Of a stretch of 39,861 nt of DNA, positions 1-39,861 are shown piece after piece; positions within the stretch are counted from its first letter, which is position 1, and every line of letters starts with the position of its first letter. The notes under the pieces were generated by a model, which did not search any database, was not told where the DNA came from, and saw nothing but the letters and a program-made list of their open reading frames with translations. Both the position numbers and the translations under genes were made by a program. The DNA is taken from the NCBI GenBank assembly GCA_964515885.1, contig CAZEZZ010000001.1, positions 1-39,861 of the forward strand, in the 5' to 3' direction. Origin of the DNA: an uncultured Candidatus Saccharibacteria bacterium. Its GTDB lineage: Bacteria > Patescibacteriota > Minisyncoccia > Minisyncoccales > RBG-13-42-11.

Positions 1-181
1 AGACGTTCTGGACTTTGAAAAACAAGTATCTAATTTTTTAGACCAACTAGAGCAATCACTACCAGAGAGTGAGGTTATAGATGATGATTATAGTATAGGC
101 AGAGTTTTAAGCGTATTAGGCATAAATTCGTTAAATTTTGCAGAAAAGATAATCATAGTTAAAAAAGGAGCAGGGAAATGA
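1..181 (+). CDS. hypothetical protein, 3' part of an ORF entering from the left edge
   Basis: Frame 2 is open from nt 2 to TGA 179-181. The stop overlaps the next ATG (ATGA). It joins in frame with the ORF begun at 39800 if the window ends are joined. Confidence 0.5.
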   Translation, partial: DVLDFEKQVSNFLDQLEQSLPESEVIDDDYSIGRVLSVLGINSLNFAEKIIIVKKGAGK

Positions 182-372
182 TTAAGAGATTTATGTGTTA
201 TATACTAGGGCATAGGTGGGAAGCTGCCGTTTCTTATACAGAAGAAGCCAAAAGAAAAAAAATTAAAGCTCTTGAGGATATGCTAATATTTGGGACAGGT
301 GAGTATAAAACCGAAAGTAATGATATTAAAAAAATAGAAATTAAATGTACTCGCTGTGGTAAAACTAAATGA
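178..372 (+). CDS. small Cys/His miniprotein (C-x3-GH-x-W near N-terminus, CxxC at C-terminus)
   Basis: AGGAG sits 8 nt upstream of the ATG. 64 aa, MCYILGHRW...CTRCGK. From memory it resembles DUF1660-type small phage proteins (unverified). Confidence 0.55.
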   Translation: MIKRFMCYILGHRWEAAVSYTEEAKRKKIKALEDMLIFGTGEYKTESNDIKKIEIKCTRCGKTK

Positions 373-473
373 AACTAGCCTACATAGTATTAGTAGTTAT
401 ATTTGCTATTATTGCCAGTCCTTTTATAGTAGGCTGGTGTGTTATAGACGCATTGATAGAGAGGTATAGATGA
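369..473 (+). CDS. 34-aa hydrophobic peptide (one predicted TM helix)
   Basis: Below the ORF-track cutoff. ATG 369 overlaps the preceding stop (ATGA) and its TGA overlaps ATG 470. Sequence: MKLAYIVLVVIFAIIASPFIVGWCVIDALIERYR. Confidence 0.4.
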   Translation: MKLAYIVLVVIFAIIASPFIVGWCVIDALIERYR

Positions 474-703
474 TAATTCCATGTGAGTTATGCGGTAAGC
501 AATCAGAACAACGCCATCATCTATTTAGCCAGACAAAATGGGCTAGAAAGTTGTATGGTAAGCTCTTGGATAGACCAGAGAATATAATGTACCTATGTTC
601 GACGTGCCATTTACAGAAAGCCATACCTAAACTAAGCGAGAGAGAGTTCTGTCAAAAACTTGGCATAGAGGTACGAAGTAAAACAGGGAGAAGTAATGGC
701 TGA
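470..703 (+). CDS. minimal HNH-like zinc-finger nuclease-type protein
   Basis: CELCGK...RHHLF...N...CSTCH gives a CxxC...HH...CxxCH arrangement typical of small HNH proteins. GAGAGG SD upstream. Confidence 0.5.
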   Translation: MIIPCELCGKQSEQRHHLFSQTKWARKLYGKLLDRPENIMYLCSTCHLQKAIPKLSEREFCQKLGIEVRSKTGRSNG

Positions 704-1037
704 ACATAAAATACAATATGCCATAGTAGAGCTATTAAGGTACTATAAGATATTAGTAGTGGAAACTGATATAATGAGTGGGCTTAGGTATTTCGGCAGT
801 AAAGACCCTAGAAGGTTTGCTTTTATAAATCACCATAAGAAGATGGGTTATGTTAAAGGACAGCCTGATTTAATATTGATACTTAAAAATGAAACTGTCT
901 ATGTAGAAGTCAAAGACAAGGGTAAGCAATCACCAGAGCAGATAGACTTCCAGAAAGAAGTAGAGTCCAGAGGACAAAGGTATTTAGTATGGGATAGTTT
1001 TGAACAAGCCGAGAAGTTTTGCAAGGAGGAAGTATGA
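696..1037 (+). CDS. VRR-NUC domain PD-(D/E)XK nuclease
   Basis: GQPDLILIL...VYVEVKDKGKQSPEQIDFQ carries the D...E-x-K core plus the S-x-x-Q segment characteristic of VRR-NUC. The start overlaps the upstream gene end. Confidence 0.8.
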   Translation: MAEHKIQYAIVELLRYYKILVVETDIMSGLRYFGSKDPRRFAFINHHKKMGYVKGQPDLILILKNETVYVEVKDKGKQSPEQIDFQKEVESRGQRYLVWDSFEQAEKFCKEEV

Positions 1038-1369
1038 AAATAGACCAAGAGGCAACGGACAAGATAGCAGAATTGGAAGTTAAACAAATTGTTAACTATC
1101 TCCATGTTTCAGATGAGCCTATAGATAAGATGTGTTCAAGATGTTATAAAAACTTAAAAGGTATAGACTGTTGGTTTATAGATAATAAATATGTATGCGT
1201 TGAGTGTAGTGGGTATAACCAAATCAAGGGCTACTGCAAGGATTGTAAGCTTAACCAGATATGTTGTAAAGATAATGGTTGTGGCTACTGTTCAGAGTTT
1301 GAGCCAAAGGAGGGGTTAGTTGAAGATACACAAGAAGCAACACAGATATACAGACGGCGTATGGTGTAA
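1034..1369 (+). CDS. Cys-rich hypothetical protein (multiple CxxC pairs)
   Basis: ATG 1034 follows AAGGAGGAAGT and overlaps the VRR-NUC stop (ATGA). The track start at 1019 lacks an SD. Motifs: CSRC...CVEC...CKDC...CGYC. Confidence 0.6.
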   Translation: MKIDQEATDKIAELEVKQIVNYLHVSDEPIDKMCSRCYKNLKGIDCWFIDNKYVCVECSGYNQIKGYCKDCKLNQICCKDNGCGYCSEFEPKEGLVEDTQEATQIYRRRMV

Positions 1370-1541
1370 GTGTAAAAAACCAATACTTGTAACATACAGA
1401 TGGGAGAAGGTTACATGCCCTAAGTGCATGAGTCATATCCCTGGGAGGCAACAGCTTAATCTATATATAAAACGTAGGTATGGAAAATCTTATAAAAAAG
1501 CACTAGAAAAAAACAAAAAACCTGCTACCATTATATTATGA
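1320..1541 (+). CDS. zinc-ribbon miniprotein (TTG start)
   Basis: TTG 1320 lies 4 nt after AAGGAGGGG. CKCKK...CPKC, with a basic C-terminus. It overlaps the previous ORF by 50 nt, so the start is uncertain. Confidence 0.45.
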   Translation: MKIHKKQHRYTDGVWCKCKKPILVTYRWEKVTCPKCMSHIPGRQQLNLYIKRRYGKSYKKALEKNKKPATIIL

Positions 1542-1735
1542 GACTTAAAAAATGCCAGAATTGCAAACATGCTATGAAAGAAGATGAGACAACGATACTG
1601 TTCGTGAACGGTGATAAATCTTACTTCTGCTGTGACATCTTTGGAATAATAGAAGATGGGGCAGAGTGCTTTGAAGTCAAGAGAAAAAAGATAACCGAAC
1701 AGTTTTATACTAAAACCATGATGGAGGCAAATTGA
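1538..1735 (+). CDS. Cys-rich hypothetical protein
   Basis: ATGA overlap with the upstream stop. CQNC...CC...C pattern; 65 aa. Confidence 0.55.
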   Translation: MRLKKCQNCKHAMKEDETTILFVNGDKSYFCCDIFGIIEDGAECFEVKRKKITEQFYTKTMMEAN

Positions 1736-2085
1736 AAGACTATAGCTTATTAGAACTAGAACAGATGCTATACAATCTATGCCATCACTGTGAGAAAGCC
1801 GATGGTGAGTTCATCAAAGCTGAGAATGATTTCGAGTTACTAAACGATGTTAAGAGTATCGTCTTTGAACAGCTAGTAGAGAAACAACCAGAGGGTAAGA
1901 CCAACCTAAGAGAGCATAACGCTAGGCTTAGTGACGAGTGGATTGAATGGATTAAAACCTTCGGAGTGATACGATACGAAAAGAAAAAAGCAGGACTTAA
2001 AAGAGATAAGTACCGCAGAGAATATACAACTTGCCAGATGATTCTATCAACTAGAAAAGCTGAACTAAAAACTTTATTGACATAA
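1732..2085 (+). CDS. hypothetical protein
   Basis: TTG start in a TTGA overlap, 5 nt after TGGAGG. 117 aa, helical and charged. No motif recognised. Confidence 0.55.
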   Translation: MKDYSLLELEQMLYNLCHHCEKADGEFIKAENDFELLNDVKSIVFEQLVEKQPEGKTNLREHNARLSDEWIEWIKTFGVIRYEKKKAGLKRDKYRREYTTCQMILSTRKAELKTLLT

Positions 2086-2104
2086 CTTAATATATGCTTA
2101 TCAT
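2077..2104 (+). promoter_or_regulatory. sigma70-like promoter candidate (TTGACA-16-TATCAT)
   Basis: Perfect -35 at 2077-2082, 5/6 -10 at 2099-2104, 16-nt spacer. It sits just upstream of the HTH gene and would give a very short leader. Confidence 0.35.
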
Positions 2105-2120
2105 ATAGATAGGGGTGTCT

Positions 2121-2315
2121 ATGAAAGAACCACGACTTCTTAGAATGGTAGAGGTATGTGCTCTCACTAGGTCATCAAAACCAGTCATTAAAATGATTAT
2201 CCACAGCGGAGAGATTAAAGCTACAAAGACTTGGTTCGGTGCTAAGTGCCGATATTATATTCCTGAATCTGAAATAGAAAAAATAAAAGAAATAAAAAAG
2301 CGGGATAGTTTTTAA
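2121..2315 (+). CDS. small helix-turn-helix DNA-binding protein (MerR/excisionase-like HTH)
   Basis: LLRMVEVCALTRSSKPVIKMIIHSGEIKA...YYIPESEIEKI matches the short HTH_17/excisionase-type pattern. ATG 2121 follows AGGGG; GTG 2115 is an alternative start. Confidence 0.55.
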   Translation: MKEPRLLRMVEVCALTRSSKPVIKMIIHSGEIKATKTWFGAKCRYYIPESEIEKIKEIKKRDSF

Positions 2316-2325
2316 GCTACCCCGC
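2300..2325. terminator. hairpin at the convergence point of the two arms (bidirectional terminator candidate)
   Basis: GCGGGATAG...CTACCCCGC forms a 9-bp stem with one mismatch and a TTTTTAAG loop. It overlaps the stop of the last plus-arm gene. An A-run lies 5' of the stem but there is no U-tract 3' on the plus strand. Confidence 0.5.
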
Positions 2326-2345
2326 CTCATAATCTTATGCAAATA

Positions 2346-3161
2346 CTATGTAAGTGTTACTGCATGTCCATTAAAGAATTCTGTCGCTGTGGCATCAAAA
2401 TCACCTGCTCCACCACCTGTGGCTGCTGACCTTGAATTGTCTTCTGTGTAATAAGTATTACCCATAAAGTTGTGTAGCTGTCCTGCTCCGCCACCAGTCG
2501 TCTGAGCCTGGCTTTGATAGTGACAATGTGACATGTTGAATACAAACGCTTTAGTAGCTGTACCAAATGCGAAAGCATCTCTACATTCCATACCAAAGAT
2601 GTTCAAGTAAGAATCTGCATTATCAAGAGTAAAAGTTGTCGCTCCATCAATGTAATGCAAGAAAGGATTACCAGCGATTGTAATGTAAAGTTCTTCTGAA
2701 ACGTCTGTGTTATCTATATCAATAGATACTCCACTGACTGAAAAGAATGAACAGTTCTGAAAGTCAATGTTCATAGCTTCTGCCAATCCACCATCATTGT
2801 CGATTTCAACAGCGTCGCCTGTGCTAGTATTATAAAACTTTATGTTTCTAGCTTTATAAAACTGAGTAGTTGCTGTGCCTGTTGCTGGCATGTTTATCAG
2901 TACTGTAGATGTTGCAAGAGCTGATGCTATGATAACATCCTCTGCTGCGCCCATACCCATTAGTGTTAGGGGTTTTGACCAGTCAATCTGTGTAGTAACA
3001 GTGTAAGTTCCTGGCTCGAAATAAATAACATCGTCAACTTGAGCTGCATCTAGTGCGCTCTGTACATCGTCGAACATAAAGGTTGAGTTGTCTTTACCTA
3101 CGACTGTGATTTTTGAGCCTTTAAGTCCTGACCCAAATTTGTAACCTGAATAAGTAGTCAT
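2346..3161 (-). CDS. right-handed beta-helix (pectate-lyase-fold-like) tailspike/depolymerase candidate
   Basis: AAGGAGG SD. The N-terminus FDDVQSALDAAQVDDVIYFEPGTYTV...LTLMGMG is the typical cap of pectin-lyase-fold proteins and is followed by repetitive beta-rich sequence. Last gene of the late arm. Confidence 0.55.
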   Translation of the reverse strand: MTTYSGYKFGSGLKGSKITVVGKDNSTFMFDDVQSALDAAQVDDVIYFEPGTYTVTTQIDWSKPLTLMGMGAAEDVIIASALATSTVLINMPATGTATTQFYKARNIKFYNTSTGDAVEIDNDGGLAEAMNIDFQNCSFFSVSGVSIDIDNTDVSEELYITIAGNPFLHYIDGATTFTLDNADSYLNIFGMECRDAFAFGTATKAFVFNMSHCHYQSQAQTTGGGAGQLHNFMGNTYYTEDNSRSAATGGGAGDFDATATEFFNGHAVTLT

Positions 3162-3245
3162 TTTGCTACCTCCTTTTTAGATATGCTCCTTGGAGCGGAG
3201 ACAAGAGATATTACTCCTACTTGTCCCTCGTTTGCGGTGTTACCG

Positions 3246-3362
3246 CTATAACGCTAATGAGTGAATAACTGCTCTACCAGTTACGGTAAAGATAGTAACG
3301 TCACCACCCTGTGCTAGTAACATCTTCGGCGTTTCTGCTATTTCTAAATATGGTTGAGCCAT
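3246..3362 (-). CDS. 38-aa ORF of unknown function (possible gene remnant)
   Basis: ATG 3362 is preceded by GGAGGA. Sequence: MAQPYLEIAETPKMLLAQGGDVTIFTVTGRAVIHSLAL. The longer track ORF 3246-3488 overlaps the paralog gene and has no SD. Confidence 0.35.
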   Translation of the reverse strand: MAQPYLEIAETPKMLLAQGGDVTIFTVTGRAVIHSLAL

Positions 3363-3373
3363 GATAAATCCTC

Positions 3374-3718
3374 CTATAAGATTGAATAAACAGCCGATAC
3401 CATCGCATCTACTGTTGCACCAGTGCTGCCTCCAGAAGTCGTAGTACAAGCAAAGCTCAAACCACCACTCATAAACACACCACCACAAATGTCCATCATC
3501 TCAGTACCACTTGCTAAAATCGGCAAAACAAGTGTTGGGACTGTCGTTCCTAGTGTTACACTAGCTGCTGGTAAATTAAATATTTGTAGGTATCTAACCG
3601 CAGCATCATTATTTTTAACATGTACTGTCTGCAAATAACATGGTGTTGCTATTGCCTGTTGTACTGTATCGTCAACTGTTGCATTGTAAAAAGGTACCGA
3701 ATCTCTATTTACTCTCAT
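3374..3718 (-). CDS. 114-aa beta-rich protein, paralog B of a tandem pair
   Basis: AAGGAGG SD. 83/114 residues are identical, without gaps, to the 3954-4298 product by hand alignment. Confidence 0.7.
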   Translation of the reverse strand: MRVNRDSVPFYNATVDDTVQQAIATPCYLQTVHVKNNDAAVRYLQIFNLPAASVTLGTTVPTLVLPILASGTEMMDICGGVFMSGGLSFACTTTSGGSTGATVDAMVSAVYSIL

Positions 3719-3866
3719 CTTTTTCTACCTCCTTGTTCGTCTGTGACACCCAATTTAATAATTTGTTTACGTCGTTGATTATGCCTAGCCCTTTTCCTTT
3801 TAAGGCTGTGTCGCATACGTTACCAAGTACATCTACAACTTCATCTGGAACTTTTAAGTTCTCCAT
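3705..3866 (-). CDS. 53-aa hypothetical protein between the two paralogs
   Basis: ATG 3866 follows AAGGAGGA; the track start at 3893 lacks an SD. MENLKVPDEVVDVLGNVCDTALKGKGLGIINDVNKLLNW... The 3' end overlaps the start of paralog B by 14 nt. Confidence 0.5.
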   Translation of the reverse strand: MENLKVPDEVVDVLGNVCDTALKGKGLGIINDVNKLLNWVSQTNKEVEKDESK

Positions 3867-3953
3867 AAGTAATCCTCCTTTGAATAAAAGCAAACTATCT
3901 TTTCAGTAGCAAGACTTTTATAATAATATTTCTCTCGTATCTATAATTCACAC

Positions 3954-4298
3954 CTATAAAACTGAATAAACAGCGGACACCATGGCATCAAATTTAACAC
4001 CTGTCGCCCCACCTGGAGTCATTGTACAAGCAAAGCTCAAACCTCCACTCATAAATACTCCACCTGGTATTTCTAACTTAGCACTAGCACTTGAAAGGAT
4101 AGGTAGAACAAGTGTTGGAACCGTAGTGCCAACTGTTATACTGGCAAATGGCAGGTTAAATATCTGTAAGTATCTTGAGTCTGCGTCACTATTAACAACA
4201 TATACAGCTTCTAAATAGCAAGGTGTACTAGAAGCCTGCTGTGCAGTACCATCAACTGTTGCATTATAAAATGGGTAGGCGTCTCTGTTTACTCTCAT
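3954..4298 (-). CDS. 114-aa beta-rich protein, paralog A of a tandem pair
   Basis: TAGGAGGA SD directly after the tail-fibre stop. Same length and 73% identity to 3374-3718. Confidence 0.7.
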   Translation of the reverse strand: MRVNRDAYPFYNATVDGTAQQASSTPCYLEAVYVVNSDADSRYLQIFNLPFASITVGTTVPTLVLPILSSASAKLEIPGGVFMSGGLSFACTMTPGGATGVKFDAMVSAVYSVL

Positions 4299-4307
4299 AC
4301 TATCCTC

Positions 4308-6149
4308 CTATCTTGCAGTTCCGTATATTGTTATATCGCTTACCGTTATTGCCTTACCTGCGGAACTAGCATTAGACACCCAAAACTCGAAGTAATCATT
4401 TTCGTTCATTTCTTCTATGAACATCGTGAACCCAAATTGATATGGTGTTCCACTCGTTTTAGTTCTAACATAGTAAGGACTTATTATCTCACCAGTTCCA
4501 TTTGCCTTTACGCCAATATATAAGTTCTCACCGTTTGCGTTTACAGACATATTACCATTTACAAACAATACACCACTAAACGGATATGGAGCTAGGTTTG
4601 TCATTCTATTTGAAGTACCTGCTGCTGTGTCACCAACTTTAGATTTGCATACAAAAAAACTTGGTATTATTTCTATAGTAGTAACACTTGTTAAGTTTGT
4701 AGCGTCGCCACTAAAAGGATATTCAAACCCCTCACCACCAGTGTCAAATCTAATAGTCCATTCTTTGTTAGCAACTTCCTCTGTTACTGTTACTGCTGTT
4801 ACAGTCGCTAGAGCCTGAACCGCTGTTTGTATATTTGTAACTGTTGTTGCAGGTGTTGCGTTCCAAGCTATTGCGCCAGTTGTTAAAGCTCCTATCGTTA
4901 ATGTAAAAGTACCGCCCGTTGCAACTGCATCACAATGAACGTGCATTAACTGTCTAAATCCTGCTGCTCTATAATAGACATCTTTAGTAGTACAAGTTGT
5001 GGCGGCTGTGCCGTTACTTAGGTTAATCTTAAAGTATGGCGTCTGGTCGGATATACCTATACATGATTTAATCGTTATCCCTGCGTCCCTTGCGTCTTGT
5101 CTTGTAAAATCAAATCCAGATACGAAATCACCAACATAATTCCAATCACAACCAATTATTGAAAACCTGTCATCAGGAACGACAGTCGTGCCATCGTATT
5201 CAATTCCAGTACCAGCAACTGGGCATTTAAAAAGAATACCTGATATTAACGTACTCTGATTAACAGATGCTGATACAAAGTCTATACCCACTGGGATATT
5301 CTCTATTGTACCAATCTCTGTATCTAAATCTCCTGTACCTGTGTGGTTGATTTCTATAGCTGTAGATGTACAGTCATAGAAATAATAGTTATAGACAAAT
5401 AAATCCATACCTACTAAGTCTTGAACAACTGTGTAGAATGTATCTACAAATATGTCTGTTATCTCTGAGTATATGCTAACAGTTGTGTCGTTCTTTATAA
5501 ACACCTCTGTTGATAAATCACCATAGTTTGCAAGTGTTGAACCAGTTACCCCCATTTTATGGAAGTCGCAGGCTGACTGTAAATCAAACATTGGTTTACC
5601 TGTAAGACCTGTACTTGCATCTAAAAACGTGACAGCACTACCTAGTCCACAAATGAATAGGTTATACGAACCGTTATTGACAGTTATTGTATCTGCTACT
5701 AAGTGATGGCAAGCGTCTATTAATATCTGTGTATCACAAGTAGCACTAGCATTGAACCAATCCACCGCTTCTTTTATTGTAGCGTAGTCACCACCATCTC
5801 CAACCATTATCCTGTTCTCTAATGCTGGCTGGTCTCCTGTATTAGTTCCTGATGTTGAGCCGCTTATATTTCCTGCTGTTATATCTCCTACTATTGTTAA
5901 GTCAGTTCCATCATAAGTAAAGCCTGCACTACCACCAAAAACCCCACCATCGTTAAATTGAATTTGTGTATCTGCACCAGCAGGGACAAACGCTGCGACT
6001 ATTTCGTCATATACATATTTCTTAATTGATTGTTGAGTAGCACACGCTCTGTCTGAATCAGAGGCAAAATCATCCTCATCTAGCACCTTATTAGTAGCTA
6101 TCCATTCTCCAGTAAAAGGGTCAATAGACCAAGTTAATCGTATTGCCAT
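4308..6149 (-). CDS. tail fibre / tailspike protein
   Basis: The N-terminal DEDDFASDSDRACATQQSIKKYV motif and the SGTNTGDQ motif are both common in phage tail fibres. They are followed by a GGDYATIKEAVDWF beta-helix-cap-like segment. TAATG coupling to the upstream gene. Confidence 0.8.
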   Translation of the reverse strand: MAIRLTWSIDPFTGEWIATNKVLDEDDFASDSDRACATQQSIKKYVYDEIVAAFVPAGADTQIQFNDGGVFGGSAGFTYDGTDLTIVGDITAGNISGSTSGTNTGDQPALENRIMVGDGGDYATIKEAVDWFNASATCDTQILIDACHHLVADTITVNNGSYNLFICGLGSAVTFLDASTGLTGKPMFDLQSACDFHKMGVTGSTLANYGDLSTEVFIKNDTTVSIYSEITDIFVDTFYTVVQDLVGMDLFVYNYYFYDCTSTAIEINHTGTGDLDTEIGTIENIPVGIDFVSASVNQSTLISGILFKCPVAGTGIEYDGTTVVPDDRFSIIGCDWNYVGDFVSGFDFTRQDARDAGITIKSCIGISDQTPYFKINLSNGTAATTCTTKDVYYRAAGFRQLMHVHCDAVATGGTFTLTIGALTTGAIAWNATPATTVTNIQTAVQALATVTAVTVTEEVANKEWTIRFDTGGEGFEYPFSGDATNLTSVTTIEIIPSFFVCKSKVGDTAAGTSNRMTNLAPYPFSGVLFVNGNMSVNANGENLYIGVKANGTGEIISPYYVRTKTSGTPYQFGFTMFIEEMNENDYFEFWVSNASSAGKAITVSDITIYGTAR

Positions 6150-6418
6150 TACGTCACCGTAGCTGTAAGTAAGTCACCAGCAATATCGTATGTCATTGTC
6201 ATTGTAGCAACTGTAGTACCACCTGCCCCGCCTTGCTTGTACACAATAGTACTCATCTCACCAATAGCTGCACCTGCAAGAATTCTAGTTATGGCAAGAT
6301 AGTCTGCATTGTAAGGCATTATCTTAGAGTCAGTTCTGATAGATTTACCATCTTCAGAGTGTACCTCTCTCAATACCTGCATCCAATCTCTTTCTGTTAA
6401 TGTTTCAAATACAGCCAT
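6149..6418 (-). CDS. hypothetical protein (89 aa)
   Basis: ATG 6418 follows AGAGGAATA and overlaps the lipoprotein stop (TAATG). The track start at 6445 lies inside the upstream ORF. Confidence 0.55.
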   Translation of the reverse strand: MAVFETLTERDWMQVLREVHSEDGKSIRTDSKIMPYNADYLAITRILAGAAIGEMSTIVYKQGGAGGTTVATMTMTYDIAGDLLTATVT

Positions 6419-6642
6419 TATTCCTCTATTCCATAGTACAGGCAATAAGCCTCATACAGTAAGTCATAATCTACCATGGGCATACAAATATGGTCACCAT
6501 CTCCAGTAACTATAATATGTGAACCCTCATTGTCGTACTTATAATACCCACTAAAGCCATGTGATGGCTGAGGAGGTGTCGCACAGCTAGCGACTAATAC
6601 GCTTATTAGCAGCATCAAGATTACGAGTGCGCTTAACTTCAT
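6418..6642 (-). CDS. lipoprotein (outer-membrane spanin or exclusion lipoprotein candidate)
   Basis: MKLSALVILMLLISVLVASC is a signal peptide with a lipobox (V-A-S-C). AAGGAGG SD. It lies next to holin and endolysin genes. Confidence 0.6.
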   Translation of the reverse strand: MKLSALVILMLLISVLVASCATPPQPSHGFSGYYKYDNEGSHIIVTGDGDHICMPMVDYDLLYEAYCLYYGIEE

Positions 6643-6751
6643 CTAGCACCTCCTTGATTTGTTTCTTAATCTTTCTATCCTTGGCACCAGTAAGCCAGTT
6701 ATAAACCTGCTTACCATAGTCAATAATAGTAGTTATCGTATTTAGTGTCAT
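6587..6751 (-). CDS. 54-aa ORF overlapping the lipoprotein gene start
   Basis: Below the ORF-track cutoff. ATG 6751 overlaps the holin-like stop (ATGA). MTLNTITTIIDYGKQVYNWLTGAKDRKIKKQIKEVLDEVKRTRNLDAANKRISR. It runs 56 nt into the lipoprotein ORF in another frame. Confidence 0.35.
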   Translation of the reverse strand: MTLNTITTIIDYGKQVYNWLTGAKDRKIKKQIKEVLDEVKRTRNLDAANKRISR

Positions 6752-6930
6752 TTTTTTTTAATGCTAAATTTAGACAACCAAGCAACGATAGCTTTCAAAG
6801 TCTTGTCAGGCTGGTCGCCAGGTATTATACTAAACAACACAACTAATGCTGCAAATACAGCAGTAATCGCACCAAGTAATCCTTGCCAGTTAGCCAATAG
6901 CCATTTTCCTACTTCAATAATTGTTCCCAT
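6748..6930 (-). CDS. holin-like small membrane protein
   Basis: AAAGGAGGA SD. 60 aa with one strong TM segment (LLGAITAVFAALVVLFSII) and a basic C-terminus (KFSIKKK). Immediately downstream of the endolysin. Confidence 0.5.
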   Translation of the reverse strand: MGTIIEVGKWLLANWQGLLGAITAVFAALVVLFSIIPGDQPDKTLKAIVAWLSKFSIKKK

Positions 6931-6942
6931 AATGTCCTCCTT

Positions 6943-7320
6943 TTAATAGACCCAAATAACATCTTGTGGATGAGTTGTTGAAAAATCAAAATGAATATAT
7001 TCCTTTGCTATTCCCATCCGTTTACAACCTACCCTTACAGCCGCCTTAATCAGCTCAAATCTCTCGTTACTATCATGGCACTCTATATCCATGGCGTAAG
7101 TATATCCGTCCTCTTGTGGGGTATGTGATGACCCAGGAGAGCCACCTACCTTTCTGTTATGCTCCTCACACCTGCAACCTGATGTTACTATCATAGGCTT
7201 ACCATATAATTCTCTCATTCTATCAAAAAAATATAATACGTTAGGATTTAGATGGATTAGACCACATCCACACTTGCAGCTATATTCTGATATTCTAAAA
7301 TATTTAGGCTGATAGTTCAT
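6943..7320 (-). CDS. endolysin, zinc peptidase M15 family (VanY/Hedgehog-type fold)
   Basis: SGCRCEEHNRKVGGSPGSSH...YAMDI...IHFD matches the M15 peptidase signature SG-x-R...N...GG...S-x-H...D...H-x-D. Confidence 0.85.
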   Translation of the reverse strand: MNYQPKYFRISEYSCKCGCGLIHLNPNVLYFFDRMRELYGKPMIVTSGCRCEEHNRKVGGSPGSSHTPQEDGYTYAMDIECHDSNERFELIKAAVRVGCKRMGIAKEYIHFDFSTTHPQDVIWVY

Positions 7321-7430
7321 TTCTTCTTTCTACCTGTTCCTCTAGCTGGTAAAGGTGATGTCTTACCATATATACTAGCGTGTCGTTTCTTTCTCTCTGC
7401 GTTAGTTCTTGGTTTACCTGTTTTCTTCAT
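7317..7430 (-). CDS. 37-aa extremely basic peptide
   Basis: Below the ORF-track cutoff. ATGA overlaps at both ends (7427-7430 and 7317-7320). MKKTGKPRTNAERKKRHASIYGKTSPLPARGTGRKKK has 14 K/R in 37 residues. Confidence 0.4.
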   Translation of the reverse strand: MKKTGKPRTNAERKKRHASIYGKTSPLPARGTGRKKK

Positions 7431-7663
7431 TTTTTACAGTCCTCCTTCATCTCATGTCTAAGTGAGTCTCGCTTTTCAGTACAGTCTCTCCTGCACATAT
7501 TGAACTCACGCCATAGTTCATTAACCCTTCCCTCCGTCCTCTCGTTCTCTCGTTGCGTGTGCCTATTACTGCGACCTGCAAAATAGACAAACATAGCCAC
7601 AACACCGCTAAGGATTGGAGAAAGTAACTGAACCACGACCCATACACTAACTTGGTTTTCCAT
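7427..7663 (-). CDS. membrane-anchored coiled-coil protein (inner-membrane spanin or holin/antiholin candidate)
   Basis: N-terminal TM (VWVVVQLLSPILSGVVAMFVYFAG) followed by a charged R/E-rich segment. 78 aa, in the lysis cluster. Confidence 0.45.
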   Translation of the reverse strand: MENQVSVWVVVQLLSPILSGVVAMFVYFAGRSNRHTQRENERTEGRVNELWREFNMCRRDCTEKRDSLRHEMKEDCKK

Positions 7664-7676
7664 CTCATCACCGACC

Positions 7677-7937
7677 TCACTTAGTTGAGTTTATATTTAT
7701 TCTGTTATGGAGTTTTCTAATCTTTTCTTCCATCTCAGATAACTCTTCTTTGACTTTATTATCTAGGTTTTCCTGTTGCAACCTTAATTCGTTAAATGGT
7801 GAACTTGGTTTAATCCTATCAATTACAATAAGAAACGCTAAGAATACAATAACTAGACATAAAGGTATTACATACAGAGGTGCAAAATACATCGCACCAC
7901 CAAAGGCAAAAATAAGCCCTATAATTATCTTGTTCAT
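7677..7937 (-). CDS. two-TM membrane protein with C-terminal coiled coil (holin-like)
   Basis: IIIGLIFAFGGAMYFAPLYVIPLCLVIVFLAFLIVI followed by a charged helical tail. GGGAGGGG SD and ATGA overlap with the upstream gene. Confidence 0.5.
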   Translation of the reverse strand: MNKIIIGLIFAFGGAMYFAPLYVIPLCLVIVFLAFLIVIDRIKPSSPFNELRLQQENLDNKVKEELSEMEEKIRKLHNRININSTK

Positions 7938-8206
7938 TTAGCCCCTCCCATCTTGCCATGCTTGTTCTCATGCGCATTTCTGGCAGACTTATAACTGTCG
8001 TATTCTAACCCTCTGCGTATTTTCGTATGTCCTGCGTACCCATCTTTAGACCAGCCCTCTCCACGAAGCATAAATGCCGCACCGCCAATTTTCTTGTACA
8101 TAAGTTTCTTGCATCTTTCGCATTTAATCTCAGGCTTGTCATCCATTGAATGAGTTTCTTCTTGTAGATTCCCACACTCAGGACACCTGTACTCATAAAG
8201 AACCAT
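7934..8206 (-). CDS. FmdB-family zinc-ribbon protein
   Basis: YEYRCPECGN...IKCERCKK is the characteristic CxxC-x(n)-CxxC N-terminus of FmdB-type putative regulatory zinc ribbons. TAATG coupling. Confidence 0.7.
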   Translation of the reverse strand: MVLYEYRCPECGNLQEETHSMDDKPEIKCERCKKLMYKKIGGAAFMLRGEGWSKDGYAGHTKIRRGLEYDSYKSARNAHENKHGKMGGAK

Positions 8207-11200
8207 TACTTACCCCCTAATACTTTGTCTAATAGATGATATGTTGCAGATGTTTTAAGAGCCTTTTCTCCTGCTTTAAGAAATTTTCCCTCAACTAAAG
8301 GCTCTAATACCTGTCCTACTACTGGCGAAGCTGTTGCTTGGAATGGACCCGCTAATGCTGTAACTGGGTCGGCACCTGTAGGAGCTTTCTGCCCAGTTCC
8401 TGCTTCCCATAATGTTAAAAACAAAGTAGGATAAACAAGTCTTTTAGCAAGAGTTTTTACGTCGCCATGTCGTATATCTGACACATACCTTGACCACTGG
8501 TTTCTACCCCAAGTCGTAAATGGAACACGCCTACCAAGTTTTCCCTGCATAGCAAATGGCTTGTCAAAAAATGAATACATATAATTTATCCTGTCAGACA
8601 TTGTTTTGCCAAATTCTATCGCAGCTTCTTCAATTCCGCCAGCTTTATAAGCATTAAAAACAGCTTCTGTCTCACTAGGTTCAAGTGTTTGGAATATTTT
8701 TTTATCATTTATCCCTAACTTTTTTAGTTTCTTGTAAGCACCAAAGAACGCTCCTTTTCTGTTCAGGTTAATATCCATCCCTGTAAAGCCAAACATACCA
8801 GGCTTACCACCAAGTTTAGAGACATCGGCTACTTCTTTAGCCCATCCCTTTAATTGAGCACTTGAAACCGTGTCTGATAGTTCTGCAAAGTTCATCTTAG
8901 ATGGAGCAAGTTCTGGTTTAACCTTTTGCCATAGGATTTTCTCTGCTGCATTAGGTTTTATAGCTGTTTTCCAACCTGTTGCAACCCACTTTATTCCTAT
9001 CTCTGGAGCACCCACAAAAAGATTTTGTAACGGCTGCTTAAAGAAAAGAAGATTTTTACTTAGTCCAACGCTAGTATGATAAAACTGGTCAGTCATCTCG
9101 TTCATTACAGCTTCCCATACACTTGGTTCTAAATGGTCCTGAACCGCCATAATCTTTTGAATATTTAAAGAGCCCTTCTCTGTAAAATCAGCAGCAAAAA
9201 TCTTTCTAGCTTGGTCTTTCTGAAGCCCCGAACCCTGCAAGAACCAGTCCTCTATCATATTAGCTTCCTTTACATGACCTCTGGCTCTAAGCTGTATGAT
9301 AGCGTTATTAGCTTTTGGTAAGACTTCTTTTAAAAGTTTAGTTTTAGAAGCTGCCCTCATATAATTTTCAAGTCCTTTAATAACATCCTTCTCAACCAAA
9401 ACACCTTCTACTGCGGAAGTCCTTGATTGTTCCATTTTCATTTTTACATCAGCAGGTAACTTCTTATATGCTCTTTTAGACAACCCACCGACTTCAAGTT
9501 TAACCTTATCCCACTTAGGGAAATACTCATCTAAGAAGCCTACATCACTACCCCATTCTCTTGCCTGCTCCCAAGCCTCAGTATATAACTTCCTGGCTCT
9601 TGCTACGACAGACTTCTGCTCAGGCGTTGCCGAAATCTCACCCTTAGCTATCTGTGTGAACTTGTCAGTATTTGCACCACTAAGTCCAACTTTTTCCATA
9701 TCCTTGTTTAATTTTACTATTTCTTTTAGTTTGCCAGCATACCAGTTTTTACCTATGTTTTGTGCCCTAAACGCATCAGTGGGGATTTGCCCCGCATTTA
9801 TACCTGTCTGACGCTGACACTCATTAAATGTTTCTTTTAAATTAGTTGTGAGTTCTAAAAATGGATTAGCTTCTAATCTTGGTTCATATACACCAAGTTG
9901 TCTTTGTGCGTCAGTTATGCCTGTTTCCTTTAATCCCTCTGAAATATACTTCTTATATAGAACATTCCTATATTCCTCTGCTTTTAACTTACCAGTTATT
10001 TCCCTGTGTTTAATCTTATACGAACCAGGTTCAAGTTCGGGAGACACTTCGGCTAGTTTGGCAGCTATTACCTCGTCAGGTACAACTGTATCGCCTAGAG
10101 CTGCTTCTGCTTTTTTTACTTCAGGTAAATCCTTGGCTTCCAGTTCAGCTCGGTTTATTATCCCCTGCTGCTTATTCATGGCTTTTTTATATCTACTAAT
10201 AACACTTCTGTGTTTTTTTGTTTTCTCTAATAAGTTAAGTTTTTGGATACTGTTAGCCACTTCTAATTCTGACCCTACCCTGGTTGGCTCGCCAATTTTT
10301 ATAACAGGAGTACCTTTAGTCTTAGCTATCTCCGCAGCCTTTTCTATAATTTCACTCTCTACATATTTAAAACTCTTGTTACCACCAGCTTTACCATATT
10401 CAGACCCAGTATCATAAAACCTGTCAAGAGACTTAACTATCTCTTTAGCATCTGTAGTTTTAATCTTTTGACCAATACCATTTGATTCTGCGATAGCTTT
10501 GTACTTGTTACCTACTTCTTTAGCTGCATATCTTAAATCTGCCTCTGTTATCATTGGGTCTATATTTCTTGCATGTTCTAATACAGGCATACCACCTTTT
10601 GTTCTCTTTATACCAGCAGTTTGACTTTTTATATAATCATCAGAAAGACCACCCATGTTACGGATTGTATCATCAGCTTTGTTTATTTGAGACTTCATTT
10701 GATTTTCTAATTTAAGCTTTCGTGCCTTTGCTCTTGTAATCTTACCATGGACATGAGTTGACCTAAGCACACTCTGTGATTCATCTGTTGCTCTCTTAAA
10801 AGATGTGTCATTTAAAACTCTTAAATCCTTAGCAAGGTCATTTATTCGTTTAGCATGTTTTAATCGCTGGACTGTTTTAACAGCCCCTTTACCAACTGCT
10901 CCTACTGTAGCTCCAATAGCAGAAATAGTAGGGTCTAAGATAGCTCCTGTTAAAGCACCTGTCCCTATATCTTTTAGATATTCCCCTGTGTCAAACTCTC
11001 CTTTCTCAGCAACTTGCCTTACTGGAGATTTTGCAGCCTCGTAGGTACCAAAAGTTATAGCTCCCTTAGCTGCTTTCTTAGCTGCCCATTTGGCGAGAGT
11101 TTTCTTAAGACTCTGTTGGGCAATAACTTTAGGAGCTTCTTTAATAGCCATATTTGCAAAACTACTACCAAGCATAAACAAGGGAGCGTCTGGTAAAAAC

Positions 11201-11790
11201 TCAGATGCACCTGCAACGACATGCTCCATTATACCCTCTGGTACCACATCTTCAACATCAGCATAAGGGTCTTGTCCTGTAGTTGCTTTTATCAAGCTAG
11301 GAATTATACTTTTACTAAATCCTCTTTCTGCTATCTTACCAAGCCTTGTTTCCGCCCTCCGCACAGGTATATCTCCACTTTCTATCTTATCTACAGCTTT
11401 GCCCATAGCACTGTAACCTGTACCATAATTTAGTGGTTCATGTTTTTTTTCTGTATTAAAAAGTTGTTCTGTAGATACAGAGTCTTTTGACAAAAGTTGG
11501 TCTGTAGAGATTGTGTCTTTTTCTAGTGGTTCAGCTTTCCATGCAGCCGACATACGTTCCCCTACTTTTGATGCTATGTCAGGAGCCTTGTCAACAGCCT
11601 CTTCTGCTAAATCATACGCACCTTTACCAATTCTAGTTGCACCACGAGCTAGCCTCTTTGGCACATATAATACAGCGTCACCTGCCCTTTCTAATAAAGA
11701 CGGCTCTTTGTCAAACAGCTTGTCACTTGTTATCGTTTCGTCTGCTGTATCTAAAAGCTGTTTTGTAGAGATTACCTCTTTAACTGCCAT
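8206..11790 (-). CDS. large virion protein (internal/ejection-type protein candidate)
   Basis: 1194 aa, largely helical and K/E/A-rich. It is the last and largest of three consecutive virion genes, like the internal core proteins of podoviruses. No enzymatic motif recognised. Confidence 0.5.
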   Translation of the reverse strand: MAVKEVISTKQLLDTADETITSDKLFDKEPSLLERAGDAVLYVPKRLARGATRIGKGAYDLAEEAVDKAPDIASKVGERMSAAWKAEPLEKDTISTDQLLSKDSVSTEQLFNTEKKHEPLNYGTGYSAMGKAVDKIESGDIPVRRAETRLGKIAERGFSKSIIPSLIKATTGQDPYADVEDVVPEGIMEHVVAGASEFLPDAPLFMLGSSFANMAIKEAPKVIAQQSLKKTLAKWAAKKAAKGAITFGTYEAAKSPVRQVAEKGEFDTGEYLKDIGTGALTGAILDPTISAIGATVGAVGKGAVKTVQRLKHAKRINDLAKDLRVLNDTSFKRATDESQSVLRSTHVHGKITRAKARKLKLENQMKSQINKADDTIRNMGGLSDDYIKSQTAGIKRTKGGMPVLEHARNIDPMITEADLRYAAKEVGNKYKAIAESNGIGQKIKTTDAKEIVKSLDRFYDTGSEYGKAGGNKSFKYVESEIIEKAAEIAKTKGTPVIKIGEPTRVGSELEVANSIQKLNLLEKTKKHRSVISRYKKAMNKQQGIINRAELEAKDLPEVKKAEAALGDTVVPDEVIAAKLAEVSPELEPGSYKIKHREITGKLKAEEYRNVLYKKYISEGLKETGITDAQRQLGVYEPRLEANPFLELTTNLKETFNECQRQTGINAGQIPTDAFRAQNIGKNWYAGKLKEIVKLNKDMEKVGLSGANTDKFTQIAKGEISATPEQKSVVARARKLYTEAWEQAREWGSDVGFLDEYFPKWDKVKLEVGGLSKRAYKKLPADVKMKMEQSRTSAVEGVLVEKDVIKGLENYMRAASKTKLLKEVLPKANNAIIQLRARGHVKEANMIEDWFLQGSGLQKDQARKIFAADFTEKGSLNIQKIMAVQDHLEPSVWEAVMNEMTDQFYHTSVGLSKNLLFFKQPLQNLFVGAPEIGIKWVATGWKTAIKPNAAEKILWQKVKPELAPSKMNFAELSDTVSSAQLKGWAKEVADVSKLGGKPGMFGFTGMDINLNRKGAFFGAYKKLKKLGINDKKIFQTLEPSETEAVFNAYKAGGIEEAAIEFGKTMSDRINYMYSFFDKPFAMQGKLGRRVPFTTWGRNQWSRYVSDIRHGDVKTLAKRLVYPTLFLTLWEAGTGQKAPTGADPVTALAGPFQATASPVVGQVLEPLVEGKFLKAGEKALKTSATYHLLDKVLGGK

Positions 11791-12491
11791 TGGTCATCCC
11801 CTATATAAGTATAAGTATTACCATTTTTTTTAGTTTCTTGCCCTATTTTATATTCTGGTTTGGCAACAGGTTTAGGAGCTGCTACAGGTGTATTGACAGG
11901 GGTCTCTATTTTTTTTCGCACACTCTCAGGGTCCTCACCCATCATTTTCATTCTACCCTTCTCAACCAAACCTGCTTTAGCCCATGCTGCTTCTGCTGCT
12001 TTTATTCTATCTGCTTTTCTTCTCTCTTCACTTTTTGTTTTTTCAAGTTCTTTTTTATCACCTAAGTTAAAATTAGTAGCACCTGCTCTTTTTAAATCCT
12101 TTACCCATTCGTTATAAGGCATTGGCTCTCTACCAGCACCAGTTTCCTGTGCAGTATAGTATTCATACTCTTTTACTGTAGATGGGGATTTAGTCTGTTC
12201 ACCAAGAGCACCTATCATTTTAAATTTATCTAGTGTTCTTTTATACTCATCAGTAGAACCACCAAGTCTAGTAGCCGTTGGCTGTGTAAAGGAAGATTTA
12301 ATCTGTGAACCAATATCCCTCGGTTGAGTACCAGTTGCAATCTGAGACATTGTAGGTGAACGCATACCTGTTGCTAATATGTTACCAATAGCCTGTCCCT
12401 TAGCTAGTTTTTCTGTTTGAGCTGAAGCCCTAGCATCACTTAGTTCAGCTTTTGCTAATAACCCCTTCATCAACTGTTCATAAGAACCCAT
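11772..12491 (-). CDS. virion-module protein (internal protein candidate)
   Basis: TAGGAGGA SD. 239 aa, low-complexity and charged. Called from its position in the structural block. Confidence 0.5.
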   Translation of the reverse strand: MGSYEQLMKGLLAKAELSDARASAQTEKLAKGQAIGNILATGMRSPTMSQIATGTQPRDIGSQIKSSFTQPTATRLGGSTDEYKRTLDKFKMIGALGEQTKSPSTVKEYEYYTAQETGAGREPMPYNEWVKDLKRAGATNFNLGDKKELEKTKSEERRKADRIKAAEAAWAKAGLVEKGRMKMMGEDPESVRKKIETPVNTPVAAPKPVAKPEYKIGQETKKNGNTYTYIGDDQWQLKR

Positions 12492-12500
12492 AATATCCTC

Positions 12501-13460
12501 CTATTTATACCAGTAATTACCTTGTGTCGAACCACCATACAATGGGCCACTCGGTTGCTGTAACTGTTGAGAGTTCCATTGATTAGACGAAACTGTTGGC
12601 TGTGATACAGGTTGAGAGTATATCCCACCTGCTGCTGTGCCTAATGCTCCATATATATTTTGCCTTTGTCCAGCTTGTGCGGCAGCTCCTTGTTGTGCTC
12701 TTTTCTCGTTTGCCATCATTAAGTCTGATTTCTGTGTAGCATTAGCTCTTTCTAAATCAACATTACCCATTTGAATAGCTTGTTTAGCACCAGCTTGCTG
12801 TTGGTTGTATTGGTTCATCATGTTTATATTAGCCTGAGATTGTTCCTGTCTTAAACGGCTGTTTAATTCATTATACCTATTTATAATGTCTGTGTTCTTT
12901 TCATTTAAAGCAGTATCCTGTCCTCTTAATGAACCAGCACCTCTAAACGAAGCCTCAGTCATTAACGCCTTTAACTGTGCATCTGCTTCTGCCTGACCAG
13001 CCATTTCTTCGCTTAACCTCTGTGTTTCGTTCTGTCTAGCAGCCATTCTACCAGCTACTTCCATACCTGAGCCACCCATGCCCCTACGAGCTAAGTCTTT
13101 CATTATGGCCTGCTCAGAGCCTCTAGCAGCTTCTCCTGCTTTCCTGCTGCCTGTTATGTACTTTCGTATCATACCTTCGTCTAAGCCTTCTCTGCCTAGC
13201 TTGTCCATTCTACCAAGGTTTGATACCTGCATAGCTCTTTGTTCTGGAGAATCAGCTATTGTTTGGTATTGTCGTTCCTCGATACTTGGATACATACTTG
13301 GTGATATTCCAGGTTGGTATTCATACCCTGGTAAGTTCTCAAGGTATCCTAACGCCTTCTCTCTATCTATCGCCCCAGCGTCATCATTTCCACCACCAAT
13401 TAACGACCCACCTATTGAAGCTGCTGCTCCTACTATTGGTCCTACTGCTGCCCAAGGCAT
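12501..13460 (-). CDS. Gly/Gln-rich virion-module protein (internal protein candidate)
   Basis: 319 aa, with a G-rich N-terminus (GAAASIGGSLIGGG) and a Q/N-rich helical body. No close SD (AAGGAG is 16 nt upstream). Confidence 0.5.
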   Translation of the reverse strand: MPWAAVGPIVGAAASIGGSLIGGGNDDAGAIDREKALGYLENLPGYEYQPGISPSMYPSIEERQYQTIADSPEQRAMQVSNLGRMDKLGREGLDEGMIRKYITGSRKAGEAARGSEQAIMKDLARRGMGGSGMEVAGRMAARQNETQRLSEEMAGQAEADAQLKALMTEASFRGAGSLRGQDTALNEKNTDIINRYNELNSRLRQEQSQANINMMNQYNQQQAGAKQAIQMGNVDLERANATQKSDLMMANEKRAQQGAAAQAGQRQNIYGALGTAAGGIYSQPVSQPTVSSNQWNSQQLQQPSGPLYGGSTQGNYWYK

Positions 13461-13465
13461 AACTA

Positions 13466-14086
13466 TTATTTTTTCACTCCTTTATTATTTAGGTATTTTT
13501 TATACTCTGCTACTGTTTTATCATGTTTCCTAATGTTGCATCGGCTACAAGCTATACCTAAATTCTCGTAGTCGTTAGAACCTCCCCTAGACAGAGGGGT
13601 TTTGTGTTCTAAATGTTCACTTGTTATCTTGTTAAAAAACTTTAACTGCATGTCGATAGGTTTCTTACACAGATAGCAAGTTAATGTCCCGTATTTTTTA
13701 ATGTTATCTTCATAAACAAGTTGTATGGTTTTTATCGTTAAAAGCCCTGCTTGCTTTTTATTATATTTGTATTTTTTTCTGTGCAGTCTTTTGTTTTCTA
13801 ATCGTTCTTTAGAAGTTAAAACAGCAAGTCTGCCACTTCCACCTAAATGATTGCCTTGCCCGTAATTTTTACTAAAACCAGATTTATGTCTGGCTTCTAC
13901 TCTGCGTTTATTAACATCTTCTTTTCTTTTCTTAACCCATTCTTTATTATAACTATTATTACAACTCTTACACATAGACCTATAACCTGACCATGCTTTG
14001 CGACCTGGTCCTTCTACACAAGTTTTCTTAGAAAACATGCTAATAGGCATAGTCTTTTTACAAAGTGTGCAAGTTCTTTCTAACAA
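13466..14086 (-). CDS. HNH endonuclease (free-standing, homing-type candidate)
   Basis: EHLEHKTPLSRGGSNDYENLGIACSRCNIRKHDK is a canonical HNH motif, preceded by N-terminal CxxC...CxxC zinc ribbons. TTG start 6 nt after AAGGAGG. Confidence 0.85.
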   Translation of the reverse strand: MLERTCTLCKKTMPISMFSKKTCVEGPGRKAWSGYRSMCKSCNNSYNKEWVKKRKEDVNKRRVEARHKSGFSKNYGQGNHLGGSGRLAVLTSKERLENKRLHRKKYKYNKKQAGLLTIKTIQLVYEDNIKKYGTLTCYLCKKPIDMQLKFFNKITSEHLEHKTPLSRGGSNDYENLGIACSRCNIRKHDKTVAEYKKYLNNKGVKK

Positions 14087-14087
14087 C

Positions 14088-14528
14088 CTATACCTCCTTG
14101 TATTCTAGCTTATAGCCAGAAATATTTTTATATTTAACGTCATCAACTATTTCACAACCAAGGTGTTTAAAAAAGTTTATAGAGGTATCAAAGTCAGATG
14201 ATATAAAGCCAAACAGTTTCTTATACTTCTTAGCACTGTTAATTATAAACTCCTTACATACCTTATAGAAAGATACTGGGCACTTTGTTACTTCTTTTGA
14301 TGTAAAAAACCACATCATACCCTCGCCATATTTATTCTCAGACCCAAACACACAAACTATATTACCATTGTTTTTCATAGTAAGCACAATGTCTGACCTT
14401 GAGAAATATCCCAATAACTCTGCGTACACAGACAAACCACCAGTTTCTAAGATTTCCTTTTCAATCTCAGGCATGATATTATTGCCCATCCACTCTAAAT
14501 CAGATAATATTGTTTTTACAACTTCCAT
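14088..14528 (-). CDS. GNAT-fold-like small protein (possibly analogous to T7 gp13-type virion assembly protein)
   Basis: 146 aa. The C-terminal ...LFGFISSDFDTSINFFKHLGCEI resembles the GNAT beta-strand/helix ending F..LGF. AGAGGAG SD. The call is weak. Confidence 0.35.
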   Translation of the reverse strand: MEVVKTILSDLEWMGNNIMPEIEKEILETGGLSVYAELLGYFSRSDIVLTMKNNGNIVCVFGSENKYGEGMMWFFTSKEVTKCPVSFYKVCKEFIINSAKKYKKLFGFISSDFDTSINFFKHLGCEIVDDVKYKNISGYKLEYKEV

Positions 14529-14537
14529 GTCACTCCT

Positions 14538-15590
14538 CTAAGCTAAATGTACTGGTAATCCCATTGGTATATCGTAATCAGTCATGTTGGCTAGTGCTGA
14601 ATAATCATCCCAGCTACTAGACCCCTGTTGTATATCACTATATGATGGTGCAGTTATATCCGCTGGTAATGGCCCTGCCTCTAGTGTAGGTTTAGGATTA
14701 GCCTTTATCCAATTCTCTCTATCAAGAAAATTAACTTTGTTTAAATCTTCGTTCCATCTTATAGTTTGGTTATCTAGTCTTTCTTGTCTTAAATCGGCTA
14801 GTCTAGTTGCTTCTTGTTTTGCGAGTCCAGCTTGCTCATATTTGTTTTGATAATCTAAGTCCTGTGCCCCTAGGTATTCATTTACGCCAGCTTTCCATTT
14901 GTCACCCTCTGCACCAGCAGCAGTAGCTCCAGCTTCGTATTCATTAGCTCTTGCAGTCCTGCCCTCTTCCATAGGTGTTCTAACCTGATTTTGGAATTGC
15001 TCGTTAAGTTGACCTGGATAATTCTTAACAAAATCCTTCTGTCCTCTTAATAGCATTTCGTCCATCTTAGACATGCCTGGTGTGTATTGCGAACTAGGTC
15101 GTTCTAGCTGACCAAAGTAATTCATTATGCTTTCAGCACCTGGCTGTACGTTTTCAAAAGGATTCTGCATAGTAGGTAATTCGCCTGCTGCTACTTGAGC
15201 ACCTCTATCATCTCCAGTAAGACCCTGGAACGGCGTATATGTATTATCAAGTCCAGATTGTACCTGGTTGTAATCATTAGCAGCTAAAGCCGATTGAAAT
15301 GCTTCGGGGGTAAACGCCTGCGTTGAGGGAATCGCAGACAATTCGTTTCTAGCAGTTTCACCAGCCGTAGCTGCGGCCCCTAATTGTTGAGTACCTTTTT
15401 GTTCAATCTTGCCTTGGACTTTAGGTGTACCAGTATTTGCATTTAAAAAATCTTGTATATTAGTCCAGCCACCAGGTTCTCCCGATGTCTTGTTACTAGC
15501 AGGTGTGGCACCGCCTAGTCCCTGTCCTCCTCCAATCATTCCACCGCCACTACCGTATCCGTAAGGGTTATCTCTCATGATGTAAGCCAT
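14538..15590 (-). CDS. Gly/Gln-rich virion-module protein
   Basis: TAGGAGAA SD. 350 aa with a G-rich N-terminus (GYGSGGGMIGGGQGLGG). Composition is similar to the 12501-13460 product. Confidence 0.5.
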   Translation of the reverse strand: MAYIMRDNPYGYGSGGGMIGGGQGLGGATPASNKTSGEPGGWTNIQDFLNANTGTPKVQGKIEQKGTQQLGAAATAGETARNELSAIPSTQAFTPEAFQSALAANDYNQVQSGLDNTYTPFQGLTGDDRGAQVAAGELPTMQNPFENVQPGAESIMNYFGQLERPSSQYTPGMSKMDEMLLRGQKDFVKNYPGQLNEQFQNQVRTPMEEGRTARANEYEAGATAAGAEGDKWKAGVNEYLGAQDLDYQNKYEQAGLAKQEATRLADLRQERLDNQTIRWNEDLNKVNFLDRENWIKANPKPTLEAGPLPADITAPSYSDIQQGSSSWDDYSALANMTDYDIPMGLPVHLA

Positions 15591-15592
15591 AA

Positions 15593-15982
15593 TTATTCTC
15601 CTATTAGTTCAAACTTTACTTTACCAACAAATCCAGCACCACCAGTGAATAAAACTTTCATAGCGATATTCTCGTTATCAACCGTGTACCAATGATAAGA
15701 TATTATCATATAATCATCATCGCTGGTATCTGGTGGTTTCATAATATTAAGCCCACTGAGCTTTGTTAAATTATGTTTAATATCAAGCAGGTATGTGTCG
15801 TGTGTAAATTCAAACTCCCTGACAGTAGATAAGAAATTATCAGACCTAGACAACTTACCACGCATAGCAGTTATCATAGAGTCTAACGCTTCATTCAGCG
15901 GTGTAAGAAGTATCTCAATCCATCCCTGAACTTCTTTAGGATACTCTTCCTTACCCAATCTTTTAATACCTTTAATCTTCAA
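15593..15982 (-). CDS. hypothetical virion-module protein
   Basis: The preferred start is TTG 15982, in a TTGA overlap with the 994-aa gene stop and preceded by GAGAGG. The track start ATG 16039 would overlap that gene by 61 nt. Confidence 0.5.
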   Translation of the reverse strand: MKIKGIKRLGKEEYPKEVQGWIEILLTPLNEALDSMITAMRGKLSRSDNFLSTVREFEFTHDTYLLDIKHNLTKLSGLNIMKPPDTSDDDYMIISYHWYTVDNENIAMKVLFTGGAGFVGKVKFELIGE

Positions 15983-18963
15983 TCCGTTGGCCTCTCTGTT
16001 AAGTTCTCGTAAAGTACGCTTATACCTGTAATAGCACACTGTTCTTGTGGAACCCTGTGTGTTAATTCTAGGTAGATTACACTACCTCTGTGATGTTCTC
16101 CGTCAGCTAAGAATAACCATTTGTCTTTTACTCTCTTACTGCCCCAGATAACACCCCATTTCTTGCCCCAATATTCTAAGTCCAAATCATTAAACAGGAC
16201 TTCTCTAGCTGTAGTGTCCAAGTCTGTGTATGTCTTGGCTATCATGTTCTTAATATTAGTCTCGTCATTATCGAAAAACACCTGGAACTTCCTGAACTGC
16301 TTACCGTATTCTGGGGACCCACAATGTATCTGTTGGTATTTTAATGTACTGACTATACCTGGACGGATAATAGCCGCAGCAGCAGTTAGGTTATTTACAT
16401 TAGATAACACCCATTCAGTACCACTTGATTTTTCAATTATTGTTTTAGTATAGGCACCCTGTATTAAATTACTCTCAATAGGGACATCTATAGCAACGGC
16501 CAGCGTAACTGTATTGGTAGCTACATCAATAGCTGATATTATAACATCAATATCTGGTGTAGCATGGTCAGTTACAGCAAAGGCTTTTCTTTCTTTTAAT
16601 AGCTCCTTACCTGTTAATGGGGCTGTGTATAGTAAGTTGTCTATGACTCTACCATCACGGATGTTAGTATCATTAGTATAGATACCATGTTCTCTGTCAC
16701 TCCAACTTCTAGTGTATGTATTAAATGTATGTACTATGTCATTGTCAGTAGATGCAGTTGTGTTATGTGTAGAACAGTAGTAGGTCTTGTCAGATTCGTA
16801 AAACCATGCTGCCCCGTCTTCTTCGTAATTTGCATTTAACGATGGCTGTAAATCTTTGAACTCATTATCACGTCCTATAATCTCAATACCTGCGTCACTT
16901 ATCTGTACATACCCAAGGTTAGTCATCATAAATATAGCGTTCTCACCCTTCTGTATAGAGTTACGCTGTGTACACTCTAGCGTACCGTCGAACTCTGTAA
17001 CAACCCAATCACTTGGGGTCTCACCAGTCATTCTGTATATTCCATCTTCTTGTTTAATAATAAAAACACTGTCTCTTAATCCTATTACTTTTAGGATAGG
17101 GTCACCCTTATTACCAACAGCTTTGAAATTAACCGTAGGTACCGCCTCGGCTTGTCCTTGTTTAGACCACATTATTGCGTTTTGTAAGTCGCTGTTTGTT
17201 GAACTATAGTCTGTACCTGCTATTGGAATTACAGGGCTAAAGCAACTACCAGTTGCAACGCTGTCAACTATTAGATAAAAAACTGCATCACCTAATGCCT
17301 TGGATACTAACTCCATCTTTCCCGACGGGTCAGTTGCACCACTGGTATAGAATACATCTATTATAGTATTCCCTGATGCTAGGTTTAATGTTCTAACAAT
17401 AGACCTTGCTGTTCTGTCTATGTTCTGTGCATCTGTACCGCTTGTGTTTCTTATAGCTCTTGGTGTTACACCTATATCTTCGTAGAAATTAGCAGTTGCA
17501 GTACTGTTACCAACAAACGCTACGTTTATATCAAATGTAGTTGCCGCTGGTGTGGCTAATACTGCATGTACACCGTTAGCTGCCGTAGTACCAGTATCAT
17601 CGTATATCAGTACATAATCAGCAGTTGTTAGACCGTGTGTGGCTGTAGTTGTGTACCTTACTAACCCTGCACCGTTATCTGCACTACTAGCTATACCGTA
17701 TCCACGATTTAGAATATTACTTAGTGTACCACCACCTGTATGGGCGTTTACATAAGCAGATGCCTGTAAGTCAACATTAAGGTCGTCAATTCTTGTTACA
17801 ATCCATCCACCGTTAGCTTCTACTGTACCAGTAACATCAATTACTGTAGTATAGTCACCAGTAATCAACCCATGTGCTGCCGTTGTAGTCACCCTACATA
17901 GCCCTGCACCATTGTTAGCAACATTACCAACTGTAGCAGTCTTCTCATCAAAGAATCCTAATACAATAGTTGTCGTAGCGTTACTTACTGTTAAAGTGCT
18001 AGTACCACCTGTTATATTTGTAACACTTATTAAATTCGTATATAGTCTTTCTAGTCCTTCGACATTACCGTAAATCATATACTCTTTATATTTGCCCATT
18101 GTCGTCGCTAATGGAGGTCTGTCGTTTTGCTGTAATATCCCTTCCTGTGTGATGTTTGTATATAAACTAGCACCCCTAAATCCTTCAGGTAGAATATCAT
18201 TAACTGTCAACATCCCTGCAACAACTTCCGCTGCTGTTGGGTTGTCTTCATATACTAACTGCAAGTCCTCTGGTGGCGTTCCATTCACCATTGTTGACCT
18301 GTATAGTCCATATTTATAATTAACTGTAGTTTCAGTTGGTATCTGTATCTTTAGTTCTACAGCCCTATCCGCACCTGCATTATTTGTAACCTCTATCCTT
18401 TCACTTGGAGCACCAGTTATAAGATTCTCGTTAGCATCCTCGTAACTCCATACAATACGATATGCAACTGTGTATAAGTTTGTTAGCCAATTTATGTCAT
18501 CTATTATTCTTAAATCAAAACCTAATGCCTTCTGTATACCTGCGTATCTGGCTGCACCTGCTACAGCGTCTAATTTCTGTATACCTGCTGATGTTGTTAT
18601 ATACCAGTTTGATGCGAATTGAGTGTCTTCAATTCTAAAATTAGCATCAGGAGCATTGAAATCAACACCTGCTGATACATCAACTATCTGTGCAAATATC
18701 CCACCTGCTCCAGTATCTCTATATAATGTATTATTAGAAAAATGCAGTATTGGCAAATCGCCGTAATCTAGTATTGTGTTAATATTGAAATCAGGTAACG
18801 TAGTTAAATCAACGTATGTATCTCTACCACGAGGGATTCTGTAAACATTGTCTCTGGCAGTCTCCCAATTCTTACATACTATAGCTGTGCCTATTGGTAA
18901 TGTAATAGGATTACCATTAACCATTCTGCCTATCTTTTCATTAAACACCCTGTGTTCAGCCAT
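15979..18963 (-). CDS. large tail protein (nozzle/tubular-B-like candidate)
   Basis: 994 aa, beta-rich, following a 301-aa protein as in podovirus tubular A/B pairs. Contains an internal tandem duplication of a roughly 65-aa ...NGAGL.R.TTTA.HGL... module. Confidence 0.5.
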   Translation of the reverse strand: MAEHRVFNEKIGRMVNGNPITLPIGTAIVCKNWETARDNVYRIPRGRDTYVDLTTLPDFNINTILDYGDLPILHFSNNTLYRDTGAGGIFAQIVDVSAGVDFNAPDANFRIEDTQFASNWYITTSAGIQKLDAVAGAARYAGIQKALGFDLRIIDDINWLTNLYTVAYRIVWSYEDANENLITGAPSERIEVTNNAGADRAVELKIQIPTETTVNYKYGLYRSTMVNGTPPEDLQLVYEDNPTAAEVVAGMLTVNDILPEGFRGASLYTNITQEGILQQNDRPPLATTMGKYKEYMIYGNVEGLERLYTNLISVTNITGGTSTLTVSNATTTIVLGFFDEKTATVGNVANNGAGLCRVTTTAAHGLITGDYTTVIDVTGTVEANGGWIVTRIDDLNVDLQASAYVNAHTGGGTLSNILNRGYGIASSADNGAGLVRYTTTATHGLTTADYVLIYDDTGTTAANGVHAVLATPAATTFDINVAFVGNSTATANFYEDIGVTPRAIRNTSGTDAQNIDRTARSIVRTLNLASGNTIIDVFYTSGATDPSGKMELVSKALGDAVFYLIVDSVATGSCFSPVIPIAGTDYSSTNSDLQNAIMWSKQGQAEAVPTVNFKAVGNKGDPILKVIGLRDSVFIIKQEDGIYRMTGETPSDWVVTEFDGTLECTQRNSIQKGENAIFMMTNLGYVQISDAGIEIIGRDNEFKDLQPSLNANYEEDGAAWFYESDKTYYCSTHNTTASTDNDIVHTFNTYTRSWSDREHGIYTNDTNIRDGRVIDNLLYTAPLTGKELLKERKAFAVTDHATPDIDVIISAIDVATNTVTLAVAIDVPIESNLIQGAYTKTIIEKSSGTEWVLSNVNNLTAAAAIIRPGIVSTLKYQQIHCGSPEYGKQFRKFQVFFDNDETNIKNMIAKTYTDLDTTAREVLFNDLDLEYWGKKWGVIWGSKRVKDKWLFLADGEHHRGSVIYLELTHRVPQEQCAITGISVLYENLTERPTD

Positions 18964-18970
18964 CTTACCC

Positions 18971-19876
18971 TCATCTTCGTTGTAGATTTAGTATATAAGA
19001 CCTTGGTACTATTTTCTTTGGAGAACCTTTACTTCTATTCTCTGTAACCCTACGCATTGTTGTTAGCATAGCACTTAGTTCCTGTGTTGCAGTCTGGTAG
19101 TTCTGAGCATCTCCAGAAGCAGCTAGAAGTTTAACAACTCCAGCTTGTACCAACAATGGATGAAATTCCGATGGGAAATGCGGTACTGGAGAATATCCAG
19201 TCTGTGCAACCCAATCACCAGCTACTGGTGCTCTATCAAATCCAGCTATTGCTACCGTTACATCAGTACCAGCTACAGTATTTGCTACATCAGATTGGAT
19301 TATCTCGTAAGGGTTCTTGCCGTTTATTATATCAGTGTTGTTAGTTGGTAGACCTAATGGTGCAACATCACAACTTAAAACATAATCCGTTCCAAGAGTA
19401 GCAACTGCTGTTATCAAACCACAACTAGCAACTTCTCTCAGAAGATTTATAATCCTAGAATAGTAAATCTTTATCGTACCTGTTGGAGCTGTCCCCATAT
19501 CAGGATATACTATAAAATTTGCACCCTCTAGGTAAAAACCCTCTGGACTGTTACTTGTACCCGTAACAGATTCATTCGCCCTAGTTCTTCTGTATAGTCT
19601 TGTTTCGTTACCAGAAGTATCGACAAAATATATCCTATCAATAACCCAAGCAGAAGCCTTTTCAGGTAAGTGGTACTGGTCTTGACTGGCAACCAATGTT
19701 ATTGAGTGCTGGTCAGTAAAGTACTCTTCATTTGCAACTATTAACTCAGTCTGAGCTAACCATTGTATCTGCTCGTTTAGTATTGCTAGAATATCAGTAT
19801 CGGTGAATTTCCGTGTACTGGATGGCATTAAAGTATTACGTTTAATAGCATCTACTAGAGTAGTTGTATTATACAC
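18971..19876 (-). CDS. tail/adaptor protein candidate (tubular-A-like position)
   Basis: GTG start after GAGGAATAATTA, overlapping the upstream stop (TAGTG). 301 aa. Called from position only. Confidence 0.4.
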   Translation of the reverse strand: MYNTTTLVDAIKRNTLMPSSTRKFTDTDILAILNEQIQWLAQTELIVANEEYFTDQHSITLVASQDQYHLPEKASAWVIDRIYFVDTSGNETRLYRRTRANESVTGTSNSPEGFYLEGANFIVYPDMGTAPTGTIKIYYSRIINLLREVASCGLITAVATLGTDYVLSCDVAPLGLPTNNTDIINGKNPYEIIQSDVANTVAGTDVTVAIAGFDRAPVAGDWVAQTGYSPVPHFPSEFHPLLVQAGVVKLLAASGDAQNYQTATQELSAMLTTMRRVTENRSKGSPKKIVPRSYILNLQRR

Positions 19877-20172
19877 TAATTATTCCTCTTTTTATTTCTA
19901 CCCGCTCTTGACATAGATTTTATCACCGGGCCTGTCTCCGCTGTTGTGCAATTAGGGTCGTTCTTATCAACTATCCCGCAGTATTCTGATGCGTCTAGTT
20001 CATAACCCTTATTGTTTTTGTTCTCTTTAGCCACGGCCTTATCTAATTTATCTGATTTAGTCTCTTCCTTCTTAGCCCACGGTGACTGACCTTTTAATTG
20101 TGGTACACGATAATTCTTGTTAAGGTAACTTAATAGTCCCTCTATAGCTTTAATCTCAGTTTTTTTATCCAC
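19876..20172 (-). CDS. hypothetical basic protein with a Cys-loop motif
   Basis: GTG start after AGGGGGA. 98 aa. It contains KGYELDASEYCGIVDKNDPNCT, which is shared with the early gene at 31739-31894. Confidence 0.5.
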   Translation of the reverse strand: MDKKTEIKAIEGLLSYLNKNYRVPQLKGQSPWAKKEETKSDKLDKAVAKENKNNKGYELDASEYCGIVDKNDPNCTTAETGPVIKSMSRAGRNKKRNN

Positions 20173-20184
20173 AAGTCCCCCTTT

Positions 20185-20568
20185 TTATGCTAGTTCCCAA
20201 ATTAATGTACCATCAGCACCTTCAGTTAAACGAAGTGCTATATACCTTGGTGTTACAGAATAGTCCGCTGCAAATGTATAGTGTGTAGTTGTTCCAGCTG
20301 CACCATCACTTGATTGAACAGTTACATTAAAACCTGATGTATCAACAGAGCATTTTATGATTATCGTAGGTTGCATGTTCTTCTCTACACGGTATTGTGA
20401 ATACCTTGTAGCGTCGTACTCTCTTATTGTAAGAGCGTATGCTGCGGTTGCTGTTGAAATATCCCATGTTACAAGATTACCCTCTGCTGTTGTTGCTTCA
20501 ACAATGTCAGTTCTAGCCTGTGTCTCTCCATGAAAAGTCTTACCATCTATTGCGTATGAGTTTCCCAT
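20185..20568 (-). CDS. hypothetical beta-rich virion-module protein
   Basis: GGGAGG SD and TAATG coupling. 127 aa. Confidence 0.55.
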   Translation of the reverse strand: MGNSYAIDGKTFHGETQARTDIVEATTAEGNLVTWDISTATAAYALTIREYDATRYSQYRVEKNMQPTIIIKCSVDTSGFNVTVQSSDGAAGTTTHYTFAADYSVTPRYIALRLTEGADGTLIWELA

Positions 20569-20774
20569 TACCTACCTCCCTTTTTCTTTATGACCTTTTT
20601 AACTTCTTTTTTAATAGTAACCACTTTTTTTACTGGTTCAACTATTTCAATCTTTACTTCTTCTTTAACTTCTTCCTTTGGTTCTGGTATGTTAAATTCT
20701 TCTCTTAATTTAGCAGTGCATACCTTTGTGTTCTGTCCATACTCTCTTACGATTTCAAATAATTTATCTTCCAT
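20568..20774 (-). CDS. K/E-rich small protein
   Basis: 68 aa with KEEVKEEVKIEIVEPVKKVV... low-complexity sequence. AAGGAGGAATAAC SD. Confidence 0.5.
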   Translation of the reverse strand: MEDKLFEIVREYGQNTKVCTAKLREEFNIPEPKEEVKEEVKIEIVEPVKKVVTIKKEVKKVIKKKGGR

Positions 20775-20775
20775 G

Positions 20776-21129
20776 TTATTCCTCCTTCATATTTATAGCA
20801 GTAAAAGCTAAATCTGGATTTTCTTCTGCTACAGCGTCTAACGCTATATCTATCATCTTCTTTGCGACTAACTTTTCAACCTGATACTTTTTATATTCTG
20901 GTTCTTTTGTTATATCTGTCTGCTGAACTATACCTTGTGCATCTAATGTATAGTTATACGCACCGCTTTTGTGTAATACGGTTAAAGTTTCTATATCTAT
21001 ACCATCAGCAAAACTTTTAATTGTTACCAGTTTATCAGGGTGTTCAGAATTACCAAAAGAATAATCATCACTATGAAAACCTTGTATTTTGTCTGTATCT
21101 TTTATTATTGATGCTAACATATTAAACAC
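20776..21129 (-). CDS. hypothetical virion-module protein
   Basis: 117 aa. The start overlaps the upstream gene end by 8 nt. Confidence 0.55.
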   Translation of the reverse strand: MFNMLASIIKDTDKIQGFHSDDYSFGNSEHPDKLVTIKSFADGIDIETLTVLHKSGAYNYTLDAQGIVQQTDITKEPEYKKYQVEKLVAKKMIDIALDAVAEENPDLAFTAINMKEE

Positions 21130-21508
21130 CTCGTTTTATAATTTGAAAATGTCCAAGACCCTCAGCCCTTATTTCTGTAGCAGTACCACCATTATACATG
21201 GCTTGTAGCGTGATAATATCAGCAGCCTTTAATGGGACAGCAAAAATAACATGACGAACACCTACAGTACCTGTACCACCAGCTAAAAAACTTTCGCTAT
21301 TTATCCCACCTAAAATATTTCCACCTTTAGCCATTCTTGTCAAAGTTGTGTCACCGTCTGTGTTTTGGTATGTATTACAAGAACAGTTTATATCATAAAT
21401 ACCGTCCTCTAAAACAGTTATAGAATACCCTGTTACATTAGCATAGGCGTTTGTTGTAGTATAAGATGCGGCTTGTAAAATTTGTTGAACTAAGTTTCTT
21501 TTCTGCAT
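21122..21508 (-). CDS. hypothetical beta-rich protein (jelly-roll-like guess)
   Basis: 128 aa. It starts directly after the stop of the 535-aa gene. Confidence 0.5.
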   Translation of the reverse strand: MQKRNLVQQILQAASYTTTNAYANVTGYSITVLEDGIYDINCSCNTYQNTDGDTTLTRMAKGGNILGGINSESFLAGGTGTVGVRHVIFAVPLKAADIITLQAMYNGGTATEIRAEGLGHFQIIKRGV

Positions 21509-23116
21509 TTATAATCTCCCCAAAAGTTTGTAATAGTCGGTTGAACGTCTAGTACCACCTGATATTAAAACTCTTGTAGCGTCTCGTTGTACCTCGTCAC
21601 ACCAGACCTGGCTTACTGCACCTGCAACCGATGGTTTCATAAATGCGTCTATTGAGCAGTCAACACTCTGTAGAACTGTTGGTAGAGCGATACTTGTAGC
21701 TCCTATTCTCCGCAATTCTAAATCAGTTAATACAGCCTCGTAAACAAAACATTCGTCAGCTTCTGTAGCTGCCAATTCTAATGTTCCATCAGCTATACAC
21801 CCTACCCATATACTCTTATTGGCTTGTAGGTCTAAATTGGTCGTAGCTATGAATTGATTTTCGCATTTAAAATTTACATAACAATATGCCATTGAGGTTG
21901 CCTGATTATATACCAACGCTAAATGGTTCCATGCAGCTCCAGCGACATAACTAGAACTTAAACCAGTGATATTGGCTACATCAAAAACGGCATAACCATT
22001 AGCATCTAAATATATCTGAACCTTCTGTGCTGCTGCGTTTGTACCAACAGCTATATAACCTGCGGATACCGCACTATTAAACCACCCACCGATACTTACG
22101 TTTAAATCACCGTTACCTGTCCACCCTGCCGTTGCGTCAGCTTGTAGATGCTCACCTGCTCCTACTGGCACATAGGCTGTTGTAGCAACACCCATTATCC
22201 CCGTAGCTGCTGCGTAAACATCGCCATCACTTAAGTCATTTGTGTTGGCACTTAAATCCACGTTGTCAGCAAGATTATAAACTGCGATTATCCTGGCAGC
22301 GGTATCAAAGTCAGTTAATATTAAATCGTGTGAGGCGTATTGCTGTAAAGCATCGCCCACTGCGCCAACTACCGTATAGTCCTGTATCTCGGCACTACCA
22401 ACTATGTCTAGCGTATTGCCAGCCTTGTCTATTGTATAACTATCAGTACCAGCATTTAAAATTACATCACCAGTATCTGAGTCAAGAGTTAAATCATCTC
22501 CTGCTCCAGTGACTGTGATTTCTAAATTACCAGTAGTTTGTTCAATAACCCCGTTCTCAATTTCAATCAGGGCATCAAGTATTACTCGCCCCGTCCCGTT
22601 AGGGGTAATATATATATCACCATCATTTCCTGTGGTGCTTATTGTTAAATCTGGGTCAGCTACATCGTTATGTTTAATCTCGTGTGCCCAAACATCCTTC
22701 CACTCTATAGCATCACTGCCAAGGTCGTCGGTATTGTCTGTATCACTTATTAACGATGTGTTTATTGCTACAGTTAAAAGATTACTAAGTGCTGTATTGG
22801 CGTTTGTGACAGTTTCGAAATCACCCCAGTTACCACCACTTTCCTTGTATTGTAGCTGGCCGTTAGACGACCTGAATCCTGCGCTTGCGTCTCCGTCTGT
22901 ACCGTCACCATCACTACCATATAAGATAGTCTGGTTAACAGCAGCATTGGATGTACCTCTATCAACTCGTGCAATACGACCTGTCTCTATAAACATTGAT
23001 ACATTTACATAAGATGCAATAGCATTTAAAAACTGCGTACTATATACGCCATAATCCTCGTCTTGGTCCTCTGGGACTGTATAAGCTACACCTCGGACAG
23101 TTACAGCTAATGACAT
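21509..23116 (-). CDS. fibre/appendage protein (possible C-terminal LamG/concanavalin-like domain)
   Basis: 535 aa. It has D/T/G-rich fibre-like repeats, and the C-terminal ...AWNHLALVYNQATSMAYCYVN... resembles LamG-type jelly rolls. It lies directly downstream of the capsid gene terminator. Confidence 0.45.
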   Translation of the reverse strand: MSLAVTVRGVAYTVPEDQDEDYGVYSTQFLNAIASYVNVSMFIETGRIARVDRGTSNAAVNQTILYGSDGDGTDGDASAGFRSSNGQLQYKESGGNWGDFETVTNANTALSNLLTVAINTSLISDTDNTDDLGSDAIEWKDVWAHEIKHNDVADPDLTISTTGNDGDIYITPNGTGRVILDALIEIENGVIEQTTGNLEITVTGAGDDLTLDSDTGDVILNAGTDSYTIDKAGNTLDIVGSAEIQDYTVVGAVGDALQQYASHDLILTDFDTAARIIAVYNLADNVDLSANTNDLSDGDVYAAATGIMGVATTAYVPVGAGEHLQADATAGWTGNGDLNVSIGGWFNSAVSAGYIAVGTNAAAQKVQIYLDANGYAVFDVANITGLSSSYVAGAAWNHLALVYNQATSMAYCYVNFKCENQFIATTNLDLQANKSIWVGCIADGTLELAATEADECFVYEAVLTDLELRRIGATSIALPTVLQSVDCSIDAFMKPSVAGAVSQVWCDEVQRDATRVLISGGTRRSTDYYKLLGRL

Positions 23117-23127
23117 TATTATCCTCC

Positions 23128-23155
23128 AAAAAGGGCGGGAGCTTGCACCCCCGCC
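23128..23155 (-). terminator. intrinsic terminator after the major capsid gene
   Basis: On the minus strand GGCGGG-(10 nt)-CCCGCC is followed by CTTTTT, then GGAGGA and the next ATG. This is the usual layout for boosting capsid mRNA relative to downstream genes. Confidence 0.65.
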
Positions 23156-23163
23156 ACATTTAT

Positions 23164-24396
23164 TTAGCTATTTACTATACCTGTCATCAATACAAGCTGA
23201 CTCATATAGTCAGTTGCAATCGCAGCGTTCCAGTAAATTCTACTTTCGTAACCTTCGTTGTTCTCCATCTGTCTTAGATATTCTCCGCCTTTCTTTAGGC
23301 CAAACTTAGGAACAGTTACTGCACCTAGTTTCTCAAATGATTCGGAAACTCTAGGCATAATAAAACCCTGTCCTTCCTTCATCATTTTATGAGCAATTAT
23401 CCTAGCTGTACCAGCATTGGTGAAAAACTTTAGAACTTCATGTCCATTCTCGAAGCTATTCTCTTTATAAGAATAATCAGTAGTTCTGATTGCTGCTGCG
23501 TCCTGGTTTAAGTTGTTCCAAGCTCTAGGGTTTATAATTACGTCAAATTCGCTAGTATCATCACCTAGTCCACGGTTATAACCCTGTGTTACGGCTGCGA
23601 AAAGTTTATTAAAACTTAATGCTCCAGCGACATCATAAGCTGCACCTGGTCTCCACAAGTTATAAGTTGTAGAGTTTATACCAAATATTGTACCAGTTGT
23701 GTTTCTGAACATAACGTCCATACCTATCATCTGATTAGCGCTTCCTGAGTTATAGATTATGTCTCCAGCAACACAACCAATAGTCGTAAGGTCGATGTCA
23801 TAAGTAACAGTCCTTGCTTCTATTGCGTAATCTGTAACTATAGCTGTTCCTCTTAGAACTCCTGCTGCACTATAGAAATAATCCTTTCTGCCTTCAGCTC
23901 CCCACCATAGACCTGGAGCGTAAGTTTCAGTTGTTATTGTAGCAGTAGTAGTAGCTATAACACCTGTTATACCTATACCACCTGTTGACTGACCCCAAAG
24001 AATGTCCTGCTCCATCTGAGCATAAGCTGTTTTCATAGCGTTCTTTGTCTGTTTCTTAGTAAGAGCTACGAATACTTCCTTACCTTCACTTGACCTTTCG
24101 ATAGCTTCTGTTGAGTAAGCAACCCTTAGTGAAAACTGATACGGTTGGTATGTTGCATACTTTATCGCACCAGCACTAGGACTTTCTAGCGCATAAGCTG
24201 TTGAATTAGGCGGAGCCTTCGTGTAGCCCTGCTCACTTGTTAGTGTCTGTGGGACTTTATAGTCTCCACCTGTTGATGTTCCCTTTCCTGATGGGATGTC
24301 CTTACAAAGGTATCTACCATCGGGTGTCTTGTCTTTCAAATCGCCATAAACATCTTTAAAAATGCCACTGGCGGTTGTTAGAGTATTTTCAGCCAT
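23164..24396 (-). CDS. major capsid protein
   Basis: 410 aa, immediately after the scaffold-like gene and followed by a strong terminator. AAGGAGGA SD. Called from size and position; the fold was not verified. Confidence 0.7.
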   Translation of the reverse strand: MAENTLTTASGIFKDVYGDLKDKTPDGRYLCKDIPSGKGTSTGGDYKVPQTLTSEQGYTKAPPNSTAYALESPSAGAIKYATYQPYQFSLRVAYSTEAIERSSEGKEVFVALTKKQTKNAMKTAYAQMEQDILWGQSTGGIGITGVIATTTATITTETYAPGLWWGAEGRKDYFYSAAGVLRGTAIVTDYAIEARTVTYDIDLTTIGCVAGDIIYNSGSANQMIGMDVMFRNTTGTIFGINSTTYNLWRPGAAYDVAGALSFNKLFAAVTQGYNRGLGDDTSEFDVIINPRAWNNLNQDAAAIRTTDYSYKENSFENGHEVLKFFTNAGTARIIAHKMMKEGQGFIMPRVSESFEKLGAVTVPKFGLKKGGEYLRQMENNEGYESRIYWNAAIATDYMSQLVLMTGIVNS

Positions 24397-24408
24397 TTCA
24401 TGTCCTCC

Positions 24409-25383
24409 TTATAAATTTTTAAAAAACTCGTTCAATCCTTCTTCTTTCTTCTTCTTTTCAGGTTGAGATTCTGTGGACGGCTTTAGACTGTTTGAAGTTG
24501 GTATAGCTTCTAGCCCTGCTGTCTCATCTGAACCCACCCTTACTGCCTTTGCAACATTTTCAGGTACGACTTTTCTGATTTGGTCGTCAGACATCTTACC
24601 GAACATTGTGTAAACATATTCCTTTAAATCCTTCTCGGCATGACTTACCGCCTGGTCTGGCGTTACGTCAATGTCGTTATGCTTTGCGACCATCATATAA
24701 TATAAAGCATTTTGCATTATATCTAATCTGGTCTGCTCGCTTCCTTCTGTATAACCCTTTTCTTTTAGAGCTGTGATTATATCTGTTGAATATTTCTCCT
24801 GTAATCGTGATACCTCTGCGTTATATTCAGTAGTAGTCTTTAGCTCTGCTTCTTTCTTTTGATTCGCTTCCCACTTAGCCTTTTCGCTTCTTAGGTTTTC
24901 TAACTCCAGCTGCTCTTCGGTCATTTCACTTCTTGCAACTGCCTTCTCTAGTAATTCCTGAGCATACTCCGCATCTGCACTCTCTGGTATTCCTGCAAGT
25001 CTACGATACTCATTGTACTTCCTAGGGTCAGCAAGAATATCATCTACGAATATCTTGGTCTTCTCCTCTAGGTCTTTTAACTTCTTCTCCTGAGCCTTAA
25101 CACCATCTAGCTTCATGTCGGCTGCGGTGTCTTTAGAATACGTCCTTACAATCTCTTCTAAATTTCTAGTTGTGGGTACACCATTTATCTTCATTGATAA
25201 CGATGGCTTTCCGTCTTCCATTATAACTTCTGAACCTTCAGGTAGTCCACCTACCAGTGACGTAAAACTTGCAATTAAACTCTCGTCACTCTCTGTCGCT
25301 CCATCTACTACTACTTCTTCCGTCTCTACTGGTTCTGTTACTACTTCTTCTGTTCCCTCAATTACTGTTGTTTCTTCACTCAT
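24409..25383 (-). CDS. scaffolding protein
   Basis: 324 aa, very acidic N-terminus (EETTVIEGTEEVVTEPVETEE), long charged helical body. Lies between portal and capsid, with ATGA overlap to the portal stop. Confidence 0.65.
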   Translation of the reverse strand: MSEETTVIEGTEEVVTEPVETEEVVVDGATESDESLIASFTSLVGGLPEGSEVIMEDGKPSLSMKINGVPTTRNLEEIVRTYSKDTAADMKLDGVKAQEKKLKDLEEKTKIFVDDILADPRKYNEYRRLAGIPESADAEYAQELLEKAVARSEMTEEQLELENLRSEKAKWEANQKKEAELKTTTEYNAEVSRLQEKYSTDIITALKEKGYTEGSEQTRLDIMQNALYYMMVAKHNDIDVTPDQAVSHAEKDLKEYVYTMFGKMSDDQIRKVVPENVAKAVRVGSDETAGLEAIPTSNSLKPSTESQPEKKKKEEGLNEFFKNL

Positions 25384-27257
25384 TTTTTAACTCCTTGTGG
25401 CTCTGGTTGGCCTTGGTTTTGTCCTGGTGGCATTTGCTGTGTCGGTAGCTGTCCACCATAGATTAAGTTCGCTACTTCATCCCCCTTTCTCATTATGTCC
25501 ATCGCATCACTAATGAACTTTGTAATGTTTTTGACCTTGTCTATGTTCTTCTCGTCCATTGAGAATTTAATATTTAATAACAAACTCTGTACTTCTTTAA
25601 TTGTCTCAACATGATTCGTACCTGCAATAGGTGTTACAGCCTCGCCGTTCATCAATGACTGTTTAATCTGAGCTATGTAATCGTTCATAGCCATTGTACT
25701 CTTCACTGCACTTTCAAGATTACCAGTATTGGCAACCTCCATGAAATCCCCGTAAGTAAATTCTTTAGGGTTTAATTTCATATATTCACTCGCTGTTTCA
25801 ATTCTACCAGCAGGTGTGTTTAGTATAGGATTTACTTGATTAACCATGACCCTAGATACACCTGTTAAATCCTGATTTGTAAACTCCATTACGTCAGTGA
25901 CACTGTTAGGTCCAAGGATGTCTATCAGCCTCTTAGTATCTGCAAACTTACGCAACGTATCCAACATGAACATTGTTATATCTTCAAACGTATCGTTACG
26001 AGCAGCTTGTAGTCCAAAAGAAAACTGCTGTCCCATAGCAACAACTGTCTGCAAAGCTACGCCACTTTTTAAGTTAGGTGCGGCACTTGCGTCACCACGG
26101 ATAACTGCGTTCTGAGCAGATAGTGTTTCCATCTGGTGTGTCATAAATGATATTGCGTTAGTCAGCGACGATAAGTCACCCATTAAATCTACAACCTCTG
26201 GTTTTGTCGTACTCGTCCATAAGTTTCGACCACTTTGTAATGTTTCGATTTCAACTTGGTCGCCACTTGGACACCAGACATCGTTCAGACCGTTTTGCAT
26301 ATTAGTATATAGTGAACTCATCGCATCGTTTACAACCATCTGTGGAGCACGAAGTAAATTAACATCGGTATATCCCATGCCTGTCTCTAAATATTTACCA
26401 GGCATTAACGGAAATACTGGTAGGCTCTCACCATGAATATTGACCGAATCATAAAGATGAACTGCACTACCATTACCACCACAGAATAAAACGTACTTCC
26501 CGCCTTTAACAGCAGGAGTATCTCTATGGTATGCTGAATACACCCAAATATCATCAGTATCTGTATCGAAATCAGATGTATAGTATGGGTCGTTTGAGAA
26601 CGAATCTAATGCTAAGATTTTGTCTTTCTTCTCACCACTGAACGAACTCGCAACATCGTATTTGTTCTTTCTTCTACGGAATATATACCAGTCCTGTTTT
26701 CCCTTTCTGGTATAGTCATAGAATACATCCCAGGTTGATAGAGCCTCATCATCGAAGTCGCCTTCTTTTTTGTACCGACCATCTTCGTCAACTACTTCCT
26801 TACCCATCTCTGGGTTCCATTCCTTGACGTAAAAACCAGCCCCGTAGATTACACCGTACTCTGTGACTTGATTTAAAATCCTGCCGTATCTCTTGACCTT
26901 TTCGTAGTAATCTAAAATCTGTCTGAATATCTGTGTTGACCTTCTGGACTCTACTGAATCGTTAGTTGCACTTACCGTGTATGATACAGGGATGCTAACT
27001 ATTGGGTTCAACATGTGTCTTGCTATGTTTCGAAAATGTCCTAATGCACAAGCTAGGATTTCGCCCTGTTCACCTGTGTTTAGAATATCTAAGTCCTCAG
27101 AGTCCTCAGAAAAAAACCTGTTCTCATAGAAGTCTTTGTTCTTTTGCCAGCCATTAGCAATACCACTACTTGTAGTGTATTCCTGAAACTTGGTGACTTT
27201 CTCCATGAGTTTCTGAGTTAATTGCTGTTTGTCTTTCTCATTGAAAAGATAACCCAT
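25380..27257 (-). CDS. portal protein
   Basis: About 625 aa, first gene of the head block upstream of scaffold and capsid. ATG 27257 follows AAGGGGTGATT; the track start at 27263 is a GTG two codons upstream. Confidence 0.7.
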   Translation of the reverse strand: MGYLFNEKDKQQLTQKLMEKVTKFQEYTTSSGIANGWQKNKDFYENRFFSEDSEDLDILNTGEQGEILACALGHFRNIARHMLNPIVSIPVSYTVSATNDSVESRRSTQIFRQILDYYEKVKRYGRILNQVTEYGVIYGAGFYVKEWNPEMGKEVVDEDGRYKKEGDFDDEALSTWDVFYDYTRKGKQDWYIFRRRKNKYDVASSFSGEKKDKILALDSFSNDPYYTSDFDTDTDDIWVYSAYHRDTPAVKGGKYVLFCGGNGSAVHLYDSVNIHGESLPVFPLMPGKYLETGMGYTDVNLLRAPQMVVNDAMSSLYTNMQNGLNDVWCPSGDQVEIETLQSGRNLWTSTTKPEVVDLMGDLSSLTNAISFMTHQMETLSAQNAVIRGDASAAPNLKSGVALQTVVAMGQQFSFGLQAARNDTFEDITMFMLDTLRKFADTKRLIDILGPNSVTDVMEFTNQDLTGVSRVMVNQVNPILNTPAGRIETASEYMKLNPKEFTYGDFMEVANTGNLESAVKSTMAMNDYIAQIKQSLMNGEAVTPIAGTNHVETIKEVQSLLLNIKFSMDEKNIDKVKNITKFISDAMDIMRKGDEVANLIYGGQLPTQQMPPGQNQGQPEPQGVKK

Positions 27258-27427
27258 AATCACCCCTTATGGCATTGTCTTGATTTAACTTTACAGTAGC
27301 AAGGACTATTTTAATATTTTAGATTATTTGAGATTTTAGACAGACGGGTATTCTTTTAGAAGGTTGCTCCTAATCACTCCCGAAGTTAATACTTAGTTCT
27401 TACTTAGTGTTTCTCTTAACTACCTAT

Positions 27428-27592
27428 CTAGCCTTCGTAACGACAACAAACAAATAAACAGTCGTAGTAGCCTTTTACACCTTTCATACTAGGTTCTGTA
27501 GTAAAGTTAGTTAAGGAATGTGTTAGCCTACCCGTAATCATTTGTTTAGCTAACCGTGGTCGGATTTGTGAGCTGTTACCCTTTTGTTTCAC
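27428..27592 (-). CDS. doubtful 54-codon basic/Cys-rich ORF inside the non-coding island
   Basis: GTG 27592 lies 5 nt after AAAGGAG, whereas the track ATG at 27619 has no SD. ...GVKGYYDCLFVCCRYEG. It is the only ORF in 730 bp. Confidence 0.3.
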   Translation of the reverse strand: MKQKGNSSQIRPRLAKQMITGRLTHSLTNFTTEPSMKGVKGYYDCLFVCCRYEG

Positions 27593-27786
27593 CTTAACTC
27601 CTTTTACACATTTTAACATCCCGCTTATTGGCTCAACACCTTTTACGGTCTGTACTCTCGCCGAGGATATGATTGCCCTCGCTGTCGCCTTTGATTTTTA
27701 AGGAAAAAGGTCGTTATAAAAAACCTACACTTGTCTACTGCTTTTACTTCGCAAGTATATCCACAAGATAGTGGAAATGTTCTGAT

Positions 27787-27815
27787 ACTATCTTATAATA
27801 TAATTAAATTGTCAA
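27787..27815 (-). promoter_or_regulatory. promoter candidate P2 (TTGACA, weak -10)
   Basis: Perfect TTGACA (27815-27810) directly after the terminator U-tract. The best -10 at 17-nt spacing is GATAGT (4/6). Confidence 0.3.
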
Positions 27816-27817
27816 GA

Positions 27818-27849
27818 TAAAAAAATAGGGGGCTATAGAAATAACCCCC
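27818..27849 (-). terminator. intrinsic terminator
   Basis: On the minus strand GGGGG-TTATTTCTATAG-CCCCC is followed by TATTTTTTTA. Confidence 0.6.
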
Positions 27850-27898
27850 AAGTAGTAAAGTGTAGTCTCTTCTAACGAATAGACTTTGCGAAGTAATA
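27820..27898 (-). ncRNA. candidate small RNA of about 80 nt (promoter P1 to terminator)
   Basis: Defined only by the consensus promoter at 27905-27932 and the terminator at 27818-27849. It contains an extra 5-bp hairpin (AGTCT...AGACT) and no ORF. Confidence 0.3.
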
Positions 27899-27904
27899 CT
27901 ATGT

Positions 27905-27932
27905 ATTATACTCTAGTATGTTCTATTGTCAA
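27905..27932 (-). promoter_or_regulatory. near-consensus sigma70-type promoter P1 (TTGACA-16-TATAAT)
   Basis: On the minus strand: aataactaTTGACAatagaacatactagagTATAATacat. Both hexamers are perfect. Confidence 0.55.
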
Positions 27933-27995
27933 TAGTTATTTTCATTGATGTGTAATAGGTGTGTTTAGTGTGTATTTTGATGGGTTAATCATGGG

Positions 27996-29900
27996 TTATA
28001 ATATATCCCTCAAGCCCTTCTTACCATTTACTGATTTAACAATCTCGTGAGTACTTGGTAGTATCCTGCGACCCTCTTCGTCCATCTCTCCAATCTTGTA
28101 TGGGTTCTTACGCCAGTTTACGTTATCAAAGAAATAACACATCGCCATTAACGCATCTAAGTGTCCCATTGTCTCAGTCCTTTCGAAATCAGTCCTGTTT
28201 ACATTCCAAATACCAAACCGTAACTGCTGGACAAGGTTAGGGCACATCTCTTCGTTTATCAGTATCTTACTCAACCCCACCCTCAACTGATTTATCACCG
28301 AGTCTCTATACCCCTTGTTACTCTCCTTCTTTCTCTTACTGACTGGCATTACAGTGTATCCGTAACTCCTGCCCATATCGAATAACTGCTGCATCTCGTT
28401 ATCACCAATTCTCTTCGGCTTGTCGTAACCCAACTCCCTCTCAATCCTCTTGCATTCCTTTACAATATCTTCCGTACTCTTATAGTGCTCGAAGTACTCC
28501 CGCTCAATTACTAAATTACCCTTTGTGAAATCTAGGTACCCAAATAATACCGCAGTATTGTCCACTAACCCTAAATCAAAACAAACGTAACTATCAAAAC
28601 TTGGTGGTCTCTCAATCGTACCAACACGGAGAGTACACGCCTCGGGAATTACTAACCTGTCCTTTGCACCATCATCCCTTAACTCATACTCAATCCGATA
28701 AGCATCACTCATCACACCACCACACCTCTCCAATATCCGCTCGTGTTGCTCATCACTAACTATCCCCTCCTCCAAACTCATGTGTATGTCCTGGTAGAAA
28801 TAATAATTCCCAGCACTAGCACTCGCAATCTGAGTTATGAAGTCATGAGTTAAGTCTGGAGGTATCGTACTCGTGATTATCATCTGGCCATTAGTCGTGT
28901 CCAACTGAGGGCCCAAAACATGAGTTAACGTATATCTCGGTCTGTACTTCCAAAACCCATACTCATCACAGTATATTATGTCCGCTTCATTACCCCTCGC
29001 TTTAGCACTCTCATCCTTGTCCTTTACACCAAATAAATATATCCTGCTGCCACTCTCAAATAACCAGCAGTCATCCCTACTCAAATACCTTGGAGCTAAC
29101 TCCATACAGTCACCGTATATGTGCTCCAATAAAGTTATGAATATCTCACGAAATGACTTCTGAGTGATACCACCTGCCCTTACAATAATCTTCTCCCTTA
29201 TACACCTCTCAAAGATATATACAAACGTAGTCGTGCTCTTACCCCATCTCCTGTGAGTGTTGCTTAAACACCTCTTGCCATCCCTTAACATCCTATACAA
29301 CCTCAACTGGTCAGGTCTCAAATACCAGTCAGCAATTATCCCGTTCTTGAAGTACTTAACCAACCTACTCTTTCTCTCCTCTTTACCCACAATAGATAAC
29401 TTGTCCAAAATATCAGCCCTCTTGCCAGATACGGAAATTTTTTCCGAAACATCAACCTTGCCTTTAGAACCTGAAAATTTTTCTATGATGGATACTCTCT
29501 TACTATCACTATCTGGATGCGGGGTACCCCCCTTAATGTCTATTGGTACACCTGCTTTAATATCAGTATAGGCAATCTCACACGTAGCATTGGGTGTTTC
29601 ATAGGGCGTAGGATTAGCATTAACTTGTTTATTATCAGGTACTTGTATTTTAGCCTTATCTTGACGGATAACGGTCTTATGCACCTTTGCGGGCTTATTT
29701 GCCTTGAGTAACTCTCTCTCTGCCTTAGCGTTTAACCGTGCTTCCTTCCTGTTCAGTATGTTGATTCTCTTCCTGTCCTTAGCTCTACACGCAGGACTAC
29801 AGTATATTGGCACCTTTGTACCTCTTTTGTATGCTATGTCCTTATTACACTTTAGACAATTAGTATGAAGCCATTTGTTATTGTACTTAGTAGTGTTCAT
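27996..29900 (-). CDS. terL: terminase large subunit with an N-terminal extension of about 190 aa containing a zinc ribbon
   Basis: Walker A-like HRRWGKSTT and Walker B-like IIYCDEYGFW, in a 634-aa protein. The N-terminus CLKCNK...CSPAC plus a basic K/R-rich region is extra. No SD before the ATG. Confidence 0.8.
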   Translation of the reverse strand: MNTTKYNNKWLHTNCLKCNKDIAYKRGTKVPIYCSPACRAKDRKRINILNRKEARLNAKAERELLKANKPAKVHKTVIRQDKAKIQVPDNKQVNANPTPYETPNATCEIAYTDIKAGVPIDIKGGTPHPDSDSKRVSIIEKFSGSKGKVDVSEKISVSGKRADILDKLSIVGKEERKSRLVKYFKNGIIADWYLRPDQLRLYRMLRDGKRCLSNTHRRWGKSTTTFVYIFERCIREKIIVRAGGITQKSFREIFITLLEHIYGDCMELAPRYLSRDDCWLFESGSRIYLFGVKDKDESAKARGNEADIIYCDEYGFWKYRPRYTLTHVLGPQLDTTNGQMIITSTIPPDLTHDFITQIASASAGNYYFYQDIHMSLEEGIVSDEQHERILERCGGVMSDAYRIEYELRDDGAKDRLVIPEACTLRVGTIERPPSFDSYVCFDLGLVDNTAVLFGYLDFTKGNLVIEREYFEHYKSTEDIVKECKRIERELGYDKPKRIGDNEMQQLFDMGRSYGYTVMPVSKRKKESNKGYRDSVINQLRVGLSKILINEEMCPNLVQQLRFGIWNVNRTDFERTETMGHLDALMAMCYFFDNVNWRKNPYKIGEMDEEGRRILPSTHEIVKSVNGKKGLRDIL

Positions 29901-29924
29901 AGAGTAGTTGTTTAATATCCAATA

Positions 29925-29952
29925 GTATTATCTATGTTTTTGATATAGTCAA
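29925..29952 (-). promoter_or_regulatory. weak promoter candidate upstream of terL (TTGACT-16-TAATAC)
   Basis: 5/6 -35 but only 3/6 -10, in the 119-bp terS-terL gap. Confidence 0.2.
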
Positions 29953-30019
29953 GACTTCTGAATAGGGTGGGTTTGGGGGCAATTATAATACTACTGTTTA
30001 ATGGCATATTATACCCTTA

Positions 30020-30472
30020 TTAGTTTAGTTTACCTTTGTTATTGGGGTTTGGTTGCTTTCCGAACTTTTCTATTCTCAACTGCTCAATCTCGTTGCGGAT
30101 TTTATCAACAGAAGCATCATCTAGCTTTATCTCGGCTTCAACATTGACATTCTCACTTTGTATGTACTGTTTCTCTATCATGCCATAATTTGCTTTTAAT
30201 AGAAACAATGCCATGGCGTTATTTAGTTTATTTGTCAATCCGCCAGTTATCAAGGCTTCCTGACAGTGCGTTCTTAATCTTGCGATTGGTTCGGCATATT
30301 CTGGATAGTTCCGCTCGTACGATTTAATCACGTCTTTATAGCATTTTGAATAGATTGCAAAGCCCGACGCTGTAGGGATTTTATTCTTTTTGTCACAGTG
30401 ACGTAAATATGCGGAAATCTTTTTATTCATGTCATTGGGACTTGCGAATATCTTGTCATATGCCATTACCAT
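30020..30472 (-). CDS. terS: terminase small subunit
   Basis: 150 aa. The pattern ...IPTASGFAIY...THCQEAL...NAMALFLLKANYGM resembles small-terminase families of low-GC phages, and the gene is directly upstream of terL. No SD; ATG 30466 is an alternative start. Confidence 0.6.
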   Translation of the reverse strand: MVMAYDKIFASPNDMNKKISAYLRHCDKKNKIPTASGFAIYSKCYKDVIKSYERNYPEYAEPIARLRTHCQEALITGGLTNKLNNAMALFLLKANYGMIEKQYIQSENVNVEAEIKLDDASVDKIRNEIEQLRIEKFGKQPNPNNKGKLN

Positions 30473-30501
30473 ACAATATATGCTACGCTTTGCTAGTGCA
30501 A
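30473..30501 (-). promoter_or_regulatory. promoter candidate for the packaging/late arm (TTGCAC-17-TATTGT or -15-TATATT)
   Basis: The -10 ends 1-3 nt before ATG 30472. The predicted start site falls on the A of the in-frame ATG at 30466, giving a leaderless configuration. Confidence 0.35.
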
Positions 30502-30547
30502 GTTAAATTAAACATAAAAATAAAATAAAAAATAATTAAAATAAAGG

Positions 30548-30575
30548 TTGCATTTCTTTTAAAACCGTGTATAAT
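30548..30575 (+). promoter_or_regulatory. early promoter (TTGCAT-16-TATAAT)
   Basis: 5/6 -35 and perfect -10, preceded by a long A/T-rich tract (UP-element-like), 40 nt upstream of the first plus-arm gene. Confidence 0.55.
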
Positions 30576-30615
30576 AGGGCTTGTAAGTTAAAAAAAGGCA
30601 CGGAGGAACAAAATC

Positions 30616-30810
30616 ATGGGAAAAAGAAGTTTTAAATGTTTGTGTGAAGCATTAGAGGACAGGGGTTACTATGCTTATAGGTTAGACAATGACTTGTTTA
30701 AGCTAAATGGTATGAAGTTGACAATCACAGAGTTTGTAGAAAATGCAAGAGACATTATTACTAATGTCAATCCTAAGTTATCATTATTATCAGTAATAGG
30801 GGGGTGTTAG
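30616..30810 (+). CDS. hypothetical early protein
   Basis: ACGGAGGA SD. 64 aa; first gene after the early promoter. Confidence 0.6.
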   Translation: MGKRSFKCLCEALEDRGYYAYRLDNDLFKLNGMKLTITEFVENARDIITNVNPKLSLLSVIGGC

Positions 30811-30815
30811 TATGA
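30799..30815 (+). repeat. 17-nt junction element GGGGGGTGTTAGTATGA, copy 1
   Basis: Identical to 31017-31033. It spans a stop codon, the SD and the next ATG. Confidence 0.8.
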
Positions 30816-31033
30816 ATTATTATATTAAGACAACATTAAAAGATAAAAACGGGCTTTACAAAGTAGAAAGTGAAACCATTGATTATGAATATGAGTTGCT
30901 TTGGCGTATGCTTAAAACTTACTATCCCAATGCAAAACATGCAAATATTACAGTGGATGCAATAGCAAATGGCGGAGCGTTGTCAACAGTATATAGAAGT
31001 CTAAAAATAGAAGTATGGGGGGTGTTAGTATGA
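30812..31033 (+). CDS. hypothetical early protein
   Basis: G6 SD; 73 aa. Confidence 0.6.
   Translation: MNYYIKTTLKDKNGLYKVESETIDYEYELLWRMLKTYYPNAKHANITVDAIANGGALSTVYRSLKIEVWGVLV
31017..31033 (+). repeat. 17-nt junction element GGGGGGTGTTAGTATGA, copy 2
   Basis: Identical to 30799-30815. Confidence 0.8.
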
Positions 31034-31272
31034 GATACTTATACGTTGATATAAACATAGCAATAAATAGGGTCAATTATCTTGAAGGTAGTGTTGCAGA
31101 TTGTAGTTATTCTTGTAACTGCTACGATAAACTAACAAAGTATAAACAAGAACTGCAAGATTTATCACTTTTTGGCTATTACACAAAAACATATAACAAG
31201 GAATTTAAACTACTATGCCAAAGGTTTGACCGATTTATGAAACGTCATGGTTATTTTGAATTTATAAACTAA
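31030..31272 (+). CDS. hypothetical early protein
   Basis: ATG 31030 follows the same G6 SD and overlaps the upstream stop (ATGA). The track start at 31015 is less likely. Confidence 0.6.
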   Translation: MRYLYVDINIAINRVNYLEGSVADCSYSCNCYDKLTKYKQELQDLSLFGYYTKTYNKEFKLLCQRFDRFMKRHGYFEFIN

Positions 31273-31280
31273 ATAAAGCT

Positions 31281-31305
31281 ATGCCAAGCTATAACTGGCA
31301 AGGGG
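31281..31305 (+). repeat. 25-nt intergenic element ATGCCAAGCTATAACTGGCAAGGGG, copy 1
   Basis: 22/25 identical to 31709-31733. It ends in the SD of the next gene. Confidence 0.75.
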
Positions 31306-31311
31306 TAAATT

Positions 31312-31704
31312 ATGAATTATCAAAAACAAGGAACTGATTTTCTTAAAAGTACAGGTACAGATTTCAAGGTTGAATACCTTAAAAATGACGTCTATTTTGA
31401 CGGCGACAAGGAAACTAGGGATATTTATAGGATTACACTAAGGCGCAAGGGGGAGCAATTTAGTTTTAAATTTGGGCAGAGCATAGCTAACAGCGATTAC
31501 GGCAATAATACTCCCACAGCATACGACGTTTTAACTTGCTTAACTAAGTACGACCCAAACGATTTTGCTAATTTTTGTAGCGACTATGGCTATGTCATAG
31601 ACAGCAGAAAAGCAGAAAAACTTTATGAGGGTGTATGCAGAGAGTTTAAGGGCGTGGACAGGCTTTTTAGTGATGTTATAGAGCAATTACAAGAAATAAA
31701 CTAA
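31312..31704 (+). CDS. conserved-looking hypothetical phage protein
   Basis: 130 aa. ...RDIYRITLRRKGEQFSFKFGQS...PTAYDVLTCL...FCSDYGY..DSRKAEKLY. I believe similar proteins occur in other phages, but I cannot name a family or function. Confidence 0.6.
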   Translation: MNYQKQGTDFLKSTGTDFKVEYLKNDVYFDGDKETRDIYRITLRRKGEQFSFKFGQSIANSDYGNNTPTAYDVLTCLTKYDPNDFANFCSDYGYVIDSRKAEKLYEGVCREFKGVDRLFSDVIEQLQEIN

Positions 31705-31708
31705 GCCA

Positions 31709-31733
31709 ATGCAAGGCTATAAATGGCAAGGGG
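31709..31733 (+). repeat. 25-nt intergenic element ATGCAAGGCTATAAATGGCAAGGGG, copy 2
   Basis: 22/25 identical to 31281-31305. Confidence 0.75.
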
Positions 31734-31738
31734 GCTTT

Positions 31739-31894
31739 ATGCGAGTAATACTATTACTATTGACATTGACATTGACTCAAGAACTAGCACAGATAAATAA
31801 TAACCTTAGAAAAGGCGAGTATGAAATAGACGCTTTTGAATACTGCACGATAATTGATAAAACAAATAAAGAATGTACGGAGGTTTTAAAATGA
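31739..31894 (+). CDS. 51-aa protein with a hydrophobic N-terminus and a Cys-loop motif
   Basis: ATG 31739 follows AAGGGGG. MRVILLLLTLTLT... then KGEYEIDAFEYCTIIDKTNKECT, which is homologous to a segment of the 19876-20172 product. Confidence 0.5.
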   Translation: MRVILLLLTLTLTQELAQINNNLRKGEYEIDAFEYCTIIDKTNKECTEVLK

Positions 31895-32094
31895 TAAACT
31901 TAGACAAAATTAAAAGGGATATTGACGAAAATGTTTATAATTCCATTGTAACCTGTATTAAGCCCGAAGTTCTTAAAAGGTGGTATAGGGATTGTACTTT
32001 AGAAATAATAAACTTTACAAGGTGTGGAGACGAAAAACACTATAAACTTAATTGCGAAAAGGCTTTGTTGGAATATATGCTAGAAATAAGATAA
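31891..32094 (+). CDS. hypothetical early protein
   Basis: ATG 31891 follows ACGGAGG and overlaps the upstream stop (ATGA). 67 aa. Confidence 0.55.
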   Translation: MINLDKIKRDIDENVYNSIVTCIKPEVLKRWYRDCTLEIINFTRCGDEKHYKLNCEKALLEYMLEIR

Positions 32095-32111
32095 AAAAAA
32101 GGGGGGGTAAA

Positions 32112-32381
32112 ATGAAAAGATATATAATTGCAGAGTGCGACATTGACAGAATAAAGGCTGGTACAATGAATATTGATAGTATCAAGGGCGACAGTGATTA
32201 CCTATGCTTAGACGGTACTACAATGGGTGATGTTATAGACAGGCTAGAACTTGACTTGCTTGATGATAATACTCAAAAATTGTTAGACTTTGTTTATAAC
32301 AGATATATGGGTAGCTTTGACGTAACAGATATTTGGCAATTTATAGAGGACACGGCAATACTATTTAATGAGGGGAGGTGA
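32112..32381 (+). CDS. hypothetical acidic early protein
   Basis: ATG 32112 lies 4 nt after the G7 run of an A8G7 tract. The track start at 32052 overlaps the upstream gene. Confidence 0.6.
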   Translation: MKRYIIAECDIDRIKAGTMNIDSIKGDSDYLCLDGTTMGDVIDRLELDLLDDNTQKLLDFVYNRYMGSFDVTDIWQFIEDTAILFNEGR

Positions 32382-32385
32382 TTAA

Positions 32386-32589
32386 ATGAAAGTAAATAAT
32401 AATTACGAACTAACAGGGTATGCCAAAAGACTTTTTGAAGAGCAACCAATAAGAATTGTAGCAATAGAAAAACAAGACGAAAAATGGTCGAAACTAAGAT
32501 ACAAAACACTACCAAGAGGGCGCAAGGTTTATTCAATGTTTATTTACAATAACGATGTAATAATAAAGGGGTGCAAAAATGGATTGTAA
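32386..32589 (+). CDS. hypothetical early protein
   Basis: GGGGAGGTG SD; 67 aa. Confidence 0.6.
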   Translation: MKVNNNYELTGYAKRLFEEQPIRIVAIEKQDEKWSKLRYKTLPRGRKVYSMFIYNNDVIIKGCKNGL

Positions 32590-32800
32590 AAGCTGTAAAA
32601 AAAGACCCCACGGCTACTCAGTCTGTAGACAGTTATCAGAAAAGGGAACCTGTGAGTTTTACGAACCTAAGAACCCTGATGTTTGCCCTGTTTGTGGGAG
32701 CAAAAACTTCACAGAAAGCCAGTTAAAAACCAGAAAAGGGAAAAATGGAGAGTTTTACAGAAAGTGCTTAAGTTGTGGAAAAATAAGAACTTTATACTAG
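32579..32800 (+). CDS. zinc-ribbon miniprotein
   Basis: CKSCKK...C...CPVCGS...CLSCGK gives three CxxC pairs. AAGGGGTG SD. Confidence 0.6.
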   Translation: MDCKSCKKRPHGYSVCRQLSEKGTCEFYEPKNPDVCPVCGSKNFTESQLKTRKGKNGEFYRKCLSCGKIRTLY

Positions 32801-32811
32801 GAGGGTAAACA

Positions 32812-33036
32812 ATGAAAAACAAAAAGGCTGTGGTTTACGTTAAATTTAGGGGTGGATTAGTTGATAGCCCTTTATCCTGTAAATATCATAAATTAAAATG
32901 GACAGATGATGTTTGTAAGTGTGAGAAGGGACATATACTTTCAAGAGGCTTTAATGTTATAAAAGATTGTACTATCGGTTGCCCTGATTTTATAAATGGT
33001 ACAGTGCTTGAATATAAAACGAAGGTTTTAAAATGA
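32812..33036 (+). CDS. Cys-rich hypothetical protein
   Basis: TAGGAGGG SD. 74 aa with 6 Cys. Confidence 0.6.
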   Translation: MKNKKAVVYVKFRGGLVDSPLSCKYHKLKWTDDVCKCEKGHILSRGFNVIKDCTIGCPDFINGTVLEYKTKVLK

Positions 33037-33063
33037 AGTTAAATAATAAAATATAAATAATAT

Positions 33064-33092
33064 TTGACTTGTTTCAATAAATAGTGTATAAA
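33064..33092 (+). promoter_or_regulatory. promoter candidate (TTGACT-17-TATAAA) for the recombination/replication block
   Basis: 5/6 and 5/6 hexamers with a 17-nt spacer and an A/T-rich upstream tract, in the 75-bp gap before the nuclease gene. Confidence 0.5.
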
Positions 33093-33111
33093 TAATAAAA
33101 AAGAGGTAAAA

Positions 33112-33819
33112 ATGATTACAGAAAAGATTTTAAACTATTTCCAAAATGTAGAGAAAAAACGTGAGTGGAGCAATAACGTCTTTAGAGCTTCAAGTTCTGG
33201 TAAATGCGCCAGGGCTTTAGCTTATCAGCGACTAGAATATGAAGCTGAGCCTTTGAGTGCCAGAGCAAGAATGGTTTTTAGAATGGGTGATTTAGTAGAG
33301 CAAGATATGGTCAACGCTTGTGAAGCCGTAGAATGTCTTACGGACATGCAAAAAGAAGCTAATTTTATACTACCTAATGGTCAAGAAGTTACGGGGCATA
33401 TTGACGGGATTACAGAATTTAACGGTGAAAAAATTGTCGTTGATTTTAAATCTATTTCTATGTTCGGATTCATGCGTGCAGAAAAAGGCGAATTGGATTA
33501 TTCATACAAATGTCAAGCCACCTGTTACATGAAAGCATTAGACTTAAAGAAGTTCCTATTCTTATTCTATAACAAGAACACAAGCCATGTTACAGAGATA
33601 CTATACCAATGGGATGAAAAGATATTAAACGAAGTTGTGGACAGATTTACACGAGTGGGGCAAGCTACTAAAGAAAATCTACCAAACAAGGATTATGGAC
33701 CAAACGCAAAAGGAGATTTGCCGTACCAATGTTCTTACTGTGCTTATGCTAATGTATGTCAAACAGACTATGAGCTTATATTTGAGAAGGGCAAGCCTAA
33801 ACTAAGGAGGAGAAAGTAA
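33112..33819 (+). CDS. Cas4/RecB-like PD-(D/E)XK exonuclease with Fe-S cluster cysteines
   Basis: One N-terminal Cys (SSSGKCARALAY), GHIDGI, VVDFKS (D-x-K) and QATCY (Q-x3-Y), plus a C-terminal C-x2-C-x5-C (CSYCAYANVC). This is the Cas4-type pattern. Confidence 0.8.
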   Translation: MITEKILNYFQNVEKKREWSNNVFRASSSGKCARALAYQRLEYEAEPLSARARMVFRMGDLVEQDMVNACEAVECLTDMQKEANFILPNGQEVTGHIDGITEFNGEKIVVDFKSISMFGFMRAEKGELDYSYKCQATCYMKALDLKKFLFLFYNKNTSHVTEILYQWDEKILNEVVDRFTRVGQATKENLPNKDYGPNAKGDLPYQCSYCAYANVCQTDYELIFEKGKPKLRRRK

Positions 33820-34130
33820 TGCAATTACTAATTGAACAGTTAGACAAGAGAGAATTTGACGGAAAATTTGGGAAGTATTGGAAGGTTGGTATCTATGCCA
33901 ATGGTAAGTGGTACGGTACACCAGAAAAGGACTGGAATAGGGGTTGGGAAGTAGGTAATACCATTGACGTAGAAGTTGAGCAGGTTACGGGCAAAAATGG
34001 TAAAACATACAATAATATTCTACCACCTGGGAAGTCAAGCGGTGGTTCGGGTCAGGATAGTTTATTATTGGAACGTATTGCCACCATATTGGAACGAATT
34101 GAGTTAATCCTTAGTAAGAGAGGTTCTTAA
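33819..34130 (+). CDS. hypothetical protein (possible small OB-fold/ssDNA-binding partner of the nuclease; guess)
   Basis: AGGAGGAG SD. The ATG shares one base with the nuclease stop codon (TAATG). 103 aa, with a G/S-rich linker and a helical tail. Confidence 0.5.
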   Translation: MQLLIEQLDKREFDGKFGKYWKVGIYANGKWYGTPEKDWNRGWEVGNTIDVEVEQVTGKNGKTYNNILPPGKSSGGSGQDSLLLERIATILERIELILSKRGS

Positions 34131-34304
34131 ATGAAAGTTGAAGGAAACGGCAATTCTGTGCAAACTGAGGGATTTTGCAAGTATTGTAAAAAATGGTGTA
34201 CTTTAGTGTTTTCTACAAATTATGATGATGTTAAGATTTGTGAGGATTGTCAGCAGATGGAAATTAACCAGTACGAAGAAACTTTAGAAAGAGGAGGCAA
34301 ATAA
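34131..34304 (+). CDS. 57-aa zinc-ribbon miniprotein
   Basis: Below the ORF-track cutoff. The ATG follows the upstream TAA directly. MKVEGNGNSVQTEGFCKYCKK...CEDCQQ. Confidence 0.45.
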   Translation: MKVEGNGNSVQTEGFCKYCKKWCTLVFSTNYDDVKICEDCQQMEINQYEETLERGGK

Positions 34305-34468
34305 TGTATATAGCAACAATAAATGCAGATGAAAAATTAGTGATTAAGTTTAAAAAGTATCTGAAAAAGAATGGGAAAGTGTTTAGCTTTGAACTAAAGA
34401 GAGTTTTAGATGAAGCCATAAAACTTGAAATTGATAGGTACGAAGAAGGAGAAAGCGAAAAGAAATAG
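34304..34468 (+). CDS. 54-aa protein (ribbon-helix-helix-like guess)
   Basis: Below the ORF-track cutoff. GAGGAGG SD and TAATG overlap. MYIATINADEKLVIKFKKYLKKNGKVFSFELKRVLDEAIK... Confidence 0.4.
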   Translation: MYIATINADEKLVIKFKKYLKKNGKVFSFELKRVLDEAIKLEIDRYEEGESEKK

Positions 34469-34469
34469 A

Positions 34470-34497
34470 TTGACAGATTGTATTTTTGTAGTAAGGT
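34470..34497 (+). promoter_or_regulatory. promoter candidate (TTGACA-16-TAAGGT)
   Basis: Perfect -35, weak -10 (3/6). Upstream of the uORF/hairpin leader of the replication gene. Confidence 0.3.
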
Positions 34498-34526
34498 TTA
34501 ATTATTGGCAAAGGGGAGATTAAAAT

Positions 34527-34640
34527 ATGTTTTATTTAGGTTATATCGGCGGTGGGAATTCAACTCTCCGTGCCAAACATCGCCGTATAATAGCAGGGTT
34601 GGGGTTATGTCCCAGCCCTGTTTATATTTGGAGGGCTTAA
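34527..34640 (+). CDS. 37-codon upstream ORF / leader peptide candidate
   Basis: GGGGAG sits 8 nt upstream of the ATG. MFYLGYIGGGNSTLRAKHRRIIAGLGLCPSPVYIWRA. Its TAA overlaps the ATG of the replication gene (TAATG), and it reads through two GC-rich hairpins. Confidence 0.3.
   Translation: MFYLGYIGGGNSTLRAKHRRIIAGLGLCPSPVYIWRA
34594..34629 (+). terminator. terminator/attenuator-like hairpin
   Basis: CAGGGTTGGG-(7 nt)-CCCAGCCCTG forms a 10-bp stem with one G-U pair, followed by TTTATATTT, then GGAGGG and ATG 34640. Confidence 0.45.
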
Positions 34641-35299
34641 TGAAAAGGGATAGTTTTATTTTCTATAGAAGTTTTTATGAAGCGATAGTTTTAATGCCCC
34701 CAGAAGAGCAGGTAAAGGTCTATCACGCAATAGCAACATACTGTTTAAACCATAAAGAGACCGAGCTCGATGGCATGGCAAAGATGGTTTTTACTCTTGT
34801 TAAACCTCAACTAGATGCGAACTACAAGAGATTTGAGAACGGTTGTAAAGGTGGTAAGCCTAAGCAGGTTGTAACCAAACCCGAACCAAAAGCTAACCAA
34901 ACCGTAACCAAAAGCAAAGCTAATCTTAATCTTAATGTAAATGTAAATGAATATAAAGAGAATACATTGTCTGGTAAATTGAACCAGACGGCTACTGCAA
35001 GGCAAGTAATTGACCATTTAAACAAAACTGCGAACAGGGCTTACAGACATTCAAAGACATCCCTTGAACCAATCGTAGCAAGATTAAAGGATATGGCTTT
35101 AGACCCATGTGGCTTGGACAAGTACCCAGATATTAACCCTTACCAGTGGTGTGAATTTGTAATTAACCGTAAGGTTGCCAAGTGGGGTAAAGACCCAAAA
35201 ATGAGTGAGTTCTTGCGTCCTGAGACATTATTTAGACGTTCTAACTTTGAGAGTTACCTTGGCGAAGTATTAACAAGTATTAAGAAATCGGAGGAATAG
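34640..35299 (+). CDS. phage replication protein (replisome-organiser type; conserved phage C-terminal domain)
   Basis: The N-terminus DSFIFYRSFYEAI...EEQVKVYHAIATYCLN is DUF6291-like. The C-terminus VIDHLNKTANRAYRHS...IVARLKD...VINRKVAKWGKDPKMSEFLRPETLFRRSNFESYL is typical of the Phg_2220_C/TIGR02220 domain. ATG 34640 follows GGAGGG. Confidence 0.7.
   Translation: MKRDSFIFYRSFYEAIVLMPPEEQVKVYHAIATYCLNHKETELDGMAKMVFTLVKPQLDANYKRFENGCKGGKPKQVVTKPEPKANQTVTKSKANLNLNVNVNEYKENTLSGKLNQTATARQVIDHLNKTANRAYRHSKTSLEPIVARLKDMALDPCGLDKYPDINPYQWCEFVINRKVAKWGKDPKMSEFLRPETLFRRSNFESYLGEVLTSIKKSEE
34871..34914. repeat. four AACCAAA motifs at exact 11-bp phasing (22-nt unit x2)
   Basis: gTAACCAAAcc cgAACCAAAag cTAACCAAAcc gTAACCAAAag, inside the linker region of the replication gene. 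Confidence 0.8.
34922..34951. repeat. AT-rich hexamer tract (AATCTT x2, AATGTA x2, AATGAA)
   Basis: Five tandem 6-nt units directly 3' of the phased AACCAAA motifs. It encodes NLNLNVNVNE. Confidence 0.8.
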
Positions 35300-35300
35300 T

Positions 35301-35948
35301 ATGCCAAGTCCATACCCAAATAACCCACACAAAATACTAGAGGGGTATCCTATTACAAAACCTTTTCAAAGTATTACTGAAGTTAATGATTATTTCAATA
35401 ACGATAGAATAGTTTGTTTATTATGTGGAAAACAATATAAAAGTATCACTGCTGGGCATTTAATGATGGTTCATAATATAACAGTAGATGAATATAAAGA
35501 AATGTATGCTATTCCTAATGGACGAGGACTGTCTTGTATAACTACAAAAGAAAAACACTCAAACCACGCTTGGAAAATGGTAGATAAAGGCAAGTTTGTC
35601 TTAAATAAAAAGGGTTGTGATATGTCTGAGTTCTCATCTAAACCAAAACGCAAATGCCCTCAAAAAAGTAGTGTTGCTAGAAATAATCTAAATGAACATA
35701 TGAAACCTAAAAGGGATTTAGTAAGACTCAATGGCAAACTTGTTACATTTACAGAGTCAAGAAAAATAAAAAGATTAAAAAAAGGAACACCAGAATATCA
35801 AGAAATGCTGTTAGCAAGACCACAATGCCAGCCAGATATAGTCAGAAGAAATATGGGGTCTTACTGGAAGGGAAGGAAAAGGTCTGAAGAAACAACACGA
35901 AAAAGGCTAGAAACTTTAAAAAAAATTAAAGCAAGCAAGGAGGAATAA
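35301..35948 (+). CDS. Ros/MucR-like zinc-finger DNA-binding protein with a basic C-terminal extension
   Basis: IVCLLCGKQYKSITAGHLMMVHNITVDEYKEMYAIPNGRGL parallels the Ros/MucR C-x2-C-x9-H-x4-H finger followed by (T/S)..EYR.K(W/Y).(L/I)P. CGGAGGA SD. Confidence 0.65.
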   Translation: MPSPYPNNPHKILEGYPITKPFQSITEVNDYFNNDRIVCLLCGKQYKSITAGHLMMVHNITVDEYKEMYAIPNGRGLSCITTKEKHSNHAWKMVDKGKFVLNKKGCDMSEFSSKPKRKCPQKSSVARNNLNEHMKPKRDLVRLNGKLVTFTESRKIKRLKKGTPEYQEMLLARPQCQPDIVRRNMGSYWKGRKRSEETTRKRLETLKKIKASKEE

Positions 35949-36242
35949 ATGATACTAGCACTAGATGGTAAAAATATAGGAGCAATAGAAGGTAATGTGT
36001 TTTACAAAAGAGTCAACTCTAAAAAACACAAGATGAGATTACTAAATGCTTATGGGATAGATAGCGAAGCATTTAATAACATTATCTCCGCAAGGTGTGA
36101 TACGATTAAGCTAACAGAAACAGATACTAAGGCTACTTATACTGTACCAGTCCAGACATTTGAAGAGAAGTCAGTATATAAGCACTTTAAACCACACAGG
36201 GCACAACGATTTTTAGAACTGAAATACTGGAGTAAATTATGA
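35949..36242 (+). CDS. hypothetical early protein
   Basis: AAGGAGGA SD; 97 aa. Confidence 0.6.
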   Translation: MILALDGKNIGAIEGNVFYKRVNSKKHKMRLLNAYGIDSEAFNNIISARCDTIKLTETDTKATYTVPVQTFEEKSVYKHFKPHRAQRFLELKYWSKL

Positions 36243-36649
36243 CAAATACTAAAAAAATATGTGCTACATGTGGTGAGTATTATTCTGGTAAGTACTGTTC
36301 TTGTCAGAAGAAAACTACATCAACTGGTTGGGAAAAACTACCCTGCGATATATGCAAAGACCCAGCATTTAATGTGCTGGGTGCAATAAAGGGTGATGGT
36401 GGCTACTACCATGGTGGGAAGGTTCTCTGCTCTTCTTGTTATAGCTCAGAGTATGAAAAGGCTTACGAATTTAGAGCAACACCTGAACAGACTGCTAGGT
36501 TTTTAATCCTGAGTGGTAGTGAGTCTGTAGTGTGGGATAAAGCTTCAGATGGAATGAAACAATACGCAATCAATTACGCTAAGACTAATGGTATTCCAGA
36601 TAAAGATAAATCTGATTATGGTCTGAGTAAGATATGTCAACTGATTTAA
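36239..36649 (+). CDS. Cys-rich hypothetical protein
   Basis: ATGA overlap. CATCGE..YCSC...CDIC...CSSC zinc-ribbon pairs in the N-terminal half. 136 aa. Confidence 0.6.
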   Translation: MTNTKKICATCGEYYSGKYCSCQKKTTSTGWEKLPCDICKDPAFNVLGAIKGDGGYYHGGKVLCSSCYSSEYEKAYEFRATPEQTARFLILSGSESVVWDKASDGMKQYAINYAKTNGIPDKDKSDYGLSKICQLI

Positions 36650-36759
36650 AAAGACGGGGTATTATTTGTGTGCGTTGTGGTAGAAAACTAGATAATCCAA
36701 CAGGTCGCCCAACGTACTGTGAGTTTTGTTTACAAGAGAAAAAAAGGAGGGGAAGATGA
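36634..36759 (+). CDS. 41-aa zinc-ribbon miniprotein
   Basis: Below the ORF-track cutoff. MSTDLKRRGIICVRCGRKLDNPTGRPTYCEFCLQEKKRRGR. Its TGA overlaps ATG 36756. Confidence 0.4.
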   Translation: MSTDLKRRGIICVRCGRKLDNPTGRPTYCEFCLQEKKRRGR

Positions 36760-36983
36760 AACTAAATGAATTTAGGAAAAAGTATCCTAATCACATTAAC
36801 ATCGTGGAGACTTCTAAATTGACAGGCGTACATCATGGTAAAATCAAAAAACTCATAAAACTACACCTCATAAATCCAATCGTACTAGACAGGATTAGAC
36901 TTAACTATTACTTGCTATCTCCAGATGATGTCGAGGTTGTTAAGTCTTTAAAGGATAAACTTGTACGCATGGAGGGACTATAA
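36756..36983 (+). CDS. small putative HTH DNA-binding protein
   Basis: ATG 36756 follows AGGAGGGGAAG; the track start at 36726 is TTG. ...IVETSKLTGVHHGKIKKLIK... is HTH-like. 75 aa. Confidence 0.45.
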   Translation: MKLNEFRKKYPNHINIVETSKLTGVHHGKIKKLIKLHLINPIVLDRIRLNYYLLSPDDVEVVKSLKDKLVRMEGL

Positions 36984-37144
36984 TGGATAGAACTATAGTA
37001 ACGATGGGAGCATTGATACTTGTTCTTATACTCTTGGTTTTTGGTACAGGACTAGAAAAGGAAGAACTAAGTAAGGAACTGAAGGCATACAAAACGATGG
37101 TTAAGAGAAGTTGTAACTGTCACCCTTATAGGAGTACAAAATGA
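36983..37144 (+). CDS. 53-aa single-TM membrane peptide
   Basis: Below the ORF-track cutoff. GGAGGGA SD, TAATG and ATGA overlaps. MDRTIVTMGALILVLILLVFGTGLEKEE... Confidence 0.45.
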   Translation: MDRTIVTMGALILVLILLVFGTGLEKEELSKELKAYKTMVKRSCNCHPYRSTK

Positions 37145-37965
37145 AAAAATACAAAGTATTAAACAAAGACAAGACTAGCCCATTTAAAAACTTCAAGTAT
37201 ATGTTAGGTAAAGAACACCATGTTCCAGAGATTGATATGTGTAAAGACAATGACTGTTCTTACGGACTGTATGCCACCGATTTAGAGGGCATATTGTATT
37301 CCAACCTATCCGATGGTAAGCAAGTTTACGAGTGTGAGGTGAGGGGTAAAGAGGTTGTTATAGACCAGTTTAAACAGAGATTTGAATACTTAAAATTGAT
37401 TAGAAAAGTCCCACTAAAAGAACTAGAACCAATGCTTAAAAAAGAAAGCAAGAAGCTGGGTTATGATTTATATAGAGCATTGATACCAGTTAATCCCTTA
37501 GCTTCCAAGCCGAATAAGCCTACTAAAAAAGATATAGCAAACCTTAAAAAATGGTACTCTGTGAGGGAATCTGTGAGGGAATCTGTGGGGGAATCTGTGA
37601 GGGAATCTGTGGGGGACTCTGTGGGGTACTCTGTGGGGGAATCTGTGTGGGACTCTGTGGGGGAATCTGTGTGGGACTCTGTGTGGAACTCTGTGTGGAA
37701 CTCTGTGAGGTACTCTGTGAGGTACTCTGTGAGGGACTCTGTGTGGGACTCTGTGGGGGCGTATGTTTCCAGCCTGTTTCCTAACATTAAGGACTGGAAG
37801 TATATAGACCACAAGAAAGGCATAAACCCTTTTCAGTCATGTATAGATTTATGGCACAGAGGCTTTGTACCAAGTTTTGACGGTGAGATTTGGAGGTTAC
37901 ATTCTGGTAAGAAAGCAGAGATAGTATTTGAAATACACAAAGACAAATTAAGGGAGGTAAAATGA
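37141..37965 (+). CDS. tetrapeptide-repeat (x-S-V-x, 17 copies) protein with unique N- and C-terminal domains
   Basis: 274 aa. The repeats lie in frame between aa 139 and 206. The N-terminal domain (KVLNKDKTSPF.NFKY..GKEH...C..GLYAT...YECEVRG) resembles DUF7666-type phage proteins from memory (unverified). Confidence 0.75.
   Translation: MKKYKVLNKDKTSPFKNFKYMLGKEHHVPEIDMCKDNDCSYGLYATDLEGILYSNLSDGKQVYECEVRGKEVVIDQFKQRFEYLKLIRKVPLKELEPMLKKESKKLGYDLYRALIPVNPLASKPNKPTKKDIANLKKWYSVRESVRESVGESVRESVGDSVGYSVGESVWDSVGESVWDSVWNSVWNSVRYSVRYSVRDSVWDSVGAYVSSLFPNIKDWKYIDHKKGINPFQSCIDLWHRGFVPSFDGEIWRLHSGKKAEIVFEIHKDKLREVK
37555..37758 (+). repeat. 17 tandem 12-nt units NNN-TCT-GTG-NGG
   Basis: Read directly from the sequence. 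TCT GTG is invariant in all units. Variation is limited to codon 1 (GAA/GAC/TAC/AAC) and the first base of codon 4 (A/G/T-GG). Confidence 0.95.
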
Positions 37966-38141
37966 AGTTAGAAAATATGGATATTGATTTAGGGAAAGGC
38001 TACATACAGGACATAACTCTATGTGCACAAGAACTGTTTATGTTTTATAAATCAGGTAATTTAAAGGCTACACAAGAATATATGTTCTATATTAAAGAGG
38101 CTATGGATAAGTTAAATAAGTTAATAGGAGGCGAGAAATGA
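37962..38141 (+). CDS. 59-aa hypothetical protein
   Basis: Below the ORF-track cutoff. GGGAGG SD and ATGA overlaps at both ends. MKLENMDIDLGKGYIQDITLCAQELFMFYKSGNLKATQEYMFYIKEAMDKLNKLIGGEK. Confidence 0.45.
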   Translation: MKLENMDIDLGKGYIQDITLCAQELFMFYKSGNLKATQEYMFYIKEAMDKLNKLIGGEK

Positions 38142-38476
38142 AAAAGTTAAAAGCTAAGGTAATGGAGATGATGGAGAACGCAAAGGACGATAACAATGAC
38201 CACAAGGCTGGTTATTACGAGGCTATCCTGGAACACGTTGTAACAGAGCTAGGCTACCTGACAGACAAGACAGATACAAGAATTGAAGAACTTGAGGGGT
38301 GTCTGGAGGACTTTGTAGAGGACGACAAGGGTGTCCAGACTGTCCTGCTTGCTGGTGATAACTATGACCGTTGCGATAGATGCAGGGGGGTTTATTACAA
38401 GGAACAGTTAAGGGGTAAGAAGTTTGTAGATGGTGATGATTATGAAGTCAGGCTTTATTGTGAGCACTGCGAATAA
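38138..38476 (+). CDS. acidic hypothetical protein with a C-terminal CxxC...CxxC
   Basis: AGGAGGCGAGAA SD. 112 aa, D/E-rich. CDRCRG...CEHCE. Confidence 0.6.
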   Translation: MKKLKAKVMEMMENAKDDNNDHKAGYYEAILEHVVTELGYLTDKTDTRIEELEGCLEDFVEDDKGVQTVLLAGDNYDRCDRCRGVYYKEQLRGKKFVDGDDYEVRLYCEHCE

Positions 38477-38486
38477 AGGAGGTATT

Positions 38487-39218
38487 ATGATATTAGATAA
38501 AAATTACAAAGGGCTAGAATTTAAAGACGGTTGTTATTACTATGACGGCAACATTGAAACAACAGAAAATTTAGAGATTAAGCTAGATGATTGGTTAGAA
38601 GTAACAGGGTCTATCAAGTCTGGTGGGTCTATCGAGGCTGGTGAGTCTATCAAGGCTGGTTGGTATATCGAGGCTGGTGAGTATATCATAGCTGGTGGGT
38701 CTATCGAGGCTGGTGGGTCTATCATAGCTGGTGGGTCTATCGAGGCTGGTTGGTATATCGAGGCTGGTGAGTCTATCAAGGCTGGTTGGTATATCAAGGC
38801 TGGTTGGTATATCGAGGCTGGTGAGTATATCGAGGCTGGTGAGTATATCAAGGCTGGTGGATATATCAAGGCTGGTGGGTCTATCGAGGCTGGTGGGTCT
38901 ATCATAGCTGGTTGGTATATCGAGGCTGGTGGGTCTATCATAGCTGGTGGGTCTTATGGAATATCAGCAGCTCTATACATAACAGCCAAAGATACTATAT
39001 CTTGTGGTCTTAAAATCTTTGCAGGTATCTGTACTTGGAGAAATACAGAAGACAGTGACAAGACTATTACCTGTTCAAAGCTATTAAGCGGAACTGTTGA
39101 GTATGGATTATTAAAGGAAACAGGAGAAGCTAAAAAGAAGATAACAATAGATGGCAAAGAAATAGAAATAAGTCTTGAGAGTTTTGAAGCTTTGAAAAGA
39201 AGTTTGAAGGAGGAGTGA
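38487..39218 (+). CDS. hexapeptide-repeat protein (19 x [G/E/W][S/Y]I[E/K/I]AG), beta-helix candidate
   Basis: ATG 38487 follows AAAGGAGG; the track start at 38430 overlaps the upstream gene. A regular I-x-A-G-x-x period resembles left-handed beta-helix or bactofilin-like repeats. Confidence 0.75.
   Translation: MILDKNYKGLEFKDGCYYYDGNIETTENLEIKLDDWLEVTGSIKSGGSIEAGESIKAGWYIEAGEYIIAGGSIEAGGSIIAGGSIEAGWYIEAGESIKAGWYIKAGWYIEAGEYIEAGEYIKAGGYIKAGGSIEAGGSIIAGWYIEAGGSIIAGGSYGISAALYITAKDTISCGLKIFAGICTWRNTEDSDKTITCSKLLSGTVEYGLLKETGEAKKKITIDGKEIEISLESFEALKRSLKEE
38607..38948 (+). repeat. 19 tandem 18-nt units NNN-T(C/A)T-ATC-NNN-GCT-GGT
   Basis: Read directly from the sequence. ATC, GCT and GGT are invariant in 18 of 19 units (unit 1 has TCT in place of GCT). 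Codon 1 is GGG/GAG/TGG/GGA, codon 2 TCT/TAT, codon 4 GAG/AAG/ATA. Confidence 0.95.
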
Positions 39219-39809
39219 GTGAAAAAGTACCAGATAATATATGCTGACCCTCCTTGGAGTTACAACGATAAAAATTGTAATGGGGCGTGTGAGCCTCAAT
39301 ACAAAACTTTAAGTATTAGCGACTTGTGTGATTTATCTGTTAAAGATTTAGCTGACAAAGATTGTATGCTATTTTTATGGGCTACATACCCGATGTTACC
39401 CCAGGCTTTAAAATTAATTGAGGCCTGGGGCTTTACTTATAAAAGTATAGGCTTTCAGTGGATAAAACTTAATAAGAAAAATGGTAAGCCCTTTTACGGT
39501 TTAGGTAGATGGACAAGGGGTAATAGCGAGCCATGCTTAATAGCTGTTAAAGGAAAACCCAAAAGAGTTTCCAAAGCCGTATTTCAACTAATAATGACCC
39601 CAATAGAGGGTCACTCTAAAAAACCAGACATAGTTAGAAAAAGAATAGTAGAGCTTGTGGGTGACCTACCAAGAATAGAATTGTTTGCCAGGGGAGACAA
39701 GAGCAAGGACTTGCTTGGTGATAATAGATTTGATGGTTGGGACACTTGGGGAAACGAAGTTGAGAGTGATATTGAATTACAATCCAATAAGGAGGAGCCA
39801 TGTACTTAG
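39219..39809 (+). CDS. MT-A70-family N6-adenine DNA methyltransferase (orphan)
   Basis: IIYADPPWSY (DPPW catalytic motif) near the N-terminus. About 196 aa, typical of small phage MT-A70 enzymes. GTG start after GGAGGAGTGA. No adjacent restriction endonuclease. Confidence 0.85.
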   Translation: MKKYQIIYADPPWSYNDKNCNGACEPQYKTLSISDLCDLSVKDLADKDCMLFLWATYPMLPQALKLIEAWGFTYKSIGFQWIKLNKKNGKPFYGLGRWTRGNSEPCLIAVKGKPKRVSKAVFQLIMTPIEGHSKKPDIVRKRIVELVGDLPRIELFARGDKSKDLLGDNRFDGWDTWGNEVESDIELQSNKEEPCT

Positions 39810-39861
39810 ACAAAGTAAGCAAGGAGGGTACAGATTGTCAGCCAGAACAAACTATTAATAT
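39800..39861 (+). CDS. hypothetical protein, 5' part (ORF runs off the right edge)
   Basis: ATG 39800 follows AAGGAGGAGCC and overlaps the methyltransferase end. There are 20 codons plus 2 nt before the window ends. Confidence 0.5.
   Translation, partial: MYLDKVSKEGTDCQPEQTIN

What the first reader, a model, noticed from the sequence alone, without database searches (positions are those of the whole stretch)
27264..27995. 730-bp non-coding island between terL and portal in an otherwise gap-free genome
Almost every other gene junction in the window is an overlap or a gap of under 100 bp. Here 730 bp hold only one doubtful 54-63-codon ORF. Read on the transcribed (minus) strand, the island contains these elements in order:
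- a perfect TTGACA-16-TATAAT promoter;
- an intrinsic terminator about 80 nt later;
- a second TTGACA immediately after the U-tract;
- a stretch of about 540 nt with many short hairpins (GATAGT/ACTATC, CGAGG/CCTCG, GTTAGC/GCTAAC, ACGAC/GTCGT);
- three copies of GTAAAAGG (plus-strand CCTTTTAC at 27471, 27600, 27639);
- two 8-mer direct repeats: plus-strand TACTTAGT at 27390 and 27401 (11-bp phasing), and ATTTTAGA at 27316 and 27333.
A 10-12-nt inverted repeat (27745-27757 versus 27883-27895) brackets the terminator and the second promoter. Possible roles are a long structured leader or ncRNA gating late-gene expression, the packaging initiation site or physical genome ends, or a regulatory switch between packaging and head genes.
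Basis: seen in the sequence. Interest (0 to 1): 0.7.

Follow-up and report, generated by a model that had tools for sequence, protein, structure and literature searches.

The report
Strain-specific non-coding insert with small-RNA gene
The 730-base gap between the terminase and portal genes is a real, strain-specific piece of extra DNA with its own strong promoter and terminator (probably making an ~80-base RNA). A close sister phage lacks it entirely, so it is an optional add-on, not a core switch for late genes or a packaging site.

Summary
The gap is real: 738 nt from the TerL stop at 27996 to the true portal ATG at 27257. It is the only large non-coding stretch in this ~40 kb phage genome.

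**Beyond chance**
- The genome's only perfect TTGACA-N16-TATAAT (27932-27905, minus strand).
- A strong intrinsic terminator 56 nt after the -10 (27849-27828, plus T7).

**At chance level in shuffles**
- The 8-mer repeats (p about 0.08-0.23) and the 11-nt inverted repeat (p about 0.12).
- The "many hairpins" of the 3' 450 nt (local z about 0 to +1.6).

**Comparison with relatives**
- Six contigs of the same phage, from five samples, carry the island 100% identical.
- A co-occurring sister phage (TerL 84%, portal 92% aa) has 163 unrelated nt in place of 683 nt (27313-27995).
- Both phages keep a near-identical 58-nt portal-proximal block.
- Thirteen of 15 distant relatives have TerL-portal gaps of 48 nt or less.

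No homologue of the island was found in any collection searched, in Rfam, or in the protein-family libraries.

**Best reading:** a moron-like accessory insertion with an autonomous ~80-nt sRNA unit, a restart promoter, and a doubtful 54-codon ORF.

An 18-bp helix pairs the TerL stop region with the portal RBS.

It is a new member of a known kind, of modest interest.

The parts
27313..27995 (-). Island proper. This lineage-specific segment of 683 nt is replaced by about 163 unrelated nt in the sister phage.
   Evidence: BLASTN of L012 against the window shows homology ending at 28002 and resuming at 27312. The junction alignments agree. The segment is 100% identical in L002-L005 and L014. GC is 35.1%, against 41.7% for TerL and 40.2% for portal.
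27982..27999 (-). 5' arm of a long-range RNA helix (AUAACCCAUGAUUAACCC). It overlaps the TerL stop codon at 27998-27996.
   Evidence: Inverted repeat I1. Read from the sequence, it forms 15 Watson-Crick pairs and 2 G-U pairs out of 18 with 27266-27249. The helix appears in both the MFE and the centroid of the 776-nt fold. It is the best partner of the portal RBS on the minus-strand-transcribed genome, at -23.9 kcal/mol. It is also the strongest upstream partner among 42 gene starts.
27933..27995 (-). C-rich, G-poor spacer after the TerL stop, resembling a Rho-utilisation (rut) site.
   Evidence: Composition is A30 C18 T13 G2 in 63 nt. A role as a Rho site is inference only.
27905..27932 (-). 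Promoter P1: TTGACA, a 16-nt spacer, then TATAAT.
   Evidence: Found. It is the only 12/12 match in 39.9 kb, against 0.09 expected genome-wide.
27819..27899 (-). Predicted non-coding RNA of about 80 nt. It has a 15-nt single-stranded 5' end, a small hairpin, a 14-nt A/U-rich linker, and a terminator hairpin followed by U7.
   Evidence: Fold of 27900-27818: -22.6 kcal/mol, z = -3.58, 0 of 200 shuffles as good. No ORF and no Rfam family match. The transcript ends are predicted, not measured.
27818..27849 (-). Intrinsic terminator with a 9-bp stem (5 G-C pairs), a 4-nt loop and the tail TATTTTTTTA.
   Evidence: On the minus strand, only two other intergenic terminators of comparable quality were found (23155-23134 after the capsid gene, and 2328-2297 at the operon end).
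27787..27815 (-). Promoter P2: TTGACA, a 17-nt spacer, then GATAGT. It starts directly after the U-tract. An 8-bp inverted repeat (27794-27787 / 27772-27765) overlaps its -10 element.
   Evidence: 10 of 12 matches. The hairpin is visible in the folds.
27725..27754 (-). Two segments in the P2 leader complementary to the two single-stranded parts of the predicted sRNA. 27754-27744 pairs with 27896-27886 (11/11). 27739-27725 pairs with 27865-27851 (13/15).
   Evidence: Inverted repeats I7 and I4. The 186-nt fold of 27900-27715 has z = -4.41. It is the top non-self duplex partner of the sRNA 5' 50 nt in the genome, but only by 1.5 kcal/mol. The perfect 11-mer alone is not above chance (p = 0.12).
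27428..27619 (-). Doubtful small ORF. It is 63 codons from ATG 27619, or 54 codons from GTG 27592, which is preceded by the SD AAAGGAG.
   Evidence: SD and start context. Codon-usage score is 0.11-0.13: above the 95th percentile of spurious ORFs (0.086) but at the low end of real small genes, with a weak sliding signal. All three GTAAAAGG copies fall in this frame as Val-Lys-Gly. It has no homologue among 1.84 billion representatives apart from itself. AF2 pLDDT is 58. It was not called as a gene in L002-L005.
27255..27312 (-). Conserved portal-proximal block, not part of the insertion. It contains TTGCTA (27302-27297), a 17-nt spacer, GACAAT (27279-27274), the SD AAGGGGTG (27268-27261) and ATG 27257.
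   Evidence: 57 of 58 nt are identical to L012, against about 12% divergence in the adjoining portal gene. A related motif, CTTGCTACTGAAAAG, lies at 3913-3899 (-) before another late gene. Relatives L007, L009, L010 and L011 also have a TTGCA-type hexamer within about 70 nt upstream of portal. Promoter function is inferred.

Best explanation
The island is a lineage-specific accessory insertion of the 'moron' type. It sits at the boundary between the terminase genes and the portal/head genes, a junction that is tight (48 nt or less) in most relatives. I propose four functional elements.

1. **An autonomous small-RNA gene.**
   - The host sigma-70-type RNA polymerase starts at the perfect promoter P1, at about 27898, and stops at the intrinsic terminator, at about 27820.
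   - This releases an RNA of about 80 nt.
   - The RNA's free 5' end, A/U-rich linker and hairpin-plus-U-tail give it the layout of a base-pairing regulatory sRNA.
2. **A shared terminator.** The same terminator probably also ends terS-terL transcripts. The G-poor, C-rich stretch after the TerL stop may contribute.
3. **A restart promoter.**
   - P2, immediately after the U-tract, restarts transcription.
   - The P2 transcript runs through a leader of about 190 nt and a possible 54-codon ORF into portal.
   - Portal keeps its own conserved promoter and RBS block.
4. **A long-range helix.**
   - On read-through transcripts, an 18-bp helix pairs the sequence at the TerL stop codon with the portal SD and AUG.
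   - This loops the island out.

**Shown:** the signals, their rarity, the presence/absence pattern, and the lack of structure or coding signal in most of the island.

**Inferred:** that the RNA is made, what it pairs with, and that the terminal helix affects portal translation.
For: - **Rarity of the signals.** P1 is the only 12/12 promoter in 39.9 kb, with 0.09 expected. A strong terminator follows on the same strand 56 nt after the -10. The unit folds with z = -3.6.
- **Presence/absence pattern.** The sister phage L012/L001 is collinear at 82-88% DNA identity, but has 163 unrelated nt in place of 27313-27995, with no promoter or terminator.
   - Both variants occur in the same sample, ERZ27316532.
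   - Relatives have gaps of 60-213 nt.
   - Thirteen of 15 distant relatives have gaps of -9 to 48 nt.
- **Real DNA, not an assembly artefact.** The island is identical in six contigs from five samples.
- **Composition.** GC is 35.1%, against 40-42% in the flanking genes.
- **No known match.** There is no known RNA family and no protein remnant in six frames.
- **Portal's own control region is retained.** The conserved portal-proximal block is intact.
- **Terminal helix.** It is in the MFE and centroid folds. It is the strongest RBS partner among 42 genes.
- **Definition of a moron.** An addition relative to related phages, with its own promoter and terminator and deviating GC (PMC3594210). 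sRNA genes at moron sites are described in PMC4104026.
Against: - No transcript data exist. The host is unknown, so use of an E. coli-type consensus promoter is assumed. The phage's other likely promoters use TTGC(A/T)N at -35.
- There is no homologue of the island anywhere, and no sequence variation among copies. No covariation or conservation test is therefore possible.
- A low-GC intergenic spacer is not in itself evidence of foreign origin.
- The phage has no recognisable integrase or repressor, so the classical moron rationale of expression from a prophage may not apply.
- The sRNA-leader complementarity and the repeats are individually at chance level.
- Which of the two phages carries the derived state cannot be proven from two variants.
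Confidence: 0.5

Rival explanations
1. The island's payload is a small protein gene. P2 drives a 54-63-aa basic protein (27592/27619-27428), and the P1-terminator RNA is only its regulator or is incidental.
For: - A canonical SD AAAGGAG lies 5 nt before GTG 27592. It resembles the SD of the real gene at 24409-25383.
- The open frame is 88 codons stop to stop.
- The codon score is above the 95th percentile of spurious ORFs.
- All three GTAAAAGG copies are in this frame.
- RNA structure across it is weaker than in shuffles, as in coding sequence.
- One gene caller predicted the 63-aa product (P0112).
Against: - Its only true match among 1.84 billion representatives is itself; the other hit is a repeat artefact.
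- The coding signal is weaker than in the flanking genes.
- It was not called in L002-L005.
- AF2 pLDDT is 58.
- Even if real, it explains only 165-192 of 683 nt.
Confidence: 0.2
2. The island is a long structured leader or ncRNA, or a promoter-terminator switch, that gates expression of portal and the head genes. One version is a lambda-PR'/tR'-like module read through by a phage antiterminator.
For: - A strong promoter followed by a terminator about 80 nt later, upstream of structural genes, resembles lambda PR'-tR' (the comparison rests on general knowledge of lambda).
- The whole-island fold has z = -3.06, from only 20 shuffles.
- The 186-nt 5' domain has z = -4.4.
- A -10-like TAGTAT lies in the initially transcribed region.
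Against: - The sister phage has the same late genes but lacks the module completely.
- Portal keeps its own conserved promoter/RBS block.
- terS and terL lie upstream of the module.
- No Q-like or other antiterminator was recognised.
- No alternative pairing competes with the terminator stem.
- The 3' 450 nt are unstructured.
- No Rfam match.
Confidence: 0.08
3. The island holds the packaging initiation (pac) site or the physical genome ends.
For: - It is adjacent to the terminase genes.
- It is AT-rich, with short direct repeats phased at 11 and 17 bp.
Against: - TerS is of the P22/Sf6 GP3_package type, for which pac is expected inside terS (general knowledge of P22-type headful packaging).
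- The repeats are at chance level.
- The sister phage has 84-92% identical packaging proteins but lacks the sequence.
- None of seven contigs of the phage ends in the island, and the window has no terminal repeat.
Confidence: 0.03
4. The island is functionless spacer or the decayed remnant of a lost gene. The promoter-like and terminator-like sites are then leftovers with no current role.
For: - It is an orphan sequence with no homologue.
- It is absent from the sister phage without obvious consequence.
- Most motifs are at chance level.
- There is one weakly coding-like frame.
Against: - A 12/12 promoter has an expectation of about 0.002 in 732 nt (scaled). A strong same-strand terminator within 60 nt of it is very unlikely to be a leftover.
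- No protein-family trace appears in six frames.
- The phage genome is otherwise tightly packed, which argues against tolerated junk.
Confidence: 0.12
5. The island is a DNA inversion switch. The 11-bp inverted repeats (27744-27754 / 27886-27896) flank a 131-bp segment holding the terminator, P2 and an opposite-strand promoter (27772-27799 +). Flipping the segment would remove the terminator from the P1 transcript.
For: - The inverted repeat is perfect.
- Promoter-like sites face both ways inside the segment.
- The terminator has a U-tract on one strand only.
Against: - A perfect inverted repeat of 11 nt or more occurs in 12% of shuffles.
- No invertase or recombinase was found in the phage.
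- All seven assemblies show one orientation.
Confidence: 0.03

Closest known systems
Phage morons (HK97/HK022 type; reviewed in PMC3594210)
   Same: - It is extra DNA between two genes that are adjacent in related phages.
- It has its own promoter and factor-independent terminator.
- Its GC content differs from the neighbouring genes.
- It sits inside the late/structural gene block.
   Different: - The unit bounded by promoter and terminator holds no protein gene, only about 80 nt of RNA.
- The only ORF lies after the terminator and is doubtful.
- The phage shows no integrase or repressor, so expression from a prophage is not evident.
- No donor or second copy of the element is known.
Prophage-encoded Hfq-binding sRNAs at moron sites of lambdoid phages (AsxR and AgvB anti-sRNAs; PMC4104026)
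   Same: - It is a short non-coding RNA gene (the known ones are 51-60 nt, this one about 80 nt).
- It is carried as accessory cargo in an insertion-tolerant site of the late region.
- It ends in a terminator hairpin with a U-tail.
   Different: - There is no sequence similarity.
- The site is the TerL-portal junction, not downstream of PR'.
- It is a single RNA, not a convergent pair.
- The host, Hfq dependence and targets are all unknown.
Lambda PR'-tR' (6S RNA) with Q antitermination. This comparison rests on general knowledge of lambda, not on a test here.
   Same: - A strong constitutive-looking promoter is followed by a terminator, giving a short RNA.
- Structural genes lie downstream.
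   Different: - No Q-like gene is adjacent or recognisable.
- terS and terL lie upstream of the module.
- The module is absent in the sister phage.
- A second promoter follows the terminator.
Long-range RNA pairing that couples translation of a downstream gene to an upstream one (for example the MS2 coat-replicase 'Min Jou' interaction). This comparison rests on general knowledge of MS2.
   Same: - The downstream gene's SD and AUG are paired with a distant upstream sequence.
- Ribosomes finishing the upstream gene would have to melt that pairing.
   Different: - Here the arms are 715 nt apart, with a terminator and two promoters between them.
- The effect is untested, and only two sequence variants exist.
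- The sister phage appears to use a local hairpin instead.

Membership tests
Phage moron | Present between two genes that are adjacent, or nearly so, in a related phage | tested here: met
   The sister phage L012 has 163 unrelated nt instead. Relatives have gaps of -9 to 213 nt.
Phage moron | Own promoter and own terminator | tested here: met
   By sequence prediction only: P1 matches 12/12 and the intrinsic terminator was found. No transcript data exist.
Phage moron | Base composition different from the surrounding genes | tested here: inconclusive
   GC is 35.1% against 40-42%. However, intergenic DNA is generally more AT-rich.
Phage moron | Carries a protein-coding gene between its promoter and terminator | tested here: not met
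   There is no ORF in 27899-27819. The only candidate ORF (27592-27428) lies downstream of the terminator and is doubtful.
Phage moron | Expressed from a repressed prophage | not testable with these tools
   No integrase or repressor was recognised. No expression data exist.
Trans-acting base-pairing sRNA (Hfq-type layout) | Discrete short transcript with its own 5' and 3' ends | not testable with these tools
   The ends are predicted only, from P1 and the terminator.
Trans-acting base-pairing sRNA (Hfq-type layout) | Single-stranded seed, plus a Rho-independent terminator with a U-tail | tested here: met
   In the fold of 27900-27818, nt 1-15 and 38-51 are unpaired and the terminator hairpin is followed by U7. 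z = -3.58.
Trans-acting base-pairing sRNA (Hfq-type layout) | Identifiable target with complementarity above chance | tested here: inconclusive
   The best phage partner is the adjacent leader at 27754-27725, but the margin is small. The 11-mer is at chance level. The host genome is unknown.
Any Rfam family (riboswitch, leader, sRNA, ribozyme) | Score at or above the family's gathering threshold | tested here: not met
   The whole window gave 0 hits at gathering score. In the region, the best scores are 13-18 bits against thresholds of 41-101.
Q-type antitermination late promoter module | Antiterminator gene present, and the module located upstream of the whole late operon | tested here: not met
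   No antiterminator family hit was found. terS and terL lie upstream. The module is absent in the sister phage.
pac / cos packaging site | Read termini or terminal repeats at the site, and conservation among phages with related terminases | tested here: not met
   The conservation part was tested and not met. No terminal repeat was found and no contig ends in the island. Read termini could not be tested.
Type I toxin-antitoxin (sRNA plus small toxic peptide) | Small hydrophobic or otherwise toxic peptide whose mRNA is bound by a nearby sRNA | tested here: inconclusive
   The sRNA is complementary to the leader of the ORF transcript. However, the ORF product is basic with no membrane-spanning stretch, it is an orphan, and the genes are in tandem rather than antisense or divergent.

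The most novel reading that the evidence does not exclude
The island is a self-contained RNA regulatory cassette in which three things hold together. First, an 80-nt sRNA and its target leader are encoded in tandem. The two single-stranded sRNA segments pair with 27754-27744 and 27739-27725 of the transcript started by the very next promoter. Second, the whole 0.7-kb insert is looped out by an 18-bp helix joining the TerL stop codon to the portal SD and AUG. Third, as a result, portal translation on read-through transcripts stays coupled to completion of TerL translation, or the island is excised by a double-strand-specific RNase. This would be an insertion that carries its own device for preserving operon logic.
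Probability: 0.08. Interest if true: 0.6.

Novelty: new member of a known kind. Interest (0 to 1): 0.3.

Why it matters
If the predicted RNA is made, this is an sRNA gene carried as accessory cargo by an uncultivated, apparently lytic freshwater phage from a group with almost no annotated proteins. That would extend the moron and sRNA-cargo concept beyond lambdoid prophages.

It also marks the TerL-portal junction as an insertion-tolerant site in this group.

The long-range pairing of the TerL stop region with the portal ribosome-binding site is a testable idea. It suggests how an operon could tolerate a 0.7-kb insertion containing a terminator.

For annotation purposes, the main value is negative. 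The island is not a conserved late-gene switch, not a known RNA family, and very probably not a packaging site.

Tried and rejected
- **Known RNA families.** Rfam in permissive mode on the region and at gathering threshold on the whole window gave nothing. A tRNA/tmRNA scan gave nothing.
- **Decayed gene.** Six-frame translations were scanned against Pfam and PHROGs. The only result was one noise hit.
- **Recoded stop codon.** Stops of all three types are spread over every frame.
- **Island copies elsewhere.**
   - blastn against phages and plasmids found nothing.
   - Degenerate-pattern scans with ORF63 and with a chimeric pseudo-protein covering 27904-27428 found nothing in viral, metagenome or genome contigs.
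   - An exhaustive HMMER search with ORF63 found only itself and a repeat artefact.
- **Covariation.** This was impossible. All copies are identical, and a second metagenome scan found only the sister contig.
- **Repeated segments shared with the rest of the genome.** None were significant.
- **MITE-type element.** The 18-nt terminal inverted repeat was considered as element ends. It was rejected because one arm is the conserved portal SD/ATG, which lies outside the indel.
- **Target-site duplication.**
   - AAAATA occurs at both island ends.
   - The left flank was also tested for homology to the sister's anti-RBS segment.
   - The alignment is no better than shuffles (p = 0.49).
- **Replication origin.** The replication-initiator gene lies at 34505-35299, and the island's repeats are at chance level.
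- **Host identification.** Prophage relatives gave only hits of 30% identity or less in MAGs from many phyla, so the host remains unknown.
- **Structure of ORF63.** Prediction without an alignment gave pLDDT 58, which is uninformative.
Full report
**What the window is**

The 39,861-nt window is an essentially complete phage genome.
- A long minus-strand block runs from about 30472 to 2346. It encodes a P22/Sf6-type small terminase (GP3_package, 30020-30472), the large terminase TerL (27996-29900, Terminase_6N), a portal, and a capsid-like protein.
- The portal's relatives carry the P22_portal domain PF16510. Its true start is ATG 27257, giving the 625-aa P0001.
- Plus-strand early genes fill the rest of the genome.
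- Most genes have strong Shine-Dalgarno sequences.

**Checking the observation**

The gap between the TerL stop (27996-27998) and the portal start is real, and it is the only large non-coding region.
- With ORFs of at least 40 aa on the expected strand, the two largest uncovered stretches both lie in the island.
- The next internal gaps are 143 nt and 119 nt.
- A 375-nt apparent gap at 34130-34505 is filled by two ORFs under 60 aa.

All the listed motifs are at the stated coordinates, but they differ greatly in weight.
- *Beyond chance:*
   - TTGACA-N16-TATAAT at 27932-27905 (-) is the only perfect promoter match in the genome, with 0.09 expected.
   - It is followed 56 nt after the -10 by a 9-bp G+C-rich hairpin with a T7 tail.
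- *Not beyond chance,* in 500 dinucleotide shuffles of the island:
   - an 8-mer present three times (p = 0.08);
   - closely spaced 8-mer repeats (p = 0.08);
   - a perfect inverted repeat of at least 11 nt (p = 0.12);
   - the number of repeated 8-mers (p = 0.23).
- *Local folding:*
   - 100-nt windows covering 27920-27761 reach z of -2.8 to -3.6.
   - Windows from 27820 down to 27241 lie between -1.2 and +1.7.
   - The 'many short hairpins' of the 3' part are therefore what any sequence of this composition gives.

**Comparative evidence**

The same phage was assembled independently in at least five samples (L002-L005, L014), and the island is 100% identical in all of them. It is therefore real DNA, but this gives no variation to analyse.

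A sister phage (L012/L001/L013) is collinear at 82-88% DNA identity, with TerL 84% and portal 92% identical at the amino-acid level.
- Homology stops at the TerL stop codon and resumes at 27312.
- In between, the window has 683 nt and the sister has about 163 unrelated nt, with no promoter or terminator.
- Both variants occur in the same sample, ERZ27316532.

More distant relatives have short gaps.
- L011, L007 and L009 have 60, 95 and 177 nt.
- In 13 of 15 distant relatives found in MAG contigs, the gap is -9 to 48 nt.

The ancestral state is thus a tight TerL-portal junction, and the island is a derived, dispensable addition.

The 58 nt next to portal (27312-27255) differ from the sister at one position, against about 12% divergence in the adjoining gene.
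- This block holds TTGCTA-17-GACAAT and the SD.
- A near-copy of its core, CTTGCTACTGAAAAG, precedes another late gene at 3913-3899.
- Relatives also show a TTGCA-type hexamer upstream of portal.
- I infer that this block is portal's own control region and is not part of the insertion.

**What the island is not**
- It matches no Rfam family and no tRNA or tmRNA.
- No protein-family trace appears in six frames, and there is no pattern suggesting stop-codon recoding.
- No homologue was found in phage or plasmid records.
- None was found in viral, metagenome or genome contigs, using a chimeric pseudo-protein that turns 27904-27428 into degenerate DNA patterns.
- For the 63-codon ORF, none was found among 1.84 billion protein representatives. 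The only hits were itself and a repeat-driven artefact.
- No segment of the island is repeated elsewhere in the genome.

**Anatomy on the minus strand**
1. 27999-27982 overlaps the TerL stop codon and is complementary to the portal SD and AUG at 27266-27249 (15 Watson-Crick and 2 G-U pairs out of 18).
2. 27995-27933 is C-rich and almost free of G (2 G in 63 nt).
3. P1 is at 27932-27905.
4. A predicted RNA of about 80 nt spans about 27899-27819. It has a 15-nt free 5' end, a small hairpin, a 14-nt A/U-rich linker, and the terminator with U7 (z = -3.58).
5. P2 (TTGACA-17-GATAGT, 27815-27787) starts directly after the U-tract. An 8-bp inverted repeat overlaps its -10.
6. The P2 leader contains two segments, 27754-27744 and 27739-27725. 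They are complementary to the two free parts of the predicted RNA (11/11 and 13/15). The 186-nt stretch 27900-27715 folds with z = -4.4.
7. An ORF runs from GTG 27592 (54 codons) or ATG 27619 (63 codons), with a good SD.
   - Its codon usage is borderline.
   - All three GTAAAAGG copies are in its frame.
8. 115 nt of unremarkable A/T-rich spacer follow.
9. The conserved portal block comes last.

**The terminal helix**

This feature was not in the original finding.
- It appears in both the MFE and the centroid of the 776-nt fold.
- It is the best partner of the portal RBS anywhere in the minus-strand-transcribed genome, at -23.9 kcal/mol and about 4.8 sd below the mean of all windows.
- It is the strongest upstream partner found for any of 42 gene starts; the next best is -20.5.
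- In the sister phage, the portal SD/AUG is predicted to pair with a local segment about 45 nt upstream instead.

I read this as suggestive evidence that occlusion of the portal RBS is a retained feature. In this phage the occluding arm sits at the far side of the insertion. An attempt to show that the two occluding arms are homologous failed (p = 0.49).

**Most likely mechanism** (confidence about 0.5)

The island is a moron-like accessory insertion.
- Host RNA polymerase starts at P1 and stops at the terminator, giving a short regulatory RNA.
- The terminator also ends terS-terL transcription.
- P2 and the conserved block restart transcription into portal.
- The sister phage does without all of this.

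The signals and the presence/absence pattern are shown. Production of the RNA, its target and the role of the terminal helix are inferred.

The definition of a moron (PMC3594210) fits in three respects. It is an addition relative to related phages, it has its own promoter and terminator, and its GC deviates. It does not fit in that the promoter-terminator unit holds no protein gene. sRNA genes as cargo at moron sites are known from lambdoid prophages (PMC4104026).

**Rivals**
- *A small-protein payload (ORF54), 0.2.* This is compatible with the main reading.
- *A gating leader or Q-type antitermination module, 0.08.*
   - It is absent in the sister phage.
   - Portal keeps its own conserved block.
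   - terS and terL lie upstream of it.
   - No antiterminator was recognised.
- *A pac site or genome ends, 0.03.* The TerS type, the lack of conservation and the absence of contig ends in the island all argue against it. It is untested with reads.
- *Functionless spacer or a decayed gene, 0.12.* This is hard to reconcile with a 12/12 promoter next to a strong terminator in a tightly packed genome.
- *An invertible switch, 0.03.* There is no recombinase, only one orientation is seen in every assembly, and the inverted repeat is at chance level.

**Verdict**

The gap, the promoter, the terminator and the second promoter are real, while the repeats and most hairpins are not above chance.

The feature is a new member of a known kind: an accessory promoter-terminator unit or candidate phage sRNA. 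It is an orphan in sequence and untestable by covariation at present. Interest is 0.3.

Noticed in passing
window 27996-29900 (-), residues 1-181 of TerL: TerL is 634 aa, with an N-terminal extension of about 180 aa shared only with the sister phage (653 aa). All other relatives are 418-512 aa and align from residue about 182. Several of them instead have small separate genes (for example Zn_ribbon_8) upstream of TerL. The annotated ATG has no Shine-Dalgarno sequence. This may be a gene fusion or a mis-set start.
   Followed up: partly
window 27303-27289 (-) and 3913-3899 (-): The motif CTTGCTACTG(T/A)AAAG occurs twice, each time about 32 nt before a start codon in the late block. The second copy precedes an unlisted 53-codon ORF (3865-3704) with a strong SD. 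It is a candidate phage-specific promoter or operator. The likely early promoter at 30548-30575 (+) (TTGCAT-16-TATAAT) and the terS-side site at 30501 (-) also use a TTGCA-type -35.
   Followed up: partly
window 27982-27999 and 27249-27266 (-): An 18-nt complementarity (15 Watson-Crick and 2 G-U pairs) links the sequence at the TerL stop codon to the portal SD and AUG. It is the strongest RBS-upstream pairing among 42 genes. The sister phage L012 is predicted to occlude the same RBS with a local hairpin (L012 about 5578-5650).
   Followed up: partly
window 35301-35948 (+): A 215-aa early protein carries a ROS/MucR transcriptional-regulator domain (E = 1.8e-12). It is the only recognisable transcription regulator in the genome and a possible hint about the host lineage.
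   Followed up: no
window 22640-23180, compared with L003: A contig of the same phage from another sample is identical elsewhere. Here it differs by about 30 substitutions and indels clustered in 540 nt, covering the 5' end of the 535-aa gene downstream of the capsid gene and the terminator after the capsid gene. This is a recombination tract or a hypervariable region.
   Followed up: no
window 34130-34505 (+): The second-largest apparent gap is actually filled by two ORFs under 60 aa. One runs 34132-34305 and has CxxC...CxxC motifs. The other runs 34306-34468. A 14-bp-stem hairpin lies at 34592-34622, inside the replication-initiator gene.
   Followed up: partly
window 2346-25383 (-), structural genes: Ten large structural proteins give no PHROG hit at E <= 0.001. 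The only phage-record relative of the portal is a Silvanigrella aquatica phage at 23% identity. Distant portal relatives sit in MAG bins from many phyla, mostly aquatic. This is a poorly charted phage group.
   Followed up: partly
L012 1-2800, compared with window 30600-33820: The early regions of the two sister phages are rearranged. The Cas4-like/PDDEXK exonuclease gene abuts the divergent promoter region in L012, but lies 2.5 kb away behind about 10 small ORFs in the window.
   Followed up: no

What the first reader, a model, noticed from the sequence alone, without database searches (positions are those of the whole stretch)
38487..39218. Second early protein built from 19 near-identical 18-nt repeats (hexapeptide [G/E/W][S/Y]I[E/K/I]AG): acidic beta-helix candidate
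The segment 38607-38948 is NNN-T(C/A)T-ATC-NNN-GCT-GGT repeated 19 times, with ATC/GCT/GGT essentially invariant. Differences between variant codons are single bases (GGG/GAG/TGG; TCT/TAT; GAG/AAG). An I-x-A-G-x-x period is what left-handed beta-helix (hexapeptide) and bactofilin-like proteins use, so a long regular solenoid is plausible. Glu outnumbers Lys in the array, which would put regularly spaced negative charge along a rod. That geometry is reminiscent of DNA-mimic pentapeptide-repeat proteins (Qnr/MfpA), although this is only an analogy. The variable first codon toggles among TGG/GGG/GAG, much like the NGG codon of the tetrapeptide array 700 bp upstream. This may indicate a shared mutational or selection regime.
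Basis: partly seen in the sequence, partly recalled or inferred. Interest (0 to 1): 0.7.

Follow-up and report, generated by a model that had tools for sequence, protein, structure and literature searches.

The report
Phage hexapeptide-repeat beta-solenoid protein
A real phage gene encodes a small rod-shaped protein built from 19 near-identical six-residue rungs; it belongs to a widespread, phage-restricted family with no known function, whose repeat number and exposed residues vary while the core stays fixed.

Summary
Window 38487-39218 (+) is a 243-aa ORF with a strong RBS. Positions 38607-38948 hold 19 in-frame 18-nt units encoding x-[S/Y]-I-[E/K/I]-A-G.

AlphaFold2 gives a capped beta-solenoid (pLDDT 96). 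It is not a LbH acyltransferase: there is no Hexapep hit, no His, and TM to LbH enzymes is at most 0.35. It is not a bactofilin by HMM. The nearest family is the FapA/DUF342 solenoid, just below threshold (29.9 vs 31 bits; 31 of 51 relatives hit it).

The protein belongs to an uncharacterised family: more than 355 proteins, 136 viral contigs, and only 27 loci in 185,579 cellular genomes. Members carry 4-34 units and have no conserved gene neighbour. A related phage lacks the gene altogether.

Codon analysis shows concerted evolution. The I/A/G codons are uniform within a gene but differ between genes. Diversity within an array sits at four nucleotides that change the three exposed residues, so heterogeneity appears to be selected.

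Acidity is not conserved (E 44%, K 40% at the face position), so DNA mimicry is weakly supported.

The array is identical in an independent sample, so it is not hypermutable on short time scales.

Function is unknown. The best guess is a non-enzymatic binding or scaffold protein of the host-takeover/anti-defence accessory set.

The parts
38476..38483 (+). Ribosome-binding site AAGGAGGT, 3 nt before the ATG
   Evidence: Read directly. The upstream gene stops at TAA 38474-38476.
38487..39218 (+). CDS of the 243-aa hexapeptide-repeat beta-solenoid protein (stop TGA 39216-39218)
   Evidence: Homologues start at the same Met. AF2 pLDDT 96, pTM 0.85.
38487..38606 (+). N-terminal cap, residues 1-40 (MILDKNYKGL...LDDWLEVT), short beta strands
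   Evidence: Conserved across the main subfamily: K5, Y17, G21, L37, V39, G41. Strands 10-13, 16-19, 23-25, 29-31, 36-39. Other subfamilies carry different N-caps.
38607..38948 (+). Array of 19 x 18 nt, residues 41-154, unit [G/E/W][S/Y]I[E/K/I]AG. One 3-4 residue strand plus a tight turn per unit.
38949..39128 (+). Conserved C-terminal cap domain, residues 155-214 (GSYGISAALYITAK...TITCSKLLSGTVEYGLLKETG)
   Evidence: Invariant G158, I159, A161, A179, G180, C196, G202, G207, L209. phmmer of residues 153-243 finds 238 cluster representatives, all but one of them small proteins of 44-254 aa.
39129..39215 (+). Variable C-terminal tail, residues 215-243 (beta-hairpin plus helix, pLDDT 71-87)
   Evidence: The tail differs between relatives, and in some it is replaced by an XRE-HTH or DUF551 domain.
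39219..39809 (+). Context: MT-A70 type DNA methyltransferase. Its GTG start abuts the solenoid stop codon, with an upstream GGAGGAG.
   Evidence: Pfam MT-A70 5.4e-25; PHROG 359 DNA methyltransferase 1.5e-80; PADLOC MTase_II 1.4e-64.
38138..38476 (+). Context: 112-aa protein with a C-terminal CxxC...CxxC zinc-ribbon-like end, immediately upstream
   Evidence: weak Zn-ribbon hits only. A relative is present in phage L120, which lacks the solenoid gene.
37141..37965 (+). Context: 274-aa tetrapeptide-repeat protein (17 x SV[R/G/W][E/D/Y/N] at 37558-37761); relatives carry DUF7666
   Evidence: Tetrapeptide-repeat genes lie just upstream of solenoid genes in L001, L008 and L042, and about 3.5 kb upstream in L015.

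Best explanation
The ORF is a genuine, translated accessory gene of an uncultivated phage of about 41 kb. It sits in the replication/recombination (+ strand) module and is translationally coupled to an orphan MT-A70 DNA methyltransferase.

Its product is a soluble beta-solenoid rod capped at both ends. Each hexapeptide contributes one short strand: I and A point into the core, G makes the turn, and positions 1, 2 and 4 are exposed. By sequence profile the solenoid is closest to the FapA/DUF342 type, not to LbH acyltransferases.

The 18-nt units are in frame, so unequal recombination or slippage adds or removes whole rungs. Relatives with 88-92% identical flanks have 19, 9 or 7 units. The same process homogenises the units (concerted evolution). 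Selection nevertheless keeps a mixture of residue types (G/E/W/R; S/Y/F; E/K) at the exposed positions.

Inferred, not shown: the protein is non-enzymatic and acts by surface binding. It would be a length-adjustable scaffold, inhibitor or decoy directed at a host (or phage) macromolecule during host takeover or counter-defence, rather than a DNA mimic.
For: Gene reality and structure:
- RBS and operon arrangement.
- The array is identical in a second, independent sample.
- AF2 with a 51-sequence alignment gives pLDDT 96 in all five models, with period-6 strands and both caps. The array alone gives pLDDT 96.8.
- FapA PF03961 scores E 5.7e-7, and 31 of 51 relatives hit it. None hit Hexapep or Bactofilin.

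Family:
- More than 355 proteins.
- 136 viral contigs.
- 238 cluster representatives carry the C-cap.
- Only 27 loci in 185,579 cellular genomes, mostly phage-sized MAG contigs.
- No PHROG.

Accessory nature:
- No conserved neighbour among 78 loci.
- Mosaic flanks.
- Absent from the related phage L120.
- Located beside methyltransferases or the terminase, or in the first early operon after the repressor.

Evolution:
- I/A/G codons are uniform within a gene and differ between genes.
- Within-array heterozygosity is 0.38-0.48 at nt 1, 2, 5 and 10, against 0.08-0.11 at synonymous third positions. Those synonymous positions show 0.49-0.60 between genes.
- Pairwise codon differences are 21166 non-synonymous vs 2989 synonymous. 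Several arrays have zero synonymous differences.
- All 59 arrays keep both E and K at position 4.

Non-enzymatic: no His in the protein, no enzyme family hit, and no insertion loops in the array.
Against: - There is no functional evidence of any kind. Every relative is annotated 'hypothetical'.
- AF2 is known to be over-confident on idealised repeats, and only 2 of 5 single-sequence models were confident.
- Foldseek found no solved structure with E<1e-3.
- The order of variable residues shows no lag correlation, so there is no sign of a structured binding surface or charge ladder.
- Fusions to HTH domains in a divergent subfamily could point to a regulatory role instead.
- Heterogeneity could be selected merely for solubility or folding register rather than for binding.
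Confidence: 0.45

Rival explanations
1. Acidic DNA mimic. The rod displays regularly spaced carboxylates and titrates host restriction enzymes, other DNA-binding defence proteins or gyrase, as Ocr, ArdA or the pentapeptide proteins Qnr/MfpA do.
For: - This copy is acidic: 14 E vs 6 K in the array, whole-protein pI 4.68.
- It sits next to an anti-restriction-type orphan methyltransferase.
- A pentapeptide-repeat protein lies near a homologue in L047.
Against: - Acidity is not conserved. Position 4 is E 44% / K 40%. Net charge per unit has median -0.25 and range -1.12 to +0.57, and about 25% of arrays are neutral or basic.
- R, K and W are frequent at exposed positions.
- There is no periodic charge pattern.
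- Known mimics are far more acidic (established knowledge, not tested here).
Confidence: 0.1
2. Polymer-forming or pole-associated cytoskeletal-like protein (like bactofilin, the FapA solenoid or the MinC C-domain) that reorganises the host cell, for example through division or polarity, or scaffolds phage replication.
For: - The best profile match is the FapA beta-solenoid domain.
- FapA is a polar scaffold-interacting protein (PMC6877527).
- There is a weak MinC_C hit (E 0.054 for the window protein; 0.0011 in one relative).
- JGI annotated one relative as bactofilin CcmA.
- Phage-encoded bactofilin-like proteins exist in BFVD.
Against: - The FapA score is below the gathering threshold, covers only profile positions 21-139 of 272, and the protein lacks FapA's other domains.
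- There is no Bactofilin HMM hit.
- Conserved N- and C-caps are the usual device to block end-to-end polymerisation (inference).
- No bactofilin or MinC structure appears among the top Foldseek hits.
Confidence: 0.15
3. Oligomerisation or sensor module of a DNA-binding regulator. The solenoid positions a small C-terminal DNA- or protein-binding tail.
For: - A divergent subfamily fuses the solenoid to an XRE-type HTH and sits next to a serine recombinase and other HTH genes in gut temperate phages.
- Tails are modular and variable among relatives.
Against: - The window protein's tail has no DNA-binding family hit even at E<=1.
- The HTH-fused proteins are only about 36% identical and have irregular repeats.
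- Most members have only short tails.
Confidence: 0.1
4. Structural virion or fibre component whose length is set by repeat number.
For: - Beta-helices are common in tail fibres and spikes. Foldseek against BFVD returns large viral beta-helix proteins at TM 0.5-0.57.
- In several loci the gene lies close to the terminase genes.
Against: - In the window it is on the opposite strand from the structural block and sits among replication, recombination and methylase genes.
- It is small and capped.
- It is absent from a related phage with the same module.
- It matches no PHROG structural family.
Confidence: 0.06
5. The DNA repeats, not the protein, are the functional element (for example origin iterons, as in the lambda O gene), or the array is a neutral, selfish expansion.
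For: Two arrays of short direct repeats lie in the replication module. lambda-type origins do lie inside genes (established knowledge).
Against: - Across 59 arrays the amino-acid motif I-x-A-G is invariant, while the codons encoding it differ between phages (ATC/ATT/ATA, GCT/GCA/GCC, GGT/GGA/GGC/GGG). The protein, not a DNA word, is what is conserved.
- The reading frame, the caps and a strong RBS are conserved.
- The gene occurs in unrelated phage backbones.
Confidence: 0.04
6. A left-handed beta-helix (hexapeptide) acyltransferase, as some JGI annotations of relatives (LpxD) suggest.
For: Period 6. NCBIfam LpxD weak hit at 21 bits. JGI names on three relatives. LbH enzymes top the (non-significant) Foldseek list.
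Against: - No Pfam Hexapep hit even at E<=1, in the window protein or in 51 relatives.
- The LpxD score of 21 compares with a cutoff of 207.
- The motif order differs from [LIV]-[GAED]-X2-[STAV]-X.
- TMq is 0.15-0.35 and rmsd 11-14 A against many LbH enzymes, even for the array alone.
- There is no His and no active-site loop.
Confidence: 0.02

Closest known systems
FapA / DUF342 beta-solenoid domain (Pfam PF03961)
   Same: It is the only curated family that the protein and 31 of 51 relatives match (E down to 5.7e-7). From memory, DUF342 solenoids contain I-[EK]-A-G-G-x-I corners like this unit; I did not verify that here.
   Different: The score of 29.9 is below the 31-bit threshold, and only profile positions 21-139 of 272 are covered. 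The protein has none of the other parts of FapA (about 60 kDa; polar; binds EIIAGlc/HubP, PMC6877527). Here the motif is idealised into every hexapeptide, the copy number is highly variable, and the family is phage-restricted.
Left-handed beta-helix hexapeptide-repeat acyltransferases (LpxA/LpxD/GlmU, PF00132)
   Same: A six-residue period and probably a three-sided solenoid. Automatic annotations sometimes call relatives LpxD.
   Different: No HMM hit. The order of large and small inward residues is reversed (I-x-A-G versus small-x-[LIV]-G). The model does not superimpose (TMq <=0.35). There is no catalytic His, no loops and no evidence for a trimer.
Bactofilins (PF04519) and the MinC C-terminal beta-helix
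   Same: Small cytoplasmic beta-helical proteins without enzymatic activity. They act through surfaces or polymerisation.
   Different: No significant HMM or Foldseek match. This family has conserved caps at both ends and near-perfect repeats.
Pentapeptide-repeat proteins (Qnr, MfpA, AlbG; PF00805)
   Same: Idealised short-period beta-solenoids that act purely by shape and surface. Such proteins also occur in phage accessory regions (for example L047).
   Different: They have period 5 and a four-sided helix. Their DNA-mimic function relies on a conserved acidic surface, which this family lacks.
TAL-effector-like repeat arrays (evolutionary analogy only)
   Same: The repeats are near-identical at the DNA level and homogenised by recombination, with variation concentrated at fixed 'repeat-variable' residues. 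Repeat number varies between alleles.
   Different: The fold, unit length (6 vs 34 aa) and biology are unrelated. There is no evidence of a recognition code here.

Membership tests
FapA / DUF342 beta-solenoid (PF03961) | Whole-protein HMM score at or above Pfam's gathering cutoff (31 bits) | tested here: not met
   29.9 bits, E 5.7e-7. 31 of 51 relatives match at E<=0.01, none better than the window protein. This is a borderline relationship, not curated membership.
FapA / DUF342 beta-solenoid (PF03961) | Match along the whole 272-position solenoid profile, with the accompanying FapA architecture (about 60-kDa protein) | tested here: not met
   Only profile positions 21-139 align to residues 36-161. 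The protein is 243 aa, with family-specific caps.
FapA / DUF342 beta-solenoid (PF03961) | Polar localisation, interaction with HubP and dephospho-EIIAGlc | not testable with these tools
   Described for Vibrio FapA (PMC6877527). This needs experiments.
LbH hexapeptide acyltransferases (PF00132) | Hexapep HMM match / motif [LIV]-[GAED]-X2-[STAV]-X | tested here: not met
   No Hexapep hit at E<=1 or in 51 relatives. In the unit I-[E/K/I]-A-G-[G/E/W]-[S/Y], G/E/W occupies the [STAV] position.
LbH hexapeptide acyltransferases (PF00132) | Structure superimposes on a left-handed 18-residue-per-turn prism | tested here: not met
   Full model: TMq 0.16-0.27 to LpxA/LpxD/GlmU/QdtC. Array-only model: TMq 0.14-0.35, rmsd 11-13 A. 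The handedness of the model itself could not be read because no coordinates were available.
LbH hexapeptide acyltransferases (PF00132) | Catalytic His and substrate-binding loop insertions | tested here: not met
   The 243-aa sequence contains no His, and the array has no insertions.
Bactofilin (PF04519) | Bactofilin/DUF583 HMM match | tested here: not met
   Absent from Pfam results at E<=1 and from 51 relatives. No bactofilin appears among the top 50 Foldseek PDB hits.
Bactofilin (PF04519) | Nucleotide-independent polymerisation into filaments | not testable with these tools
   Needs purification and EM. The conserved caps argue against it (inference).
Pentapeptide-repeat DNA mimics (PF00805) | Five-residue period A(D/N)LXX | tested here: not met
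   The period is 6 aa / 18 nt. No Pentapeptide hit.
Pentapeptide-repeat DNA mimics (PF00805) | Conserved strongly acidic, DNA-like surface | tested here: not met
   Window array net -8. Across the family, charge per unit is -1.12 to +0.57 (median -0.25), with E 0.44 / K 0.40 at position 4. The 3-D charge geometry was not computable.
Programmed hypervariable / contingency locus (DGR-like or slippage-phase-variable) | Array differs between near-identical genomes | tested here: not met
   L115 (99.6-100% identical genome, different sample) has an identical 19-unit array. L116 (97.5% identical) has identical first units and a same-length tetrapeptide array. Copy number changes appear only at about 88-92% flank identity.

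The most novel reading that the evidence does not exclude
The hexapeptide solenoid, and perhaps the neighbouring tetrapeptide-repeat protein, would be a phage-encoded 'programmable' binding scaffold. Each rung displays a three-residue variable patch drawn from a binder-like alphabet (G/S/Y/W/F/R/E/K). Recombination between near-identical units shuffles rungs and changes length, generating new surfaces that neutralise rapidly evolving host immune or takeover targets. That would make it a viral counterpart of LRR/VLR or TALE-type modular recognition.
Probability: 0.12. Interest if true: 0.85.

Novelty: new variant of a known kind. Interest (0 to 1): 0.55.

Why it matters
This defines a sizeable protein family that is essentially phage-only and absent from PHROGs and Pfam. 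It combines an almost idealised beta-solenoid with rapid in-frame length change. It also shows a clear population-genetic signature: homogenised synonymous sites alongside maintained diversity at every exposed residue.

If the family proves to be a binder or inhibitor, it would add a new scaffold class to the phage counter-defence and host-takeover repertoire. It would also provide a naturally modular, length-tunable solenoid for protein engineering.

A cultured handle exists. Ralstonia phage Eline gp16 (QMV33019.1) carries 19 xGI[E/K]AG units with a different cap.

If the family merely provides a structural spacer, it remains a neat textbook case of concerted evolution inside a phage gene.

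Tried and rejected
1. Lag correlations of charge, aromatic and Gly states between units n and n+k (k = 1-8) over 59 arrays, to infer units per turn or charge ladders. Only the small negative bias expected from centring appeared, and there was no signal at any lag. DNA identity is also flat with lag.
2. Word-indexed protein search with the C-cap alone. It returned only 5 hits and was uninformative. The exhaustive phmmer search replaced it.
3. PDB sequence and profile searches. The only strong hit (9e5c_0q, a 'LIM zinc-binding' protein) is a compositional EATEVAEA repeat, not a homologue.
4. P0143, a 4450-aa protein matching the C-cap. It is a beta-propeller/Big_5 surface protein, and the match lies in Ig-like repeats, so I judged it spurious.
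5. Megablast of the region against GenBank phages found no match. tblastn found only hypothetical proteins.
6. PADLOC gave no hit for the solenoid or its small neighbours.
7. Literature searches for hexapeptide/solenoid/phage, DUF342/bactofilin, and tandem repeat/concerted evolution found nothing on this family.
8. DGR-type mutagenesis. The variable sites are not A-specific, and the arrays are identical between samples, so I rejected it.
9. Obligate pairing with the tetrapeptide-repeat gene. It co-occurs in 5 loci, but the related phage L120 has the tetrapeptide gene and the Zn-ribbon gene without the solenoid.
10. Handedness and coil size could not be obtained, because model coordinates are not exposed.
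Full report
OBSERVATION. The window is a phage genome. A long block of structural and packaging genes lies on the minus strand (about 2.3-30.5 kb). A plus-strand block of small genes runs from about 31 kb to the window end and continues at 1-2.1 kb. The ORF at 38487-39218 (+) has an AAGGAGGT ribosome-binding site. It follows the stop codon of a 112-aa Zn-ribbon-like protein, and its own stop codon abuts the GTG start of an MT-A70 DNA methyltransferase. Positions 38607-38948 are exactly 19 in-frame units of 18 nt (TRF: period 18, 19.3 copies, score 430). ATC is present in 19/19 units, GCT in 18/19 and GGT in 19/19. The other codons toggle among GGG/GAG/TGG(/GGA), TCT/TAT and GAG/AAG/ATA, giving ten unit types. 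A contig from a different metagenome sample (L115) is 100% and 99.6% identical to the two ends of the window and joins them through 1087 bp. It carries an identical gene with the same 19 units, so the array is not an assembly artefact.

WHAT THE PROTEIN IS. AlphaFold2 with a 51-sequence alignment gives pLDDT 96 and pTM 0.85 in all five models. The model has an N-terminal cap of short strands, then one 3-4-residue strand plus a tight turn per hexapeptide, then a beta-rich C-terminal cap, and finally a hairpin and helix. The array alone, without an alignment, also folds confidently in the best model (96.8), although three of the five models do not. The strand is [S/Y]-I-x-A. By beta-strand alternation, I and A face the core, G makes the turn, and positions 1, 2 and 4 are exposed (this is an inference).

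Curated libraries give only a sub-threshold match to the FapA/DUF342 beta-solenoid domain (E 5.7e-7; 29.9 vs 31 bits; profile positions 21-139 of 272). Of 51 relatives, 31 hit FapA and none hit Hexapep or Bactofilin. PHROGs and PADLOC give nothing. NCBIfam gives LpxD at 21 bits against a cutoff of 207.

Foldseek finds no solved structure at E<1e-3. LbH acyltransferases head the list but superimpose badly: TMq 0.16-0.27 for the full model, and 0.14-0.35 with rmsd 11-13 A for the array alone. The best TM (0.51) is to the right-handed HpmA beta-helix. The unit also departs from the LbH motif, and the protein has no His. It is therefore a non-enzymatic beta-solenoid nearest to the FapA type. A general caveat applies: AF2 can be over-confident on perfect repeats.

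THE FAMILY.
- More than 355 database proteins match.
- 136 IMG/VR viral contigs encode a relative.
- The C-cap alone retrieves 238 representatives of 50%-identity clusters. Apart from one spurious hit, all are small proteins of 44-254 aa.
- Among 185,579 cellular species genomes only 27 loci were found. Most are on phage-sized MAG contigs binned to very different taxa, and the best are from Bdellovibrionales and Bacteriovoracaceae bins.
- The window's terminase has only a distant relative, in a Silvanigrella phage.
- Members share the array and, in the main subfamily, the C-cap. They carry at least three kinds of N-cap and several kinds of tail. A divergent branch is fused to an XRE HTH, another to DUF551.
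- Unit number ranges from 4 to 34, with a median of about 12.
- One cultured phage, Ralstonia phage Eline, encodes a member with 19 xGI[E/K]AG units, annotated as hypothetical.

CONTEXT. Clustering all ORFs of 83 loci shows no conserved neighbour; the most frequent is shared by 9 loci. The gene typically lies among small accessory genes near methyltransferases, nucleases or the terminase. In one temperate phage it lies in the first early operon after the repressor and integrase. Relatives with 88-92% identical coding flanks sit in different neighbourhoods. A phage from the same sample that shares the tetrapeptide-repeat gene, the 59-aa gene and the Zn-ribbon gene has a different gene in place of the solenoid. 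The gene is therefore a mobile, dispensable accessory gene.

EVOLUTIONARY SIGNATURE. In 59-62 non-redundant arrays, the codons for the invariant I, A and G are almost uniform within a gene but differ between genes. Examples are ATC/GCT/GGT here, ATT/GCA/GGT in L006, ATC/GCC/GGA in L005 and ATA/GCT/GGT in L066. Mean within-array heterozygosity is 0.45, 0.48, 0.38 and 0.47 at unit nucleotides 1, 2, 5 and 10. It is only 0.08-0.11 at the synonymous third positions 9, 15 and 18, and those positions show 0.49-0.60 between genes. Pairwise codon differences within arrays are 21166 non-synonymous versus 2989 synonymous, and several arrays have none of the latter. All 59 arrays retain both E and K at position 4, with a median K fraction of 0.5.

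This is concerted evolution by unit gain, loss and conversion, with purifying selection on the core. Neutral exposed sites should be homogenised like synonymous sites, so the pattern also implies selection that maintains mixed residue types on the surface. It also shows that the protein motif, not a DNA word, is the conserved entity, which argues against an iteron or origin role. The order of variants along arrays is statistically patternless.

Turnover is not fast. Arrays are identical at 99.6% genome identity, and the sequenced part is identical at 97.5%. In contrast, 19, 9 and 7 units are seen at 88-92% flank identity, and 7 versus at least 19 units are seen behind an identical N-cap.

The upstream tetrapeptide array behaves the same way: TCT GTG is invariant and only nt 7, 10 and 12 vary. 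A relative has 13 units against 17 here. It is best described as concerted evolution plus maintained surface diversity, not as a special mutational process.

FUNCTION. Nothing is known for any member.

The DNA-mimic idea is weak. This copy is mildly acidic (net -8 in the array, pI 4.68), but the family is not: E 0.44 / K 0.40 at position 4, and net charge per unit from -1.12 to +0.57.

The acyltransferase reading is refuted.

A cytoskeletal, FapA-like or bactofilin-like role is possible. It is disfavoured by the conserved caps and by the lack of HMM or fold matches.

A structural role is disfavoured by gene position and dispensability.

I therefore commit, at modest confidence, to a non-enzymatic, capped, length-adjustable binding or scaffold protein, made with the replication and accessory genes and acting on a host (or phage) macromolecule during takeover or counter-defence. 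The grounds are the gene's accessory and mosaic distribution, its position beside an anti-restriction-type methylase, its exposed alphabet rich in W/Y/F/R/E/K/G/S, and the selected surface heterogeneity. What has been shown is the gene, the family, the predicted solenoid and the evolutionary pattern. What is inferred is exposure of positions 1, 2 and 4, monomeric capping, and all of the functional reading.

NOVELTY AND SCORE. The fold class is known, and the nearest curated family (FapA/DUF342) is only marginally matched. The family itself is absent from Pfam and PHROGs, and I found no literature on it. I classify it as a new variant of a known kind, with interest 0.55. It is a clean, widespread and testable unknown with an unusual evolutionary signature, but there is no functional evidence and the DNA-mimic hook is weakened.

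Noticed in passing
window 37141-37965 (array 37558-37761): A 274-aa protein contains 17 tetrapeptide units SV[R/G/W][E/D/Y/N] encoded by 12-nt repeats. TCT GTG is invariant and only nt 7, 10 and 12 vary. It belongs to a very large family (3893+ hits) whose relatives carry an N-terminal DUF7666. Close relatives differ in unit number (226-258 aa vs 274).
   Followed up: partly
L001:721-1806, L008:10-1008, L042:447-1676, L015:11-1507: Other tetrapeptide-repeat proteins ([S/N]V.. or SQL. units) lie upstream of solenoid genes in four unrelated phage loci: within a few hundred bp in L001, L008 and L042, and about 3.5 kb upstream in L015. They share a C-terminal DUF6745 domain that the window's protein lacks. 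The pairing is not obligatory, since phage L120 has the tetrapeptide gene without a solenoid.
   Followed up: partly
window 1-2466 and 37943-39861; L115: Metagenome contig Ga0222679_1002140 joins the window's two ends through an extra 1087 bp. The window is therefore a nearly complete genome of about 40.9 kb, either circular or circularly permuted, opened inside the plus-strand early block.
   Followed up: partly
window 39219-39809: An orphan MT-A70-family DNA methyltransferase (PHROG 359; PADLOC MTase_II) is translationally coupled to the solenoid gene. Its GTG start abuts the solenoid's TGA stop.
   Followed up: partly
window 38540-38941 (-), 38731-38907 (+), 37461-37823 (-), 37498-37812 (-), 37551-37784 (+): Long alternative-frame and antisense ORFs run through both arrays. 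They are mechanical by-products of the repeats, and such frames also contaminated my ORF clustering in other loci.
   Followed up: yes
L002:487-6488: Upstream of the homologue P0002 lies a cluster of three GATase-like genes and an Amidoligase_2 gene. As I recall, this gene set is associated with phage DNA base hypermodification.
   Followed up: no
L047:3949-4485: A bona fide pentapeptide-repeat protein (Pfam Pentapeptide 4.3e-22) is encoded about 3 kb from a solenoid homologue. Some phages therefore carry several kinds of short-period solenoid proteins in the same region.
   Followed up: no
L083:3809-4525 (Ralstonia phage Eline, QMV33019.1); also P0095, P0112, L078, L080: One subfamily replaces the N-cap with an approximately 70-aa 'ACxxGxxWF' domain (precomputed Pfam PF27195, absent from the local Pfam copy) and has a shorter, different C-cap. 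Eline is a cultured phage and could serve for experiments.
   Followed up: partly
window 38138-38476: A 112-aa acidic protein ends in a CxxC...CxxC zinc-ribbon-like motif and lies directly upstream. A shorter relative (73 aa) occupies the same position in phage L120.
   Followed up: no
window 33112-35948: The plus-strand module contains a PD-(D/E)XK nuclease, a DUF6291/Phg_2220_C protein and a Ros/MucR-type regulator. These place the solenoid gene in a replication/recombination/regulation block.
   Followed up: partly
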